This document shows positions 1-64,000 of a stretch of DNA of 64,000 nt, one piece after another; the first letter of the stretch is position 1; each line of letters opens with the position of its first letter. The DNA comes from Candidatus Latescibacterota bacterium. GTDB lineage: Bacteria > Latescibacterota > UBA2968 > GCA-2709665. A program made the translations under genes and the position numbers. The notes under the pieces are model-generated. The model was not told where the DNA came from and made no database searches. It was given only the letters and a program-made list of their open reading frames with translations. The stretch is from the NCBI GenBank assembly GCA_965237675.1, contig OZ250150.1, positions 640,001 through 704,000 on the forward strand, given 5' to 3'.

Positions 1-2922
1 GACGAACATTTGAAACCCTTCGCGCTTGTATTCGATCAGCGGGTCCTTCTGTCCGTATCCGCGCAGACCGATGCCCTCCTTGAGGTCGTCCATCTCCCGG
101 AGGTGGTCCTTCCACTTTTCGTCGGTCACCCCCAGATAGACCATCCGCTCGATCTCCCGCATCCTTCCCGCTCCAATCAGACTCTCGCGACGCTTATAGG
201 TCGCCCTGATCCCATCAAACAATTTTTCCCGGAATCCATCCTCGTTCAGCTCAGGCAACGCGTCCGGAGGCACGTCCGGGACCTGCAGAAAAATTTGGCG
301 AAGATCCCGATAGAGTCCGTCCAGATCCCAGTCGTCCCGGGTGCCTTCATCCGGGAGATGGATCCCGAACGAAGCATTCACCACCACCTCCATCTCTTCC
401 TCAATCTGTTCGTAGATATTGTGTTGCTCCAGCGCGTGGCGTCGCCGGTCGTAAACGACCTCCCGCTGCTGGTTCATCACGTCATCGTATTCAAGCAGAT
501 GTTTGCGCACCTCGAAGTTTCGACCTTCCACGCGTTTCTGCGCCCGCTCGATAGATCGGGTCACCATCCGGTGTTCGATCACCTCGCCCTCTTCGGCTCC
601 CAGCCGGTCCATAATCCGGGCAATCCGTTCGGATCCGAAGAGGCGCATCAGATCGTCTTCCAATGAGATGAAAAACCGGGAATTTCCGGGGTCGCCCTGC
701 CGGCCCGCACGGCCCCGAAGTTGCCGGTCTATGCGGCGGGACTCGTGCCGTTCGGTACCGATAATATGCAATCCGCACGGCACATCCTCCCGGCACCGGT
801 ATTCCTCCAGGTGCGGGCACAATGGACGAACGCCATTGGCCCCAAGATCGGGTATCAGCGCGCATTGATGGCCTTCCGGCGCCTTGACCACGCCGTCACC
901 CAGCTTGATATCCGTACCACGACCCGCCATATTGGTTGCTATGGTCACCGCCGCCGGCTGTCCGGCGCTGGCAACGATCTGGGCTTCCTGCTCGTTGTGG
1001 CGGGCGTTGAGAACGGCATGTTTAATGCCTCTACGCTTCAACATTCGGGATAGCAACTCCGATACCTCAACGCTGATGGTACCCACAAGTACCGGCAGGT
1101 TGTTGTCGTTCAAGCGCTCTATCTCATCCACGATGGCGCTATACTTCTCCCGTTTGGTTCTGTGGATCAGATCCTCCGAATCCACCCGCCGAACCGGTTC
1201 GTTCGTAGGCATCACCACCACGTCGAGTTTGTAGATCTGGAACAACTCCGCAGCCTCGGTTTCGGCGGTCCCTGTCATACCGGCCAGTTTGTGGTACCAT
1301 CGAAAGTAGTTCTGCAAGGTAATCGTAGCAATCGTCTGGGTGTCCCGTTCCACCTTGACCCGCTCTTTCGCCTCCAGGGCCTGGTGCAGCCCGTCCGCGA
1401 ATCGCCGACCCGGCTGGGGGCGCCCGGTGAATTCGTCCACAATAATCACCTGGCCGCCATCCACGATATACTTTACATCCTTTTCATAAAGCGTATAGGC
1501 GACCAGAAGCTGTTGCACACTGTGAATCGCTTCGCTCTTCCGGGCGTAGTCCTGATAGGCGTCGTCCTGAGATCTGGCCTTTTCGTCCGGCGCCAGCGAA
1601 ACATCCCCTTCGATTTCGTGCAAGACTTCATCCAGGTCCGGCAGCACGAAATCGTCCGGCAATCTGCTGATCTGGACGCGTCCCTTGTCAGTCAGGTCAA
1701 TGACATGACTCTTCTCGTCAACGCTGAAGTAAAGGCCTTCGTCAATTTCACTCATTCGCTTGTCGCGCAGATAATCCGAATCAACCCGGCCGATCAGGCG
1801 TTTGATACCCTCCTCCTGAACCAACTTCATGAATCGGCGGTTTTTGGGCATCCCCCGCTGAACCTGAAGCAGCCGGATCCCCGCCTCGTATTCCTCTTCT
1901 TCAAGGAGGTCCTCCGCTTCGTTCAACGTTTCGGTCACCACCCGTGTCTGCGCCCTTACCAGGCGCTCCACCAGTGGCCGCATCTCGTCGTACCACTGGT
2001 TATCGGCCTCTGCAACCGCTCCGGAAATGATCAGCGGCGTCCGGGCTTCGTCAATCAAAATGCTGTCCGCCTCGTCAATAATTGCGAAATAATGCTCGCG
2101 CTGCATCAGGTCATCCGGGCGAACCGTCATATTGTCGTAAAGATAATCGAACCCGAACTGGTCTTTGGTGCCATAGATGATATCGGCCCGGTAGGCCTCC
2201 TGATGATCACATTCCCGAAGGCGGTACGCGCCCTGGCCATCCTCCTCCATACGGTACGCCTCTGCTTCCATGGACCGGTCCTGAATGATGCCCACGCTCA
2301 TCCCCAGAAAGAGGTAAACGGGACCCAGCCACATGGCGTCTCGCTTTGCCAGATACGAGTTTACCGTTACCAGATGCACGCCCCGACCCGTCAATCCGTT
2401 CAAGTACAGCGGCATTCCCGCCACCAGCGTCTTACCCTCGCCAGTGGCCATCTCAGCAATCTTTCCCTGATGCAGCACGATGCCGCCGAGCAACTGCACA
2501 TCGTACGGCACCATGTCCCAAACAATGGGTTCCCCTGCACGCTCCCATTGCTTTTCCTCCGCCTTGAACCGTCGGCACGTCTCTTTGTAGACCGCATATG
2601 CCTCCGGAAGAATCTCCTCCAGAGCTTCGTCCTCGACCTGCCTGACCTCCCCCTCCAGTTCAGTGATTTCATCCAGCAGCGAGGAACGATCCATCTCGTC
2701 CTCACGCTTCAACTCCCCGCGCAACCGATTCAGCTCTTCCGTATATTGCTGTGTCACGCCCTGCAGCCTTCCCTTGAACTCCACCGTCTTCTCGCGAAGA
2801 ACCGCTTCCGGAAGCGCGGCGTAAGACTCGCAAAACCCGTTAATCCTGTCGACCATCGGCCAGAGTTTCTTCAGATCTCGGTCGTATTTGGTCCCAAAAA
2901 CTTTCTTTATCACACCCATCAT
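1..2922 (-). CDS. secA: Preprotein translocase SecA (3' end runs off the window)
   Basis: Hand translation of the minus strand: MMGVIKKVFGTKYDRDLKKL..., Walker A IAEMATGEGKT, and AIIDEADSILIDEARTPLIISG. The + strand ORFs here are antisense shadows. Confidence 0.97.
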   Translation of the reverse strand, partial: MMGVIKKVFGTKYDRDLKKLWPMVDRINGFCESYAALPEAVLREKTVEFKGRLQGVTQQYTEELNRLRGELKREDEMDRSSLLDEITELEGEVRQVEDEALEEILPEAYAVYKETCRRFKAEEKQWERAGEPIVWDMVPYDVQLLGGIVLHQGKIAEMATGEGKTLVAGMPLYLNGLTGRGVHLVTVNSYLAKRDAMWLGPVYLFLGMSVGIIQDRSMEAEAYRMEEDGQGAYRLRECDHQEAYRADIIYGTKDQFGFDYLYDNMTVRPDDLMQREHYFAIIDEADSILIDEARTPLIISGAVAEADNQWYDEMRPLVERLVRAQTRVVTETLNEAEDLLEEEEYEAGIRLLQVQRGMPKNRRFMKLVQEEGIKRLIGRVDSDYLRDKRMSEIDEGLYFSVDEKSHVIDLTDKGRVQISRLPDDFVLPDLDEVLHEIEGDVSLAPDEKARSQDDAYQDYARKSEAIHSVQQLLVAYTLYEKDVKYIVDGGQVIIVDEFTGRPQPGRRFADGLHQALEAKERVKVERDTQTIATITLQNYFRWYHKLAGMTGTAETEAAELFQIYKLDVVVMPTNEPVRRVDSEDLIHRTKREKYSAIVDEIERLNDNNLPVLVGTISVEVSELLSRMLKRRGIKHAVLNARHNEQEAQIVASAGQPAAVTIATNMAGRGTDIKLGDGVVKAPEGHQCALIPDLGANGVRPLCPHLEEYRCREDVPCGLHIIGTERHESRRIDRQLRGRAGRQGDPGNSRFFISLEDDLMRLFGSERIARIMDRLGAEEGEVIEHRMVTRSIERAQKRVEGRNFEVRKHLLEYDDVMNQQREVVYDRRRHALEQHNIYEQIEEEMEVVVNASFGIHLPDEGTRDDWDLDGLYRDLRQIFLQVPDVPPDALPELNEDGFREKLFDGIRATYKRRESLIGAGRMREIERMVYLGVTDEKWKDHLREMDDLKEGIGLRGYGQKDPLIEYKREGFQMFV

Positions 2923-3007
2923 AAGCGGTTATCCACCGTTTAACGACAATCCATGGTTTTCGGCGGCAAACAGCCACCGCTGTCCGCTACGCAGGCCGGA
3001 ACGCTGT

Positions 3008-3730
3008 TTAACGGCCGGCGGCCAGCCGTTCCGCCAGGAAACCCGGAAGCGCGGCGTTCCGGATCTTGAACTGTGTAATTGCAATGTCATAAGCCACGCG
3101 GCAGAGATGCATCTCGCAGGCCGCCTGGTCCCACACGACAAACGCCGCCCGCGGGTCTCTATCCCGCGGTTGACCCACACTGCCCGCATTGACCACATAC
3201 CGCTGGGAGGCTTCCACTCTCACCGTGCCTTCCCCCAGAATCTCCACGTCTCCGGTCTCGGAACAGATAAAAGCGTGGTGAGAGTGGCCCACGAAACAGA
3301 TGCGTGCATCCGTATGTGCCAGACACATACGGCCCTCGTCCGGACTGCCAATATATGCAAACGTATCCGGACGATACGGAGACGCGTGCACGTACAGCAC
3401 CGCGTCTTCTTTTACCGTTAACGGCCGTCTTTCGAGGTAAGTCAGGTGGGCCTGACTCAATTCGGCTGCCGTCCACCGGATCGCGGCAAGGGCGGCCGGG
3501 TTGAAATTGCGGGCGTATCCAGAAGATACGGCAGCCCGATCGTGATTGCCGGCAAGTACCGTATCGGCCACCGCGCGGACTTCAGTGATACACGCATTCG
3601 GATCGGCGCCGTACCCCACCACGTCTCCCAAACAGACCACACGGTCCACCTCCATCCCGACGCACCGCTCCAGCACGGCCTGAAGCGCTTCTAGATTACC
3701 GTGAATATCGGATATAATCGCGATGCGCAT
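3008..3730 (-). CDS. Calcineurin-like metallophosphoesterase
   Basis: Motifs SDIHGN, CLGDVVGYG, GNHD, GHSH, NAGSVGQPRD; start moved to MRIAIISD. Confidence 0.9.
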   Translation of the reverse strand: MRIAIISDIHGNLEALQAVLERCVGMEVDRVVCLGDVVGYGADPNACITEVRAVADTVLAGNHDRAAVSSGYARNFNPAALAAIRWTAAELSQAHLTYLERRPLTVKEDAVLYVHASPYRPDTFAYIGSPDEGRMCLAHTDARICFVGHSHHAFICSETGDVEILGEGTVRVEASQRYVVNAGSVGQPRDRDPRAAFVVWDQAACEMHLCRVAYDIAITQFKIRNAALPGFLAERLAAGR

Positions 3731-3953
3731 GGGGGCAATACGGGCGGACGGACAAGTCGCAGCGTAACAGGATCCTGCGCGGATGCCCGAAAATACGATT
3801 GAGCCCGGTGCCGACCGAACGTTACAGCCGGATGCGGCAGGCTCAGGGCGCGCGGGGAACGTCGAACCGTTTATCCACAACGTGTATCGCGGCGTTTCTC
3901 ATCTGGATACGTATGCATATCCGAATCGGCTGACGCCTTCGGTCCTTGCGATC

Positions 3954-4376
3954 CTAGTGTTCTGTCAAGATCCTCTGCTGCCTGACCAGCGCATCCAGAA
4001 TTCCGTTGATAAACGTCGGCGCCTTCTCAGCGCTGTACCGCTTTGCAAGTTCTATGGCTTCGTTCATCGAGACCCTGACCGGGATGTTGTCGAATGCCAG
4101 CATCTCGGTCAGCGCCATCCACAGCAGAATACGATCGATTCTCGAGATGCGTTCCAGTGCCCAATTCCTGGAAATTCCCTCAACCATACGGTTCAGTTCT
4201 TCTTTCCGTGTCCATGTCTCGCGACCCAGCGCCTGTGCGAATTCGGTCGCATCCTCCGACAGTCCTTCTCGGAGCGCCACGGCGTGGAGCGTCTGATGCA
4301 CGGGGTCTCCCGAACTCTCACTCCAATACAGCGCCTGCAGCGCAACTTCGCGGGCTTTTCGGCGTGAACCCGTCAT
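3954..4376 (-). CDS. nusB: Transcription antitermination factor NusB
   Basis: [30 protein letters not shown]; follows ribH. Confidence 0.95.
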
Positions 4377-4852
4377 GCCTCGTCTTTGCTCCAGGATGCC
4401 AGCAGATTCGCCATCTCGACGGCGCCCAACGCGACCTCCCATCCTTTGTTGCCGGCCTTGGTGCCGGCCCTTTCGATCGCCTGTTCAATCGTATCGGTTG
4501 TCAGCACGCCGAACAGGCACGGCACACCCGATTCCAGACCAACCGACGCAATACCCTTGGAGACCTCGTTGGCCACATAGTCGAAATGGGGCGTACTCCC
4601 TCGAATCACGGCACCCAGACAGATCACCGCGTCGTAACGCCCGCCGTGCGCCATTTTTTGAGCCATCAGTGGAATTTCGAACGAACCCGGAACCCACGCC
4701 ACGTCCACATTTCCAGGGTCGCACCCATGCCGCTTCAGACAATCCTGGGCGCCTTCCAGCAACTGCTTGCTAACCAACGCGTTGAAGCGACTCACCACAA
4801 TTCCGAAGCGTTTGCCGATCGCACTCAATCCACCTTCAAACACTCTGGCCAT
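4373..4852 (-). CDS. ribH: Lumazine synthase
   Basis: [31 protein letters not shown]. Confidence 0.97.
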
Positions 4853-6110
4853 ATGTTCCCTCCTTGGCGCCATCGACCAACTTCAAATCCTCTTCGTCAA
4901 AAATGTGACCCATCTTCTTCTGTTTGGTGCGCAGATACCGGATATTCCAGGGCGTCGGTACAATCTTAACCGGCACTCGCTCCACAATCTCGATTCCATA
5001 CGCCTCCAACCCCACCCGCTTGGCCGGGTTGTTGGTAATCAGACGCGCCTTCCTGATCCCCAGATCCAACAGAATCTGGGCTCCAATGCCGTAGTCCCGT
5101 TCGTCCATCTTGAACCCCAGCTTTAGATTCGCCTCCACCGTATCGTAGCCTTCTTCCTGAAGCCGGTAGGCGTGTATCTTTTCACGGAGCCCGATGCCGC
5201 GGCCCTCCTGCCGCATGTAGACAACAGCGCCCCGACCCTCCCGTTCAACCATCTCTATCGCCGAGTGGAGGTTCGCACTGCAGTCGCACCTTAACGACCC
5301 GAAGGCGTCGCCGGTCAGGCACTCGGAGTGCATCCGAACCAGCACAGGATCGGCTGCGGAAAGGTCCCCTTTGGTCAATGCGACATGCTCCCGCTCGTCG
5401 ACTTCGCTTTCGTAGAGATGGAGCTTGAACTCGCCGAACTGTGTGGGGAGACGCACGGTCTCCAGACAATCGACCAGCTTTTCCGATCGGCGACGATAAG
5501 CAATCAGATCCCGAATTGTGATGATCTTCAGGTTGAACTGCCGGGCCATTTCCATCAGCCGCGGCAGCCGCGCCATTGTTCCGTCCGGGTTCAATATCTC
5601 ACACAGAACACCCGCCGGATAAAGGCCGGCAAGCCGCGCCAGGTCCACCGTCGCCTCCGTGTGTCCCGCACGGCGCAATACGCCTCCGGGTCGGGCGCGC
5701 AGGGGAAAGATGTGCCCGGGCCGGGCAAAATCAACGGGCTGGGCGTCCGGGTCCACAAAACGCTGTATTGTCATGGCGCGATCCTGCGCCGAAATCCCTG
5801 TGCTGGTGCCTTCTACCGCGTCGATACTAACCGTGAAAGGCGTTCCATGCAGCGCTGTGTTTCTACCCACCATCATCTCCAGTTCCAACTCCTGCAGTCG
5901 CTCCGGTGTTGCCGGCAGGCAGACCAGCCCGCGCCCGTGCAGGGCCATGAAATTGATGATCTCAGGCGTGATTTTTTCCGCCGCCGTGATCAGGTCCCCT
6001 TCGTTTTCCCGGTCCTCATCGTCCACGACAATCACCAGCCTGCCCGCCCGGATGTCGTCCAGCGCCTCTTCGATGGAGGAAACGCAGAACTTATTTTCGA
6101 TTTCAGACAT
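4836..6110 (-). CDS. ribBA: Bifunctional DHBP synthase / GTP cyclohydrolase II
   Basis: [39 protein letters not shown]. Confidence 0.97.
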
Positions 6111-6208
6111 GAAATGCCGCTCCCGGCGAAGTGAAGGTGAGAAATGACGACATTGCAACCCGTCCGATTTTCATTTCAAACCCCTTCTCAATCATTACCG
6201 AACCCCAT

Positions 6209-6829
6209 CTACCGCACCGCCGCCAATTCGCGATCCGGCGCGTGGCGGCCTGTCAACCTCTCCAGATACCGCGCCACCATGTCGACCTCGAGGTTCACCG
6301 CATCGCCGACACGACGTTCACCGATCGTTGTGGCCTCCAGCGTATGCGGAATCACCGTCACCGTGAAGTCGCGTGCGCCTGCCGACACGACGGTCAGGCT
6401 GATCCCGTCTACGGCTATCGATGCTTTATCGGCCACATACGGGCTCAGTTCGTCGGTCAATCCTATACAATAAACGACGTTGTCCGCCCACCGCCGCCGC
6501 TCCAGCACCCGACCCACTCCATCCACGTGTCCGGCCACCAGATGGCCACCCAGGCGGTCCGACAGCTTTAGCGACCGTTCCAGATTCACCCTGTCCCCCG
6601 TTTTCAACCTTCCCAGGGTCGTCCTCTCCAGGGTCTCGGACACGGACTCAAACGAGAACGTCAGACGCCCCACTTCGACCACGGTGTGGCAGGCGCCGTC
6701 GATCGATATGCTATCGCCGACCGCAACATCCGCCATCACGCGCATCGCTTCCAGTGTCGTCCGCTGATACCCCGTCCGCCTCTGAATCGCACGGACCCGC
6801 CCCACTTCCTCAACAATCCCCGTGAACAT
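6209..6829 (-). CDS. ribE: Riboflavin synthase alpha chain
   Basis: Invariant N-terminus MFTGIVEE; GGHLVAGHVDG. Confidence 0.95.
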   Translation of the reverse strand: MFTGIVEEVGRVRAIQRRTGYQRTTLEAMRVMADVAVGDSISIDGACHTVVEVGRLTFSFESVSETLERTTLGRLKTGDRVNLERSLKLSDRLGGHLVAGHVDGVGRVLERRRWADNVVYCIGLTDELSPYVADKASIAVDGISLTVVSAGARDFTVTVIPHTLEATTIGERRVGDAVNLEVDMVARYLERLTGRHAPDRELAAVR

Positions 6830-6903
6830 CGACCCCATCCTTTCGTGGATCGCGGAATATGGGAAATCAGCGACATGCCGATAATGGGTCCTGTTTTGCC
6901 ATT

Positions 6904-8016
6904 CTATCCCGCGGCTGATGTCGACTGTGTCGGCACCGCGGCGTCCTTCACCCGGGCCGTGTAGAACAAATCCGGCCCGGTCCAATCCACGTTGACCTCA
7001 TTCAGATTAACCGCATCCGCCATCCTCGATATCCCCAGATCGCCCACCGAGTCAATCCCTCTACCCAAAATCGAGGGTGCGATAAACACAACCAACCGGT
7101 CGATCAACCGGTCACGCAACGCCGACGCCGCCACGGTACCCCCGCCTTCGATCAGCACATGGGTAATTCCCTCGTTGCCCGCCCGGGTAAGCACGTCTCG
7201 AAGTATGGGCCTTCCTTCCTTCTGCGAACAGACCCAAACGTGAGCGCCGCATTCCTCCATCGTTTTTATTTTTTCTCGCGAAACCCCTCGCGCCGCGGCA
7301 AGAATCAGTGGCGCGCCATCGAAAACCCTTGCTTCTTTGTAAATCTCGAGCCTGCTGTCCAGTACGATTTTTATCGGATCAGCACCGTCCACGTACCGGA
7401 CTGACAGTTGCGGATCGTCTGCGTCAACCGTCCCACGCCCTACCAGCACCGCCATTGCCTCTGAGCGCAGCCCGTGCGCCCGTTTTCGGGACACTTCCGA
7501 AGAAATCCATTTCGATTCGCCCGTAGCGGTCGCAATCCGACCGTCGAGGGTCTGCGCCAGCTTCAGGGTAACAAACGGAAACCCCTTTGTCCGGTGTTTG
7601 ATAAACACCTCGTTCAGTCGGCGCGCCACTCCCTCAAGCACGCCAACCTCCACACGAATTCCCGCCTCACGCAACCGGCCGATTCCCCGACCCGAAACCC
7701 GTCTATCCGGATCCACCATTCCGCACACGACCCGCGCAACCCCTTTTTTTATCAACAGATCGACACAGGGCGGCGTACGGCCGGTGTGGACGCACGGTTC
7801 CAGTGTCACATAAAGCGTGACGCCTGAGGTTCCATCGGCCACACCTTCAAGCGCATAAACCTCCGCGTGCGGTTTCCCGGGTTCAGGGTAAAAACCCTGC
7901 CCGACAATATGCCCGTTCCGAACCGCCACAGCACCCACCATCGCTCCGTCCCGAACCCGGCCGCGTCCTTTTTCAGCCAACGACAACGCCAGCCGCATAT
8001 AATCCACATCCGTCAT
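6904..8016 (-). CDS. ribD: Riboflavin biosynthesis deaminase/reductase RibD
   Basis: HAE and TLEPCVHTGRTPPC zinc motifs; reductase domain TLDGRIAT...ESKWIS, IEGG. Confidence 0.93.
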   Translation of the reverse strand: MTDVDYMRLALSLAEKGRGRVRDGAMVGAVAVRNGHIVGQGFYPEPGKPHAEVYALEGVADGTSGVTLYVTLEPCVHTGRTPPCVDLLIKKGVARVVCGMVDPDRRVSGRGIGRLREAGIRVEVGVLEGVARRLNEVFIKHRTKGFPFVTLKLAQTLDGRIATATGESKWISSEVSRKRAHGLRSEAMAVLVGRGTVDADDPQLSVRYVDGADPIKIVLDSRLEIYKEARVFDGAPLILAAARGVSREKIKTMEECGAHVWVCSQKEGRPILRDVLTRAGNEGITHVLIEGGGTVAASALRDRLIDRLVVFIAPSILGRGIDSVGDLGISRMADAVNLNEVNVDWTGPDLFYTARVKDAAVPTQSTSAAG

Positions 8017-8066
8017 AAACCACCCCGTGTCGCCAGGACCGGGAATCCCGGAGCGTCCGAAGGGTC

Positions 8067-10118
8067 CTACTTCATATCAACCATCGCTTTACCAACTCCC
8101 ACGTTTCCCAGCGCATCGGTCGCACGAACCACCACCGTATATTCACCCGCTGTCATGTCTTGAATTTCAAAACGCAGGGTCTCAGTCATGGAGTCGAAAA
8201 TCTGATCTACAGGAAAAACCACCTTCCAGTCTCCCGAATTCACCGCATACGCCGCCTTCCAAAGCGGGCTCGCAGCGTCGTTCAACGATCCCTCGACGGC
8301 GATTGCCCCGCCGGCAGTCGGCCGGACCTGCACCCGAACCGTGGGCGGTGTATGGTCGAGGTCGAACGGCTCGCTTACCTTTTCGCCAACTTGCGCCAGT
8401 TCGTCCGGATTGGTCAACCGGTCCGATACCACCACCCGGACCAGCATCGTGCCTTCGGGGGCGGACTCGGTATGCCAGTCATAGGTGCTGGCACGCAGGT
8501 CCGCTTTCAGGAGTTTCCAGCTTTTCTCGGCGCGACCACGATAATACAGCGCATACACCAGCCGATCGTCATTTGCATCTTCCGCTTTCCATGAAATCCG
8601 CCACACACCTCTCATGTTGACCGGCGCCTGCCGACCCTTTCCCGCGTCCTTCGGCGCAGCGCCGTTGCCCTGCGACTCCAGGGGTGAAGCCACCAGCGCA
8701 AGCACCCGCGGGCCCACGTTTTCCTGGAGTCCGACCAGACTCACTTCTCGAATCATGGGTGTCGTGGCGCCCGTTACCGAACCCAACTCGGCCCGATATT
8801 GCAAGAATCGGGCGGGCGGACTGGATATCTGACCTCCCTGGGCGATTGAAGACCACTCGCTCCATGTATTGTCCGGCATTTCACTGTTTCCCGACCGCGT
8901 CTGGAAACGAATCGACGCACCCTGGGCGGGTTCCGAATCCCATCTGATCTTACCCCATCTGGACACCAGGGAGAAATCTCTCACCTTGGATTCCAACCTG
9001 CCCTGGAGCGTGTATGCCTTGCCCAACCGGTACACCTTTCCGGCACCCGCGGTTCCCACCCAGAATTCGCCGGTTGTCGTCCTGCAGAATGCCCATGGTT
9101 GTACATCTTTCAGCCGGGTCAGCAGTGTGGCCTGACCGTTCAGACCCACGCGATAGATGCTCCCATGGTCTCCGGTCAGCGCGGTAATCTCTCCTTCGTC
9201 TACCTCCAATGCCAGAAGCATCGGCGCGTCGACATCCCAGAGACGAACCGTCGCACCCGAAGGCCGTATGGCATACAACACGGAACCCTGTTGTGAGGAA
9301 GAGGGTCCCTGACCCTTGGCGGCTGGCTGGGAACCGCCCTTTCCGCTCCCCTTGGAACGCCTGGACATCGCCCCCGCGAACAGGATCCCGTCTGGTCCAA
9401 TCGCCAGTGCATGAATTTCATCCTCCGCCGCATCGTACAGTACTTCCACCCGTCCCTTTGGATTGACCCGATAGACCAACCCGCTCTGATCCGTACCCGC
9501 ATACACCTGTCCGTCGGTGTCCCGAATTAGCGAAACCACATTGTGGTCTTCGCTCCGATAAACCACGTCGACTTCTCCGGCCGCCGAAATACGCAGGATG
9601 CGTCCGTGTTTGCCGCCCGTGGCCGCGTACAGACCTCCCCGTCCATCCACCACCAACGCCCAGACATGCTCATCTCCGGTTCGGCAAAACATCTCGGGAT
9701 CTTTGCCCGGAACAACCCTGTAGACAATTCCGTCCGGCGACGAGCCGGCATAAAGCGTCCCGGTTGGCCCGACGGCAAGACTGAAAATCGCCACCTCGGG
9801 AGAATCGAAGAGAAGCACTGGCTCGCCCGAGCCATCAAACCCAAAGATCTTTCCACCATTACCCGTCGCAATATACAAACGGCCACCGTGCCCCTCCGCG
9901 AGCGCCCACACGAATTCTTCGCCCGTATCCGCTGCGGTTACCAGCTCCGGCGCGAGCAGCACCGTGCCCTCGCTGGTTATTGAGACTCCGTCCGACTCGC
10001 CCCTGGCAAACGCTTCCTGCGTACGGTCGCGCCAAACGATCGGCTCGACGCCTTCCGCGGAGCCAGACAGGCAGTTGAGTGCGAACCACAGGCCAAAAAA
10101 CAATACGTGACCCTTCAT
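8067..10118 (-). CDS. Secreted beta-propeller protein with C-terminal Ig/FN3-like domains
   Basis: Signal-peptide-like start MKGHVLFFGLWFALNCLSGSAEG; repeated blades (VWALA..GRLYIATG, IFSLAVG..GTLYAGS, IHALAIG..GILFAG). Confidence 0.75.
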   Translation of the reverse strand: MKGHVLFFGLWFALNCLSGSAEGVEPIVWRDRTQEAFARGESDGVSITSEGTVLLAPELVTAADTGEEFVWALAEGHGGRLYIATGNGGKIFGFDGSGEPVLLFDSPEVAIFSLAVGPTGTLYAGSSPDGIVYRVVPGKDPEMFCRTGDEHVWALVVDGRGGLYAATGGKHGRILRISAAGEVDVVYRSEDHNVVSLIRDTDGQVYAGTDQSGLVYRVNPKGRVEVLYDAAEDEIHALAIGPDGILFAGAMSRRSKGSGKGGSQPAAKGQGPSSSQQGSVLYAIRPSGATVRLWDVDAPMLLALEVDEGEITALTGDHGSIYRVGLNGQATLLTRLKDVQPWAFCRTTTGEFWVGTAGAGKVYRLGKAYTLQGRLESKVRDFSLVSRWGKIRWDSEPAQGASIRFQTRSGNSEMPDNTWSEWSSIAQGGQISSPPARFLQYRAELGSVTGATTPMIREVSLVGLQENVGPRVLALVASPLESQGNGAAPKDAGKGRQAPVNMRGVWRISWKAEDANDDRLVYALYYRGRAEKSWKLLKADLRASTYDWHTESAPEGTMLVRVVVSDRLTNPDELAQVGEKVSEPFDLDHTPPTVRVQVRPTAGGAIAVEGSLNDAASPLWKAAYAVNSGDWKVVFPVDQIFDSMTETLRFEIQDMTAGEYTVVVRATDALGNVGVGKAMVDMK

Positions 10119-10281
10119 ATGCCCGTTTGCTCGATCCAACAGCCTCATCTCCTGTCTTTCGTTATCGGTTATCGCTTCTGTTGCCCAGGCCACGGCCGGC
10201 CCATCCGTTGCTGGCTCGCCCGCCGTGTTCGCGAAGTGTTCGTGTCGGCTGGACGCCTGTTGGCGGTTTTTCTGTGACCGC

Positions 10282-12087
10282 CTATTTCCCTTTACCGCCG
10301 CTGTTTCCACCTTCGGCAAAAATGACGCCGTTCCGTTTCCTGTTCACATTCAGTACAACGACCTGGCTTCCCGAAAGCACATAGTCCGTGGGAATTCGCG
10401 CCCTTTGTACAACTGTCTGCAGAACCTGTTTAACCGTATCCGACGAACGGGAAAACCGAAGCACCGAAAGCACCGAGTACGGAAGCCTTGACACTTCCCG
10501 CCCCTCAATCGTTACACCCTGCGCGCCGGACAGCAACTCAATGACCAATTCGTTGTTCCGGCCCGCTCGCCCCAAGAGACGGATGAGATGGTCCAGATCT
10601 CTGGCATTATATTCACCTGGCGCACGTTTGGCCTCCTGTTTTTCGTGGGCGGATGCGCTGGAAACGCGTAGAATCAGCCGGCCGCCAGGTGTTTGATTCG
10701 GAATGATCAGCGCCTCCTGAACTTGCTGCAGGCCTCCCCAATAGGGTCTTAAGGAAACCGTAACGCGCACCGTATCGCCAGGCTGGAACCGTGTCTTCTG
10801 CAGGCCAATCGACTTGATATGGGCGGTGTGCGCCCGCTCGGCTTCAACATTGAGGTCGAAGGTCACGCGTTCGATCTGAACCGGCTCGAACGGATTCCGG
10901 ATCAGCTTCGCAAGTGGCGTGGTGACCCCCAGCACGGCGCTTCCCAGCCCCAGCGGGCCGGCATAGACGTTTTCAACCTCCACGGATGGCCGCCCATGCA
11001 GTTCAATTCGCACACGGGACTTCACCGTTACCTCTCCCGTCAGCTTCTCGGACGAAACCATCGCGCTGAATACCGCCATCCTCACAAGAGTGGGGCTCAG
11101 ATCACGGTTTCGCAGGATCTCCATCTGGAACCGTTCCTGCTTGCCCGGGGAGCGCAAATTGATCTGCGCAGGCATCATGTCCACGTCCAGGCCGATGGCA
11201 CCCGCGATGCCCGGCGCACGATCCTGCACGATGGCGCCCATGGTTTCCCCGGCCACACCCAGCTTGAAGGACGCATATTGACTGGGCAACACCTCGTGAA
11301 TATAGGCTGCCGTCATCGGCAACGCCGTGGCGCCGCCAAAAATCATGGGATGTCCAAACCCGACCACCCGGTCTCCGTCGCGATGGGTCAGCGTTCCGAT
11401 TCCCGTCATGCTGAGATCGCCGCGAACCAGTTGCACGCCCAGCGCAGCCCCCGGTTCGAACGCACCGGCAGGCAGTCCCGGATCCATTCCACCGCCGCCC
11501 TGAACCGGCGTCCATCCCATCTTCGAGAACTCCTGTCGAAATTCAACCACCGCCTGCTGTGCGAAACCGGAGATCACAATCGGCAGGCTGATCGGCTTCA
11601 ACTCTGCAACATCCGTCCCGGTCAGATCGACCAGGCGGCGCGCGCCGATTTCCGTCAATCGGACACGCGAACGGACGCCCTGCAATGACGACGGACGATT
11701 GAACAAATCCACCATTTCCGCTATTGGCGTTATCCCGGCGATGGGCTCCTTGGCAAAAACGCCAATTCGATACGATACCGCACCAATCAGCTTTCCTTCG
11801 ATATAAACCGGACTGCCGCTCATCCCCAGGATGACCCCGGTATTCGACAGGGGGCCACCGGACAGCCGGGCGAGAATCAGGTCGCTACCGGGACCGATCG
11901 CGTTGTGCAGCACACCCAGAATTTCGACCTGAAACGTATCGATCCGCGTGCCCTGGAAGACCGTACGGCCGATACCCCGCATACCTCTGTGGAGTTCCTT
12001 CACGGGCATGGTGGCCACAGTCGCCCAGGAATTGCCGACAATTGCGCCCCACAACAGAGCCGGTAGCGTTATTTGCAGCAGGCGCAT
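10282..12087 (-). CDS. SpoIVB/peptidase S55 domain secreted protein
   Basis: Signal peptide; GRTVFQG, GVILGMSGSPVY, GFGHPM. Confidence 0.88.
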   Translation of the reverse strand: MRLLQITLPALLWGAIVGNSWATVATMPVKELHRGMRGIGRTVFQGTRIDTFQVEILGVLHNAIGPGSDLILARLSGGPLSNTGVILGMSGSPVYIEGKLIGAVSYRIGVFAKEPIAGITPIAEMVDLFNRPSSLQGVRSRVRLTEIGARRLVDLTGTDVAELKPISLPIVISGFAQQAVVEFRQEFSKMGWTPVQGGGGMDPGLPAGAFEPGAALGVQLVRGDLSMTGIGTLTHRDGDRVVGFGHPMIFGGATALPMTAAYIHEVLPSQYASFKLGVAGETMGAIVQDRAPGIAGAIGLDVDMMPAQINLRSPGKQERFQMEILRNRDLSPTLVRMAVFSAMVSSEKLTGEVTVKSRVRIELHGRPSVEVENVYAGPLGLGSAVLGVTTPLAKLIRNPFEPVQIERVTFDLNVEAERAHTAHIKSIGLQKTRFQPGDTVRVTVSLRPYWGGLQQVQEALIIPNQTPGGRLILRVSSASAHEKQEAKRAPGEYNARDLDHLIRLLGRAGRNNELVIELLSGAQGVTIEGREVSRLPYSVLSVLRFSRSSDTVKQVLQTVVQRARIPTDYVLSGSQVVVLNVNRKRNGVIFAEGGNSGGKGK

Positions 12088-12130
12088 CACTATGCAAACC
12101 CCTTTTCGAAAATTGGTGTGAGAGCCACGA

Positions 12131-12159
12131 AATTTACGGTGCGCCCTCAAAAAAGTCAA
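12131..12159 (-). promoter_or_regulatory. sigma70-like promoter for the S55 (and possibly rib) transcript
   Basis: TTGACT-17 nt-TAAATT on the minus strand, 44 nt upstream of the S55 start. Confidence 0.55.
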
Positions 12160-12311
12160 GCATTGCAGCGTCCTGTCTGCCGCGTCCTAAGTTCTTGCAG
12201 AACAATAACGGAACGATATCGATGGCGCAAATATAATACCGGTTTTCGGAGTGTGGAACAAGCCCCTTGTGCAAACCCGATCTTATTCTTATCATAATTC
12301 CATAGCGAATC

Positions 12312-12773
12312 ATGTTGCTGGCCGTTGGCAAATGCCGCAAGCCGTACCTGAGACAAGGCGTGTCGGACTATATCGAACGCATCCGGAGATACGCCAGCCT
12401 GGAGCAGATCGAACTGAGAGAGGACCGGGCCCCGAGGAAGGGCACTACGCCAGGTGACCGTGACAGAGAAGGCGAACGCATCCTCCGAAACCTGCCGGAG
12501 AACGCTTATGTCGTCGTCGTGGATCCGGCCGGAGATACCTGCAGTTCCGACGCACTCGCGCGGCGTATCCAGAAATTGCGTATTGAGGGTATGAGCCGAA
12601 TCGCGCTTGTCATTGGCGGACCCTGTGGCCTTGCCTCCCAGGTTATCCGGCGTGCCGACTGGCGCCTTTCGCTTTCTTCCTTCACCTTCCCGCACGAAAC
12701 CGCCCGTCTGGTTCTCCTGGAACAGATCCACAGGGCATTTACCATAATGCGCGGCGAACCGTATCACAAGTGA
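12312..12773 (+). CDS. rlmH: 23S rRNA pseudouridine-1915 N3-methyltransferase RlmH
   Basis: LLAVGK, IGGPCGL, LSLSSFTFPHETARLVLLEQIHRA, GEPYHK end. Confidence 0.95.
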   Translation: MLLAVGKCRKPYLRQGVSDYIERIRRYASLEQIELREDRAPRKGTTPGDRDREGERILRNLPENAYVVVVDPAGDTCSSDALARRIQKLRIEGMSRIALVIGGPCGLASQVIRRADWRLSLSSFTFPHETARLVLLEQIHRAFTIMRGEPYHK

Positions 12774-12841
12774 AGGCCAGCGCAGACAGACCCGTAACGA
12801 CGCGTGAAGGATTCAGGCCGTCCATATTCCGAAGCCCGTAG

Positions 12842-13085
12842 AAAAAAAAAGCCCGGAAAACAGGTCCATCCGACAGCCGTGGAGAGATGATTCCGCCACC
12901 GGAATCCGGCTGCCGCGAACGTCTCCTGTTTCCGGGCTTTTTAAATGCAGACAGAAGTGCCTGGATATGCAGTTTCGGGGGAATGGAAGGAACGTAGATC
13001 CGGCATCCACGGATAACGGCCGGAGGGGTATCGGCCCCACGGGTGCCGGAAGCGGGAAAGCTTCAATCGCAGGCGTTTTGAAAGC
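12842..13085 (-). ncRNA. Candidate structured small RNA of unknown family
   Basis: Upstream promoter, two long hairpins (12846-12942, 12999-13050), and a 9-U tract at the predicted 3' end. No credible ORF. Strand not certain. Confidence 0.35.
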
Positions 13086-13091
13086 AATTGA

Positions 13092-13120
13092 AAGATAAGC
13101 CATTGTTTTTTTTTAGTCAA
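13092..13120 (-). promoter_or_regulatory. sigma70-like promoter with an A9 tract in the spacer
   Basis: TTGACT-AAAAAAAAACAATGGCT (17 nt)-TATCTT. Confidence 0.55.
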
Positions 13121-13428
13121 GGGTAAGTTTGTCATAATATACTGTTTTACATCATCTTGTGGTCACCTACACGAAATATACCTTATATAGATTTTAACGC
13201 AGCGAACCCTCCGGAACCGCAAATCGCGGCGCCGGGTGCGAGGGTATTCCCGGAATCGATAGCGATATCGCCCCTTCCCTCGACACTCTCTTCTCTTACG
13301 ACTTCGAAAATACGTCCCTGTCCGATATCACCACGGTCATCGAGGAGGCCGGAGGGCACAACCTCCGGCGTAGCCAGATACTTCTGGACAGGCTCCCGTT
13401 TCGACGCTATCTTCGATGTTCGCGGCTC

Positions 13429-13597
13429 GCGTCCTGTCCCGGAAATATGTCACCATGCCTCCCTGTCTGCGTGCGTGAGACTCAGCGCACAGGCAGGCGC
13501 CGGTTCACCCCGTCTCGCTGCGTTGCTTGCGCTGAGCTTGTCGAAGTGCCCTCGCTCGCCGGCAGAATTTCGGCGATCTATTTCCGGTACAGAACAC
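13429..13597. mobile_element. MITE-like element, copy A (long form with nested REP-like palindromes)
   Basis: Terminal inverted repeats GCGTCCTGTCCCGGAAATA / TATTTCCGGTACAGAACAC (16/19); homologous to 18631-18720, 24779-24931 and 27419-27490. Confidence 0.65.
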
Positions 13598-13656
13598 CAG
13601 GAATCAGGTCCGTACAGATCGAACCCACACGCTTTCAGTGTCGACGCAATTATCGT

Positions 13657-15009
13657 ATGCCACATACCCTTACCATTACCCAGGCCAGCGCGGAAATTCG
13701 GGCAGGCCGTCTTGCTCCCCTGGAGCTTCTACGCGCCTGTTTTTCACAAATCGATGCCCTCGACGGACGCCTGCACGCCTGGGTCAGCGTCGACCGGGAA
13801 GGCGCCGAGCGTAGCGCCCGCCGTCTTCAGGAGGAACTTGCCCACGGTCGGTACCGCGGTCCCCTGCACGGAATACCGGTGGGGATCAAGGACATCATAA
13901 ACACGAAAGGTTTACCTACCGCCGCAGGAGCAAAACACCTTTACAATCTGTTACCGAAAGAAGATGCAACGGTGGTTGCCCGCCTTCGCCGCTCCGGTGC
14001 GGTCATCCCCGGCAAGACGGTTACCACGCCTTTCGCATGCTTCGATCCAGCCGAAACCAGAAACCCATGGAACCCGGTCCATACGCCCGGCGGCTCCAGC
14101 AGCGGGTCCGCCGCCGCCGTCGCGGCGCGCATGTGCCCCGCGGCCCTCGGGTCTCAGACCGGAGGTTCCATCAGCCGTCCTGCCGCGTACTGCGGCCTTG
14201 TGGGCCTCAAACCCACCTTTGGCAGGATCAGCCTGCACGGGATCCTGCCCGTCAGCTACAATCTGGACCATCCCGGTCCGATCACGCGCTCAGTCGCCGA
14301 CGCAGCCGTCATCCTCGAGAGCCTGGCCGGCAAAGATCCGCTGGATCCGCTCAGCGCCGACGTTCCCATCGGCAAATGCCGGATCGAGCCGTTGACCCGT
14401 CCGCCCCGCATCGGTATCATCCGGACATACTTCGTTGAAAACGCCGACGAAACCATGCGTGCCGCGACCAACGACACCGCAAAGCGTCTCGACTCCGCCG
14501 GCGCAGAAATCAAGGATGTGCGCCTGCCCGAATCCTTTGCCGAATTGCACGACAATCACGCCCTCCTGCTCGCCGTCGGCGCCGCGGCCGTTCACAGGGA
14601 AAGATATGACGCTCACGCCGACCGTTTTCCGCCAGGTCTACGCGATATCATGGAAAAAGGTCTCGCCGCCACGGCCGTCGATTTCGCCGAGGCCCGACGC
14701 CACCAGATTGCATTCAGATCGGAGGTTCTCGCTGCTTTCAAAGGCGTGGACCTGCTCCTCACCCCCGCAACGCCCACACCGGCGCCATCAGGCCTGGCAT
14801 CCACCGGCAACCCGGCCTTCAACAGCCCCTGGAGCTACGCCGGCCTGCCCACGATCGTGCTGCCTGTCACATCTACCCCCGGCGGCCTGCCCGCCGGTAT
14901 CCAGCTCATTGCTCGCCCCTTCGCCGAAACCCGCCTTCTCTCTATCTCCGCCTGGTGCGAATCCCTCCTTGAATGGACCCGCACCCCATCGATTCTTTGT
15001 GGCAATTAG
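13657..15009 (+). CDS. Amidase-signature family enzyme
   Basis: GIPVGIKD, PGGSSSGSAAAVA, GSQTGGSISRPA; start moved downstream of the MITE. Confidence 0.92.
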   Translation: MPHTLTITQASAEIRAGRLAPLELLRACFSQIDALDGRLHAWVSVDREGAERSARRLQEELAHGRYRGPLHGIPVGIKDIINTKGLPTAAGAKHLYNLLPKEDATVVARLRRSGAVIPGKTVTTPFACFDPAETRNPWNPVHTPGGSSSGSAAAVAARMCPAALGSQTGGSISRPAAYCGLVGLKPTFGRISLHGILPVSYNLDHPGPITRSVADAAVILESLAGKDPLDPLSADVPIGKCRIEPLTRPPRIGIIRTYFVENADETMRAATNDTAKRLDSAGAEIKDVRLPESFAELHDNHALLLAVGAAAVHRERYDAHADRFPPGLRDIMEKGLAATAVDFAEARRHQIAFRSEVLAAFKGVDLLLTPATPTPAPSGLASTGNPAFNSPWSYAGLPTIVLPVTSTPGGLPAGIQLIARPFAETRLLSISAWCESLLEWTRTPSILCGN

Positions 15010-15013
15010 AACG

Positions 15014-16231
15014 ATGTATCCATATCGGACCCTCACGCATCTCACGTGGTTGACGCTCGTTTTTCATCTTTTCGGCATCGCCCACGCTTCCCGTGCGAAT
15101 GTCCCCAGGCAGGATGCGGTCCGCCTCGGGATCGACCATATGCTAAACGAACGTTTCGACCTCTCCCACTCCATATTCGATTCCCTTATCGCCGTGGAAC
15201 CCGACCGTCCCGAAGGTTTTCTGGGTAAAGCCCTGACTTACTGGAACGCCAGCATGCTTCTCGCGGACGGCGAACGGTTTGCCGACCGTGTAGACCACCT
15301 GACAGGGCGCGCCATCAAGATTGCCGAACGGACGCTCAAGACCGACAATGACAACGCGGAAATGGTCTTCCTTCTCGGAAAAGCCTATGGCCTGCGCGCG
15401 GGCCTGGCGCTCATCCATGGCAGCCCGATAGACGGTGTACTCCACGGCCTGAAATGCCGCGACTACCTCAAGGAAACCATCCGCCTGGATCCGAACCATG
15501 CAGATGCCTATTTCGGGCTGGGCCTCGCAGACTATGTCGCCGCTCGCCAGCCACGTTTCCTCAGGATGGTAAGCCGGCTCCTTTCGCTTCCCGACGGTAA
15601 CCGGAAACGTGGCCTCGCACGCCTGGAACGGGTTGCCCGGGATGGCATCTACACCCAGCGTCATGCAGTCTCCAGCCGTGCGTACATCGCCCTCTATTAC
15701 GAGAAAGACTACGGAGACGCCCGCTCCCGTTTCGCGGACCTGCACAGGCGCTACCCTCACAGCCTGGACTACCGTATCCGTTACCTGGACGCGCTATTCG
15801 GACTCACCATCCAGGGCAGGCAGGATCACCGGCGGGCCCTGATCGACTCCGCGCGATCCATCCGTCGCATGGCGAAGACGCGCAACTGGGATCTGAACCG
15901 CTGGTCGCGCACCAAGCTGGATTTTATCGAAGGCTTTGGTCACTACCTCTCCGGAAACGTGGAAGCCACAAAAAAACATCTCGAAATCTACATACGCGAA
16001 GCCACAAAAAAAAGCTGGCTGCTTGGCCCCGCACATCTCATCCTGGGCAAACTGGCCGACCTGCGAAACGACCGTGAAATTGCAATCCGCCATTACCGCC
16101 GCGCGCGAAACCATGAAGACGTATGGGGCGTCCACGTCGAAGCGGACACCTATCTTCGGCTTCCGTTTACCGGAGAAGAGCCCGTCCGGCGACCGCCGGA
16201 CACGGTCCGTCGTTATCCGGAGAAACCCTGA
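15014..16231 (+). CDS. Secreted TPR-like helical repeat protein
   Basis: Signal-like N-terminus; TPR-like LDPNHADAYFGLG. The ORF-track extension upstream overlaps the amidase and is spurious. Confidence 0.75.
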   Translation: MYPYRTLTHLTWLTLVFHLFGIAHASRANVPRQDAVRLGIDHMLNERFDLSHSIFDSLIAVEPDRPEGFLGKALTYWNASMLLADGERFADRVDHLTGRAIKIAERTLKTDNDNAEMVFLLGKAYGLRAGLALIHGSPIDGVLHGLKCRDYLKETIRLDPNHADAYFGLGLADYVAARQPRFLRMVSRLLSLPDGNRKRGLARLERVARDGIYTQRHAVSSRAYIALYYEKDYGDARSRFADLHRRYPHSLDYRIRYLDALFGLTIQGRQDHRRALIDSARSIRRMAKTRNWDLNRWSRTKLDFIEGFGHYLSGNVEATKKHLEIYIREATKKSWLLGPAHLILGKLADLRNDREIAIRHYRRARNHEDVWGVHVEADTYLRLPFTGEEPVRRPPDTVRRYPEKP

Positions 16232-16450
16232 AGCGGGTCGCGCGCCTGGAATCACAGAGCCCCTCACACACCGCGGAAGCCCCGAAAACCCGGCCATCGC
16301 CCGCAGACGGCGCGTCGGATCGCGCCACAGCGATCGCACTGGCAGCCGGTTTCCAATGCCTTCCACGGATTTTCTTCTGGCTCGCCAGGTATTCGATCAA
16401 TTCCGGCTGTTAAACCTTGACGCCACTTCTGGAATACGCGTTATTTTATC

Positions 16451-16530
16451 GGATGGATCGTAGTGACGTGTCTATGGATGGATCGTAGTGACGTGTCTAT
16501 GAATGGATCGTAGTGACGTGTCTATGATGG
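16451..16530. repeat. 25-bp tandem repeat, 3 copies plus a partial
   Basis: GGATGGATCGTAGTGACGTGTCTAT at 16451, 16476 and 16501 (one mismatch in the third), head-to-tail without spacers. Confidence 0.97.
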
Positions 16531-16617
16531 GACGATCAGCGGAATGACGGCTTGTCAAAAAAACAGCCGTGTTCCCGATAATGAACATGCCCGAATCTCT
16601 TCTTTCAGGGAAAGGTT

Positions 16618-17424
16618 ATGGCGTTCGCGTCCTCAAATTCCCTGCGCCATCAAAGACTCGGTTTTACCCGGGAGCGTATCCACTATCCCGCGCCTTCGTC
16701 CCGGCCATGGATCGTCCCCACCGTGGTACGTTTCAAGAACCCGGACGTAGACCTGAAGCTGCACTACCTGAAAATCATTCGCGTTTCCGTAGTCCTCTCT
16801 TCAATACTCCTCGCTCTTTTGTGCCTCGTCTTTCCGACGTTTGAATTTCGCAGCTATTCAGCCTATCCCGCGCCGATTATCATCACGCTCGAAGATATCC
16901 CTGAAACCTATCAGGCGCCAAAACCCGAAACCGAAGATGTGATTTTGGGCTCAGGCGACCTGGATGGCATGGCCGTCGTTGACACCGTCGAAGGAGAGGA
17001 ATCGGACATCGACTTTCTCGCCAACCTCCATATCGATGACACGCTCGGCGATATGGATCGGACGCTTGACGAGGATGCCGTGGAATTCTGGGCTGTTTCA
17101 AAAGAACCGGTACTCGTACGTGAGGTGCTGCCCATCTACCCCAAAATCGCCCACGAGTCCGGCCTCGAAGGGGCTGTCTTCGTCAAATTCGCCGTTGGCA
17201 CGGACGGACGGGTCAAAGAAGCCTCGATTCTGAAGGGTCCCAGGATATTTCACGCATCCGCCCTGGAAGCCGTCTACCAATTTATCTTCAAACCAGCTCT
17301 TCAAAACGACAAGCCTGTCGCGGTCTGGATGACGCTCCCCATACGTTTCCGCCTTGTTGACAACCCGCTTGAACCCCGGCCCCTGCAGGTATTCGAAACG
17401 CCATCGGTGCGCATTTCGCATTGA
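16618..17424 (+). CDS. TonB family protein (start uncertain)
   Basis: One TM helix plus TonB C-terminal domain (PIYPKIAHESGLEGAVFVKFAVGTDGRV...FKPALQNDKPV); paralog of 51146-51817. Confidence 0.85.
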   Translation: MAFASSNSLRHQRLGFTRERIHYPAPSSRPWIVPTVVRFKNPDVDLKLHYLKIIRVSVVLSSILLALLCLVFPTFEFRSYSAYPAPIIITLEDIPETYQAPKPETEDVILGSGDLDGMAVVDTVEGEESDIDFLANLHIDDTLGDMDRTLDEDAVEFWAVSKEPVLVREVLPIYPKIAHESGLEGAVFVKFAVGTDGRVKEASILKGPRIFHASALEAVYQFIFKPALQNDKPVAVWMTLPIRFRLVDNPLEPRPLQVFETPSVRISH

Positions 17425-17443
17425 ACGCGCCAATTCCTCTATT

Positions 17444-18442
17444 CTACTCCTCCCGATCAATCGCGCCGCCGGAATAAGTCACTTCCTTTAAACGACCCTG
17501 TTCGTCCAGCCGAACCAGCAGGGTAAAAGCTCGCCTGTTCAGAAATTGCGGATTGTGATCCAGCGCCATCCGCAAGGCAAGCGAACCCAGCCAACCCAGG
17601 CCGTCGGCCCGAATCGCAAACCGCAGATCGTGAAGTAGAAACTTTCGTCCACTCTCCCCGGACTCCGCCACCGCCGGGAATCGTGCGAACCAGCGATAGA
17701 TCTGCCCGTCCCGCCGTTCCCACACACGTTCCAGACGGGGCTCCGAAAGCGCCGACCGGTATGTTTTCGGCGTCCCGGCAACCCCTGAAAACAAAGACAC
17801 GGGCACGTCGTACCATTCTTCCTCACTGGATGCGATTCCCCGCCGGTGCAGAGGAGAGAAGGGCACCGGAACCGCAGCGACGGCCTTCAGGCCCCTTTCT
17901 GTTGCCCAGCGGTCCAGATAAACGCAGGAAATAGTCGAAACGCCAATATTGAGCGCCATATAGGCGGCAAGCGCCATCGCGCCCAAACGGTACCCGCTGG
18001 TTCCCCTTCCCTTCCACCCGAGAATCAGCCCGCCGATCAGAATCAGATCCAGGTACGGGTCGATAATGAACAGCACGTCAAATAACGCCCGATACCTGGA
18101 AAATGGCATAAAGATCATCGTCCCATAGGAAGTCACCAGGTCGAACAGAATATGCAGCGACAGACCAAACAGGGCGACGGCATATAGCTTTGCAAGCGGG
18201 ACTTCCTTGAGTATGAAACACCGGACAACCCATGCCACGGCGAGGGCGCCAATCGCGACGCCGAAAAACGAATGTGTCATCCCCCGGTGCGTTTGCAGGC
18301 TGTCGAGCGCGTCGCTCGAAAAGAACACATCCACATCCGGCAATACACTGGTGAGGGTAACCAGATTCACATACCCCCGGTTCTGCGGCCATACGGATCT
18401 TGCAACGAGCCTGCCAACCAGGCCGTGCGTCGGGGTATCCAT
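17444..18442 (-). CDS. Membrane-bound metal-dependent hydrolase (YdjM-like)
   Basis: MDTPTHGL, LPDVD, HRGMTHS, HILFDLVTSYGT, LFIIDP. Confidence 0.88.
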   Translation of the reverse strand: MDTPTHGLVGRLVARSVWPQNRGYVNLVTLTSVLPDVDVFFSSDALDSLQTHRGMTHSFFGVAIGALAVAWVVRCFILKEVPLAKLYAVALFGLSLHILFDLVTSYGTMIFMPFSRYRALFDVLFIIDPYLDLILIGGLILGWKGRGTSGYRLGAMALAAYMALNIGVSTISCVYLDRWATERGLKAVAAVPVPFSPLHRRGIASSEEEWYDVPVSLFSGVAGTPKTYRSALSEPRLERVWERRDGQIYRWFARFPAVAESGESGRKFLLHDLRFAIRADGLGWLGSLALRMALDHNPQFLNRRAFTLLVRLDEQGRLKEVTYSGGAIDREE

Positions 18443-18630
18443 CCCGTTTGCCTTTGCTTCCGAAAGGAATGAAGCGGAAATCGGCGGCGGCGTTCCCTCG
18501 TCTCAAGGTCCAGCCGCGCGGCACCGGTCTGCGACTTGCCGTACGCATTGAATATACCCAATGCCCGGGCGGAATCAACCCCGCGAAAACGCAGCTTGAC
18601 AACGCGGGTTCCGGCGATGTAACATAGGTC

Positions 18631-18720
18631 CAGACGGGATGAACCCGCGCCTGCCTGTGCGTGCAGCCTCTCGCACGCAGACAGGGAAAAATGGTGACAT
18701 ATTTCCGGGACAGGACGCTA
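18631..18720. mobile_element. MITE-like element, copy C (one end, inverted relative to A)
   Basis: Reverse complement matches 13429-13515, including the TIR and the CCTGTCTGCGTGCG...CGCACAGGCAGG palindrome. Confidence 0.65.
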
Positions 18721-18764
18721 ATTTCCCTTTCTTTGCACGGAAGGGTTGATGGGGGGTTGAAAAT

Positions 18765-19496
18765 ATGTCCAGGCTTGAAGGTAAAGTCGCGTTGGTAACC
18801 GGCGGAAATCAGGGTATCGGGAAGGGAATCGCGCGGGCACTGGCCAAAGAGGGCGCGAACCTGGTGTTGACGGCCCGAACGGTGGAGACACTGGAATCGG
18901 CGGCGAAAGAGATCCGTGCGGAAGGCGTGGAGGCGCTGGTGGCGCCCGCGGACGTCACCGACGAAACGCAGGTGGAGGCCGTGTTCGCGCAAACGATGCA
19001 ACGGTTCGGAAGGGTGGATATACTTGTGAATAACGCGGCGGCGTTCGACGGGGGACCCATCGACAAGCTTTCCGCATCCGCCTGGGATTGGGCAATGGCG
19101 GTGAATCTGCGCGGACCCTTTCTGTGTACGCGGGCGGCGTTTCGCATCATGAAAGAACAGGGCGGCGGCCGGATAATAAATATAGGCAGCATTTCCGCGC
19201 AGCGGGTCCGTCCGAATTCCGCACCCTACAGCACGAGCAAATTCGGCATCACGGGCCTGACGCACGCCACGGCGCTGGACGGCCGGGACTACGGTATCGT
19301 TTGCTCATGCCTGCACCCCGGCAATACGCTGGTGGAACGTCGCCAGGTATCCGACGCGCCCACGGACGAGGAACCGATGATGACGGTGGATGAATTGGCG
19401 CAGGCCGCGGTCACCATGGCCACACTGCCGCTCCACGTCAACATGCTGGAGGCAATCGTGCTGCCCGTGGGGCAGCTATACGTTGGAAGAGGATGA
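18765..19496 (+). CDS. Short-chain dehydrogenase/reductase
   Basis: TGGNQGIG, VNNAA, YSTSK (YxxxK). Confidence 0.93.
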   Translation: MSRLEGKVALVTGGNQGIGKGIARALAKEGANLVLTARTVETLESAAKEIRAEGVEALVAPADVTDETQVEAVFAQTMQRFGRVDILVNNAAAFDGGPIDKLSASAWDWAMAVNLRGPFLCTRAAFRIMKEQGGGRIINIGSISAQRVRPNSAPYSTSKFGITGLTHATALDGRDYGIVCSCLHPGNTLVERRQVSDAPTDEEPMMTVDELAQAAVTMATLPLHVNMLEAIVLPVGQLYVGRG

Positions 19497-19660
19497 AGGG
19501 TTACCGGCAATGTTCGAGGCCTATATGGTTCCGATTTCCAGGTGCAGGCGACAGGCGATCGTCGGAATGGGAAACGGCTTAACGGAGAACTGAATGCGCG
19601 TGAATTAAGGCCAGGTTCAAGGATCGGCGCGGCCAGTTTTTTTTGGATCGAGAAATTTTC

Positions 19661-19689
19661 TTGACACTCGGTATATGATTGTTTAATGT
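19661..19689 (+). promoter_or_regulatory. sigma70-like promoter of the leader/trp-aro cluster
   Basis: TTGACA (19661-19666), 17 nt, TAATGT (19684-19689). Confidence 0.65.
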
Positions 19690-19774
19690 TACACCGTTCC
19701 TGTCGTAGCGGCTTTTCGCCGGAACCTGGCACCGGTACGAGGCGAACAGATGCCTTGATCAAAGGGGATCGAAC

Positions 19775-19879
19775 GTGACGGAACATGGTCGGAACGGGTT
19801 TTCCTGGCGTGGATATTTTTATCGCTCCTACCGGTGGTATTACCGGAAGGTCGCAGAAGGTGATGTCTGCCCACGCTAG
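19775..19879 (+). CDS. Attenuator leader peptide, 34 aa, Phe/Trp/Tyr-rich
   Basis: SD AAAGGGG 7 nt before GTG; MTEHGRNGFSWRGYFYRSYRWYYRKVAEGDVCPR*; 9 aromatic codons among residues 9-23. Confidence 0.88.
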   Translation: MTEHGRNGFSWRGYFYRSYRWYYRKVAEGDVCPR

Positions 19880-19906
19880 TAAACCGTTGACAGAGCCGGA
19901 AACTGA

Positions 19907-19934
19907 GCCGTGGGCATCTGCTCACGGTTTTTTT
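19907..19934 (+). terminator. Attenuator intrinsic terminator
   Basis: GCCGTGGGC-ATCT-GCTCACGGT plus a T7 run; the 5' arm is also complementary to TGCCCACG (19868-19875) in the leader. Confidence 0.88.
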
Positions 19935-20093
19935 GTGACCCGGTCGAAACAGAACATCAGCGAGACGCTAATGCGGCAATCTTGCCGGACGGCTGCCTGT
20001 GGGTCGTTGCCGGAAAATCGATTGACCCTCATAACGGGACGCGGATGTTTGGATCGCACTTTGTAATGTATGTGTTGAAGTCATGAACACCTG

Positions 20094-21584
20094 GTGAATC
20101 TCTTGAGTACACCCGATTTGGAAACGTTAAAGACGCTGGCTGAAGGCCGTGGATTGGTTCCGATTTCCAGGGAAATCCTCGGGGATACGGAAACACCGGT
20201 GTCCGCCTATCTTAAGTTGCGGTCCAGGAGTCCCTACAGCTTTCTTTTCGAGAGCGTGGAAGGTGGAGAAAAGATCGGGCGGTATTCTTTCCTGGGGGTC
20301 GAACCGTTTCTGGCTTTTCGGTCGTGGAAATCCCGTATAGAGTTGGAAGATTTAAAGCGGGGTGACGTTCGGGTTTATGAGGGATCGCCCGTTGCCGAAC
20401 TCAGGCGGCTGCTGAAAAAATACTGCTCAGCCCAGTTGAAGGGACTGCCCAGGTTTACCGGCGGGGCTGTGGGCTACGTGGGCTACGACGCAATCCGGTT
20501 GGTTGAAAATATCCCTGACCGCACGCGCGACGATCACGGTTTGCCGGACATCGTGTTGCTTTTCTACGATACGCTTCTTGGTTTCGACAACGTGCGGCAG
20601 AGGATCCATCTGATTTCCAACGTACATACGTCCGGGGATATTGAAGACAATCACCGGGAGGCGGAGGCGCGGATCGATGCGCTTGATAGGGCCTTGCGCG
20701 GGCCAATTCCCACGAACTGCGTTCCGGAAAGAGCGCCCCGACGCGGAGCGCTCAAGATCCGATCGAACACGGAGCGGTCTGTCTATTTGGACAAGGTACG
20801 GCGCTGCAAGGAGTATATCGCGGCAGGCGACATTTTTCAGGTCGTCATTTCACAGCGCTTTGAGACCGAGATAACCGTCGGATCGCTGGACATTTACCGT
20901 GCACTCCGCACGGTGAATCCGTCTCCTTATATGTTCCATCTGGATCTGAAGGAGGTACAGCTTGTCGGCGCGTCACCGGAGCTGCTGGTTCGGGTCGAGA
21001 ACGGCGTCGTGCAGGTGCGGCCAATTGCGGGCACCCGCTGGAGGGGGGCTACGGAAGAGGAGGATTCCGCCCTGGAGGCGGATTTGCTGAAAGACGAAAA
21101 GGAACGTGCGGAGCACATTATGCTGCTGGACCTGGGCCGGAACGACGTGGGGCGGGTATCCCGTTACGATACGGTACGGGTAACGGAACAGATGGCAATT
21201 GAACGATATTCTCATGTGATGCATATTGTGTCGAATGTTCAAGGGGTTCTCAACGATGGCGTCGATGCCCTGGATGCGCTTTATGCCTGTTATCCGGCAG
21301 GCACGGTCTCGGGCGCGCCCAAGATCCGTGCCATGGAAATTATCGACGAACTGGAAACGACCCGCCGAGGACCGTATTCGGGGGCGGTGGGTTATATCGA
21401 CTTTTCGGGCAATATGGATACCTGCATAGCCATTCGTACGATGGTGTTACAGGGCAAGAGAGCATACGTCCAGGCCGGTGGGGGAATTGTGTTCGATTCC
21501 GTACCGGAGGACGAGCACCAGGAGACGGTGAACAAGGCGAAGGCGTTGTTCAAAGCAGTGGAATTGGCGGAGGGTGCGGTTTAG
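20094..21584 (+). CDS. trpE: Anthranilate synthase component I
   Basis: TETPVSAY, LFESVEGG, GDIFQVVISQR, NPSPYMF, PAGTVSGAPKIRAM. Confidence 0.96.
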   Translation: MNLLSTPDLETLKTLAEGRGLVPISREILGDTETPVSAYLKLRSRSPYSFLFESVEGGEKIGRYSFLGVEPFLAFRSWKSRIELEDLKRGDVRVYEGSPVAELRRLLKKYCSAQLKGLPRFTGGAVGYVGYDAIRLVENIPDRTRDDHGLPDIVLLFYDTLLGFDNVRQRIHLISNVHTSGDIEDNHREAEARIDALDRALRGPIPTNCVPERAPRRGALKIRSNTERSVYLDKVRRCKEYIAAGDIFQVVISQRFETEITVGSLDIYRALRTVNPSPYMFHLDLKEVQLVGASPELLVRVENGVVQVRPIAGTRWRGATEEEDSALEADLLKDEKERAEHIMLLDLGRNDVGRVSRYDTVRVTEQMAIERYSHVMHIVSNVQGVLNDGVDALDALYACYPAGTVSGAPKIRAMEIIDELETTRRGPYSGAVGYIDFSGNMDTCIAIRTMVLQGKRAYVQAGGGIVFDSVPEDEHQETVNKAKALFKAVELAEGAV

Positions 21585-21633
21585 CATAAAGAATGCATGC
21601 TGCCATCCTTCAACGATCACGGATCATTGACTT

Positions 21634-22197
21634 ATGATTCTGGTAATCGACAATTACGATTCGTTCACCTACAACCTGGTTCAGTATCTGGGTGAGTTGG
21701 GCGCGCGGATGGAGGTATTCCGGAACGATCGGATCGGACTGGACGAGATCGGCGCATCCCGACCGGACAAGGTAGTGATTTCACCCGGTCCGTGTACGCC
21801 GAACGAGGCGGGAATCTCTGTGGATTTGATCCGGCGGTATACGGGGCGGATTCCGATGCTGGGCGTCTGTCTGGGGCATCAATGCATCGGACAGGCGTTT
21901 GGCGGCACGGTCGTGAGGGCTCCGGCGATTCTCCACGGTAAAGTATCGGAGATACACCACGACGGACGTTCGATTTTCAGGGATATGTCAAATCCGTTCA
22001 TTGCCACCCGATACCATTCCCTGATTGTGGAACGCGAGAGCCTGCCGGACTGCCTGGAGGTCTCCGCGCAGACGCATGACGGGATTATCATGGGATTGCG
22101 GCACCGGGAGTATCCGGTCGAGGGCGTGCAGTTTCATCCGGAGTCCATCTTGACGTCCGAGGGCAAAGTGTTGTTGCGGAATTTTCTGGATGGCTGA
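21634..22197 (+). CDS. trpG: Anthranilate synthase component II (glutamine amidotransferase)
   Basis: [24 protein letters not shown]. Confidence 0.96.
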
Positions 22198-22252
22198 ATT
22201 CGGGGATCTGTAAATGGGTCCGGTTCTCTGTCTGCAAGTCAGGGAGATGGCT

Positions 22253-23269
22253 ATGTCGATACAGGATTCGATTGCAAGGCTGATTGAGGAACAGAATCTG
22301 ACACGGGACCAAATGGTCGGGACGATGAACCAGATTATGTCGGGCGGAGCGACGGACGCACAGATCGGTGGGTTTCTGGTCGCGTTGCGCCTCAAGGGGG
22401 AGACAGCGGAGGAGATCGCGGGCGCCGCGGAGGTGATGAGGGAAAAGGCGACCCGGATCGTGACGAGACATGCGACGGTGGTCGATACATGCGGCACCGG
22501 AGGTGATGGGTCGGGCACTTTCAATATATCGACGGCCGCAGCGTTTGTGGTTGCGGGCGCTGGCCTTTGCGTGGCCAAACATGGGAATCGCGCGGCAACC
22601 AGCTTGTGTGGCAGCGCGGATGTCTTAAAGGAACTGGGGGTGAATATCGAGGCGGCGCCGGAGACGGTGGTACGGTGTCTGGATGAGGTAGGCATCGGGT
22701 TCCTGTTTGCTCCGGCTTTGCACGGTGCAATGAAATATGCGATCGTACCCAGACGCGAACTCGGCGTGCGCACGGTTTTCAACGCTCTGGGGCCACTCAC
22801 CAATCCTGCGGGGGCAACCCGGCACCTGATCGGAGTATATAGTCGATCGCTGACCGGCAGGCTGGCGGAGGTGTTGCGAACATTGAATTCGGAACGTGCG
22901 TTTGTAGTTCACGGCCTGGACGGACTGGATGAGATCACCACGACCGGACCGACGCAGGTGAGCGAGTTGAAGAACGGAACGGTATCCACGTATGAGATCA
23001 GACCGGAGGATCTGGGCATCGCCAGGGCGACGACAGGTGATCTGGCAGGGGGCAACGCCGAGACCAATGCGGCGATTCTGCGCAGGGTGCTGAATGGTGA
23101 GCCTGGTGGGCGGCTGGATGTTGTCTTGCTGAATGCGGCAGCCGCCATCGTAGCCGGTGGCGCCGCGGATGATCTGCCGGCAGGGATAGCCCTGGCCAGG
23201 GAGGCCGTGGATTCGGGGCGGGCAATGGAAAAACTGGAAGAACTGAAACTGGTCTCGGACGGAGGGTAG
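22253..23269 (+). CDS. trpD: Anthranilate phosphoribosyltransferase
   Basis: DTCGTGGDG, FNIST, KHGNR, GLDEI. Confidence 0.96.
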   Translation: MSIQDSIARLIEEQNLTRDQMVGTMNQIMSGGATDAQIGGFLVALRLKGETAEEIAGAAEVMREKATRIVTRHATVVDTCGTGGDGSGTFNISTAAAFVVAGAGLCVAKHGNRAATSLCGSADVLKELGVNIEAAPETVVRCLDEVGIGFLFAPALHGAMKYAIVPRRELGVRTVFNALGPLTNPAGATRHLIGVYSRSLTGRLAEVLRTLNSERAFVVHGLDGLDEITTTGPTQVSELKNGTVSTYEIRPEDLGIARATTGDLAGGNAETNAAILRRVLNGEPGGRLDVVLLNAAAAIVAGGAADDLPAGIALAREAVDSGRAMEKLEELKLVSDGG

Positions 23270-23360
23270 TTGACGTTGAGCGATTTCGTCACCCGCCCCC
23301 GAACATACGCCTTCAACGCGATCAATAAGGGTCGCCCGGCGGAAACGAAGATGGTTCAGT

Positions 23361-24152
23361 ATGGCTACAATCCTGGATGAGATCATCGCTTATAAGCGTC
23401 GCGTTGTGGCTGAGGCAAAACAACGGATTTCCCATGGGGAGTTGCAGAAGCAGTGGGATCTGGTCCGTGAGCCGGTCTCGTTGATTGAAAACCTGACTGC
23501 CGGGGAGGATATCGCGTTGATTGCGGAGATAAAGAAGGCATCTCCGTCGAAAGGAGTGATTCGCGAAGATTTCGATCCGGTGGAAATCGGCCGGGTTTAC
23601 GAAAAAAACGGCGCGGCGGCAATTTCCGTGCTGACGGATGTGAAGTATTTTCAGGGCTCCGACGACAGTCTGAAGGCCGTAAGCGAAGCCGTGGAACTGC
23701 CGGTGCTCCGGAAGGATTTCGTGGTTGATCCTTATCAGATCCATGAAGCCAGAACAATCGGGGCGTCTGCGGTTTTGCTTATTGTTTCAGCGCTCTCGCA
23801 ACGTGACCTGGCAGGGATGCTCGCTGTCTGCAGGGAGTCGAAATTAGGCGCGCTGGTGGAAGTGCACACCAGAGAGGAAGCGAGGATGGCGCTGGACGCG
23901 GGAGCAGAACTCTTGGGGGTGAATAACCGCGACCTGAAGACATTTAAAACAGACTTGCGAACCACATTCGACCTCATGGAACATCTGCCAGACGAACTTG
24001 TGACGGTCAGTGAAAGCGGTATCGAGACCAGGGACCAGGTGGTTCGATTACGGGAAGCCGGCGTGGATGCGGTGCTGGTCGGGGAGCATCTGATGCGCCA
24101 CCCTGATGTCGGTCGGAAGCTTCGAGCGCTGTTGGGCAAGGAAGGCGGCTGA
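23361..24152 (+). CDS. trpC: Indole-3-glycerol phosphate synthase
   Basis: IAEIKKASPSKG, LRKDF, GVNNRDL, SESGI. Confidence 0.96.
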   Translation: MATILDEIIAYKRRVVAEAKQRISHGELQKQWDLVREPVSLIENLTAGEDIALIAEIKKASPSKGVIREDFDPVEIGRVYEKNGAAAISVLTDVKYFQGSDDSLKAVSEAVELPVLRKDFVVDPYQIHEARTIGASAVLLIVSALSQRDLAGMLAVCRESKLGALVEVHTREEARMALDAGAELLGVNNRDLKTFKTDLRTTFDLMEHLPDELVTVSESGIETRDQVVRLREAGVDAVLVGEHLMRHPDVGRKLRALLGKEGG

Positions 24153-24160
24153 TTCAAACC

Positions 24161-24781
24161 ATGGTTCGGGTGAAGATTTGCGGCATCACGAATCCGGAGG
24201 ATGCGCTCTTTGCGGTTGCACAGGGCGTTGACGCCCTGGGGTTCATCTTTTATGAGCCCAGCCCGCGTTACGTGCATCCTGACCGCGTGAGCGAGATCGT
24301 GTCGGAGTTGCCGCCGTTTGTCACGCCAGTTGGCGTTTTCGTGAACAAGGTCAGGGAGGATATCCTGGCAATTGTGCGGTCGACGCGGCTTCGGGCGGTC
24401 CAATTGCACGGCGACGAGACGCCGGCTGATTGCCAGGGGTACCCTTTTCCGGTCATCCGTGCATTGCGGGTCGGCGAGGGATTCAACCCTGCGTCGCTGA
24501 GCGTTTATCCCGTAAACACGTTTCTGCTGGATACGGCAAAAAAAGGATGGTACGGCGGTACGGGAGAGACCTTTGACTGGCGGGTTGCAAGGGCAGCTGC
24601 GGCACACGGTCGGATCATCCTGTCGGGGGGGATCGATCCGCAAAACGTGGCGGAAGCGGTCCGAATGGTGAATCCGTATGCCGTGGACTGCGGCAGCGGC
24701 GTTGAGGCCGCGCCAGGCAGGAAGGACCACTGCAGGATCGCAGAGTTTTTCGAGGCGCTTCGCTCTGTAAACGGGAACTAG
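24161..24781 (+). CDS. trpF: Phosphoribosylanthranilate isomerase
   Basis: VKICGIT, QLHGDE, GGTGETFDW, SGVE..PGRKD. Confidence 0.96.
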   Translation: MVRVKICGITNPEDALFAVAQGVDALGFIFYEPSPRYVHPDRVSEIVSELPPFVTPVGVFVNKVREDILAIVRSTRLRAVQLHGDETPADCQGYPFPVIRALRVGEGFNPASLSVYPVNTFLLDTAKKGWYGGTGETFDWRVARAAAAHGRIILSGGIDPQNVAEAVRMVNPYAVDCGSGVEAAPGRKDHCRIAEFFEALRSVNGN

Positions 24782-24931
24782 ATTGCCGAAATTCGGCCGA
24801 CCAGAAGCAGCAAGAACAGCTATCTGCTCTCAGCCGTCAGCTTGAATCAAAAACCCAATCAGTTGACGTCAGCGCCGTGAAAAGCCAGCACCCAGAACGG
24901 GCGCAATGAGGGCACTTCTACAGGCTCAGTG
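24779..24931. mobile_element. Decayed MITE-like element, copy D
   Basis: Reverse complement of 24779-24799 matches 13560-13580 at 19/21; 24908-24931 matches the CTGAGCTTGTCGAAGTGCCCTC segment of copy A. Confidence 0.5.
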
Positions 24932-25083
24932 TCCACATTTCCACAAACTTGCTTCGGCAAGCCGTTTCGACAGGCTCGACGTAGAAAACGCACCCGGCGA
25001 ACGCAAAGCGGATGGATTGCCGAAATCTGCGACAATCAGCGTAATTTTGCTTCATCAACCGAATCGATCTGGAGCGAGACATT

Positions 25084-26349
25084 GTGGACATCTTGAAAGA
25101 TCTGGAGTTCCGGGGGTATGTTTTTCAGGTAACGGACGCCAGCGGACTCAAGGCGCGGCTCGCCCGGGGGCCGATTACGCTCTATTCGGGGTTCGATCCC
25201 ACGGCAGACAGCATGCACCACGGTAACCTGATACCCATTCTGGGACTGCGCCGTTTCCAGTTGGCCGGGCACCATGCAATTGGCCTTATCGGGGGAGGCA
25301 CCGGTTTGATTGGCGATCCGAGCGGCAGCAAGGAAGAACGCCGGTTGAACCCGCCCGAGGTGATCGAGGCATATACCGGGAAGCTGACAGAGCAATTGGC
25401 TAAATTTCTGGATTTCGAGACACGGACAAATCCGGCGCAGGTGGTCAGTAATTCGGGCTGGCTTTCCGAACTCAGGGCAATTGACTTCCTGAGGGACACC
25501 GGCAAGCATTTTTCCATGGGTTATATGCTGGCGAAAGAGTCTGTGGCCTCCAGGCTGGAGTCGGGAATATCGTTCACTGAATTCAGCTATATGGTCATAC
25601 AGGCACATGACTTTATGGAGCTGTTTCGGACGCACGGATGCGAGTTGCAGATTGGTGGGAGCGATCAATGGGGCAATATTACCGCAGGAATAGAGTTGAT
25701 CCGTCGTCGGCTGCGCGGGCAGGCCCACGGGCTGACGTTTCCGCTGCTGGAGAAAGCCGACGGGTCCAAGTTCGGCAAGACGGCATCCGGTACCGTCTGG
25801 CTGGATGCTGCGAAGACATCGCCCTATCAGTTCTACCAGCACTGGATCAATACGGATGACCGGGATGTGGTGAGTTTCCTGAAGCTGTTTACCTTTCTCC
25901 CAAAGGATGAGATCCGAAATCTTGAATTGGAAGTGGCACAACGCCCCGAGAAGCGGCAGGCTCAGCGGGTGCTGGCCCACGAGGTGACCACGTTCGTACA
26001 CGACAGGGCCGCCACGGAGCGGGCGGAGCGGATATCCGAGGCGTTGTTTTATGGGGATCTGCGAAATTTGAGTGCTCAAGAGATAAAGGAAGCGTTCAGC
26101 GACGTGCCATCTCATGCGCTCAATGGCGTTTCTGAAGTGGGTCTGGTCAGTCTGCTGGTCGATGTCCGGATTTCATCATCCATGCGCCAGGCACGCGAAG
26201 ACATCAAGTCCGGTTCGATACAAATCAATGGCCGGCGGTGCACCGATTTAGGCCGGATCCTTGAGCCTTCCGACAGACTCGCGGGAAAATACCTGGTGGT
26301 GCGCCGGGGCAAACGCCGCTACTTTCTGGTGCGCTGGAATAATTGGTAG
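25084..26349 (+). CDS. tyrS: Tyrosine--tRNA ligase
   Basis: YSGFDPTADSMHHGN, QIGGSDQWGNI, KFGKT, C-terminal S4-like RRGKRRY. Confidence 0.96.
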   Translation: MDILKDLEFRGYVFQVTDASGLKARLARGPITLYSGFDPTADSMHHGNLIPILGLRRFQLAGHHAIGLIGGGTGLIGDPSGSKEERRLNPPEVIEAYTGKLTEQLAKFLDFETRTNPAQVVSNSGWLSELRAIDFLRDTGKHFSMGYMLAKESVASRLESGISFTEFSYMVIQAHDFMELFRTHGCELQIGGSDQWGNITAGIELIRRRLRGQAHGLTFPLLEKADGSKFGKTASGTVWLDAAKTSPYQFYQHWINTDDRDVVSFLKLFTFLPKDEIRNLELEVAQRPEKRQAQRVLAHEVTTFVHDRAATERAERISEALFYGDLRNLSAQEIKEAFSDVPSHALNGVSEVGLVSLLVDVRISSSMRQAREDIKSGSIQINGRRCTDLGRILEPSDRLAGKYLVVRRGKRRYFLVRWNNW

Positions 26350-26442
26350 GCGGGTGTGGGGCCGCTTATGCGTATCGGAATGCAAATCAGGATATGAATA
26401 TTCGGAACTCAGCAGGAAAAACAAAAGGAGAGGATTCCTTCC

Positions 26443-27420
26443 ATGAAAGCACCCTGGATTACCTATCGGCCGGAACTCAAAGTACTTGATTGTACGATTC
26501 GAGACGGCGGATTGATGAATGACCATCATTTTACAGATGATTTCGTGAAGGCAGTTTATGAAACGTGCGTTGACGCGGGCGTCGACTATATGGAAATCGG
26601 GTACCGAAATTCCAAGGAGATGTTCCCAAAAGGACAATTCGGACCCTTCCGACACAGCGACGAAGAAGATATCCGGAAGGTTACGGGTGATCACGACCCG
26701 GTGGCGACCGGCCTGAAGCTCGCCATTATGGCCGATGCGGGCAAGAGCGATTGGGCGGAAGACATCCTGCCGGCCAGCGAGAGCGTGGTCAGCATGGTAC
26801 GCGTTGCGTGCTACGTCGAACAGATCCCCGAAACCGTCGAAATGCTTTGCGACGCCCATGAGAAGGGGTATGAAACCAGCTGTAACATTATGGCCATTTC
26901 GACCGTGCAGGAGGTCGAGATTGACCAGGCGCTGGAGGTTCTCATACAAACGCCGGTTGGAACAATATGCGTTGTAGACAGTTTTGGCGCATTGTACCGC
27001 GAGCAGGTGGATATGCTCATTCGGAAGTATATGGAAGCCGTCGACGGAACAGGAAAGGAAGTAGGCATTCACGCGCACAACAATCAGCAACTGGCATTTG
27101 CCAATACCCTCGAAGCGCTGATTCTGGGCGCCAACCGGGTTGATGCCACCGTGGATGGACTTGGCCGCGGCGCGGGAAATTGCCCCCTGGAATTGCTGCT
27201 CGGATTCTTGCGGAATCCCAAGTTCAAGATTCGTCCTGTCTATAGGCTGCTGGAAGACCATTTTGTCAAATTGCGCGGTGACTTGACGTGGGGGCCCCTG
27301 ATTCCGTACAACATCACGGGTCAGCACAACCAGCATCCCCGCGCGGCGATGGCGCTTCTGGACGGGGAAGACCACAATCGGTATCTGGCATTCTACGATC
27401 AGGTGATGAGGGATATCTAG
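26443..27420 (+). CDS. DRE-TIM (HMGL-like) metallolyase, 4-hydroxy-2-oxovalerate aldolase-like
   Basis: LDCTIRDGG, YMEIG, HAHNN, GLGRGAGN. Confidence 0.85.
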   Translation: MKAPWITYRPELKVLDCTIRDGGLMNDHHFTDDFVKAVYETCVDAGVDYMEIGYRNSKEMFPKGQFGPFRHSDEEDIRKVTGDHDPVATGLKLAIMADAGKSDWAEDILPASESVVSMVRVACYVEQIPETVEMLCDAHEKGYETSCNIMAISTVQEVEIDQALEVLIQTPVGTICVVDSFGALYREQVDMLIRKYMEAVDGTGKEVGIHAHNNQQLAFANTLEALILGANRVDATVDGLGRGAGNCPLELLLGFLRNPKFKIRPVYRLLEDHFVKLRGDLTWGPLIPYNITGQHNQHPRAAMALLDGEDHNRYLAFYDQVMRDI

Positions 27421-27490
27421 TGTTCTGTCCCAGAAATATGTTACCATTCATCCGCCGAGTTACGGCAATCTATTTCCGGGACAGAACACT
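27419..27490. mobile_element. MITE-like element, copy B (72-bp internally deleted form)
   Basis: TIRs AGTGTTCTGTCCCAGAAATA / TATTTCCGGGACAGAACACT (19/20); overlaps the upstream TAG stop. Confidence 0.7.
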
Positions 27491-27611
27491 CATCGCCGTC
27501 GCCCCGGTTTCTGCAGTCCGCACAGAAATACAGAGGTGAGAATGTCCGCCGTAAAGAGGGTCTGGAAAAGCGACGGCACCTGAATCTGCCTGGTCACCAC
27601 ACCTAAATAGG

Positions 27612-28832
27612 ATGGAAACAATGGCACTTCTCAAAGCAGATGAACCAACCCGGACGTGGCCCGATTCCGGCGGACACTTCGGACCCTATGGCGGGCGCTA
27701 CGTTCCGGAAACGTTGATGCCGTTGTTGGAGGACCTGGAGGCAGCCTACCACGAGGCGAAGGGCCGTACGGATTTCAAGGAGGAATTGGACCGGTATCTC
27801 GCGGAATTCGTGGGAAGGCCGACGTCACTTTATTTTGCACAAAGGCTGACCGCCAAACTGGGTGGCGCCAGAATCTATCTGAAGCGGGAGGACCTGGCGC
27901 ACACGGGCGCGCATAAAATAAACAATACGATGGGGCAGATTCTGCTTGCCAAGCGGATGGGCAAAACGCGCATCATTGCGGAGACAGGCGCCGGTCAACA
28001 CGGAGTGGCGACAGCAACTGTGGCGGCGATGTTCGGAATGGCCTGCGAGATTTACATGGGCACCGAAGACATGGAACGGCAGGCGTTGAATGTGTTTCGG
28101 ATGCGGCTGCTTGGGGCCAGAGTGACCGGCGTGGACTCGGGCAGCAGAACACTGAAAGATGCGATCAACGAAGCCATCCGCGATTGGGTGACGAATGTGG
28201 AGGATACGTTTTATATTTTCGGATCCGTCCTGGGACCGCATCCGTATCCGATGATCGTGCGCGATTTTCAGCGGGTGATCGGGGTGGAAACGCGTCGTCA
28301 GATCCTGGAAGCGGAAGGCCGGTTGCCGGACTGTCTGATCGCGTGCGTTGGGGGCGGCAGCAATTCTATCGGGCTGTTTCATGCCTTTTTGGAGGACACG
28401 GACGTGCGGATGGTTGGTGTCGAAGCGGGAGGCCATGGGATTGCCTCCGGAGACCATGCCGCCCGATTTCAAGGTGGGGATCTGGGCGTGCTGCACGGGG
28501 CCCGGATTTACATCTTGCAGGATGAGGACGGGCAGATCGCCCTTACTCATTCGGTGTCCGCGGGTCTGGATTATTCGGGAGTAGGGCCGGAGCACTGCCA
28601 TCTGCGGGATGCAGGTCGGATCGAGTATGTGTATGCAACGGACGACGAGGCACTGAAGGCCTTTCAACTGTTGAGCCGCACCGAGGGTATAATCCCCGCG
28701 CTGGAAAGCGCGCACGCGATCGCGTACGTGTCCAAAGCGGCGCCCGAAATGGGCAAGGACGCGGTCATCGTGGCGAATCTTTCAGGCCGCGGCGATAAAG
28801 ACGTACAGCAGGCGGCGAAGTACCTGGATTAG
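27612..28832 (+). CDS. trpB: Tryptophan synthase beta chain
   Basis: [44 protein letters not shown]. Confidence 0.97.
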
Positions 28833-28885
28833 GCACCTTTCCGCCGATTGTGTTCAAGCCGGAATCGAAGAATGGGGTCGCTCGA

Positions 28886-29698
28886 ATGACAAGGATCGGG
28901 AAGCGGTTCGAAGCGTTGAAAGACGCGGGCAGGACTGGATTTGTGGCCTATATTACGGCGGGAGATCCGGATCTGGCAACCACCCGAAAACTGGTGCCGG
29001 AGTTGGAACGGCGCGGGGTGGACATTCTGGAGTTGGGCGTGCCGTTCTCCGATCCACTGGCGGATGGTCCGGAAATCCAGCAGGCATCGCAGCGGGCCCT
29101 GCGGCATCGGGTCTCAATCGGCGACGTGCTGAATCTGGTGGAGGACCTGCGGTTGGAGACGGAGATGCCGATCGTTCTGTTTACGTATTTCAATCCGATG
29201 CATCGATTTGGCCTGAAACGGCTTGTTGACCGGGCGGCGGAAGCGGGGGTCGACGGCATTCTCGCACTGGACCTCCCACCCGAGGAGGCGGCGGAGTACA
29301 AGTGTCTGATGGCGGAACAGGGATTGGACACGATTTTTTTGATTGCACCTACGAGCCGTGAGGATCGCATTCAACGGATTGCAGCTCATACCAGCGGGTT
29401 TGTGTATTACGTCTCACGCACGGGCGTAACGGGGGAACGGAACAGGCTGGAAGAGACGCTTGCCGCCAAGGTGGCGAGCATCCGACGGCATACGTCGCAA
29501 CCGATTGCGGTAGGGTTTGGAATTTCGACGCCCGAACATACCAGGGAGGTTGCAGGTTATGCGGATGCAGTCGTCGTGGGCAGCGCGATTGTTCGGCGAA
29601 TTGGGCAGCGGCAAGGCGATCCGGATCTTGTTTCACAAATTGGGACATTTGTGGAAGAGCTTGTGCAACCGTTGAAGGGAGCAGCGGATGGATCTTGA
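28886..29698 (+). CDS. trpA: Tryptophan synthase alpha chain
   Basis: LELGVPFSDPLADGP, VSRTGVTG, VGFGIS. Confidence 0.97.
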   Translation: MTRIGKRFEALKDAGRTGFVAYITAGDPDLATTRKLVPELERRGVDILELGVPFSDPLADGPEIQQASQRALRHRVSIGDVLNLVEDLRLETEMPIVLFTYFNPMHRFGLKRLVDRAAEAGVDGILALDLPPEEAAEYKCLMAEQGLDTIFLIAPTSREDRIQRIAAHTSGFVYYVSRTGVTGERNRLEETLAAKVASIRRHTSQPIAVGFGISTPEHTREVAGYADAVVVGSAIVRRIGQRQGDPDLVSQIGTFVEELVQPLKGAADGS

Positions 29699-29981
29699 AG
29701 ACTGGCGAAAGGAAATCGACGCCCTGAATCAACAACTGTTGGAGCTTCTGAATCGGCGAGCCGAATGCGCCCTTGAAATTGGCAGGATCAAACAGGCAAT
29801 CGAGCAACCCATCTATGCACCGGAACGGGAGACGTCGATCCTGAACCGAATCCGCGAACTGAACACGGGGCCGCTGGCCGATGAAGCGGTGCAACGGATT
29901 TTTAAGCAGATAATCGATGAGTCCAGGCGGTTGGAACAGGAGCATGGCGAACGGGACACGGGGGGCACGAATCCCCTCTGA
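29688..29981 (+). CDS. Chorismate mutase (AroQ type II, monofunctional)
   Basis: LEDWRKEIDALN...LLNRRA...IGRIK...PERE...ESRRLE. Confidence 0.92.
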   Translation: MDLEDWRKEIDALNQQLLELLNRRAECALEIGRIKQAIEQPIYAPERETSILNRIRELNTGPLADEAVQRIFKQIIDESRRLEQEHGERDTGGTNPL

Positions 29982-30052
29982 ATCCACCCGTGAAACCGGC
30001 CGAGACAGGACACAAGATTGACCGTCGCGATTTACCGCGGAGTTGAAAGCAT

Positions 30053-31081
30053 ATGGCCTTCAGAAAAATCCTGAAGATACCCACGCCGGAAGCCGTGCTG
30101 GAGAAAATGTCGCTTCCGAAAACGCTGAAGACGATAAAGGAGGATCGCGACACGGAAATCAGGGATATTTTCGCGCGCAAGAGCGATAAGTTTCTGCTGG
30201 TGATCGGACCCTGTTCAGCGCACAACGAAGATGCCGTATGTGAATACGTATTCAGGTTGGCGAAACTGCAGGAGGCCGTCCGGGAAAAGCTGGTTCTGGT
30301 GCCGCGCATTTATACCAACAAACCCCGCACAACCGGCGAGGGGTACAAGGGGATGGGGCATCAACCGGACCCGCGGAAGGCACCGGATATTTCTCAGGGC
30401 ATTTTTGCGGTTCGTCAGATGCACATCCGCGCGGCCCGGGAATCACACCTGACGGCGGCCGACGAAATGCTGTACCCGGGCAATCTGCCTTATGTCGAGG
30501 ATCTGCTGAGTTATATCGCTGTAGGCGCACGATCGGTGGAAAATCAGCAGCACCGATTGACCTGCAGCGGCGTTGGCGTACCCGTGGGAATGAAAAACCC
30601 GACGGGAGGAGATCTTTCGGTAATGCTGAACGCGATTCATGCCTCACAGATTCCGCACGTCTTCATCTATAACGGTTGGGAGGTGCGCACCGACGGCAAT
30701 CCCTTGACACATGCCGTGCTTCGGGGCTTCCTGGACGTGACAGGGCGTAGTATACCGAACTACCACTACGAAGACCTCATGTACGTTGCGGAACTCTATC
30801 AGCAGCGCCCACTCGCCAATGCCACAATCGTCGTGGATACGAATCACAATAACTCAGGCAAGCAGTTCCGCGAGCAACCCAGGATCGGGTTGGAGGTAAT
30901 ACGCAGCCGGCAGAGTTCGGAGTTTTTGAAGGATATGATCCGCGGGTTGATGGTGGAAAGTTATCTGGTTGAGGGCTCTCAGAATGTAAATGACGGCGTG
31001 TACGGAAAATCCATTACCGATCCGTGCCTGGGGTGGAAGGAATCCGAGGCGTTTGTAAAGGAACTGGCGGACAGGATATGA
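30053..31081 (+). CDS. aroF: DAHP synthase, class I-alpha
   Basis: IGPCSAH, KPRTTGEGYKG, GARS, GMKN, SITDPCLGW. Confidence 0.93.
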   Translation: MAFRKILKIPTPEAVLEKMSLPKTLKTIKEDRDTEIRDIFARKSDKFLLVIGPCSAHNEDAVCEYVFRLAKLQEAVREKLVLVPRIYTNKPRTTGEGYKGMGHQPDPRKAPDISQGIFAVRQMHIRAARESHLTAADEMLYPGNLPYVEDLLSYIAVGARSVENQQHRLTCSGVGVPVGMKNPTGGDLSVMLNAIHASQIPHVFIYNGWEVRTDGNPLTHAVLRGFLDVTGRSIPNYHYEDLMYVAELYQQRPLANATIVVDTNHNNSGKQFREQPRIGLEVIRSRQSSEFLKDMIRGLMVESYLVEGSQNVNDGVYGKSITDPCLGWKESEAFVKELADRI

Positions 31082-31159
31082 GAGCGGACAGGCTCAGGAC
31101 TCATCAGGAAATCGGAATTGGCTTCCGACGCTTTTGCCCGCTCTTCCGAGGATGACCGT

Positions 31160-32272
31160 ATGGAAAATGATCCTCCGTTTGCGCGTGAGACGATAGCCAT
31201 CGTCGGCGTGGGGTTGATTGGCGGCTCTCTTGGTGTGGCGCTCAAGGGTCTGGGCATCGGGCGAAGCATCGTTGGCATCAGCAGGCAGGAGACGCTGGAT
31301 GTAGCCGGCGATTTGGATGTAATCGACGCGGGCTATCGCTATGAGGAACTTGCCGCGGCGATTGCCGACGCGGCGCTGATTTTCCTGTGTACTCCCATAG
31401 TACGTATTCTGAACCTGCTGCCGCAGGTCCTGGGGGCGGCGCGGAAGGGTGCGGTCGTAACCGATGTGGGCAGCACCAAACACGCGATTGTTTCCGCGGC
31501 GATGGCTCATCGGCGGGATGGCGTGTATTTTGTGGGAGGGCACCCGATGGCGGGGTCCGAACATCGTGGGGTCAGCGCGGCGGATCCGTTCCTGTTTCAG
31601 AACGCAATATATGTGTTGACGCCGTCGCCCGATACGCCCGATATCGTGATCGACCGGCTCGCGCGCCTCGTCGGGGCGCTCGGGGCGAGACCCATGAGGA
31701 TGACTCCTCAGACACACGACAGGGCGGCGGCGGCGGTGAGTCACCTGCCGCAGATGATGGCGACAAGCCTGGTGTCCATGATAGGCCGGATGACCGAGGC
31801 CGAAGGGCTGCCGATACGGATGGCGGCAGGCGGTTTTCGGGATCTGACACGCATTGCATCCAGCCCGTATGAGATGTGGCGGGATATCTGCCATACAAAC
31901 GCGGCCCCGATCCGTGAGATGATCGATCTGTATATTGAATCGCTGGCAGCGATTCGGGGGGCAGTAGACCAGGATCGGCTGGAACGGGCATTCGTCCATG
32001 CGAATCGTGTACGTGGACAGATCCCGAAGGACTCCAAGGGGTTTTTACATCCGCTATACGAAATTCTCCTCATAGCCGAAGACAGGCCGGGCGTAATTGC
32101 CGACGTCGCTCAGACCCTGGCCCGTGAGAACATCAATATTAACGACATCGAGGTGTTGAATGTAAGGGAAGGGGAAGGGGGCACCATACGAATGGGGTTC
32201 GATTCACGTCCATGCGCGGAACAGGCCGTAGACGTGTTGGGAAGAGCGGGATACAGCGTCAGGCTGAGATAA
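31160..32272 (+). CDS. tyrA: Prephenate/arogenate dehydrogenase with C-terminal ACT domain
   Basis: GVGLIGGS, TDVGSTK, GGHPMAGSE, SHLPQ, FRDLTRIA; ACT EDRPGVIA. Confidence 0.93.
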   Translation: MENDPPFARETIAIVGVGLIGGSLGVALKGLGIGRSIVGISRQETLDVAGDLDVIDAGYRYEELAAAIADAALIFLCTPIVRILNLLPQVLGAARKGAVVTDVGSTKHAIVSAAMAHRRDGVYFVGGHPMAGSEHRGVSAADPFLFQNAIYVLTPSPDTPDIVIDRLARLVGALGARPMRMTPQTHDRAAAAVSHLPQMMATSLVSMIGRMTEAEGLPIRMAAGGFRDLTRIASSPYEMWRDICHTNAAPIREMIDLYIESLAAIRGAVDQDRLERAFVHANRVRGQIPKDSKGFLHPLYEILLIAEDRPGVIADVAQTLARENININDIEVLNVREGEGGTIRMGFDSRPCAEQAVDVLGRAGYSVRLR

Positions 32273-32378
32273 ACGCTAGGATCCGGAACGGGAAACGATT
32301 GAACGAACGAGATCGCTGTCCGTCCGTTTGTTATTCCATTCTGAAGAAAGCGTGGTTTTGGACTTCGCGGGTTCGGTA

Positions 32379-33665
32379 ATGTCCCAGGGCACGGTCAAGC
32401 CCTCGCAGGGCCTTGTGGGCGCGTGCGATCTTCCCGGCGATGCAAATATGTCGGTAATGGCCCTTGTGCTTTCGTCCTCGGCCGATGGAATCTCCCGGAT
32501 CCACAGGTGTTCGAGACGACCGGAAGTCGAGCGGACCGGGGTTCTGCTGTCGGAACTCGGGATTACCGTGGCGTGGGACGGTGAGACCGCAACGGTGACT
32601 GGCGGCGACTTATTAGAGCCGGACGCCGAGCTGCATGCGGGCGGGTCGCTGGTTCTGTTTTCCTGTCTGGCGGGATTGCTGTCGAATGCGCCTTTTGTGA
32701 CCAGGCTTTCCGGGTTTCGGGCGGATACCAACGTCGACCGGGTTTTCGAGGCGCTCCGCGCGTTGGGCGCACACCTGGACATCCGGACTGAGGACCGGAT
32801 ATCGGCAGGTGTGGGAGGGGGTAAGTTAACGCCCGGATCCTACCGTATCGGACTTCCTGATCTGGCGGTGAAGTGCGGAATGCTCATGGCCGGATTGGGT
32901 GTGGACGGAACGGTTGAACTGGTACAGGAGACAGGCGGGGATGACGATCTGGAGGTGTTGCTGCAAGCTGCGGGCTGCGGGCTGAAAAAGAGGCGGATGA
33001 AGGGCGCCGGGGGTCATCAACTGTTGTTGGACGGACCGGTATCGCTCCACGGCGTTACACATGAGTTGCCGGGTAGTTCGGACGCGGCGCTGTTTTTTGC
33101 TCTCGCTGCGGCAATGCTGAGACGGTCTGAGTTGACGGTAACCCATTTCGGAATGGATTTCAGAAGCCGCAGGATCGTGGACATATTGCGCCGAATGGAC
33201 GTTTTGATGGATATGGAGCACTGCCGGACGGATTCCGGTTTTCCCGTTCGACGCGTCCGGATAAGGGGGTCCGAATTGCGTGGCATTAAGATCTCGGGCG
33301 AAAACGCGAGACTTTTCAGGGACGTGATCCCGTTTCTGGCGGTCGCGGGCGCCGTGTCGCGGGGCGAAACCATAATACGGGATGCGCAGACGTTGCGGGA
33401 CGGTCCGGTGGACTGTATATCGGTATTGGTGGAAAACCTCAGGAAGATGCAGATTCAAGTTGGGGAGATACCGGATGGTCTGGTTGTGAAAGGCGGCCAG
33501 TTGCAGGGCGCCGAGCTCGACGCGGGCGGCGACGCGCGCGTGGCAATGGCACTCACGCTTGCTGGGATGGCGGGCGAGGGGGAAACATCGGTAATTAACC
33601 CAGGCCCCGTGGGTCAGACGTATCCGGGGGTGTTGGAAAGATTGGCTGCCGTTTTGGAGATGTAA
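32379..33665 (+). CDS. EPSP synthase (AroA)-fold protein with degenerate active site
   Basis: Full-length AroA-like pattern (LPGD..S, GETIIRDA..LR, GDARVAM, TYP) with most catalytic motifs substituted. Confidence 0.85.
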   Translation: MSQGTVKPSQGLVGACDLPGDANMSVMALVLSSSADGISRIHRCSRRPEVERTGVLLSELGITVAWDGETATVTGGDLLEPDAELHAGGSLVLFSCLAGLLSNAPFVTRLSGFRADTNVDRVFEALRALGAHLDIRTEDRISAGVGGGKLTPGSYRIGLPDLAVKCGMLMAGLGVDGTVELVQETGGDDDLEVLLQAAGCGLKKRRMKGAGGHQLLLDGPVSLHGVTHELPGSSDAALFFALAAAMLRRSELTVTHFGMDFRSRRIVDILRRMDVLMDMEHCRTDSGFPVRRVRIRGSELRGIKISGENARLFRDVIPFLAVAGAVSRGETIIRDAQTLRDGPVDCISVLVENLRKMQIQVGEIPDGLVVKGGQLQGAELDAGGDARVAMALTLAGMAGEGETSVINPGPVGQTYPGVLERLAAVLEM

Positions 33666-33755
33666 ATCGCGCTCGTAATTCGGTTGCTTTGAGCATTTGA
33701 TCCCTCCAGGGACGGTTTGAGTCCCTGGGTCAATCGTTGGTACGAGGAGAGTCAT

Positions 33756-33896
33756 ATGAGACTGGTTGTCAGGTTGTTCCTTCTGGCGTTAATGGTGTTT
33801 CTGGGAGGCGTGGTCTTCATTCGGTACACCTACAACTGTTCCTGGAAGGAGAGTTTCGCGATTGCTGACCAGTTTGTGTCGGATCTGACCCGTTGA
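33756..33896 (+). CDS. Small (46 aa) single-TM protein, not in the ORF track
   Basis: SD GAGGAG 6 nt before ATG; MRLVVRLFLLALMVFLGGVVFIRYTYNCSWKESFAIADQFVSDLTR*. Confidence 0.7.
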   Translation: MRLVVRLFLLALMVFLGGVVFIRYTYNCSWKESFAIADQFVSDLTR

Positions 33897-33979
33897 GCAA
33901 AGTGTGGCGGTGCATTGTGCGGCGGGATTTCAACCGCGCAGATGTAAATTAGCAAAACATCAGGGCGGGGGAACCTGTT

Positions 33980-34846
33980 TTGGGTATTGTTGCAACCACG
34001 CAGTTGCTGGGGGTGATCGGGGATCCGATTGCCCATTCGTTTTCGCCGGACATGCACAATGCCGCCATCCGTGTTCTCGACGTCGACTACCGTTACATGG
34101 CGTTCCACGTGCTGTCGGATGGGGTTGAGCCGGCGCTTCAGGGTATGCGCGCTCTGCAGATCCGGGGTTTGAACGTGACCCTTCCACACAAGAGTGCCGT
34201 GATGGCGTACCTGGACCGGATTTCGGAAGAAGCGCTGGCCGTGGGCGCGGTGAATACGATTGCTTTCAAGGACGGCGAACTGGTCGGGTACAATACCGAC
34301 GTGTACGGTTTGGCCACCGCACTGGATCTGACGGCGGGCCTCGCCGTGCTCCCGGAGCACTGCGTGGTTTTAGGCGCGGGCGGCGTGGCGCGGGCGACTG
34401 TTTACGCGCTGGCTACACAAAATGAGGTCCGGCGGGTGAGCATTCTCAATCGGACCGTTGCTCGTGCGGAGGCGCTTGCGCGTGATATGGAACGGATCAC
34501 AGGCAAGGCGATCGACGCGGGCAATCTGACGAAAGACACCCAGACGAGGCGGTTCGCGGATGCCGGCCTCGTCGTGAATGGAACTTCGCTGGGGATGTAT
34601 CCGAACGTGGAGCAGTCCCCTCTTGCGGATGCAGACGCGATTCACTCACAACTGGTGCTTTACGATACGGTTTTCAACCCGCTGGAAACGCGGCTGATGC
34701 GGCAGTTTCGAGCCGCGGGCGCCCCTGCCTTTGGAGGGCTGGATATGCTGGTACATCAGGGTGCGCGTTCGTTTGCCATCTGGACGGGAATCGAACCGCC
34801 CATCGACGTCATGAAACAAGCGGTAATTGGCCGTTTAGGGGCGTAG
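33980..34846 (+). CDS. aroE: Shikimate dehydrogenase
   Basis: GDPIAHSFSP, NVTLPHK, GAVNT, YNTD, GAGGVAR, MLVHQG. Confidence 0.95.
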   Translation: MGIVATTQLLGVIGDPIAHSFSPDMHNAAIRVLDVDYRYMAFHVLSDGVEPALQGMRALQIRGLNVTLPHKSAVMAYLDRISEEALAVGAVNTIAFKDGELVGYNTDVYGLATALDLTAGLAVLPEHCVVLGAGGVARATVYALATQNEVRRVSILNRTVARAEALARDMERITGKAIDAGNLTKDTQTRRFADAGLVVNGTSLGMYPNVEQSPLADADAIHSQLVLYDTVFNPLETRLMRQFRAAGAPAFGGLDMLVHQGARSFAIWTGIEPPIDVMKQAVIGRLGA

Positions 34847-34848
34847 CG

Positions 34849-35568
34849 GTGTCAGGGAATATTCTGCAGGAACGCCAGGCCAAGCGGGCTTTTGTGCGTC
34901 AGATGTTCGACGGCATTGCCGGAACCTACGACCTGTTGAACCACCTGTTGAGCGCGGGCGTGGATATTCTCTGGCGGCGATGGACGGTGGACGCACTGGA
35001 ATTGCAGGCCGGCTGGTGGATCCTGGACCTCGCTACGGGAACGGGCGACCTGGGCCTCGAAGCGGCTGCGCGCGACTCCGGGATTCGGGTTGTGGGTGCG
35101 GACCTGTCCGTACCTATGCTTCGGCTCGGAAGAAAAAAGCTGAATCGAAGATCCGGCCAACTGTTTCTCTTATGTGGAGACGCGGAGCGGCTGCCGTTTC
35201 CCGACGCACGTTTTCACGCCGTAACGATCGGTTTCGGAGTACGAAACTTTTCGGACCTGACGGCTGGCCTCCGGGAAATACAACGGGTTTTGCGCCCAGG
35301 GGGCCGGTTGGCAATTCTGGAGTTTTCCCGGCCCAGGGCGTTCCTGTTGCGACGGGTCTATTTTTTTTATTTCAAATCTATCCTGCCCGGGATCGGTCGG
35401 CTTGTTTCGCGAAATCCTCAAGCGTATCGGTATCTTTATGAGTCTGTGATGAATTTCCCGGAGGGAAAAGCATTCCGAAGGCGTCTGACGCAAGCCGGTT
35501 TTGTGGAGCCGGTGGAACGCCGGTTGACCTTTGGTATTGCGACCATCCATTTGGCTTCAAAACCGTAA
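34849..35568 (+). CDS. ubiE: UbiE/MenG quinone C-methyltransferase
   Basis: MFDGIAGTYDLLN, LDLATGTGD, IGFGVRN, YLYES. Confidence 0.92.
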   Translation: MSGNILQERQAKRAFVRQMFDGIAGTYDLLNHLLSAGVDILWRRWTVDALELQAGWWILDLATGTGDLGLEAAARDSGIRVVGADLSVPMLRLGRKKLNRRSGQLFLLCGDAERLPFPDARFHAVTIGFGVRNFSDLTAGLREIQRVLRPGGRLAILEFSRPRAFLLRRVYFFYFKSILPGIGRLVSRNPQAYRYLYESVMNFPEGKAFRRRLTQAGFVEPVERRLTFGIATIHLASKP

Positions 35569-35640
35569 AAACTCTTTGCTCGTCATACGGTCGTTATAGA
35601 TTCTTGCCCCAGTTTTATTGAGCGCATCGATTGTGGCCTA

Positions 35641-35930
35641 TTGGCGGTTGCGGCAGCACGTGTCTGGAAACATTTGCGTGCGAATCGGCTTGATGGCTTT
35701 TACTTTCGACGGCAACAAATCATCGACGGCTTTATTGTCGATTTCTACTGTCATTCAGTCGGATTGGTAATTGAAGTCGATGGCGAGGTTCACCAGAATC
35801 AGGTTGCGTATGATGCAAAACGGGATGGCATTCTCAAAGCGCGAGGATTACAGGTTTTACGCATTTCAAATGTTGAAATTCGCACGGATTTAGATGGCGT
35901 TCTCCAATCAATCAGAGCTTATATAAAACA
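35641..35930 (+). pseudogene. N-terminally truncated DUF559 (Vsr-like endonuclease) domain, in frame with argS
   Basis: WKHLRANRLDGFYFRRQQIIDGFIVDFYC...IEVDGEVH...DAKRD...LRISN; AT-richer than its neighbours. Confidence 0.75.
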
Positions 35931-35954
35931 GTGTTTACTCAACGCTTGGTTCAA

Positions 35955-35995
35955 CTCCCCCTTTCCTCGTAGGAGAGGGAGCTGGGGGGAGAGGT
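35955..35995. repeat. REP-like imperfect palindrome following DUF559
   Basis: CTCCCCCTTTCCT-CGT-AGGAGAGGGAG followed by G-rich CTGGGGGGAGAGGT. Confidence 0.5.
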
Positions 35996-36003
35996 CCTCC
36001 TTT

Positions 36004-37707
36004 ATGGTCAATCCTTTTATTGAAGAAATCGTATTGCAGGTGTCAAAAGCGACTGATCTGCGCCCCGATGAGGTGAGGGCGCTGATCGAGGTCCCTCCAA
36101 AACCAGCGATGGGGGATTTCGCCCTACCGTGCTTCAGGCTTGCAAAAACGCTGCGGAAGGCGCCGAATCAGATCGCCAGGGATCTTGAAGAACGAGTGCG
36201 CACGGGCGGACGCATCGCCCGGGTCAGTGCCGAGGGCCCATATCTCAATATTTTCGTGAGCCAGACCGAATTTGTGCGGGAGACGCTATCGGAAATTCTC
36301 GCCGGGGGCGGGCAATTTGGCCAGAGCGGCGTGGGCGCGGGGAAGACGGTCGTGATCGATTTTTCGTCACCAGATATATCCAAGCCATTCACCGTCGCCC
36401 ACATCCGTTCGACGGCAATTGGAAATTCGCTCTGCAGGATATACAGGACCCTCGGTTGGAACGTGCTCGGCATCAACCACCTTGGGGACTGGGGCGCCAA
36501 GCAGGGAATGAATATCGCGGCGTACAAACGCTGGGGAGATGAAAGCGCGGTTCGCAGGAATCCTCCCTATGAGCTATTTAACCTGTACGTAAAATTCAAT
36601 GCCGAGATGGAACGGGATCCGTCTCTCAGAAACGACGTGAAGGACTGGACCAGGAAACTGGAGGCGGGCGATCCCGAGGCGATCCGGCTCTGGAGCTGGT
36701 TCCGGGATGTGACCTTTAAGGACTTCAAGCGAATTTATAAATTGATGGACGTGGAATTTACCGAATACACGGGAGAGAGTTTTTTTCACGATAAGGTGGG
36801 GCCGGTTGTCGAAGCACTTAAGGCGAAGGGGCTGGCTGTGGAGAGTGAGGGCGCCCTCGTGGTGATGCTGGACGATGAAGATATGCCCCCGGCCATCATC
36901 CAGACCGGACACGATACCAGCGTCTATCTCACACGCGATCTGGCCGCGGCGATTTACCGCAAGGAGACCTACGACTTCGATAAGTTGATCTATACGACCG
37001 ACGCCGGGCAGTCCCTGCATTTTCGGCAGCTTTTCAAGGTGCTGGAACGGATGGGCCATGATTGGGCAAAGGACTGTATCCACGTCCCCTTCGGTATTAT
37101 TTCCTTCAAAGACGGAAGGATGTCTACCCGCAGGGGCAATGTGATTTTCCTTGAGGATGTGCTGAACCGCGCGATAGAACTGACACGGGATATTATTGAG
37201 GACAAGAATCCGGATCTTCCCAATAAAGACGGGATCGCCCGGGACGTGGGCATCGGCGCGGTGGTCTACGCGGATCTCGATTCCCGCCGGACGCGGGACG
37301 TGGTGTTCGACTGGGATGAAATCCTTAATTTCAACGGCGAAACCGGCCCCTACGTTCAATATACCCATGCACGCTATTGCAGCGTGCTGCGAAGATACGG
37401 AGGCGCCGTGCCGCCGCCCGAGGCAGACCTTTCACTGTTAACCGAACCCGAGACCGTGGCGGTGGTCAAGTGCCTCGAACGGTTTCCGGCGCGAATCCGG
37501 AACGCGGCCGAGGCCTGCGAGCCGTCTCTGATTGCCGGGTTCCTGATCGAACTCTGTACAGAGGCGAACCGGTTTTACAACGCCCACCGGGTCAATTCGG
37601 AGGACCTGCCCCTGACCCGGGCGCGTATCGCCCTGGTTTATTCCATCACGGTCGTTCTGGCCGCCGGCCTTCATCTGCTGGGGTTGCGGGCGCCCGAGGA
37701 GATGTGA
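36004..37707 (+). CDS. argS: Arginine--tRNA ligase
   Basis: GPYLN, IDFSSP, NHLGDWG, YLTRDLA, MSTRRG, GETGPYVQYTHAR, C-terminal PEEM. Confidence 0.95.
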   Translation: MVNPFIEEIVLQVSKATDLRPDEVRALIEVPPKPAMGDFALPCFRLAKTLRKAPNQIARDLEERVRTGGRIARVSAEGPYLNIFVSQTEFVRETLSEILAGGGQFGQSGVGAGKTVVIDFSSPDISKPFTVAHIRSTAIGNSLCRIYRTLGWNVLGINHLGDWGAKQGMNIAAYKRWGDESAVRRNPPYELFNLYVKFNAEMERDPSLRNDVKDWTRKLEAGDPEAIRLWSWFRDVTFKDFKRIYKLMDVEFTEYTGESFFHDKVGPVVEALKAKGLAVESEGALVVMLDDEDMPPAIIQTGHDTSVYLTRDLAAAIYRKETYDFDKLIYTTDAGQSLHFRQLFKVLERMGHDWAKDCIHVPFGIISFKDGRMSTRRGNVIFLEDVLNRAIELTRDIIEDKNPDLPNKDGIARDVGIGAVVYADLDSRRTRDVVFDWDEILNFNGETGPYVQYTHARYCSVLRRYGGAVPPPEADLSLLTEPETVAVVKCLERFPARIRNAAEACEPSLIAGFLIELCTEANRFYNAHRVNSEDLPLTRARIALVYSITVVLAAGLHLLGLRAPEEM

Positions 37708-37976
37708 GTCACGGCCCGCTGTATCACCCTTCCGAAACGGCGTTGAACGCCGCCGGTATCCAGGCGTCGTCGTTATTGACGGGACACTGAAGGCATATTT
37801 CTTCAGAGGTGGTTGTGAATGGAAACCGGACTGGCAACGCTTAATTCCATTAACCCGTTACGGGAAACGCGACACCCGAGCCCTCTTGCTGCATCCGGAA
37901 AGAACTCCGCGCTGTTCGTCGCGTTTCAGAGCAACAGTACAGATCGCCAGGCGCAGGCAGGGCGGGGGCGCGCATC

Positions 37977-38522
37977 GTGAACCGGTTGCAGGGCAGGCCA
38001 ATTTTCCTGACCGGGTTCATGGCGACCGGCAAGAGCAAGATCGGGCAAATTCTGGCGCAACGCCTGGGTCGGATATTTGCAGATACCGATGCGTTGATCG
38101 TGGAGACGGCCGGGAAGTCGATTCCCCGGATCTTCGCGGAAGACGGAGAGGCCGCATTCCGCCGTATCGAGCGCGGTTGCGTGGTGCGGGCGGCCGAAAT
38201 GCGGGATGCTGTGATTGCTTTGGGTGGCGGCGCGGTCACACACGAGGAGAACTGGGATACCATTCGCGCGTCCGGTGTGTGTCTGTGTCTGCGGGCATCT
38301 GCTGAGACCATCTTTACGCGCCTGCGCAGGACAGAGGGAGAACGGCCGCTGATGGCTGGATTGAACGATGAGGACCGGATGGCGAAGATCCGGGCGATGC
38401 TGGCCGCCCGGGCGCCGTTTTACGACCGTGCGGATGTATTCGTGGAGTCGACGGAGTGTCGTACACTGGAAGAGACCGTTGAACTGGCAGTGTCGGCTTT
38501 GGAAGGCCTTGATTCGCAATAA
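37977..38522 (+). CDS. aroK: Shikimate kinase
   Basis: TGFMATGKS, DTD, GEAAFR, LGGG, RPL. Confidence 0.95.
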   Translation: MNRLQGRPIFLTGFMATGKSKIGQILAQRLGRIFADTDALIVETAGKSIPRIFAEDGEAAFRRIERGCVVRAAEMRDAVIALGGGAVTHEENWDTIRASGVCLCLRASAETIFTRLRRTEGERPLMAGLNDEDRMAKIRAMLAARAPFYDRADVFVESTECRTLEETVELAVSALEGLDSQ

Positions 38523-38571
38523 GGGCGTTGGAAGGCCACTGCGTATGGGATCTCAAGTCGTACAGAGCGGA

Positions 38572-39693
38572 ATGCGGACCGTAAGGGTCGGTCTTGGCAG
38601 CCGCAGTTATTCGATACTGATTGGACACGGGATTCTGTCCGGATTTGGCGACGCGTACACCGCGGCCGGGTTGGGTTCCACTGCGGCGGTCGTGACCAAC
38701 CCGACGGTGGCGCGGCTCTACCTGGATCCGGTCAGGGCCGGTCTGGAGGCGCGGGGTGTGGCTGTGAGGGTGGTGGAGATTCCGGATGGAGAGGAATTCA
38801 AGACCCTGGAGACGGCAGGGTGGATATATGGCGAACTGATTCAGGCTGGCCTGGATCGGCGCAGTTGTATCGTAACGCTGGGGGGCGGTGTTGTGGGCGA
38901 TACGGCCGGATTCGTGGCGGCGACGTATCTGCGCGGAGTCGATTTCGTGCAAGTCCCCACCACCCTGGAGGCGCAGGTCGATGCCAGCGTGGGCGGGAAG
39001 ACCGGAGTAGATCACCCGCTGGGAAAGAATATGATCGGGGCATTTTATCAGCCGAAACTGGTTTATGTTGACGCGGAAACGCTGATGACCCTGCCCAGGC
39101 GGGAGGTGGCTGCCGGGATGGCTGAGGTGATCAAACACGGATTGATCCGGGACGCGGGACTCGTGGAAGTCCTGGAAAAATCAATCGAGAAGGTGGCGGA
39201 TCTGGCGATAGGACCGGAACAGTTGGTCAGGTTAATCGCGCGAAACTGTCGCATTAAGGCCGATGTCGTGGCGGCAGATGAGACCGAGGCGGGATTGCGG
39301 GAAATCCTCAACTACGGTCACACGGTGGGACACGCGATAGAGGCGGTGACGAATTACACGGTTTACAAACACGGAGAGGCCGTTTTGTTAGGCATGCTGG
39401 CTGCGGGCAGAATCGGGGTCATCAAGGGGTTCTGGAAACCAGCGGACCTGGAACGGCAGAACGCGTTAATCGGAAGACTCGGGATTCCGTCCGGCGCCTG
39501 CGCAATGCAAGCAGACGAACTGATCGGGCGAATGGCGAGCGACAAGAAGGCGCGGGATGGCGTGATCCGGTTTGTCCTGCCGGAGGCGATTGGCCGTGCG
39601 GTGTCGTGCGACACCGTGAATAGACAGGAGATCGAGGACGGAATTCGGTATATGCAGGATCGTTCGCGCGAATCGGGCTGCGGGGCGTCGTAA
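38572..39693 (+). CDS. aroB: 3-dehydroquinate synthase (alternative start 38545)
   Basis: LGGGVVGD, PTTLEAQVDASVGGKTG, GKNMIGAF, LNYGHTVGHAIE, HGEAV. Confidence 0.96.
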   Translation: MRTVRVGLGSRSYSILIGHGILSGFGDAYTAAGLGSTAAVVTNPTVARLYLDPVRAGLEARGVAVRVVEIPDGEEFKTLETAGWIYGELIQAGLDRRSCIVTLGGGVVGDTAGFVAATYLRGVDFVQVPTTLEAQVDASVGGKTGVDHPLGKNMIGAFYQPKLVYVDAETLMTLPRREVAAGMAEVIKHGLIRDAGLVEVLEKSIEKVADLAIGPEQLVRLIARNCRIKADVVAADETEAGLREILNYGHTVGHAIEAVTNYTVYKHGEAVLLGMLAAGRIGVIKGFWKPADLERQNALIGRLGIPSGACAMQADELIGRMASDKKARDGVIRFVLPEAIGRAVSCDTVNRQEIEDGIRYMQDRSRESGCGAS

Positions 39694-39710
39694 TCGGGAG
39701 ACGATCCGCT

Positions 39711-40214
39711 TCAACGCGTCAAGCGTCTGATGACGGCGCTGTGTTCAGGGAAGCTCCGAATCAGATCGGTGCGATTCGCCAGTTCAAGCTCTTCAAATTC
39801 GAAACCGGGGGCAACGGTACCGCCCACCAGGGCGTATGAGCCGGGCTCATTCAGCGTGGCGCCGTACCAGCACCGGGCGCCGATTGCCGCCACGAAATAT
39901 TCATCATTTTCGGGGTTGCTGCCGAGCAGGATGCGGTCGTATCTGCCCCTTTGATCGATCGTATGAATGGTGATGGACGATCCGGCGTAGAAGTGCCAGA
40001 CTTCGTCGGACTGAATGCGGTGAAGGGCGGAAAATTCGTTGTCCTTGAGGAGGTAGTAGATGGCGGTAGACAACGATCGGGGACCGATGAAACGCTCCGG
40101 AAGCGCCTGAGCTGCGACTGTCTCCTCCGCGCGGTATATTTCCCGATAGAAACCGCCTTCCGGATGTTTCTTCAGATTCAATTTGGAGATCCAGTAATCG
40201 GCGTTCTGTTCCAT
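39711..40214 (-). CDS. Cupin superfamily protein (DUF985)
   Basis: LKKHPEGGFYRE, TAIYYLL, SDEVWHFYAG, VAPGFEF. Confidence 0.9.
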   Translation of the reverse strand: MEQNADYWISKLNLKKHPEGGFYREIYRAEETVAAQALPERFIGPRSLSTAIYYLLKDNEFSALHRIQSDEVWHFYAGSSITIHTIDQRGRYDRILLGSNPENDEYFVAAIGARCWYGATLNEPGSYALVGGTVAPGFEFEELELANRTDLIRSFPEHSAVIRRLTR

Positions 40215-40253
40215 AGCAATGTGTATGGCCTGCGAAAAAGTGGCGCTATGCGC

Positions 40254-41306
40254 CTACGCGATAACCCCGCCGCCCAGGCAAATGTCGCCATTGTAGAAGA
40301 CGGCCGATTGTCCGGCGGCGACACCCGAATCCTTTTCCGACATTTGCACGGTCAGGCGGGTGCCGCCCGCAGGCGTAATGCGACATGGAACGCGTCGGGG
40401 ACCGTGTCGGATCTTGACATGAACATCGTGTCGATCCGGGGCGCCGGAGATCCAGTTCGGATCTGAAACCGTGAAACGACTCGATGCCCGGTCCGTCCGG
40501 TGGGTCTTGTGGGACACGTAGATAACGTTGCCGTCGGTGTCTTTCTTCACCACGTACCAGGGGCCGGCAGCAAGGCCCAGGCCTTCACGCTGTCCGATGG
40601 TATAAAACCAGTAGCCCCGGTGCCGGCCGAGCCGGGCCCCCGATTCCAGTTCGATGATATCTCCGGGTTGCTCACCCAGATGCGCTTTGACAAAGTCGGT
40701 ATAGCTTATTTTGCCCAGAAAGCAGATGCCCTGGCTGTCTTTGCGGTTGTGGTTAGGCAGGCCGAAATCCATTGCATATTCCCGGACCTGCTGTTTGGTG
40801 AGGTGGCCGATGGGGAAACATGCGCGTTGGAGTTGCGCCTGGCTGAGTCCGGAAAGAAAGTATGTCTGGTCCTTGATGGGGTCGGGCGCTTGCCTCAGGT
40901 AACAGGTACCGTCTGTTTCGTCGATCCGGGCATAGTGGCCCGAGGCGACTTTATGGTAGCTGCAGTCGATTCGGTTGGTGAACTCGCCGAATTTGATGCG
41001 CCGGTTGCAGACGATGTCCGGGCTGGGGGTCCGTCCGGCTCTGAGTTCGGACACCGCGTGGGAGACAACCCGGTCCAGGTATTCGGCCTGGAGGGGGATG
41101 ATTCTGAGCGGTACCCCAACCTGTTCGCAGACAGCGCGTGCGTACTTGAGGTCTTCCTCCCAGGGGCAGTCGCCCAGGAAAGCAAGTTCGTCTTCGAGCC
41201 AGATCTTGAGGTAAAAAGCGGTGACCTCGTGGCGGTCCTCCCTGCGCAGCAGGGTCAGGGCCACGGAACTGTCGACGCCGCCGGAGAGCAGGAGTGCGAT
41301 TTTCAT
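40254..41306 (-). CDS. mnmA: tRNA 2-thiouridine(34) synthase
   Basis: SGGVDS, SGHYAR, KDQTYFL, KDSQGICF, YTIGQR, GQSAVFY. Confidence 0.95.
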   Translation of the reverse strand: MKIALLLSGGVDSSVALTLLRREDRHEVTAFYLKIWLEDELAFLGDCPWEEDLKYARAVCEQVGVPLRIIPLQAEYLDRVVSHAVSELRAGRTPSPDIVCNRRIKFGEFTNRIDCSYHKVASGHYARIDETDGTCYLRQAPDPIKDQTYFLSGLSQAQLQRACFPIGHLTKQQVREYAMDFGLPNHNRKDSQGICFLGKISYTDFVKAHLGEQPGDIIELESGARLGRHRGYWFYTIGQREGLGLAAGPWYVVKKDTDGNVIYVSHKTHRTDRASSRFTVSDPNWISGAPDRHDVHVKIRHGPRRVPCRITPAGGTRLTVQMSEKDSGVAAGQSAVFYNGDICLGGGVIA

Positions 41307-41441
41307 GGCTCACTCGATGGTGCACCATCCGCGCAAAGCGGATATGTCGAATGTCGCGGGCACACGCCGCTGTCACAAACCGTTACATTTGCAGGCCGGT
41401 CGAGTGTCGGCGATGGAGGTTTCACAGGGCATGTCCGGACC

Positions 41442-42803
41442 TTACTCCCCACGCATCGACACGCCGCCGCTTCCGATACGCACCAGACATTCGGCCAACG
41501 GCTCGGTGGTCCTCAGATCCGGACAACGCAATATGGTCTCCACCAGGTGTTCTGCGCGGGATCTGCCAACGACCGGATCGATGAGGCGATGGGCTTTCGA
41601 GACGAGGTCGTTGAAGGTGATGCCGCTGTCCGGATCCCCCGGGGCCGGAAGCGGGCCGATTCTGTGTGTCCGCCCGCCCGAGGTGGTTACGATCACCCGC
41701 GCCAGCGCTTCATCCGGGAATCGGGCTTCGACGTCCAGGGCGACGGTCATTTCAATCCGGTCGGAAAGGGCCAGTACCTTTGCATCGTTCAAGCCCGAAT
41801 CGACGATTTCAGGTACCCCGACCCTGCCGTGGACAAGAGCGCAGGCAACCGGGTAGGGCAGGCTGTATTGAGCCTCTTCGGTGTTGGCCGGCCGGCGGGT
41901 CCCCAGATGAGTCGCCGCTTCGAAGGTTTCGATCTTGACCGAGACGAGGTTTTCAGGTGTCAGGTTGTGCCTGGTGCGGAGTTCGATCGCGCCCGCGATG
42001 GCGGGTTGCGCCCAACGGCAGCACGGATGGAATTTGTAATAGACCCTTTCAATCCACCAGTCGGACCCAAGGGTTTGCATCGATGCGTGGTACTCGTCCG
42101 CATATAGAGTCGAGCGCATGCCCGTGAAACCGCGGGTCCCGAGTTGAGCGGCGGTGAGGCCCACAAAGGCGCCCCAGTGGATGCCGTCTTTGACCATGGC
42201 CGGATGACGCACACAATCCATTATTGGCGCGTGGTATTCGGCAATGCCAAGCGCGTTTTCCGCTTTCCGGGGTTCGAGATCCAGCAGATGGACACATGCG
42301 GCGGCGGCGCCGAGGCTGCCCCAGGAACCCGAGCCGTGGTAGCTCGGTCCCCGGTGGGGGTGGTCGTGCCATATCGCACCGGCGCGCATGGCGATTTCGT
42401 AGCCGATGGCCACGGCCTCGAGAAACCTGGCGCCCGATGCGTTTTCGGCCTGTGCCATCGCAAGCGCCGCCGGGATGATGACGGCGCCCGGATGACCCTT
42501 CGCCGGGCGGAACCCGTCGTCGACGTCCAGCGCGTTGGCGGCGCACGCGTTTGCCAGGGCGGCGCCGGGGGCACTGCATATTTTGCCTCTGCCCGCTACA
42601 GTGGCTTCACTTCCCGGAAAGGTCGCGGTGGCGTAGTCCGCCACAATATTCGCCGCGGACGTGGGCAGGCCTGCAATGGTTGCGGCAAACAGGTCCAGCA
42701 GGTTCTTGTTGAGTTGCGTCCGGACGACTTCCGGAAGATCGCCGTATCGGGCGTGTGAGATGAAACCGTTTATCGGGTGCACGTGGGGATTTGAAATGTC
42801 CAT
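41442..42803 (-). CDS. MmgE/PrpD family protein
   Basis: ANALDVDDG, GHPG, YKFHPCCRW, EAQYSLPY. Confidence 0.88.
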   Translation of the reverse strand: MDISNPHVHPINGFISHARYGDLPEVVRTQLNKNLLDLFAATIAGLPTSAANIVADYATATFPGSEATVAGRGKICSAPGAALANACAANALDVDDGFRPAKGHPGAVIIPAALAMAQAENASGARFLEAVAIGYEIAMRAGAIWHDHPHRGPSYHGSGSWGSLGAAAACVHLLDLEPRKAENALGIAEYHAPIMDCVRHPAMVKDGIHWGAFVGLTAAQLGTRGFTGMRSTLYADEYHASMQTLGSDWWIERVYYKFHPCCRWAQPAIAGAIELRTRHNLTPENLVSVKIETFEAATHLGTRRPANTEEAQYSLPYPVACALVHGRVGVPEIVDSGLNDAKVLALSDRIEMTVALDVEARFPDEALARVIVTTSGGRTHRIGPLPAPGDPDSGITFNDLVSKAHRLIDPVVGRSRAEHLVETILRCPDLRTTEPLAECLVRIGSGGVSMRGE

Positions 42804-42860
42804 CCGGGATCATGGCTTTACCGCAATCGACCGAAACCAATATAGATCCAGGTCGCCGCT

Positions 42861-43775
42861 TCATTCCATGAGGATCTGTTTCTCGATGTTCAGTCCGACC
42901 CGGTTGCTCCAGGCAAGCAGCATATCTCTGTAAAGCGGGCCCGGCTTACCGCTGCCAACGGGTATGTTGTTGAATTTCGTACAGGGGGCGATGCAATATG
43001 GCGTGGTGGTCAGCCAGGCCTCGTCGGCATTCGCGACGTCGTAAGGTTGGAGGTCTTTTTCGATCCAGTTGAGACCGAGTTCGGCTGCCAGCTCTTTGAC
43101 GGTGAGCAGGCTGACACCCTGGAGTATGTTGCGCGTGGTGGGGGAGTAGATCGTGCGGTCAACCACGATGACAAAGTTGGATCCCGCACATTCCGTGATG
43201 TTGCCGTCCAGGTCGAGAAGCAGCGTGATGGCATTCGGGTCTACCGCGTGCGTTTGCTGGTCAGCCAGCCACCAGTGAAGACGTGACCGGTTTTTGGTTT
43301 TTGGATCCAGACATTGGGGTGGCACATGCCTTAAGGCCGGTGTGACAACGTGAGCGCCATCCTTGAAAAGATGACGCCAGACACGGAAGGGCAGGGGAAA
43401 CGAGTGGATACAGACGGTTGGTGTGAGGCGCACACTTCCCGCGGCGCTTCCGGCATAGATTTCGTTTTCTCCCGGGGTAATGAAGTGAACGATGCCCAGG
43501 TCGGTTTCGGGTGCGATCAATGCACGGTTTGTCTCGATGAGTTCCAGGGTTTTGACACGCATCTCGTTCCGCGTGAGCTGTGGATGAATGCCGGCGTATT
43601 TGCACGATCTGTAAAGCCGGTCCAGGTGATCGTGAAGGCGGAACGGAGCGTGGGCGAATGTGCGGGTCATTTCGGTGAGGGTGGCGCCCAGAATAATGCC
43701 CAGGTCGTAAATATTAATGGCGGCCCGGGAGGCGGGCACAAATTCACCGTTGAGGTAGACAATGGGTTCGGTCAT
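42861..43775 (-). CDS. PLP-dependent aminotransferase class IV family
   Basis: VYLNGEFVP, FRLHDHLDRL, KTKNRSRL, ITECAGSN, ILQGVS, ADEAWLT. Confidence 0.88.
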   Translation of the reverse strand: MTEPIVYLNGEFVPASRAAINIYDLGIILGATLTEMTRTFAHAPFRLHDHLDRLYRSCKYAGIHPQLTRNEMRVKTLELIETNRALIAPETDLGIVHFITPGENEIYAGSAAGSVRLTPTVCIHSFPLPFRVWRHLFKDGAHVVTPALRHVPPQCLDPKTKNRSRLHWWLADQQTHAVDPNAITLLLDLDGNITECAGSNFVIVVDRTIYSPTTRNILQGVSLLTVKELAAELGLNWIEKDLQPYDVANADEAWLTTTPYCIAPCTKFNNIPVGSGKPGPLYRDMLLAWSNRVGLNIEKQILME

Positions 43776-44107
43776 GCGTTAGCTCTATCCGACAAGGTGT
43801 CGACACGCCTCGGACGCCCGGGATTTTGCCTGGTTTACAGCCTCCACCACGGCGGCGTTCAGTTCCTCGAGGTAAAGCCGGTCGTACGGCAGGTAGTCGC
43901 CATAGACCCAGTATCCGGACGCCGCACATTTCGTACATAATATACCGGATGAACAATGTCAAGACAAACGGAAAGGGATTTCGCGGGGCTGCGAGGGGAA
44001 GACCCGCTTCACGGTTGAGGGACGGTTACATCCTCAGGTCGTCTTCGTGACGCCGCGCCATCGATGACGGCCTTCCTACGGGCGCCGCCTCGGCCGTCGG
44101 CCGGGGT

Positions 44108-45643
44108 TCACATCCACAGATTCCGATCCAGACTGCGATACTGGATGGCCTCCCCCACGTGTTGAGGTTTGATTTCGGGTTCTTCTTCGAGGTCGGCGAT
44201 AGTGCGGCTGACTTTCAGAATGCGGTCGTATGCGCGTGCGGACAGACCAAGTTTTGTGATTGCCATTTTGAGCAGTTCTGCGCCTTTGCCGTCGATTCGG
44301 CAATACTCCCGGATTTCTGCTGGACCCATGTGCGCATTGCAGAAAAGGTGTTGTTTCTCCCGGAAGCGATGGAGTTGCACCTGGCGGGCTGCATTGACCC
44401 CTTCGCGAATGGCATCGGACGTTTCTCCGCCAGGTTCATCGGCAAGCTCAGCGTAGTCGACCCCGGGCACCTCGATGTGTATGTCGATCCGGTCGAGGAG
44501 TGGACCGGAGATTCGCGCCATATACCGCTGGATGATCGGCGGGGAACATGTGCATTCGTTCTTGGGATCTCCGAAGTATCCGCAGGGGCAGGGGTTCAGG
44601 GCGCAGGCAAGCATGAATTGGGCAGGATAGGTCAGAGAGATCATCGCGCGGGCGATGGTGACAAATCCGTCCTCGAGAGGTTGGCGCAGAACCTCGAGGA
44701 CATGCTTTTTGAACTCCGGGAGTTCGTCCAGGAAAAGTACGCCGTGGTGTGCGAGGGAGACCTCGCCCGGTCGAGGGTGACGTCCGCCGCCGATCAGGCC
44801 GGCGTCCGAGATGGTGTGGTGAGGGGAACGAAACGGTCGGTTGGCCACCAGGGTGGTATCCGGAGGCAACAGACCAGCCACCGAATGGATTTTGGTGGCT
44901 TCGAGGGCTTCATCCCGGGTCAGGTCGGGCAGAATGGTGGGCAGGCGGCGGGTGAGCATCGTTTTGCCGGAACCGGGCGGGCCGATCATGATAATGTTGT
45001 GACCGCCGCTGGCAGCCACCTCCAGCGCACGCTTTGCGTGCACCTGGCCCCGGACGTCGCGGAAATCGATACGGTAGTCCAGAGCCTGGCTGAAGATCTC
45101 GTCGATATCGACCTGGAGTGACGGCACGGCTCGATACCCTTCGAGGAAGTCCAGTGTCTCCATCAGGTCCCCGACCGGATGGACATCGATACCACCCGCG
45201 ATGGCTGCCTCACGGGCATTTTCACGAGGAAGTATGATTCCCTTGAGACCTTCCCGGCGGGTTTCGACCGCCATCGGCAGGACCCCTCGAACGGGCCGGA
45301 CCGCCCCGTCAAGAGCGAGTTCGCCAAAAATCGAGTATTGGGAGAGGATTTCAGGAGAGATGTCACCGGAAGCGGCCAGGATGCCCACCGCAATCGGCAG
45401 GTCGAAGGCCGAGCCTTCCTTACGGATATCCGCTGGGGCGAGATTGACGGTGACGCGTCGATTTGGAAAGGACCGACCCGTGTTCTTTATGGCGGCGGTC
45501 ACGCGATCCCGGCTTTCTTTGACGGCGTTGTCCGGCAGACCTACCACGGAGAAAGCGGGCACCTGATAATCCAGATCGGTCTCTATACGTACGATATAGG
45601 CGTCAATACCCAGAGTGGCGCAGCTCAACACGCGGGACATCAT
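44108..45643 (-). CDS. comM: YifB/ComM family Mg-chelatase-like AAA+ ATPase
   Basis: VNLAPADIRKEGSAFDLP, GPPGSGKT, FRSPHHT, GEVSLAH, SGPLLDRID; SD GAGGAGG before the start. Confidence 0.93.
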   Translation of the reverse strand: MMSRVLSCATLGIDAYIVRIETDLDYQVPAFSVVGLPDNAVKESRDRVTAAIKNTGRSFPNRRVTVNLAPADIRKEGSAFDLPIAVGILAASGDISPEILSQYSIFGELALDGAVRPVRGVLPMAVETRREGLKGIILPRENAREAAIAGGIDVHPVGDLMETLDFLEGYRAVPSLQVDIDEIFSQALDYRIDFRDVRGQVHAKRALEVAASGGHNIIMIGPPGSGKTMLTRRLPTILPDLTRDEALEATKIHSVAGLLPPDTTLVANRPFRSPHHTISDAGLIGGGRHPRPGEVSLAHHGVLFLDELPEFKKHVLEVLRQPLEDGFVTIARAMISLTYPAQFMLACALNPCPCGYFGDPKNECTCSPPIIQRYMARISGPLLDRIDIHIEVPGVDYAELADEPGGETSDAIREGVNAARQVQLHRFREKQHLFCNAHMGPAEIREYCRIDGKGAELLKMAITKLGLSARAYDRILKVSRTIADLEEEPEIKPQHVGEAIQYRSLDRNLWM

Positions 45644-45750
45644 ACAGTCCTCCTCAGATCCTGTCAGGAACGCCATTGAACCCCGAAGAAGCGTGCCGTC
45701 TTTCAAGGAATCCGTTGTTGGCGAAGGCAATCGCTGACGGCACATGAGAA

Positions 45751-45767
45751 CGCAATAGATGTGCCAG
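45751..45767 (-). promoter_or_regulatory. sigma54 (-24/-12) promoter candidate
   Basis: CTGGCAC-ATCTA-TTGCG, an exact TGGCAC-N5-TTGC match ~110 nt upstream of comM. Confidence 0.6.
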
Positions 45768-45919
45768 AGAAACCACATGTACCTAATATGCTGTCCGGAA
45801 ATGAGATAGATCTCGGGAAAGGAGGATTGGAGAGACCCGTGTGAAAGGGATGTTCAATATTCGGAGAGAGGATTAAACAATGTGGCAATCCGGTTGGCGG
45901 GAGCCATCCCGGGGGACCC

Positions 45920-47098
45920 CTAAAGAGGCTGGTCCGGGTTTACATCGGTCGCATAGTCGACCTCGGGAAGGCCGAAGCCGAAGAGCTTGAGGAATTCCTT
46001 GCGATAGCCCTGCAGATCCGAAATCGCTTCCAGGTTTTCTGTCGTTGCGGATTCCCAAAGGGAAGAGATGCGGGACTGTACGTCTTCTCTGGTTTCCAGG
46101 TTATCGATGCGGATGCGCCCGCCCTCGTCGGTGGGGACCGGCGGTGCGGCATAGACCCGATCCTTCAGGAGCCGGTACATCTGTTGTATACATCCTTCGT
46201 GAATGTTCTTCTCCTTCATAACCTTGTAAAGCAGCGAAATGTAGAGGGGTACCACCGGAATCGCCGCACTGGACTGGGTGACCACGGCCTTGTTTGCGGA
46301 GACGTACGCGCTTCCGTTTCTCTTCTTCAGACGGGCGTCCAATTTCCGAGCCGTGGCTTCAAGGTGAATTTTCGCTTTCCCGATGGTGCCGTCTCCGTAG
46401 ATCGGTTGGGTCAGGTCCGGACCGATATAGGTGAAGGCGACCGTCCGCACACCCTCGGAAAGCACGTCCGCTGCTTCGAGAGCCCGGATCCACAGCTCCC
46501 AATCTTCTCCACCCATCACGGCAACGGTATCGTCGATCTCGATGTCGCTGGCCGGTTCTATGGTAACCTCCGAGACGACCCCCGTGTGGATATCGACCGT
46601 TTTGCCCGTGTAGGGTGCGCCCACAGGTTTCAATACGGAGGTGTATTGGGCTCCGGTTTGGGGATGGGTACGCCGTGGCGACGCCAGGCTGTAGACGACG
46701 AGATCGACGTCTCCCAGGTTGTTTTTGATGGCCGAAACGGTTTGCTGCTTGATGTCATCGGAAAACGCGTCGCCATTGATGCTTCTTGAAAAACAGCCCG
46801 CGTCTTTTCCGGCTCTTTCGAAGGCGACCGAATTGTACCATCCCGCTGTGGCCGTGCGGTTCCTCAGGGCCGGTTTTTCAAAGAAAACACCCACGGTCTG
46901 AGCGCCTCCACCGAAGCACGCTGCAATTCGAGAAGCCAGCCCGTAACCCGTCGACGCACCGATAACCAGCACATTCCGGACGCCTTTCAGGGGCGGCTGT
47001 TTCCTCACCCAGTCGATCTGTTCGTGTACACTATGCGCACATCCGACGGGGTGCGCGGTTGTGCATATGAATCCGCGAATTCTGGGTTTGACAATCAT
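45920..47098 (-). CDS. fabV: Enoyl-ACP / trans-2-enoyl-CoA reductase FabV
   Basis: PRIRGFICTTAHPVGC, GASTGYGLASR, YSLASP, VMGGEDW, YGDGTIGKAK (Y-X8-K). Confidence 0.94.
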   Translation of the reverse strand: MIVKPRIRGFICTTAHPVGCAHSVHEQIDWVRKQPPLKGVRNVLVIGASTGYGLASRIAACFGGGAQTVGVFFEKPALRNRTATAGWYNSVAFERAGKDAGCFSRSINGDAFSDDIKQQTVSAIKNNLGDVDLVVYSLASPRRTHPQTGAQYTSVLKPVGAPYTGKTVDIHTGVVSEVTIEPASDIEIDDTVAVMGGEDWELWIRALEAADVLSEGVRTVAFTYIGPDLTQPIYGDGTIGKAKIHLEATARKLDARLKKRNGSAYVSANKAVVTQSSAAIPVVPLYISLLYKVMKEKNIHEGCIQQMYRLLKDRVYAAPPVPTDEGGRIRIDNLETREDVQSRISSLWESATTENLEAISDLQGYRKEFLKLFGFGLPEVDYATDVNPDQPL

Positions 47099-47235
47099 GT
47101 AGCGGCGTCCTTTCACAAAAAACCAGGACTTATGTGGCGTGTTCCGCTTGAGTGTTGTTTCCAGTTTTCGTCCTGACGCTGACTGCGTATTTCATGAAGC
47201 CCTGCGCTTGCCGCCTCCGCGAAAGCGTGGAGATA

Positions 47236-48654
47236 TCACGTTGCATCCACTGGTTCGGCGGCGGGTATTGCCTCTGCCCAGGGCATGAGCGATTCAAAGG
47301 CGGCGGAGGCGCGCAATACGCCCACATCGTCGCGCCAGCGCCCGACAATCTGCAGTCCAATCGGCAATCCGTTCCGGGCAAAGCCGGCCGGAACGGTGGC
47401 CGCCGGCTGGCCCGTGATGTTAAACGGATACGTGAAAGCGGTCCAGCCAAGATAGCTGGTCGGGTGGCCTGCGATGTCACCTGGATGGTCAAACCCGGTG
47501 GTAAAGGCTGTAACCGGGAGTGTCGGGGTGAGAAACAGGTCGTAACGGCCCATGAATTCACGCCAGCCGTGGTAGTAGTCGTTGCGCCGTGCGTAGGCGG
47601 AGGCCAGTTCGGCGCCGGAGACGCACTGGCCCCTTTCGATCACGTCGACAAGACCGGCGTCCATCCGGCCGTGGACGTCGTCCAGGTTGTCCTTGAACAC
47701 GCCCGCGAATGACGCGGACCAGATCGTGTCTGCAATATCCCAGGGGTCGGGCAGTCCGGGATGGGCCTCTTCGACGGTACAACCGAGATCTTGAATCCGC
47801 GCTGCCGCCGCGGTCGCGATCGTTCGGACTTCGGGATCGATCCGGGCGTACCCGAGGTCGGGAGACCAGGCAATATGCAGGTCGGCGATATCGCCTTCCA
47901 TTTCGCTGAGGTAGTCGGTGGAATCGGGCAGCGAGAGGCGGTCCATGTGGTGGGCGCCAGCCATGACCGTGAGCATCATCGCGGCATCCTTCACCGTGCG
48001 GGTAATGGGACCCGCGTGGGAGAGCAATTCGACCACACTGGCCGGGTACTGTGGAACCCGCCCCCAGGACGGTTTGAGTCCGTAAAGGCCACAGAAACTG
48101 GACGGGATACGGATGGAGCCGGCGCCGTCCGTTCCCTGGGCGAGCGGTCCCATGCCCAGGGCGACGGCGGCCGCCGCGCCTCCGCTGGATCCGCCGGCCG
48201 TCCGACCGTACATCCAGGGATTGTGTACCGGGCCGTTGACGCGGTTTCCGGAGTCTCCCTTCCAGCCCAGTTCAGGGGTGGTGGTTTTTCCAAGAAGGAC
48301 CATCCCGGCGCTGGAGAGGCGTTCCGCAAGCGGTGCGTCGTAATCCGGTATCCAGTTGCTATAGAGCAGGGACCCACGGGCGGTGCGGATGCCCTTTGTG
48401 GGGGTGAGATCCTTTAGCGAACCGGGGATACCGGTCAGAATTCCGGTTTCTCCCCTGATATACGCACGTTCGGCGCGTCTTGCCTGTTCGAGGGCGAGGT
48501 CGTGAGTGACGGTGACGTACGGGTTGAACGTAGGATTAAGCCCTTCAATCCGGCGCAACAGCGCTTTCGTGACTTCGACGGGCGAGAGTTCGCGCTTTCG
48601 ATACAGGCTGCGAAGTTCAACTGCCGAAAGATAGCAAAGATCGGCTGAATTCAT
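47236..48654 (-). CDS. Amidase-signature family enzyme
   Basis: SLKDL, GKTTTPE, GGSSGGAAAAVA, GTDGAGSIRIP. Confidence 0.93.
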   Translation of the reverse strand: MNSADLCYLSAVELRSLYRKRELSPVEVTKALLRRIEGLNPTFNPYVTVTHDLALEQARRAERAYIRGETGILTGIPGSLKDLTPTKGIRTARGSLLYSNWIPDYDAPLAERLSSAGMVLLGKTTTPELGWKGDSGNRVNGPVHNPWMYGRTAGGSSGGAAAAVALGMGPLAQGTDGAGSIRIPSSFCGLYGLKPSWGRVPQYPASVVELLSHAGPITRTVKDAAMMLTVMAGAHHMDRLSLPDSTDYLSEMEGDIADLHIAWSPDLGYARIDPEVRTIATAAAARIQDLGCTVEEAHPGLPDPWDIADTIWSASFAGVFKDNLDDVHGRMDAGLVDVIERGQCVSGAELASAYARRNDYYHGWREFMGRYDLFLTPTLPVTAFTTGFDHPGDIAGHPTSYLGWTAFTYPFNITGQPAATVPAGFARNGLPIGLQIVGRWRDDVGVLRASAAFESLMPWAEAIPAAEPVDAT

Positions 48655-48990
48655 CGTTCCGCTCCGGGTTGATGCCGACCCGCGTCCGGGGTTGACTGCG
48701 TTGAAGAGACGGGATGGCCCAGAAGCGTCAGTAACTGCGCGACCAGGCGGTATGAAATGCCCCAGAGTACACGCCGGCCGGAACCCGCCAGATCGATAGC
48801 CGGAAAGCGACGTTCCGCGTTCTCGATCCGGAAACTGCGCTCACGATGGCGTCTGGCGTCGACGAGTTCGCGCAACCGGACCCAGAAGGCGTCTTTCACT
48901 TCGTCATTTGGCAGAAACGGACCGTAAGTGCTGACGTTGTATACGAACCCCGAGACCAGAACCGGAAGGGTGGCGCCGGTTAGAACGTCA
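48651..48990 (-). pseudogene. C-terminal remnant of a CoA-pyrophosphatase-type Nudix hydrolase
   Basis: LPVLVSGFVY...PNDEVKDAFWV.L..L...VLWGISYR; no Nudix box visible upstream. Confidence 0.6.
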
Positions 48991-49113
48991 TTTACCGGCT
49001 GCTGAGGGACCCGGTCGCCGGCTATGGGGACAGATTTCCGAGATTCCGAAGCGCCGCCGCGGTCGCGATTGCGGCGCACCTGCAGGTGTGGTTGGGTATC
49101 ACTGGCCTTCCCG

Positions 49114-49551
49114 TCACCTGGCTGGCTTATATTTCTGATATTGGTTGACGATCAGAAATCCCAGGCCAAGACCGGCAATGACCAGCACCGGAATGCGATA
49201 AATGTTGACCACATCGTACCTGAACACGGCTCCCGAGGCGCCGGCGGAAACGATCAGAAACGACAGGATGATAAGCGGTTTACAGATCGCCTGCGGTACA
49301 AACGCCGCCGTTACGATAGACAGGAGCGCCGAGTGGAAGATGAAGAATCCGGCGTAGCCGTTCCGGACGGCCATCGCGATCTGCCAATCGTACCGGCAGG
49401 CCCAGACCAGATAAACGTGGGCGACGACAACGAGCGCAACCAGGGCGATGGCCGGGCGCTTGCAGGAACCCCTGGTAACGAGTACCATATTCACCGAAAG
49501 GCCGAGATAACCCAGAAAAGCCAGAAGAAACGTGAAGTTTTCGAGCGTCAA
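49114..49551 (-). CDS. Hypothetical multi-pass membrane protein
   Basis: About five hydrophobic segments; start uncertain. Confidence 0.65.
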   Translation of the reverse strand: MTLENFTFLLAFLGYLGLSVNMVLVTRGSCKRPAIALVALVVVAHVYLVWACRYDWQIAMAVRNGYAGFFIFHSALLSIVTAAFVPQAICKPLIILSFLIVSAGASGAVFRYDVVNIYRIPVLVIAGLGLGFLIVNQYQKYKPAR

Positions 49552-49770
49552 GATAAGGTCGTTTTCGGCGACGTAGAGCGTGCCGTGGATGAAAGAACCG
49601 GTGGACAGCAGGCCAATAAAATGGGCAAAAAACCGGGATCGGGAATTTGCCCATGAAAACGTTCAGGCCCCTGGTCGAAGAGGGCGCCTGCCGCGTTTAT
49701 CCTGGAGAGTGCCAACAGATGCGGCATCAGCCGCCGGGGATTCTCACGCCGGACTATCTCCGCCTTACTC

Positions 49771-50985
49771 TTACTCTCCGGTATCGACCGGGTTTTTGAT
49801 CCGATCGATCTTATCCTCGCAGTACTTTTTCCATTTACGGGCTCTAAGTCCTTTTTCGTAGCTCCGTATTGCTTTCTCTTTCCAACCCTGCGGTCGCCAG
49901 GCGTCGTATACATCGCCGATAATGACGTATGCCGGAACTCCAAACTTTCGGCTAGAGACGGCTCTTCGGGCGAGATTCAGGGCGTTCTGGTATTGTTTGA
50001 GTTCGAAATAGGCGACCGCCGCCCGGTACTGGGTTTCACTGTCTCTGGAGTTCAGCGCGAGCGCCTGCTTGTATGCGGAGACGGCACTCTTGTAGTTCTT
50101 CCTGAGTGCATGGGAGTGTCCCAGTGCTGTATAGATCTTGACCTTGTCTTTCCCGGTAGGCGCCACGGCAACGGCTTTTCTGAGCGTGACGACTGCTTTT
50201 GAATATTGTTTCGTGCGATTGTAAACCAGGGCCAGGCTTCGATAGGCGTTGATATTGTTCTTGTCTTTGCAATTCGGATCGCTATCGATCGCCCGGTTGT
50301 AACTCCGGATCGCCCTGCTGTTTTTCTTGGTAATCCGAGACAGGTCCCCCAGTTGCCGATGGGCCCTGGCGTATTTCGGGTTGAGTTCTACGGCCGTAGT
50401 GAAAGCGTTCTTCGCCTGTTTGTACTTCCGGGCTTGTCTGGCGGCTAACCCCAAATTGTAGTAATTGGTAGCGTCCGTGGGATCGAGTTGGGTGGCATTT
50501 TCGTACTCTTCAATCGCCTTTCTGTAGTTCTTGCGGTACAAAAACGCCATGCCCTGCTTTGCATAGGCCGCTTTCAGGAGTCTCCGGGTATTGCCGTCCT
50601 GAAAGTTGGGGTCCAGGTTCAGGACCTGGTTAAAGACCGCCTGCGCATCCTTGTATTTTTTCAGGTTGAAATACATGTTGCCCAGTTCATAATGGGCTTC
50701 GACGTAGTCCGATTTGACCGAAACGGCTAACCTGAAATTGCCGATGGCTTTGTCATTATCTTTGAGCTTCTGATAAGTCTTTGCCATCCCGCGATACGCC
50801 TGGGCGTTGTTGCCATCCAGTTTGACAGCTTCTTCGAACGCCTGAAGGGCTTGCTGATAACGCCTTTTCTCGAAGAGGGCCTGACCGGCGTTGTATTTTT
50901 CCGCCGATTCGGGAGACACTTGAGCCCATGCCGGCTGGCAAAATAGAAGACATAAAAGCAGGAGTAAAGACTGTCGGCAACGCAT
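49771..50985 (-). CDS. Secreted TPR repeat protein
   Basis: Signal peptide ending AWA; multiple canonical TPRs. Confidence 0.9.
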   Translation of the reverse strand: MRCRQSLLLLLCLLFCQPAWAQVSPESAEKYNAGQALFEKRRYQQALQAFEEAVKLDGNNAQAYRGMAKTYQKLKDNDKAIGNFRLAVSVKSDYVEAHYELGNMYFNLKKYKDAQAVFNQVLNLDPNFQDGNTRRLLKAAYAKQGMAFLYRKNYRKAIEEYENATQLDPTDATNYYNLGLAARQARKYKQAKNAFTTAVELNPKYARAHRQLGDLSRITKKNSRAIRSYNRAIDSDPNCKDKNNINAYRSLALVYNRTKQYSKAVVTLRKAVAVAPTGKDKVKIYTALGHSHALRKNYKSAVSAYKQALALNSRDSETQYRAAVAYFELKQYQNALNLARRAVSSRKFGVPAYVIIGDVYDAWRPQGWKEKAIRSYEKGLRARKWKKYCEDKIDRIKNPVDTGE

Positions 50986-51145
50986 ATCCGGTGATCCTCT
51001 CGAAAATGCTGGTTAACATGAACGCAATTTATAGACGAATAATATTGCCAAATTCGGGTATGATGTCAACCGTTTTAGACATGCGGAAAGGCCACCACCG
51101 GTTGCGTGATGGCCTCTGCGGAGAAAAAAATCCCCTGGTTCAGGT

Positions 51146-51817
51146 TCAATCGTGCAGCTTGAAGCGGATGCGCTGGGTCATCCAGACATTCACGGGTTTG
51201 TCGTTCTGTATGGCTGGCTTGAATACGAATTGTCTAACGGCATCGATGGCCGCCCGCCTGAAAATTTCCTGGCCCTTCAACACCCGAACCTTGTCCGTCC
51301 GACCATCTCTGCGCACCATAAACTTCACGAAAACATTGCCCTCCAACCCCGCCTTGCGCGCAATTTCGGGGTATTCGGGGCTGACTGCCTTGATCTGCAC
51401 CGGTTTTTCCTCCACGCTCCAGAACTCCATCACTTCTTCTTCCATCGGCGCTTCGGTAGCACCCGGGGGAGGGGGCGGCAGATCTACGGGTGCCTGATCC
51501 AGGTCGAGATCGGTCGTTTCGATGGTCACGTCGTCGGGAACGTCGTCACTTTCGGTTTCAACCGGCATTGCGGGCCTCGGCGGAGGGGGCGGACGCTGTA
51601 TCTGACGCGTCTCCGGAATATTCTCCATCTGGATGATGATCTGGTCCTTTTTGCCCGCGGATGCCCGTATATCGAACGTGGGAAAAACGATAGCCATGAA
51701 AAGGTGCAGGGCGCAGGAGATACCGACCGACGACCAGAAGACTTTGGGATAGCGCCTTCTGAGGTCGTGTTCAGGGTATTTACTGCGGACGATATCCTTC
51801 CCTTTGATATAGGCCAT
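51146..51817 (-). CDS. tonB: Energy transducer TonB
   Basis: TM helix with S..LH, Pro-rich linker, C-terminal domain YPEIARKAGLEG. Confidence 0.92.
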   Translation of the reverse strand: MAYIKGKDIVRSKYPEHDLRRRYPKVFWSSVGISCALHLFMAIVFPTFDIRASAGKKDQIIIQMENIPETRQIQRPPPPPRPAMPVETESDDVPDDVTIETTDLDLDQAPVDLPPPPPGATEAPMEEEVMEFWSVEEKPVQIKAVSPEYPEIARKAGLEGNVFVKFMVRRDGRTDKVRVLKGQEIFRRAAIDAVRQFVFKPAIQNDKPVNVWMTQRIRFKLHD

Positions 51818-51822
51818 ATTCG

Positions 51823-52233
51823 TTACCTCTCTCGATCAGTGGCAAAGTTGACGCGGAGGGCATCGGCATTGCGAAGTTCCTCGACCACTCTGGATACCAG
51901 CCCGTAGGGCGCCCGCGTATCGCATTTCAGTGAGACGATCAGGCGAGGATTCTGCACGCGGCGTTCGTAGAAGATGGCGGCAACCTGGTTGACCTGGGCG
52001 ATTTTGTCGTCTATATAGACCTTCTGATCCGCGGAGATCCATACATAGGATATATGGCGACGCGTTTTGATTTCCTCGACCTTTTCCGCTTTGGGCAGCA
52101 CAATACCGGTGACCCGATAGCGGACGAAAACCGTCGTGACCATGAAAAAGATCAGGAGGAGAAAGGCGATATCTGCCATTGAACCGGTCGGAATGGACGT
52201 ATGTACCCCGGATTTTTTTGAAAAATCTGCCAT
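51823..52233 (-). CDS. exbD: ExbD/TolR family protein
   Basis: SMADIAFLLLIFFMVTT. Confidence 0.92.
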   Translation of the reverse strand: MADFSKKSGVHTSIPTGSMADIAFLLLIFFMVTTVFVRYRVTGIVLPKAEKVEEIKTRRHISYVWISADQKVYIDDKIAQVNQVAAIFYERRVQNPRLIVSLKCDTRAPYGLVSRVVEELRNADALRVNFATDRER

Positions 52234-52261
52234 GCTGAGGGTCTCCTGTTGCCGGACGTGC

Positions 52262-52678
52262 CTACTTTTCCGGGGATGCTAGAGAGATCCGCGTTGCGCC
52301 CGAAAGCTTGATCTCATCCAGAACGTCTATGAAGTCGGTATAGGGCGTCTCCTCGTCCGCCTTGAGGGAAACGATCAGTTTGTCGTTTTCGCCCAGACGC
52401 CGTTCGATATCGGCGCGGAGTTGCGTCAGACGTATTTCCTGTTCCAGGTTTATAAGAATATCACCGGAAGCATTCACCCAGACGTTGCAGATGTTCTTCT
52501 TCTGGATCTTTTTATTTTCTCCGGCGGGCGGAAGCTGCATGCCAATGCCCTTGTCCTGGTTCATCGTGGTGGTAACCAGGAAAAAGACAATCAGCAGAAA
52601 GGCGATATCCGCCATGGACGAAGTTGGGATTTCCGGGTTGGACTTGTTTCGCCTTGACAACGATGGCTTATTTGCCAT
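52262..52678 (-). CDS. exbD: ExbD/TolR family protein
   Basis: SMADIAFLLIVFFLVTT, LKADEETPY. Confidence 0.92.
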   Translation of the reverse strand: MANKPSLSRRNKSNPEIPTSSMADIAFLLIVFFLVTTTMNQDKGIGMQLPPAGENKKIQKKNICNVWVNASGDILINLEQEIRLTQLRADIERRLGENDKLIVSLKADEETPYTDFIDVLDEIKLSGATRISLASPEK

Positions 52679-52681
52679 GGC

Positions 52682-53308
52682 TTATTCTCCCGCAGGCGTA
52701 TCGTAGCCGGCCTGGATCAGTTCGTCCACGAACTGAGAGGAACTTTCCTGCATATCGATGATGATTTTATCGATCTTGGAGACGAAAAGGTTGTGAAATG
52801 CCTGAATCGGAATGGCGATAACCAGGCCGGAGGCGGTTGTTATGAGTGCCTCGGAAATACCGGAAGCCACAATACTGGGCTCTACGTCACCGGCTTTTGC
52901 AATAGCTTCGAAGGCGCTGATCATACCGCTTACGGTTCCCAGGAACCCGAGCAGCGGGGCAATATTGGCCACGGTGGACAACCAGACCATGCCTTTTTCC
53001 AGGAAGGCCATTTCGATGGCGCCGGATTCTTCGATGGCCTTTTCCACGTGTTCAATCCCTCGATCCAGGCGGAGAAGCCCCGCGTGGAGAACGGAGGCGA
53101 CCGGCCCGCGGTGGCTCGCGCAGACTTCGGCGACGCCTTCCGGCCCTCGCTGCTTGAGCGCTTCCTGAACCGCAGTGAAGAATTCCCGGGTGTCGATTGA
53201 AGACCGCCACAGCGACCAGAAACGTTCTATACTTACCGCAATACCGAAAAGCAACATAAGCAGTAGCGGGTGCATGAAGGGCCCGCCGTTAACATAAAGT
53301 TCAACCAT
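52682..53308 (-). CDS. exbB: MotA/TolQ/ExbB proton channel
   Basis: APLLGFLGTVSGMI, GISEALITTASGL. Confidence 0.93.
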   Translation of the reverse strand: MVELYVNGGPFMHPLLLMLLFGIAVSIERFWSLWRSSIDTREFFTAVQEALKQRGPEGVAEVCASHRGPVASVLHAGLLRLDRGIEHVEKAIEESGAIEMAFLEKGMVWLSTVANIAPLLGFLGTVSGMISAFEAIAKAGDVEPSIVASGISEALITTASGLVIAIPIQAFHNLFVSKIDKIIIDMQESSSQFVDELIQAGYDTPAGE

Positions 53309-53495
53309 GCTTCAATCCCCCCAGATGACGATGTGAATGTTCGCTGCGGTGGAATAATGCGCGCGTGAAGCGCGGGCCGCCGGCGATCGTCCAGGATTCA
53401 ATCCTGGATCCCGGACGATTTTCGAGCCTCGGCATTCGTAATATTATTGCGACCGAAGATCAGAAAACATGTGACATTTCCAGAACCCGGCATGC

Positions 53496-54707
53496 CTATT
53501 TTTTCCCTTCGATATCCACCTCCTCGTTTTTCTTCTTTTTGAAGAATTCCAGTCTCTTTTTTTCCTCATCGGACATCGGAGGGTCGATTTCATCGATCAT
53601 CCGCTTGGCGTTTCCGGCCCAAAGCGGATCTTTCCCGGCTCTCTTGTACCATTTGAGCGCGTTGACGGAATCCTGAACGGAATTGGATTTCTTCCATTTC
53701 CTGTAATGGAACTCTCCTTTCATGTAGCTGAATTTTCCGTTTCCCGGATCCAATCTGAGACCCCTGTTGACCAGCCTCATTTCGCCGGTAGCATCGGCCA
53801 GTTGCTCAACGACGCTCAGGTTATCGGGTTGAAGCCTGATCATTTTTCTCAGGAGGTCGATCTGAAACCGCCTTGGCTTGTTCAGCTGTTTTCCCAACGT
53901 AAACAACTGGTCCAGATAAAGTAAATCCTCCGGGCTGTGGTCGTGGAGCTTTTGATACGCGCTGAATGCTTTATGGGCCATTTCGAGCCGCCGGTACATT
54001 CTGGCGAGATTGTCCAGCGTGCCGTAATCGCCCGGGTTCATCTTCAGAAGCCGCTCCATCTCCTCGAGGGCTTCGTCTTCGTTGCCCATATGAAGGGCGA
54101 GCTTTGCAATGGCATCCTGTACGTCCGGATTGTCCGGTTCCAATTTACGCCACCGTCGCGTATGCTTCAGCGCCGACTCGTAGTCTTCAATTTCGATATA
54201 GAGTGTGACCAGTTGGTGCAGATATTGGATCTGCTGTTCCGGTTTCTTGGAGAGAGTGAGGAGCTTTTCAAACACCTCGATGGCCTCCTGACGCATTTCT
54301 TCCAATACGTACAGCTGACCGAGGTAGAAACGGGCGTTTCGCGCGTTCGGACCATTGGGATTCAGTTCGATCGTCTTCTTGAACCAGGCAATGGCATCAT
54401 GGGTTACTTCGGTTGCGTAGTACAACTTTCCGAGGTAGTAGGCCGTCTGCGCATTCCTGGAATCGAAGCCCCAGGATTTGGTCAATTGTATACGGGCGTC
54501 TTCGTACAGTTTGTTATCCAGATATCGCTTGCCAAAGTAGACGTGCTTCCGTGACATCGCCCCCGAGTCGACGGGCGCCTCCCGTGGCTTGTGCTCTTTC
54601 TCCTTCGACTTCCTTCTGGCCTGTACCGGTGACAACAAGCCCAGGATCAGAAAGCCGCAGAGAAGAATGATGAAACGATTTGCATACCTGGAACGCATAA
54701 CAAACAC
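53496..54707 (-). CDS. Secreted TPR repeat protein
   Basis: Signal peptide; TPRs (AYYLGKLY, ARFYLGQLY). Confidence 0.85.
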   Translation of the reverse strand: MFVMRSRYANRFIILLCGFLILGLLSPVQARRKSKEKEHKPREAPVDSGAMSRKHVYFGKRYLDNKLYEDARIQLTKSWGFDSRNAQTAYYLGKLYYATEVTHDAIAWFKKTIELNPNGPNARNARFYLGQLYVLEEMRQEAIEVFEKLLTLSKKPEQQIQYLHQLVTLYIEIEDYESALKHTRRWRKLEPDNPDVQDAIAKLALHMGNEDEALEEMERLLKMNPGDYGTLDNLARMYRRLEMAHKAFSAYQKLHDHSPEDLLYLDQLFTLGKQLNKPRRFQIDLLRKMIRLQPDNLSVVEQLADATGEMRLVNRGLRLDPGNGKFSYMKGEFHYRKWKKSNSVQDSVNALKWYKRAGKDPLWAGNAKRMIDEIDPPMSDEEKKRLEFFKKKKNEEVDIEGKK

Positions 54708-54799
54708 TCCTTGCCTGCACAGCCCCGACCTACCGCCGTATCTGCGTAAATCGCTGGTATCAAATTGTATACAAGTTGTGTAACTCTTAGAAACGTAGA

Positions 54800-54828
54800 A
54801 ATCTAACGAATAGAAATTTGGATGTCAA
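54800..54828 (-). promoter_or_regulatory. sigma70-like promoter for the TPR-exb-tonB locus
   Basis: TTGACA-17 nt-TAGATT. Confidence 0.65.
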
Positions 54829-55405
54829 GGCAAAATCCGTACCTATTTTAAGGAATTGAAATTGCGACGTGTCAGGATGGTGGATGTTCCCCGACGCGTC
54901 GTCGGGAGCGGGCCGGGGCGGGACGAATTCCCAATATATCAAAAGGTGGCGTTTCCGCAACTCGAACCGATGACCGGCAACTCCTTTGATCAGGCGCCAT
55001 TCTCTGTTGAACGGTGCATGCCTGCCTCACCCCCGGGACGCGTGCAACACCCGGCCTGGCATCGCATCAATCTGCGCGATGTTTCACCGGCACCGTTCCG
55101 CTGGAATCCGGAGGATGGCCGGCTTTTCGGGCTGATTGAACCGGATTTTCACGACCTGTGATCCGCAAGCTGCCTTATCAAGAATCCTCATCAAATGCCT
55201 GTTGACACAACCTGGCGAATCCGGTATATTGGGATCATTGACTTTGTGCAGGAAGTATATGTACGATCATACCCGTAGTATCCAGCGAGTTTCGCATGCG
55301 CAAGAGGCTTTGGGCATCCGACCTTGTCGTTGAGGGAAGATTTTTTCCGCCCCTGATTAACTGCGCGCCCAGGAGGCATCCGGCCTTGTAATGGGCAAAA
55401 TATGC

Positions 55406-55435
55406 AAACCCCTTGACACGTATGTCAAGGGGTTT
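55406..55435. promoter_or_regulatory. Perfect 13-bp inverted repeat upstream of guaB (operator or terminator)
   Basis: AAACCCCTTGACA-CGTA-TGTCAAGGGGTTT. Confidence 0.45.
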
Positions 55436-55505
55436 CTTGTATCCGGGTGTGTTGCAATGGTTGAGTAATTGGATGCGCCGTTGTACTCAAACCAGGGAGA
55501 CATTT

Positions 55506-56978
55506 ATGGACAGAACCAAGGAAAAAATCGCCAGAGAGGGATTGACTTATGACGATGTGCTGTTGATTCCCGACAAATCCGAAGTGTTGCCCAACGAGGT
55601 GGATCTGACCACGCAGCTCACCCGCAGAATCCGGCTGAATATCCCGCTGGTGAGCGCCGCCATGGATACGGTTACCGAAGCCAGGCTGGCCATCGCGATT
55701 GCCCAGGAAGGCGGCATCGGAATTGTTCACAGGAATCTATCCATTGAAGAGCAGGCCGAGGAAGTGGCGAAGGTGAAGCGGTCGGAAAGCGGGATGATCG
55801 TCGATCCATTGACGCTTTCACCGGACAATTATATCCGAGAGGCACTGGATATGATGTCCAATTATCGAATTTCCGGAGTGCCGATCGTGGACGGCGGCAA
55901 GAGGCTGGTAGGTATCCTGACCAACCGGGACCTCAGATTCCAAAAAAACGTACATCGGAAGGTGTCCGAGGTCATGACACACAAGGGCCTGGTAACGGCC
56001 CGATTGGGCATTTCTCTGGAGGAAGCGCAGGAGATTCTTCAGGAACATCGTATTGAAAAGCTGCCCGTGGTCGACGAAAAGGGTGTGCTTAAAGGGTTAA
56101 TCACTGTAAAGGATATCGAGAAAAAGATTCAGTATCCGCACGCGTGCAAAGACAGACTCGGGAGGCTCCGCGTCGGCGCCGCGGTGGGCGTGGGGAACGA
56201 TCTGGAAGCCCATGTCGGAACGCTGGTCGACCGGGACGTGGATGTGATCGTCGTGGATACGGCCCACGGACATTCGCGGGGTGTGCTTGAATCCGTTGAA
56301 CGCATCAAGAATGCCTTTCCGGCAACCCAGGTGATTGCCGGCAACATTGTAACGGCCGAAGGCGCCCGGGATCTGATTCTGGCGGGAACGGATGCCGTCA
56401 AAGTGGGTATGGGGCCTTCGGCAAGTTGCACCACGCGGGTGATTGCCGGGGCCGGCGTGCCCCAGGTATCGGCGATAATGGACTGCGCCGAGGTCGCGGA
56501 GAAGGCCGGCATTCCGGTGATCGCGGACGGCGGAATCACCCAATCGGGAGATATCACCAAGGCCATTGCGGCCGGCGCGAATTCCGTAATGATCGGTTTT
56601 CTGTTCGCGGGGACCGATGAAAGCCCCGGAGAGTCGGTTATCTACCAGGGACGGACGTTCAAGGTTTATCGGGGCATGGGATCGCTGGGCGCCATGCAGC
56701 GCGGAAGCAAGGACCGATATTTCCAGGGAAACGTCGAGACCAACAAGCTGGTCCCTGAGGGAATCGAGGGGCAGGTTCCTTATAAAGGATCCATATCAGG
56801 ATTCATATATCAACTCATAGGCGGGTTGAGAGCAGGCATGGGCTATTGCGGAACGAGAAATGTTGCGGAACTCCGGAAGAACGGACGTTTCGTAAAGGTC
56901 TCGTCCGCAGGTGTTCGGGAAAGCCACGCGCACGATGTAACGGTTACAAAAGAGGCCCCCAACTACCGGCTGGAATAG
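55506..56978 (+). CDS. guaB: IMP dehydrogenase
   Basis: [20 protein letters not shown] pair, [24 protein letters not shown]. Confidence 0.97.
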
Positions 56979-56999
56979 AGTCTGAGCGGACGATCGGCG

Positions 57000-57035
57000 A
57001 ACGGCAGATGGCACTCGACATCTGCCGTTTCATTT
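57000..57035 (+). terminator. Probable terminator hairpin after guaB
   Basis: AACGGCAGATG / CATCTGCCGTT 11-bp stem, then TCATTT. Confidence 0.55.
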
Positions 57036-57064
57036 GGATTTCCCATAGGAAGCGGAAGGTCAGC

Positions 57065-58192
57065 GTGCAGATCGATATCCAGGATTTACGGGCCCGGTTT
57101 CCGGTTACGGAACATTGGATATACATGAATCACGCCGGGATCGCGCCCATCTCCCGGTGTGTCTACCGGGCAATGGACGGCATTCTCAAAGACCTGACCC
57201 ACAACGGCATGGTAAACCTGCACGAGTGGGACGAGGTCTGTTTACAGACGCGTAAATCGGCCGCCCGTCTGGTTGGCGCGAGCGCTGCGGAGATTGCCTT
57301 TGTCAAGAATACGACAGAAGGTATTTTGATGGTTGCCAACGGATTGACATGGCAGTCGGGCGACAACGTCGTGATCCCCGATCGGGGATTTCCAGCCAAT
57401 GTCTACCCATGGCTGAACCTGAGGTCAGAAGGCGTCGAGGTGCGGCGTGTTCCCGAGGTTGACGGGCGTATCCCGCTGGATGATTTGTTGAATGCCGTCG
57501 ACGAACGAACACGTGTGCTATCTGTGAGTTCGGTCGAGTTCGCAAGCGGATTTCGGCACGACCTGCGGGAAATCGGCAGATTCTGCAGAGCACGTGGCGT
57601 TCTTTTTTTTGTGGATGTCATTCAGAGCCTCGGGGTGCTGACCCTGGACGTCTCGGACGCCCAAATCGATTTTGTTTCGGCCGACGCTCACAAGTGGCTG
57701 CTGGGTCCGGAAGGAATCGGCATTTTTTATTGCTCACGCCGCGCATGGCCTCATCTGCGGGTGGCGAACCTGGGCTGGGCGAATGTGGTCGAACCCAGGG
57801 ATTTTCTGTCGTACGATACCACGCTGCTGTCCGATGCGCAGCGGTTCGAATGCGGCACGTTGAATACGGTTGGCATTCATGGGTTGAGGGCCGGCCTCGA
57901 CCTCATTCATCGGGCAGGCATCGAACGGATCGAAGCGAAGGTGTTGTCATTGACGGATCAACTCTGCGCCGGGCTTGAGGAAAAAGGCTATCGTGTGGTC
58001 AGCTCGAGAACTTGTGGTGAAAAGTCGGGCATTGTCGTCTTCCATCATTCCCGAATCGACACGGAAGCGATCTACGGGAAGCTGTGTGCGGCACGTATCG
58101 TATGCGCGATACGGGGAGGCCGCATCCGACTGTCGCCGCATTTCTACAATACAGAAGACGAAGTCGATCAGGTGCTGGATATCCTTCCGTAG
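57065..58192 (+). CDS. PLP-dependent aminotransferase class V family
   Basis: YMNHAG, KNTTEG, VDVIQSLG, DAHKWLLGP, RLSPHFYN. Confidence 0.9.
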   Translation: MQIDIQDLRARFPVTEHWIYMNHAGIAPISRCVYRAMDGILKDLTHNGMVNLHEWDEVCLQTRKSAARLVGASAAEIAFVKNTTEGILMVANGLTWQSGDNVVIPDRGFPANVYPWLNLRSEGVEVRRVPEVDGRIPLDDLLNAVDERTRVLSVSSVEFASGFRHDLREIGRFCRARGVLFFVDVIQSLGVLTLDVSDAQIDFVSADAHKWLLGPEGIGIFYCSRRAWPHLRVANLGWANVVEPRDFLSYDTTLLSDAQRFECGTLNTVGIHGLRAGLDLIHRAGIERIEAKVLSLTDQLCAGLEEKGYRVVSSRTCGEKSGIVVFHHSRIDTEAIYGKLCAARIVCAIRGGRIRLSPHFYNTEDEVDQVLDILP

Positions 58193-58240
58193 GATCCATT
58201 GCCGCTTGAGAGGCGGTAAAATCCCCGCAAGGCGGATATC

Positions 58241-58657
58241 ATGGCGGAGAACGTCGCAGGCGAGATCGAGAATCTTCTGGCCTCACTTGAAAATGCCGTT
58301 ATCCGACGGGATCCCCAAGCATTGGAAGACGTCCTGGCGGCGGATGTCTGCGCTTTTTTTTCGGGAGCATACGCCTCCGTACGCGGCCGGGAGGCGGTGC
58401 TGGCCACATGGATACGACACTTCGAGCGCTGGTCTGACGTCCGTATCGCACGACGGAATACAGTGGTCGGTTCACAGGGAAATGTGGCCTGGGGGCACTT
58501 TCTGTGGGATGGAGAAGGCAGGATGGGCGCGCAAAACTACAGGTTGGAAGGCGAACGGTGGACCGTGGTTCTGCAATTTGAGAATGGTTGCTGGCGGTTT
58601 GTGCAGATGCATTCGTCCATGCCATACAGGGATTGGGAAGCACATCGCACGGAGTGA
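58241..58657 (+). CDS. NTF2/SnoaL-like protein
   Basis: VRGREAV, RWTVVL..ENGCWRFVQMHSS. Confidence 0.8.
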   Translation: MAENVAGEIENLLASLENAVIRRDPQALEDVLAADVCAFFSGAYASVRGREAVLATWIRHFERWSDVRIARRNTVVGSQGNVAWGHFLWDGEGRMGAQNYRLEGERWTVVLQFENGCWRFVQMHSSMPYRDWEAHRTE

Positions 58658-58820
58658 TTTTCCAGGGATAACGTCCGGTGCCGGTATACCGGATTCGCGG
58701 CGTTGGGAATCCCTGAACCCCTTCGGCGCGGGTAGGATGCATCTGCGCCTTACGATGCGGATTCCGTTCTCCTGGACAGCAGGGTAAAGCGTCGGCGAAT
58801 ACAGATTTCAAAAGAGGGTC

Positions 58821-59936
58821 GTGGTGGATGAATTGCCGGAGACGATTCTGCAATTTGGCGGAGGCAGTTTTCTCCGGGCGTTCGCGGATGTGTTCGTACA
58901 CGAGGCGAATGCCTTCGGTGAAGCCGTGGGGCGCGTCGTGGTGGTGCAGTCCACCAAGGGCAATCGCGCGGCGTTGCTGAACGCGCAGGGCGGGCGGTAT
59001 CACGTTGTGATCAGGGGGTTGGCGGACGGGGAAAAAATCGACAGAACACTCGCGGTTCGGAGTATCAGCCGGGCGCTGGTTGCGAAAGCCGAATGGGCAG
59101 GGGTGATCGCGGTTGCCCGGTCGCCGGCTTTGCGCATGATTATTTCCAACACGACCGAAGCGGGGTACTCGCTCGTTGACAAAGATGATCCCGAAATGCC
59201 CCGTTCATTCCCCGCCCGACTGCTTTGCGTTCTTCAAGCACGATACGAAGCCGGGCTGGCGGGACTGTCGGTGTTGCCCTGCGAACTCGTAGAGCCGAAT
59301 GGCGAGTTGCTGCGGGAACTGGTGCTTGCCCAGGCCGAAGCCTGGCGTCTGAATGCGGGGTTTCAGGACTGGATTCGGATTGAGGTGCGATGGGTGAACA
59401 CGCTGGTGGATCGAATCGTAAGCGGTACGCCGGAAGCGCATCCGCTTCTGGCGTCAGACGGGTTGCTGACGGCAGCGGAGCCGTTTGCCCTTTGGGTGGT
59501 CGAGGCGGAAGCCGGGGATCTCTTCGCACACCCGTGTGTCCGGTTCGTTAACGACGTTCGACCTTATGCGATGCGGAAGGTGCGCATCTTGAACGGAGCC
59601 CATACGGCACTGGTATGCAGGGCGCTTCCGAATGGGTTACGCACGGTTCGGGAGGCCGTTGAGGATCCGCTGGTTGGGTTGTGGTTGAGGCGGCTGATTT
59701 TCGAGGAGATCGTACCAACGCTTCAGGACGTCGTGGACGATGCCGATCGATTTGCCGAACAGGTTCTGGAGCGATTCGCCAATCCTTATCTGGATCACCG
59801 ACTCGAGGATATTGCGCTACATCACGAGCAGAAAGTGAACGTCCGGCTGATGCCGACCTATAAGGCATATCTGGAGGCATTTGGACGGCCGCCGGGTTTA
59901 CTGGGGGACATACTCGCTCGGGAAACCACGCGATGA
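58821..59936 (+). CDS. uxaB: Altronate/tagaturonate oxidoreductase-like (mannitol dehydrogenase family)
   Basis: ETILQFGGGSFLRAF, ISNTTEAG, PCEL, NTLVDRIV, RKVRILNGAHT, RFANP. Confidence 0.85.
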   Translation: MVDELPETILQFGGGSFLRAFADVFVHEANAFGEAVGRVVVVQSTKGNRAALLNAQGGRYHVVIRGLADGEKIDRTLAVRSISRALVAKAEWAGVIAVARSPALRMIISNTTEAGYSLVDKDDPEMPRSFPARLLCVLQARYEAGLAGLSVLPCELVEPNGELLRELVLAQAEAWRLNAGFQDWIRIEVRWVNTLVDRIVSGTPEAHPLLASDGLLTAAEPFALWVVEAEAGDLFAHPCVRFVNDVRPYAMRKVRILNGAHTALVCRALPNGLRTVREAVEDPLVGLWLRRLIFEEIVPTLQDVVDDADRFAEQVLERFANPYLDHRLEDIALHHEQKVNVRLMPTYKAYLEAFGRPPGLLGDILARETTR

Positions 59937-60583
59937 CGTCGTCCGAATGCCGCCGATATGCGATTCCTGGGGGAATTTACCGGACAGAAAAAGAGATTGA
60001 ACGCAGCCGGTTCATCGCTACGATAACACACGCGCAGACGGTGGAATCGGCAAGGTCGTTCGTGGAACGGATACGTGCGGAATTCTCGGACGCGACTCAC
60101 AATTGCTGGGCATATCTGATCGGACCGCCTGGCACGACGGGCACGGCGGGAATGAGCGACGACGGAGAACCCCGCGGCACGGCGGGGCGGCCGATGTTGA
60201 CAACGTTGGTGCATAGCGGCGTGGGCGACGTCGCGGTCGTGGTTACACGGTACTTTGGCGGCACGAAGCTGGGCCGGGGCGGCCTGGTTCGCGCGTATTC
60301 CGGCGCGGTGAAAGCCGTGCTGGAAAAACTCAGTCTTGCTGAACGTGTGGTTTGCCAGATGCTGCACGTGACTATCGATTATGCAACAGTGACGGCCTTT
60401 AAGCGGTTGCTTGCGCGATACGAAGCAGACGTGGCGGCCGAGTCGTTTGCCGAGAAGGTGGAATACAGACTTCGATTGCCCTGCGAGCGCGAGGGGGCAT
60501 TCCGTGCTGAACTCGTCAATCTGACCCAAGGTGAGGCGATCGTGGAGGTGATTTCTCCGGACCGGGGAGGTGTTGATGGATAA
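59933..60583 (+). CDS. YigZ/IMPACT family protein
   Basis: RSRFI, ATHNCWAY, SDDGEPRGTAG, RYFGGTKLG. Confidence 0.93.
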   Translation: MTSSECRRYAIPGGIYRTEKEIERSRFIATITHAQTVESARSFVERIRAEFSDATHNCWAYLIGPPGTTGTAGMSDDGEPRGTAGRPMLTTLVHSGVGDVAVVVTRYFGGTKLGRGGLVRAYSGAVKAVLEKLSLAERVVCQMLHVTIDYATVTAFKRLLARYEADVAAESFAEKVEYRLRLPCEREGAFRAELVNLTQGEAIVEVISPDRGGVDG

Positions 60584-61802
60584 AGCGGCACTCCTGGGCG
60601 GCTCGCCCGTCCGATCCAGACCGTTTCCGTCCTGGCCGCAGTCGGACGGGCGGGATCTGGATTATCTGCGCGAGGTACTGGATACGAGCCTGTGGGGAGG
60701 TACCATCCACGGCCCGAAGGTGACGTCGTTTTGCGATGCATTCGCGAAGTATTCGGATGCGCGACATGGCGTGGGGATGGGCAGCTGTACGGCCGGGCTG
60801 GAGTTGTCCCTCCGGGCATTCGGCGTCGGACCGGGAGACGAAGTGATCGTCCCTGCCTACACGTTTATAGCAACGGCGCTGGCGCCGCTTACGATCGGCG
60901 CGGATATCGTATTCGTGGACATCGACCCCCGGACGTTCTGCGCAACGCCTGAGACGATAGAAAGGGCGATATCGCCGCGCACGAAAGCGATGATTCCCGT
61001 CCATTTCGCCGGTCACGCAGCAAACGTGGAAGGAATTCAGGCGTTGGCGGACAAATACGGGCTGAAGGTGGTATGGGACGCGGCCCACGCGCACACATCC
61101 GGATGGCGGGGCAGGATGCTGGGCGGTCTCGGCGACGTGGCGGTCTACAGTTTCAACCACGCAAAGAATCTGACTTGCGGTGAGGGCGGGATTGTGACCA
61201 CGAACGACGAGGAGCTCGCGGATTTTCTGAAGTTTACACTTTCAACGTTCGGAAGAAAAAAGGGCCGGCCCTGGTACGAACATCACCATCTGGGGTTTTC
61301 GGATCCATTGACAGAATTTCAGGGCGCAATTCTGCAGGGACAGTTCGAGCGGTTGGAGGAGCAGAGCCTGAAGCGCGAGGAGAATGCCAGGTTGCTGATT
61401 CGCGGGTTGACGGAGGTTGAAGGAATAAAACCGCCGTTCATTTCGCCGGATGTCACACGCCACGGTTGGCACGTGTTCGTCATGACCTACAACGCGGAGG
61501 CATTCAAGGGGCTTCCCGTGGAGACGTTTCGCAGGGCGCTCGAAGCGGAGGGAATCCCGAACGGCGGGTATACCTATCCTTTGTATGACAATCCCATGTT
61601 CAACAAAGAGACAGGCGAGGTTGCCGGAGCGCAGGGCAGGTGCCGCGTGATGCCGTGTCCTGTGAGCGAGTGGGCATGCAGGGAAGGCGTATTCAATATA
61701 GCGCAATCGACGTTGCTGGATGACGCCGACGGGATGAACGATATTGTGGCGGCAATTGAGAAGGTAAAAGCAAATGCCAACGTTCTGGACTGGAAGGAGT
61801 GA
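60570..61802 (+). CDS. DegT/DnrJ/EryC1/StrS family aminotransferase
   Basis: GPGDEVIVP, DAAHAH, SFNHAKNLTCGEGG. Confidence 0.92.
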   Translation: MLMDKAALLGGSPVRSRPFPSWPQSDGRDLDYLREVLDTSLWGGTIHGPKVTSFCDAFAKYSDARHGVGMGSCTAGLELSLRAFGVGPGDEVIVPAYTFIATALAPLTIGADIVFVDIDPRTFCATPETIERAISPRTKAMIPVHFAGHAANVEGIQALADKYGLKVVWDAAHAHTSGWRGRMLGGLGDVAVYSFNHAKNLTCGEGGIVTTNDEELADFLKFTLSTFGRKKGRPWYEHHHLGFSDPLTEFQGAILQGQFERLEEQSLKREENARLLIRGLTEVEGIKPPFISPDVTRHGWHVFVMTYNAEAFKGLPVETFRRALEAEGIPNGGYTYPLYDNPMFNKETGEVAGAQGRCRVMPCPVSEWACREGVFNIAQSTLLDDADGMNDIVAAIEKVKANANVLDWKE

Positions 61803-61805
61803 GCG

Positions 61806-62624
61806 ATGCCCGAGACCGTTACCCTGACACTGTCCCAGCGGTATCACTTCGACACCTGCGGGTACGTATTGCTGGAAGACGCGTTGACGCCGGACGAGGT
61901 GGAGCGCATGAAGTCGGCGCTTTACCGGCTGAAAGCCGATCCCGAATCAGCGGCTCCGCGCGTGTATGTGCGCCCGAGGGGCGACCACCATGTGCTGTTT
62001 GGAAATCTGGTGGAGTACGACCCCGCCCTGCTGGACTATGCGGCCCATCCCCGACTCGTTCCCCTGGTGGAAGAGGTGGTGGGCGGTGCCGTGCGGCTGG
62101 AGGAGACGGAGGCGATCATCAACCGGCGGGATCCGAAGGCGGATCTAAATCAACTTCGGAAACGCCGGACCAATCCAACGGGTTTTCACAGGGGTACAAC
62201 GGCGACCTGGGGCTGCTATACGGAACAGGATCGGTTTCACTGTGTTTTCGTAAAGACGCTCGCTTATCTGACGGACGTAGGTCCGGATGACGGAGGCACT
62301 TGTCTGATTCCCGGCAGCCACCGATTGACATGGCCCCGCGAGGAGATGATTCGGGCGGCCATGGACGACGAACGGCTGATCCATCAGGTCGAGGCCAGGG
62401 CAGGTTCGGTACTCTTGTTCGGGGAGTCGCTCATTCACAGCACCACCGCCATCAAGAGCGATAAGGAGCGGGTGATTCTGGTTGCGGGATACACGCCGCC
62501 GATGCTACGGGAGTGGATGGGCAACGAAGTAAGCCCCGAATTTGCCGGGACCCTCCCGGAAGAGATACGACCGTTGATTACGGGCAGCGACAGCTGGAAC
62601 TGGCGGCGGAACTATTCACAGTAA
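61806..62624 (+). CDS. PhyH-family Fe(II)/2-oxoglutarate enzyme
   Basis: FDTCGYVLL, YLTDVGPDDGGT..IPGSH, AGSVLLF...IH, distal Arg. Confidence 0.88.
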   Translation: MPETVTLTLSQRYHFDTCGYVLLEDALTPDEVERMKSALYRLKADPESAAPRVYVRPRGDHHVLFGNLVEYDPALLDYAAHPRLVPLVEEVVGGAVRLEETEAIINRRDPKADLNQLRKRRTNPTGFHRGTTATWGCYTEQDRFHCVFVKTLAYLTDVGPDDGGTCLIPGSHRLTWPREEMIRAAMDDERLIHQVEARAGSVLLFGESLIHSTTAIKSDKERVILVAGYTPPMLREWMGNEVSPEFAGTLPEEIRPLITGSDSWNWRRNYSQ

Positions 62625-62651
62625 CATCGATTCTTTCGAGGAGTTCTCTCA

Positions 62652-63395
62652 ATGGCGGACTTGCGTGTATTTGTCGGAGATCTGACCCGATCAGAGTTTC
62701 GGAAGCGGATGGAGGCGGGTGTGATTGAGGCGGGGATTGTGCCGGTCGGTGCCACGGAGCAGCACAATGAACATCTGGAGATGATTCACGATGCATTTCA
62801 CGTGAGTCACGTCGCGGAACAGGCCGCCAAACGGCTTCATCCGCAGGTCGTGGTGGCGTCTCCCGTAAGCATCGGCGTCTCGGAACAATGGATGGAGCAT
62901 ATCGGGACGCTGACGGTGCGGCCGGAGATTTTTTGCGAGTACGTTTACGATGTGTGTGATTCACTCAGGCGGGCGGGTCTTCGAAATATCCTGATTCTGA
63001 ACGGCCATGGAGGAAACGTGAAACCGATTATGCGCCGCATTGACGAATACCGGGAACGGCTGGGTCTGAATCTCCGGTTTCAATCATATTGGGACGTGTA
63101 CGATCCCGCGCTGGTCTTTTCGACCATGGAGACCAACCGTCTTCCCGGACACGCCTGTGAATACGAAACCTCCACGATGATGGCGCTTGCGCCGGAACGG
63201 GTACACGCGGCGGATATAGACAATGAGGCGGCGACGCTCGCAACGAGAGAAAAAGGGGAGCGGCTACTCGAGCCGGCGGTTGCGGGTGTGGCGGCCGTGG
63301 TACGCAAAATGATCGAGGGCGAACCGGTGAATAAGCCTCCGGTCACGTTCGTGGATGGACAACGCATTCATATGGTGACCGGCGACCCGGTTTAG
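62652..63395 (+). CDS. Creatininase family amidohydrolase
   Basis: PVGATEQH..HL...D, NGHGGN, HACEYETS. Confidence 0.9.
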   Translation: MADLRVFVGDLTRSEFRKRMEAGVIEAGIVPVGATEQHNEHLEMIHDAFHVSHVAEQAAKRLHPQVVVASPVSIGVSEQWMEHIGTLTVRPEIFCEYVYDVCDSLRRAGLRNILILNGHGGNVKPIMRRIDEYRERLGLNLRFQSYWDVYDPALVFSTMETNRLPGHACEYETSTMMALAPERVHAADIDNEAATLATREKGERLLEPAVAGVAAVVRKMIEGEPVNKPPVTFVDGQRIHMVTGDPV

Positions 63396-63445
63396 CCTGG
63401 CGACCAAACGCGTTGCATATCTGCCTTCAGGCGAACCGCAAAAAA

Positions 63446-63521
63446 TGGAGCCGCCCGGGGGACTCGAACCCCCGACCTACGGATTACAAATCCGTTGCTC
63501 TACCAGCTGAGCTAGGGCGGC
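63446..63521 (-). tRNA. tRNA-Thr(TGT)
   Basis: GCCGCCCTAGCTCAGCTGGTAGAGCAACGGATTTGTAATCCGTAGGTCGGGGGTTCGAGTCCCCCGGGCGGCTCCA; 76 nt cloverleaf with encoded CCA. Confidence 0.98.
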
Positions 63522-63663
63522 TTGAATTCAGCAATTAATACTCCGGATCTGCGATGAAAGCCGTGCCCCTCCCGTGGTTATCCGGATAACGCTCTACGCC
63601 ACAAAAACGGAAGACAGACGAACCTCAGAGCCCTCATGCGGGTAGAAAGGCGCTCTCGATCCG

Positions 63664-64000
63664 TCAGGACCGCTTCCAGACCGTCCCCTCGGGTGTGTCC
63701 TCCAACGTATAGCCCAATTCTGTGAAACGATCCCGAATCTCGTCCGCCCGCGCCCAATTCCTCTCCTTCCTCGCCTGGTCACGTTCTGCGATCAGCGCCT
63801 TGAGATCGTCGGGAATTTCTTCCTTCCTTTCATCCTCGCGTGGCGTATAAAACACCCCCAGCACCTGATCGATCTCATCCACAAAGCCGTTAATCCGGTT
63901 GGCGCCATTCCGGTCCACCCGTCCCTCGCCAAGCAGATCCTCAACGGCATTCACCATCTCGAACACGGCGCTCATTGCACGCGGTGTCTTCAGATCGTCA
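63664..64000 (-). CDS. cysS: Cysteine--tRNA ligase, C-terminal part (5' end off the window)
   Basis: DDLKTPRA and R..ARKERNWARADEIRD...G..LED...GTVW. Confidence 0.92.
   Translation of the reverse strand, partial: DDLKTPRAMSAVFEMVNAVEDLLGEGRVDRNGANRINGFVDEIDQVLGVFYTPREDERKEEIPDDLKALIAERDQARKERNWARADEIRDRFTELGYTLEDTPEGTVWKRS

Follow-up and report, generated by a model that had tools for sequence, protein, structure and literature searches.

A predicted leader-peptide attenuator with mixed aromatic codons at the head of a trp-aro-tyrS operon in Latescibacterota

Introduction

What is the function of a short reading frame crowded with Phe, Trp and Tyr codons that lies in front of trpE, and to how many of the three aromatic amino acids would it respond? 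Control of aromatic synthesis is classically divided among the trpL, pheL and pheM leaders, the TyrR and TrpR repressors, and the TRAP and T-box systems. The ilvGMEDA, ilvBN and thr leaders of Enterobacteria represent multivalent attenuation, in which a single leader carries the codons of several end products.

The locus studied here lies in a 64,000-nucleotide stretch of Latescibacterota DNA, referred to as the window. The original prediction saw in it an attenuator of the trpL/pheL type, and this architecture is supported by the sequence, by folding and by comparison across the phylum. Judged on these grounds, a classical ribosome-sensing leader-peptide transcription attenuator very probably heads the trp-aro-tyrS operon. 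It is a variant of a known attenuation mechanism and not a new mechanism, and its mixed-aromatic form is unusual.

Promoter, 5′ UTR and leader reading frame

A sigma-70-type promoter can be read from the sequence at 19661–19689 of the + strand, with TTGACA at 19661–19666, a spacer of 17 nt and TAATGT at 19684–19689. Relatives of both families have a TTGACA −35 element and a TAAT(G/C)T-like −10 element in the same place. The TTGACA-17-TAATGT site was missed by a consensus promoter scan, probably because TAATGT fits only 4/6 and because of the rules on TATAAT position 2/6. The promoter is followed by a stem-loop domain of the 5′ UTR (19696–19750, + strand; UCCUGYCGG...CCGGCAGGA), which is present in the RNAfold structure. 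This domain is genus-specific. Its outer stem is kept in an Alifold analysis of 14 genus members, and the short 5′ UTR of family f2 is devoid of it.

A Shine-Dalgarno sequence, AAAGGGG, is located at 19761–19767 (+ strand) with the GTG start 7 nt further on, and it aligns with GGAGG/AAGGA of relatives. The leader ORF (19775–19879, + strand) comprises 34 codons from GTG to a TAG stop at 19877–79 and encodes MTEHGRNGFSWRGYFYRSYRWYYRKVAEGDVCPR; no in-frame start exists further 5′. Among 39 distinct leaders, taken from the window's order and from named Latescibacterota records, the aligned start site is GTG, ATG or TTG, and a Shine-Dalgarno sequence is also found at the aligned position. Arg accounts for 6 of the 34 leader codons, and argS closes the gene cluster. 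Other reading frames that overlap the leader were considered and rejected as genes. The +1-frame ORF at 19785–20066 (93 aa) owes its occurrence in relatives to conservation of the nucleotides alone and is missing in f2; the minus-strand ORFs at 19289–19786, which has no Pfam match, and at 19689–19925 were discarded as well.

The regulatory codons form a block from codon 9 to codon 23 (19799–19843, + strand), namely F9, W11, Y14, F15, Y16, Y19, W21, Y22 and Y23. The translated ORF thereby bears out the count of two Phe, two Trp and five Tyr in the original prediction, that is, 9/15 residues in comparison with 8.1% F+W+Y in the proteome of this genome (F 4.06%, Y 2.70%, W 1.35%). Such a density is rare. 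Of 50,007 ORFs of 20–60 codons genome-wide, three have at least 9 F/W/Y per 15 residues; one is the leader, another lies inside a 397-aa ORF, and the third has no downstream T-run. The aromatic enrichment of the leader is more than chance. No second aromatic leader was found in the genome, where 13 ORFs reach at least 8/15 and a T-run lies downstream of two of them, the leader and one intragenic ORF. A single screen for other classical leaders (His, Leu, Thr, Phe and similar runs before 509 strong terminators) gave none that was convincing.

Competing RNA helices and the proposed switch

Four segments of the leader transcript, all on the + strand, can form mutually exclusive helices. Segment 1 (19790–19812, with the core CUGGCGUGG at 19804–19812) has segment 2 as its partner in the minimum-energy pairs. 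Segment 2 (19868–19889) pairs with segment 1 through 19871–19889 and with segment 3 through 19868–19875 (UGCCCACG), and the TAG stop at 19877–79 lies inside it. Segment 3 (19905–19916) is the 5′ arm of the terminator, and its portion CGUGGGCA (19909–16) is common to antiterminator and terminator. Segment 4 together with the U7 tract occupies 19920–19934, as read from the sequence and from a terminator scan, with GCUCACGGUUU as the 3′ arm. The terminator stem (19905/7–19928/30) has 11 pairs, six of which are G-C, and a loop of 4, and is followed by the T7 run at 19928–19934. Between segments 1 and 2, an inner hairpin at 19827–19850 (+ strand) appears in the minimum-energy fold and takes in codons 18–26, including Y19, W21, Y22 and Y23; these four of the nine aromatic codons lie beyond segment 1. 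Folds of family f2 contain an analogous small hairpin above the Tyr run.

The promoter, the Shine-Dalgarno sequence, the 34-codon ORF, the three competing pairings and the U7 terminator were all found at the positions given by the original prediction. The protector pairing of TGGCGTGG (19805–12) with CCACGCTA (19871–78) is present with one G-U, and the antiterminator strand TGCCCACG (19868–75) is the exact complement of CGTGGGCA (19909–16). Folding of 19696–19940 by RNAfold gives a minimum-energy structure of −93.7 kcal/mol (z = −2.4, with 3/200 shuffles as good) that contains the terminator as well as the 1:2 pairing. A crude minimum-energy simulation with ribosome masking of truncated transcripts did not discriminate between the states, since segment 3 was partnered in almost every one. 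All parts of the architecture are present: the leader can be translated, its regulatory codons overlie segment 1, its stop codon falls in segment 2, and both antiterminator and terminator are there.

From this anatomy we infer termination, read-through, the need for translation and the amino acids sensed, as follows. The transcript would start near 19696, with RNA polymerase moving along the leader as a ribosome follows on the 34-codon ORF. With charged tRNA available for each of Phe, Trp and Tyr, this ribosome would reach the TAG inside segment 2. By the position of this stop, the ribosome would cover segment 2 or let it return to its pairing with segment 1. Segment 3 would then be free for segment 4, and transcription would end at the U7 tract, at about 19934. 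Alternatively, a stall in the first block of codons (F9, W11, Y14, F15, Y16) would put the ribosome footprint over segment 1. With segment 1 covered, segment 2 could pair with segment 3, no terminator would form, and the polymerase would continue into trpE and the downstream genes.

The downstream operon

The genes that would be governed by this switch lie on the + strand. Pfam matches identify trpE, trpG, trpD, trpC and trpF (20094–24781) and tyrS for tyrosine-tRNA ligase (25084–26349; also TIGR00234, 389 bits). Profile matches identify trpB and trpA (27612–29698), followed by chorismate mutase, DAHP synthase, prephenate dehydrogenase with an ACT domain, EPSP synthase and shikimate dehydrogenase (29688–34846), where the chorismate mutase is a CM_2 domain at 29688–29981. 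The resulting order, trpEGDCF-tyrS-trpBA-chorismate mutase-DAHP synthase-tyrA-aroA-aroE, is conserved across families. The products of the cluster serve Trp, Tyr and their shared precursors, and tyrS is included. The original prediction had assigned to the downstream genes the Trp branch, tyrS, chorismate mutase and tyrA, all of which are there, and also the shared shikimate trunk, of which the cluster holds only three steps. pheA lies about 88 kb from the cluster, and no leader is present in the 128-nt gap before it.

Outside coding sequence, the leader terminator is the only strong terminator-like site on the + strand between 19500 and 38500. The 302-nt gap between trpF and tyrS was searched for a second regulatory element and contains neither a leader nor a + strand terminator. 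A ribosome-mediated attenuator gating the trp-aro-tyrS supraoperon is, from the sequence evidence, the probable full explanation of the locus.

Conservation in relatives

In a uniform screen, a Phe/Trp/Tyr-rich leader with a terminator was found 5′ of trpE in 34/35 genomes of the window's order. Similarly, an aromatic-rich ORF precedes trpE in 29/30 loci of two families, the exception being a contig that offers only some 130 nt of sequence before the gene. By the same uniform screen, other families of the class have the leader in most of the genomes surveyed (f3 3/3, f4 9/12). Elsewhere its occurrence is patchy (f5 1/2, f8 1/1, f14 2/3, f13 0/1, and f6 0/1 on a truncated contig), and no leader was detected upstream of trpE in f9 (0/2), f10 (0/8) and f12 (0/2). 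A pattern scan of genome contigs gave at least 119 stretches. Among the matches listed, 23 have a leader, under the labels Latescibacterota/Latescibacteria (19), Gemmatimonadota (3) and uncultured bacterium (1), and in 13 of these 23 the leader region is identical to loci of the window's order already in the set. The other 96 stretches among the matches listed look like chance by the ORF screen alone.

The composition of the leader is kept while the remainder of the peptide diverges: all 39 leaders contain Phe (1–5), Trp (1–2) and Tyr (2–6). In the genus alignment, six Tyr/Phe columns are aromatic in 12/12 sequences, and the substitutions seen are TAT/TAC exchanges, Tyr replaced by Phe, and Trp replaced by Tyr. 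Conservation in the genus is lowest in the Trp columns, with W21 kept in 7/12. Synonymous to non-synonymous changes stand at 16:31 in the leader frame, against ratios of 11:37 and 10:39 when the other two frames are read, which is a weak excess. Twelve of the 13 genus sequences entered this count; the one left out has a different start position, and the window's leader was dropped for length. All three kinds of aromatic codon fall within stalled-ribosome cover of segment 1 (at least 4 nt) in 28/39 leaders. The stop codon lies 27–38 nt before TGGGCA in 37/39 leaders; in the remaining two it is 58 nt before TGGGCA, and segment 2 ends 17 nt past the stop.

The same layout is present in family f4, whose cluster is devoid of tyrS, DAHP synthase and trpFBA and is otherwise a similar operon. 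The f4 leaders are Trp-dominated, of the RRWWWRFWSY type, with three or four Trp in most of them.

Covariation and pairing across clades

Covarying stems 5′ of trpE in relatives, proposed as a check along with the aromatic-rich ORF, are most evident in the terminator. Of 429 cells in the terminator alignment 97.7% are paired, versus 25–54% in slid controls, and 3/11 pairs have changed on both sides (e.g. C-G 24, U-A 12). The covariation score was reached by 0/500 shuffles.

The antiterminator core UG(C/U)CC:GGGCA is paired in 36–39 of the 39 leaders. It is invariant in the order and so without covariation there, the observed score being reached by 500/500 shuffles. The extension of the helix depends on the clade: in the window's genus it lies on the 3′ side, in f2 in the terminator loop, and the flanks still pair. 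In family f4 the same layout is built from different helix sequences, GAUGCGUCCAC with GCGGACGCAUC. Compensation in the 2:3 helix is seen between clades and families. In 32/55 leaders the duplex between the stop-codon window and segment 3 beats all but at most 5/200 shuffles (median z −2.3), and in most leaders no more than 3 nt separate its end from the stop codon.

Segment 1 varies by clade in both sequence and position. It pairs with segment 2 in 11/11 of the folds inspected (of 39), and this support comes from per-sequence folds, which always yield some structure. In the window's register the 1:2 pairing is just 61.5% paired across all clades.

Discussion

The leader resembles trpL of E. 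coli and Salmonella as described by the Yanofsky model. Both have a leader ORF with a Shine-Dalgarno sequence, regulatory codons over segment 1, exclusive 1:2, 2:3 and 3:4 helices, and a U-tract terminator 5′ of trpE, and in both the terminating ribosome would mask segment 2. Whereas trpL relies on two tandem Trp codons, the 34-codon ORF described here has nine regulatory codons of three kinds (F2 W2 Y5). It also differs in having the stop inside segment 2 and an extra inner hairpin between segments 1 and 2. Unlike the trpL operon, the genes behind it also include tyrS, chorismate mutase, DAHP synthase, tyrA, aroA and aroE, and the host is an uncultured member of Latescibacterota. Runs of aromatic (Phe) codons in a short leader are likewise found in pheL-pheA and pheM-pheST. 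Those leaders are Phe-only, however, and here pheA is elsewhere without a leader. Attenuation of pheST is a precedent for the control of a synthetase gene; here tyrS lies inside the attenuated operon. The ilv and thr leaders, for their part, carry branched-chain or Thr/Ile codons.

The closest report of mixed aromatic codons concerns the aroR leader of C. glutamicum, which contains Phe-Tyr-Phe upstream of aroF and, according to the summary of Neshat et al. 2014 in PMC11802643, responds to Phe and not to Tyr limitation. The likeness of aroR lies in function only, in that mixed aromatic codons control a shared-pathway gene by ribosome stalling. Its three aromatic codons specify just two amino acids, with Trp missing, and it governs a DAHP synthase operon instead of trp. 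PMC2659441 mentions ilv and leu leader peptides. In the literature searched, aroR was the only such case and no three-way aromatic leader was encountered, though Lopatovskaya et al. 2010 (Mol Biol 44:128) or Neshat et al. 2014 may contain an earlier report.

The number of amino acids sensed is where the readings diverge. A response to at least two aromatic amino acids is slightly favored by the sequence comparisons, and a response to all three is plausible, though doubtful enough that we would not assume it. Three-way sensing gains support from the retention of all codon kinds in 39/39 leaders, from their placement over segment 1 in 28/39 and from the aromatic-to-aromatic substitutions. The same attenuator could instead respond to some of its aromatic codons only, as in a Trp leader like that of f4 or in a Tyr/Phe leader, with the others being passengers or part of the RNA pairing. 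The Trp-dominated leaders of f4, which precede a similar operon, speak for this, as do the location of pheA outside the operon and the Phe-only response reported for the Phe-Tyr-Phe leader aroR in PMC11802643. The low conservation of the Trp columns in the genus, including W21, also argues against three-way sensing. In addition, the aromatic codons overlap the helices, with TGG in segment 1 and the Tyr run in the inner hairpin, so that nucleotide constraint could keep them. Nevertheless, the three kinds are retained in every leader of the set although helix sequences differ by clade, the changes in the Tyr/Phe columns are synonymous or aromatic-to-aromatic, and all three kinds reach segment 1 in most leaders. 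Tyr-rich leaders, moreover, accompany tyrS: families f1 and f2 have tyrS in the operon and 2–6 Tyr in the leader, while f4 has no tyrS and 1–2 Tyr, a comparison that amounts to two or three independent contrasts only. We regard the restriction to a subset of codons as unlikely on this evidence.

Readings that dispense with charged-tRNA sensing by a ribosome fare much worse. In one of them the RNA would bind a protein, a tRNA or a ligand in the manner of TRAP, a T-box or a riboswitch, and the ORF would be incidental. The motif CCGGUGGUAUUACCGG has what we take to be a superficial likeness to a T-box core (GGUGGUA-like), the antiterminator core is invariant, and the synonymous excess is weak. 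Yet a Shine-Dalgarno sequence, a start codon and an open frame are present in 39/39 leaders despite sequence divergence, the stop codon tracks segment 2, and the aromatic composition is conserved as peptide and not as nucleotides. Searches with Rfam (cmscan, E up to 1) matched no family in 18500–21000 or in 20 related loci, and the covariance models of Trp_leader (RF00513), Phe_leader (RF01859) and T-box (RF00230) were all without a match; the sole Rfam match in the whole window is a tRNA at 63449–63521. The suspicion of a T-box was dropped because neither the locus nor its relatives matched Rfam. TRAP (Pfam TrpBP, PF02081) was not found in the window's genome, which is 99.93% complete, and the control search matched only B. 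subtilis. A switch without a ribosome is accordingly very improbable. Slightly less probable still is an ORF whose small peptide product is functional and which has a terminator to itself, for example a TnaC-like arrest peptide or a small aromatic-rich protein. Such a peptide would account for the conserved C-terminal V-C-P motif near the stop codon, but these three residues are what segment 2 (GUCUGCCCAC) encodes, and the motif is thereby explained by RNA pairing. Peptide conservation outside the aromatic block is poor, the element is always directly 5′ of trpE, and a biosynthetic operon would have nothing to gain from being induced by a free amino acid.

Returning to the ribosome-mediated attenuator, we tentatively propose that one leader integrates the charging of tRNA-Phe, tRNA-Trp and tRNA-Tyr for a supraoperon of about 15 genes, perhaps with Arg as a fourth input, and that the codon mix is tuned to operon content phylum-wide, from Trp-dominated in f4 to Tyr/Phe-rich in the window's order. 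If the mix is so tuned, leader composition would track operon content across a whole uncultured phylum. If all three amino acids are sensed, the element would be a compact multivalent sensor in parallel to the ilv and thr leaders, and nothing comparable was found in print. Classical attenuation is, by the reading preferred here, extended to Latescibacterota, a phylum without cultured members. Across the phylum the leaders grade naturally from Trp-dominated to Tyr/Phe-rich and offer material on how the identity, number and position of codons relate to specificity. The element could also be employed as a small genetic sensor for aromatic amino-acid supply.

Structure of the leader

The leader is encoded on the + strand by a 34-codon ORF running from GTG 19775 to TAG 19877–19879, with the product MTEHGRNGFSWRGYFYRSYRWYYRKVAEGDVCPR. 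Reading of the sequence places a promoter upstream on the same strand (TTGACA 19661–19666, 17 nt, TAATGT 19684–19689), and the SD AAAGGGG (19761–19767, +) lies 7 nt ahead of the start codon. Codons 9–23, translated from the ORF, comprise two Phe, two Trp and five Tyr codons, the composition originally noted. Three pairings compete in the RNA. Segment 1, TGGCGTGG (19805–19812), pairs with segment 2, CCACGCTA (19871–19878), as the protector; segment 2, as TGCCCACG (19868–19875), can instead pair with segment 3, CGTGGGCA (19909–19916), as the antiterminator; and segments 3 and 4 form the terminator at 19905–19934 (+), an 11-pair stem followed by seven T's. All these elements were found at the coordinates first given. 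The minimum-energy structure of 19696–19940 calculated by RNAfold contains the protector and the terminator (z = −2.4).

Another stem, at 19696–19750 (+; UCCUGYCGG...CCGGCAGGA), separates the promoter from the SD, and 14 members of the genus share it. It is missing from f2, one of the two families (f1 and f2) of the window's order, where the 5′ UTR is about 35 nt.

Conservation of the leader and its helices

All 41 related genomes from these two families have trpE. Of the 30 loci obtained, 29 have a short aromatic-rich ORF ahead of it; the single locus without one is on a contig ending about 130 nt upstream of trpE. The same 29 loci carry the terminator core TGGGCA..GCTCACG and a T-run downstream of the ORF. 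A pattern scan of public genomes matched at least 119 stretches, and among the matches listed at least 23 carry the leader, labeled Candidatus Latescibacterota/Latescibacteria (19), Gemmatimonadota bacterium (3) and uncultured bacterium (1); 13 of these 23 have the same leader region as loci of the window's order in the set above. On these labels the window's organism belongs to an uncultured Latescibacterota lineage. An alignment was made of 39 distinct leader regions. Every peptide contains 1–5 Phe, 1–2 Trp and 2–6 Tyr, while the sequences diverge by clade (GFSWRGYFYRSYRWYYR in the genus, SFFWRYFWYYRYYRQ, HFWYFWRRFDGRYYYYRR and LWYWRRFDGRFYYYR). The aligned start codon is GTG, ATG or TTG, with GGAG or AAGGA ahead of it in most.

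Across the phylum, 105 of 168 genomes yielded a trpE match. The other 63, some over 90% complete, gave no match at E up to 1e-80 and belong mostly to family f4, where 19 of 76 genomes match; by this match threshold, many lineages may lack Trp synthesis. The 600 nt upstream of trpE were taken from 40 further genomes, and all 70 loci were put through one screen. A locus passed if it had an ORF of 10–70 codons in which some stretch of 15 residues contained 5 or more F/W/Y, one of them a Trp, and if no more than 110 nt past the stop there was a hairpin with U4 whose energy was −9 kcal/mol or better. Positives numbered 34/35 in the window's order, 3/3 in f3, 9/12 in f4, 1/2 in f5, 1/1 in f8 and 2/3 in f14; there were none in f13 (0/1), f9 (0/2), f10 (0/8), f12 (0/2) or the truncated contig of f6 (0/1). 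The three f4 misses have ORFs of RYWWRF or RVWRFW type, with hairpins downstream in both cases folded.

The terminator is paired in 97.7% of 429 alignment cells, with both-side changes at 3 of 11 pairs; its covariation score was reached by 0 of 500 shuffles, and slid controls were 25–54% paired. The antiterminator in the window's register is paired in 83.3% of 305 cells, and its five-pair core UG(C/U)CC:GGGCA forms in 36–39 of the 39 leaders. No antiterminator covariation was detected within the order (the score was reached by 500 of 500 shuffles), because the core pairs are invariant. Between clades and families, compensation in the antiterminator is visible: the helix is extended on the 3′ side in the genus (ACG:CGU) and into the terminator loop in f2 (GUU:AAC), and f4 has different helix sequences (GAUGCGUCCAC, GCGGACGCAUC, GCGUCCGC) in an unchanged layout. 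When 39 nt around the stop codon were tested for duplex formation with segment 3 against 200 shuffles each, no more than 5 shuffles were as good for 32 of 55 leaders, the median z being −2.3, and most duplexes ended at most 3 nt away from the stop codon. Weak cases include loci L176, L137, L160 and L185, and 1 of 56 leaders was without a script-detected terminator. Over all clades together, the protector reaches only 61.5% pairing in the window's register; in all 11 folds inspected of the 39, segment 2 is paired with a clade-specific stretch from early in the ORF at the stage before segment 3 has been transcribed.

Probable mechanism and proposed amino acid sensing

Rfam families, including T-box and the Trp and Phe leaders, gave no match at E up to 1 in 18500–21000 or in 20 related loci, and no TRAP is encoded in the window's genome (99.9% complete). 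An overlapping +1 ORF and minus-strand ORFs were considered as genes and rejected, not being conserved as such. The aromatic enrichment is rare: at least 9 aromatic residues in 15 occur in 3 of 50,007 ORFs of 20–60 codons in the whole 5.6-Mb genome, where F+W+Y make up 8.1% of the proteome. The leader is one of the three, the second lies within a 397-aa ORF, and the third is without a T-run downstream.

The anatomy, its conservation in relatives, the compensatory helix change and a fitting operon are all observed; the trpL/pheL-type architecture proposed is supported, and a leader-peptide attenuator is very probable. It would act as a classical ribosome-mediated attenuator, with transcription predicted to terminate at about 19934 in a manner dependent on leader translation, and the amino acids sensed are likewise predicted. 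The states were not told apart by a crude thermodynamic simulation of ribosome masking, and the argument is therefore kinetic, like the textbook model. The E. coli trpL attenuator has this logic in common with the leader but no sequence relation to it.

Codon placement was evaluated with an assumed ribosome footprint reaching from −15 to +13 relative to the A-site codon, and segment 1 was defined by folding the transcript as it stands before segment 3 has been added. For all three aromatic kinds, 28 of 39 leaders have codons at which a stalled ribosome would cover 4 nt or more of segment 1; 7 leaders have them for two kinds and 3 for none, and one was not evaluable. The codons so placed in the window are F9, W11, Y14, F15 and Y16, and the fold pair list puts Y19, W21, Y22 and Y23 beyond segment 1, inside an inner hairpin. 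Variant codons in the genus are synonymous or non-synonymous at 16:31 in frame vs 11:37 and 10:39 off frame, which argues weakly for translation-level constraint on the leader overall. Twelve of 13 genus sequences entered this count, the exception having a different start position; the window's own leader, being one codon shorter, was likewise not counted. Six Tyr/Phe columns are aromatic in 12/12 genus sequences, changing only between TAT and TAC or from Tyr to Phe, and the Trp columns are looser (W11 kept in 11/12; W21 in 7/12, plus one Tyr).

Leaders that combine several amino acids have a precedent in the multivalent ilv and thr leaders. PMC2659441 also mentions ilv and leu leaders. The closest aromatic precedent found is C. 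glutamicum aroR, a Phe-Tyr-Phe leader before aroF that, according to PMC11802643, is reported to respond to Phe and not Tyr, a caution that codon presence does not equal sensing. No three-way aromatic leader was found in the literature searched, the coverage of which was incomplete. On codon content and placement, sensing of at least two aromatic amino acids seems slightly favored, and sensing of all three is a tentative proposal, somewhat short of an even chance.

Arg codons make up 6 of 34 in the window's leader, vs 8.7% in the proteome, and number 3–9 across the 39 leaders; argS is the last cluster gene. They could reflect chance, a requirement for G+C-rich pairing, or another input.

Genes downstream of the leader

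The same-strand order is trpE, trpG, trpD, trpC, trpF, tyrS, an HMGL-like aldolase gene, trpB and trpA, then type II chorismate mutase, DAHP synthase and an ACT-domain prephenate dehydrogenase, and finally EPSP synthase, shikimate dehydrogenase, ubiE and argS. The Trp branch, chorismate mutase, tyrA and tyrS are present as predicted; the shikimate trunk claimed with them is reduced to three steps only. Apart from the leader terminator, 19500–38500 has no strong terminator-like site on the + strand that falls outside coding sequence, and the whole cluster is presumably co-transcribed. The pheA gene (571918–572787 on contig C1 of the window's genome) precedes the leader by about 88 kb and has no leader in its own 128-nt upstream gap.

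Gene order was compared by tblastn of the window's proteins against 20 fetched 20-kb regions. Most of the eight f1 and f2 regions have trpEGDC(F)-tyrS-trpBA-CM-DAHPS-tyrA-aroA-aroE-ubiE-argS; matches stop at CM in genome G026, and G016 is without an aroA match. The f3 regions are without DAHP synthase or aroA matches, and one of two has tyrS. The f4 order is trpEGDC-CM-tyrA-aroA-aroE-argS, without tyrS, trpFBA or DAHP synthase. The window's order and f3 have Tyr/Phe-rich leaders, and f4 has Trp-dominated ones (RRWWWRFWSY; W 2–4, F 1–3, Y 1–2). Composition and gene order by family thus suggest that Tyr-rich leaders accompany operons that include tyrS and DAHP synthase, over only two or three independent contrasts.

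Two divergent TyrRS types share the tyrS slot among relatives: an enzyme 25–29% identical to the window's fills it in L191:5268–6491 (G015), L193 and L199, and the one checked passes TIGR00234 at 382 bits. A 12-nt direct repeat, GATTGCCGAAAT (24781–24792 and 25015–25026), flanks most of the 302-nt trpF-tyrS gap. The corresponding match distance is 17–34 nt in four relatives, which together with the repeat suggests a small insertion in the window. The HMGL-like aldolase gene (26443–27420, +), between tyrS and trpB, has the same place in only 2 of 8 f1 and f2 relatives; among NCBIfam models it scores best with 4-hydroxy-2-oxovalerate aldolase, well under the cut-off. A 46-codon hydrophobic ORF (MRLVVRLFLLALMVFLGG..., 33757–33897, +) occupies the 315-nt aroA-aroE gap. 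In the argS ORF (35641–37707, +), residues 4–94 form a DUF559 domain, Vsr-like endonuclease in type, in frame before the ArgRS domains. The argS tblastn matches cover only about 1.7 kb in most relatives, and therefore the N-terminal DUF559 part may represent a small gene in its own right or have been inserted.
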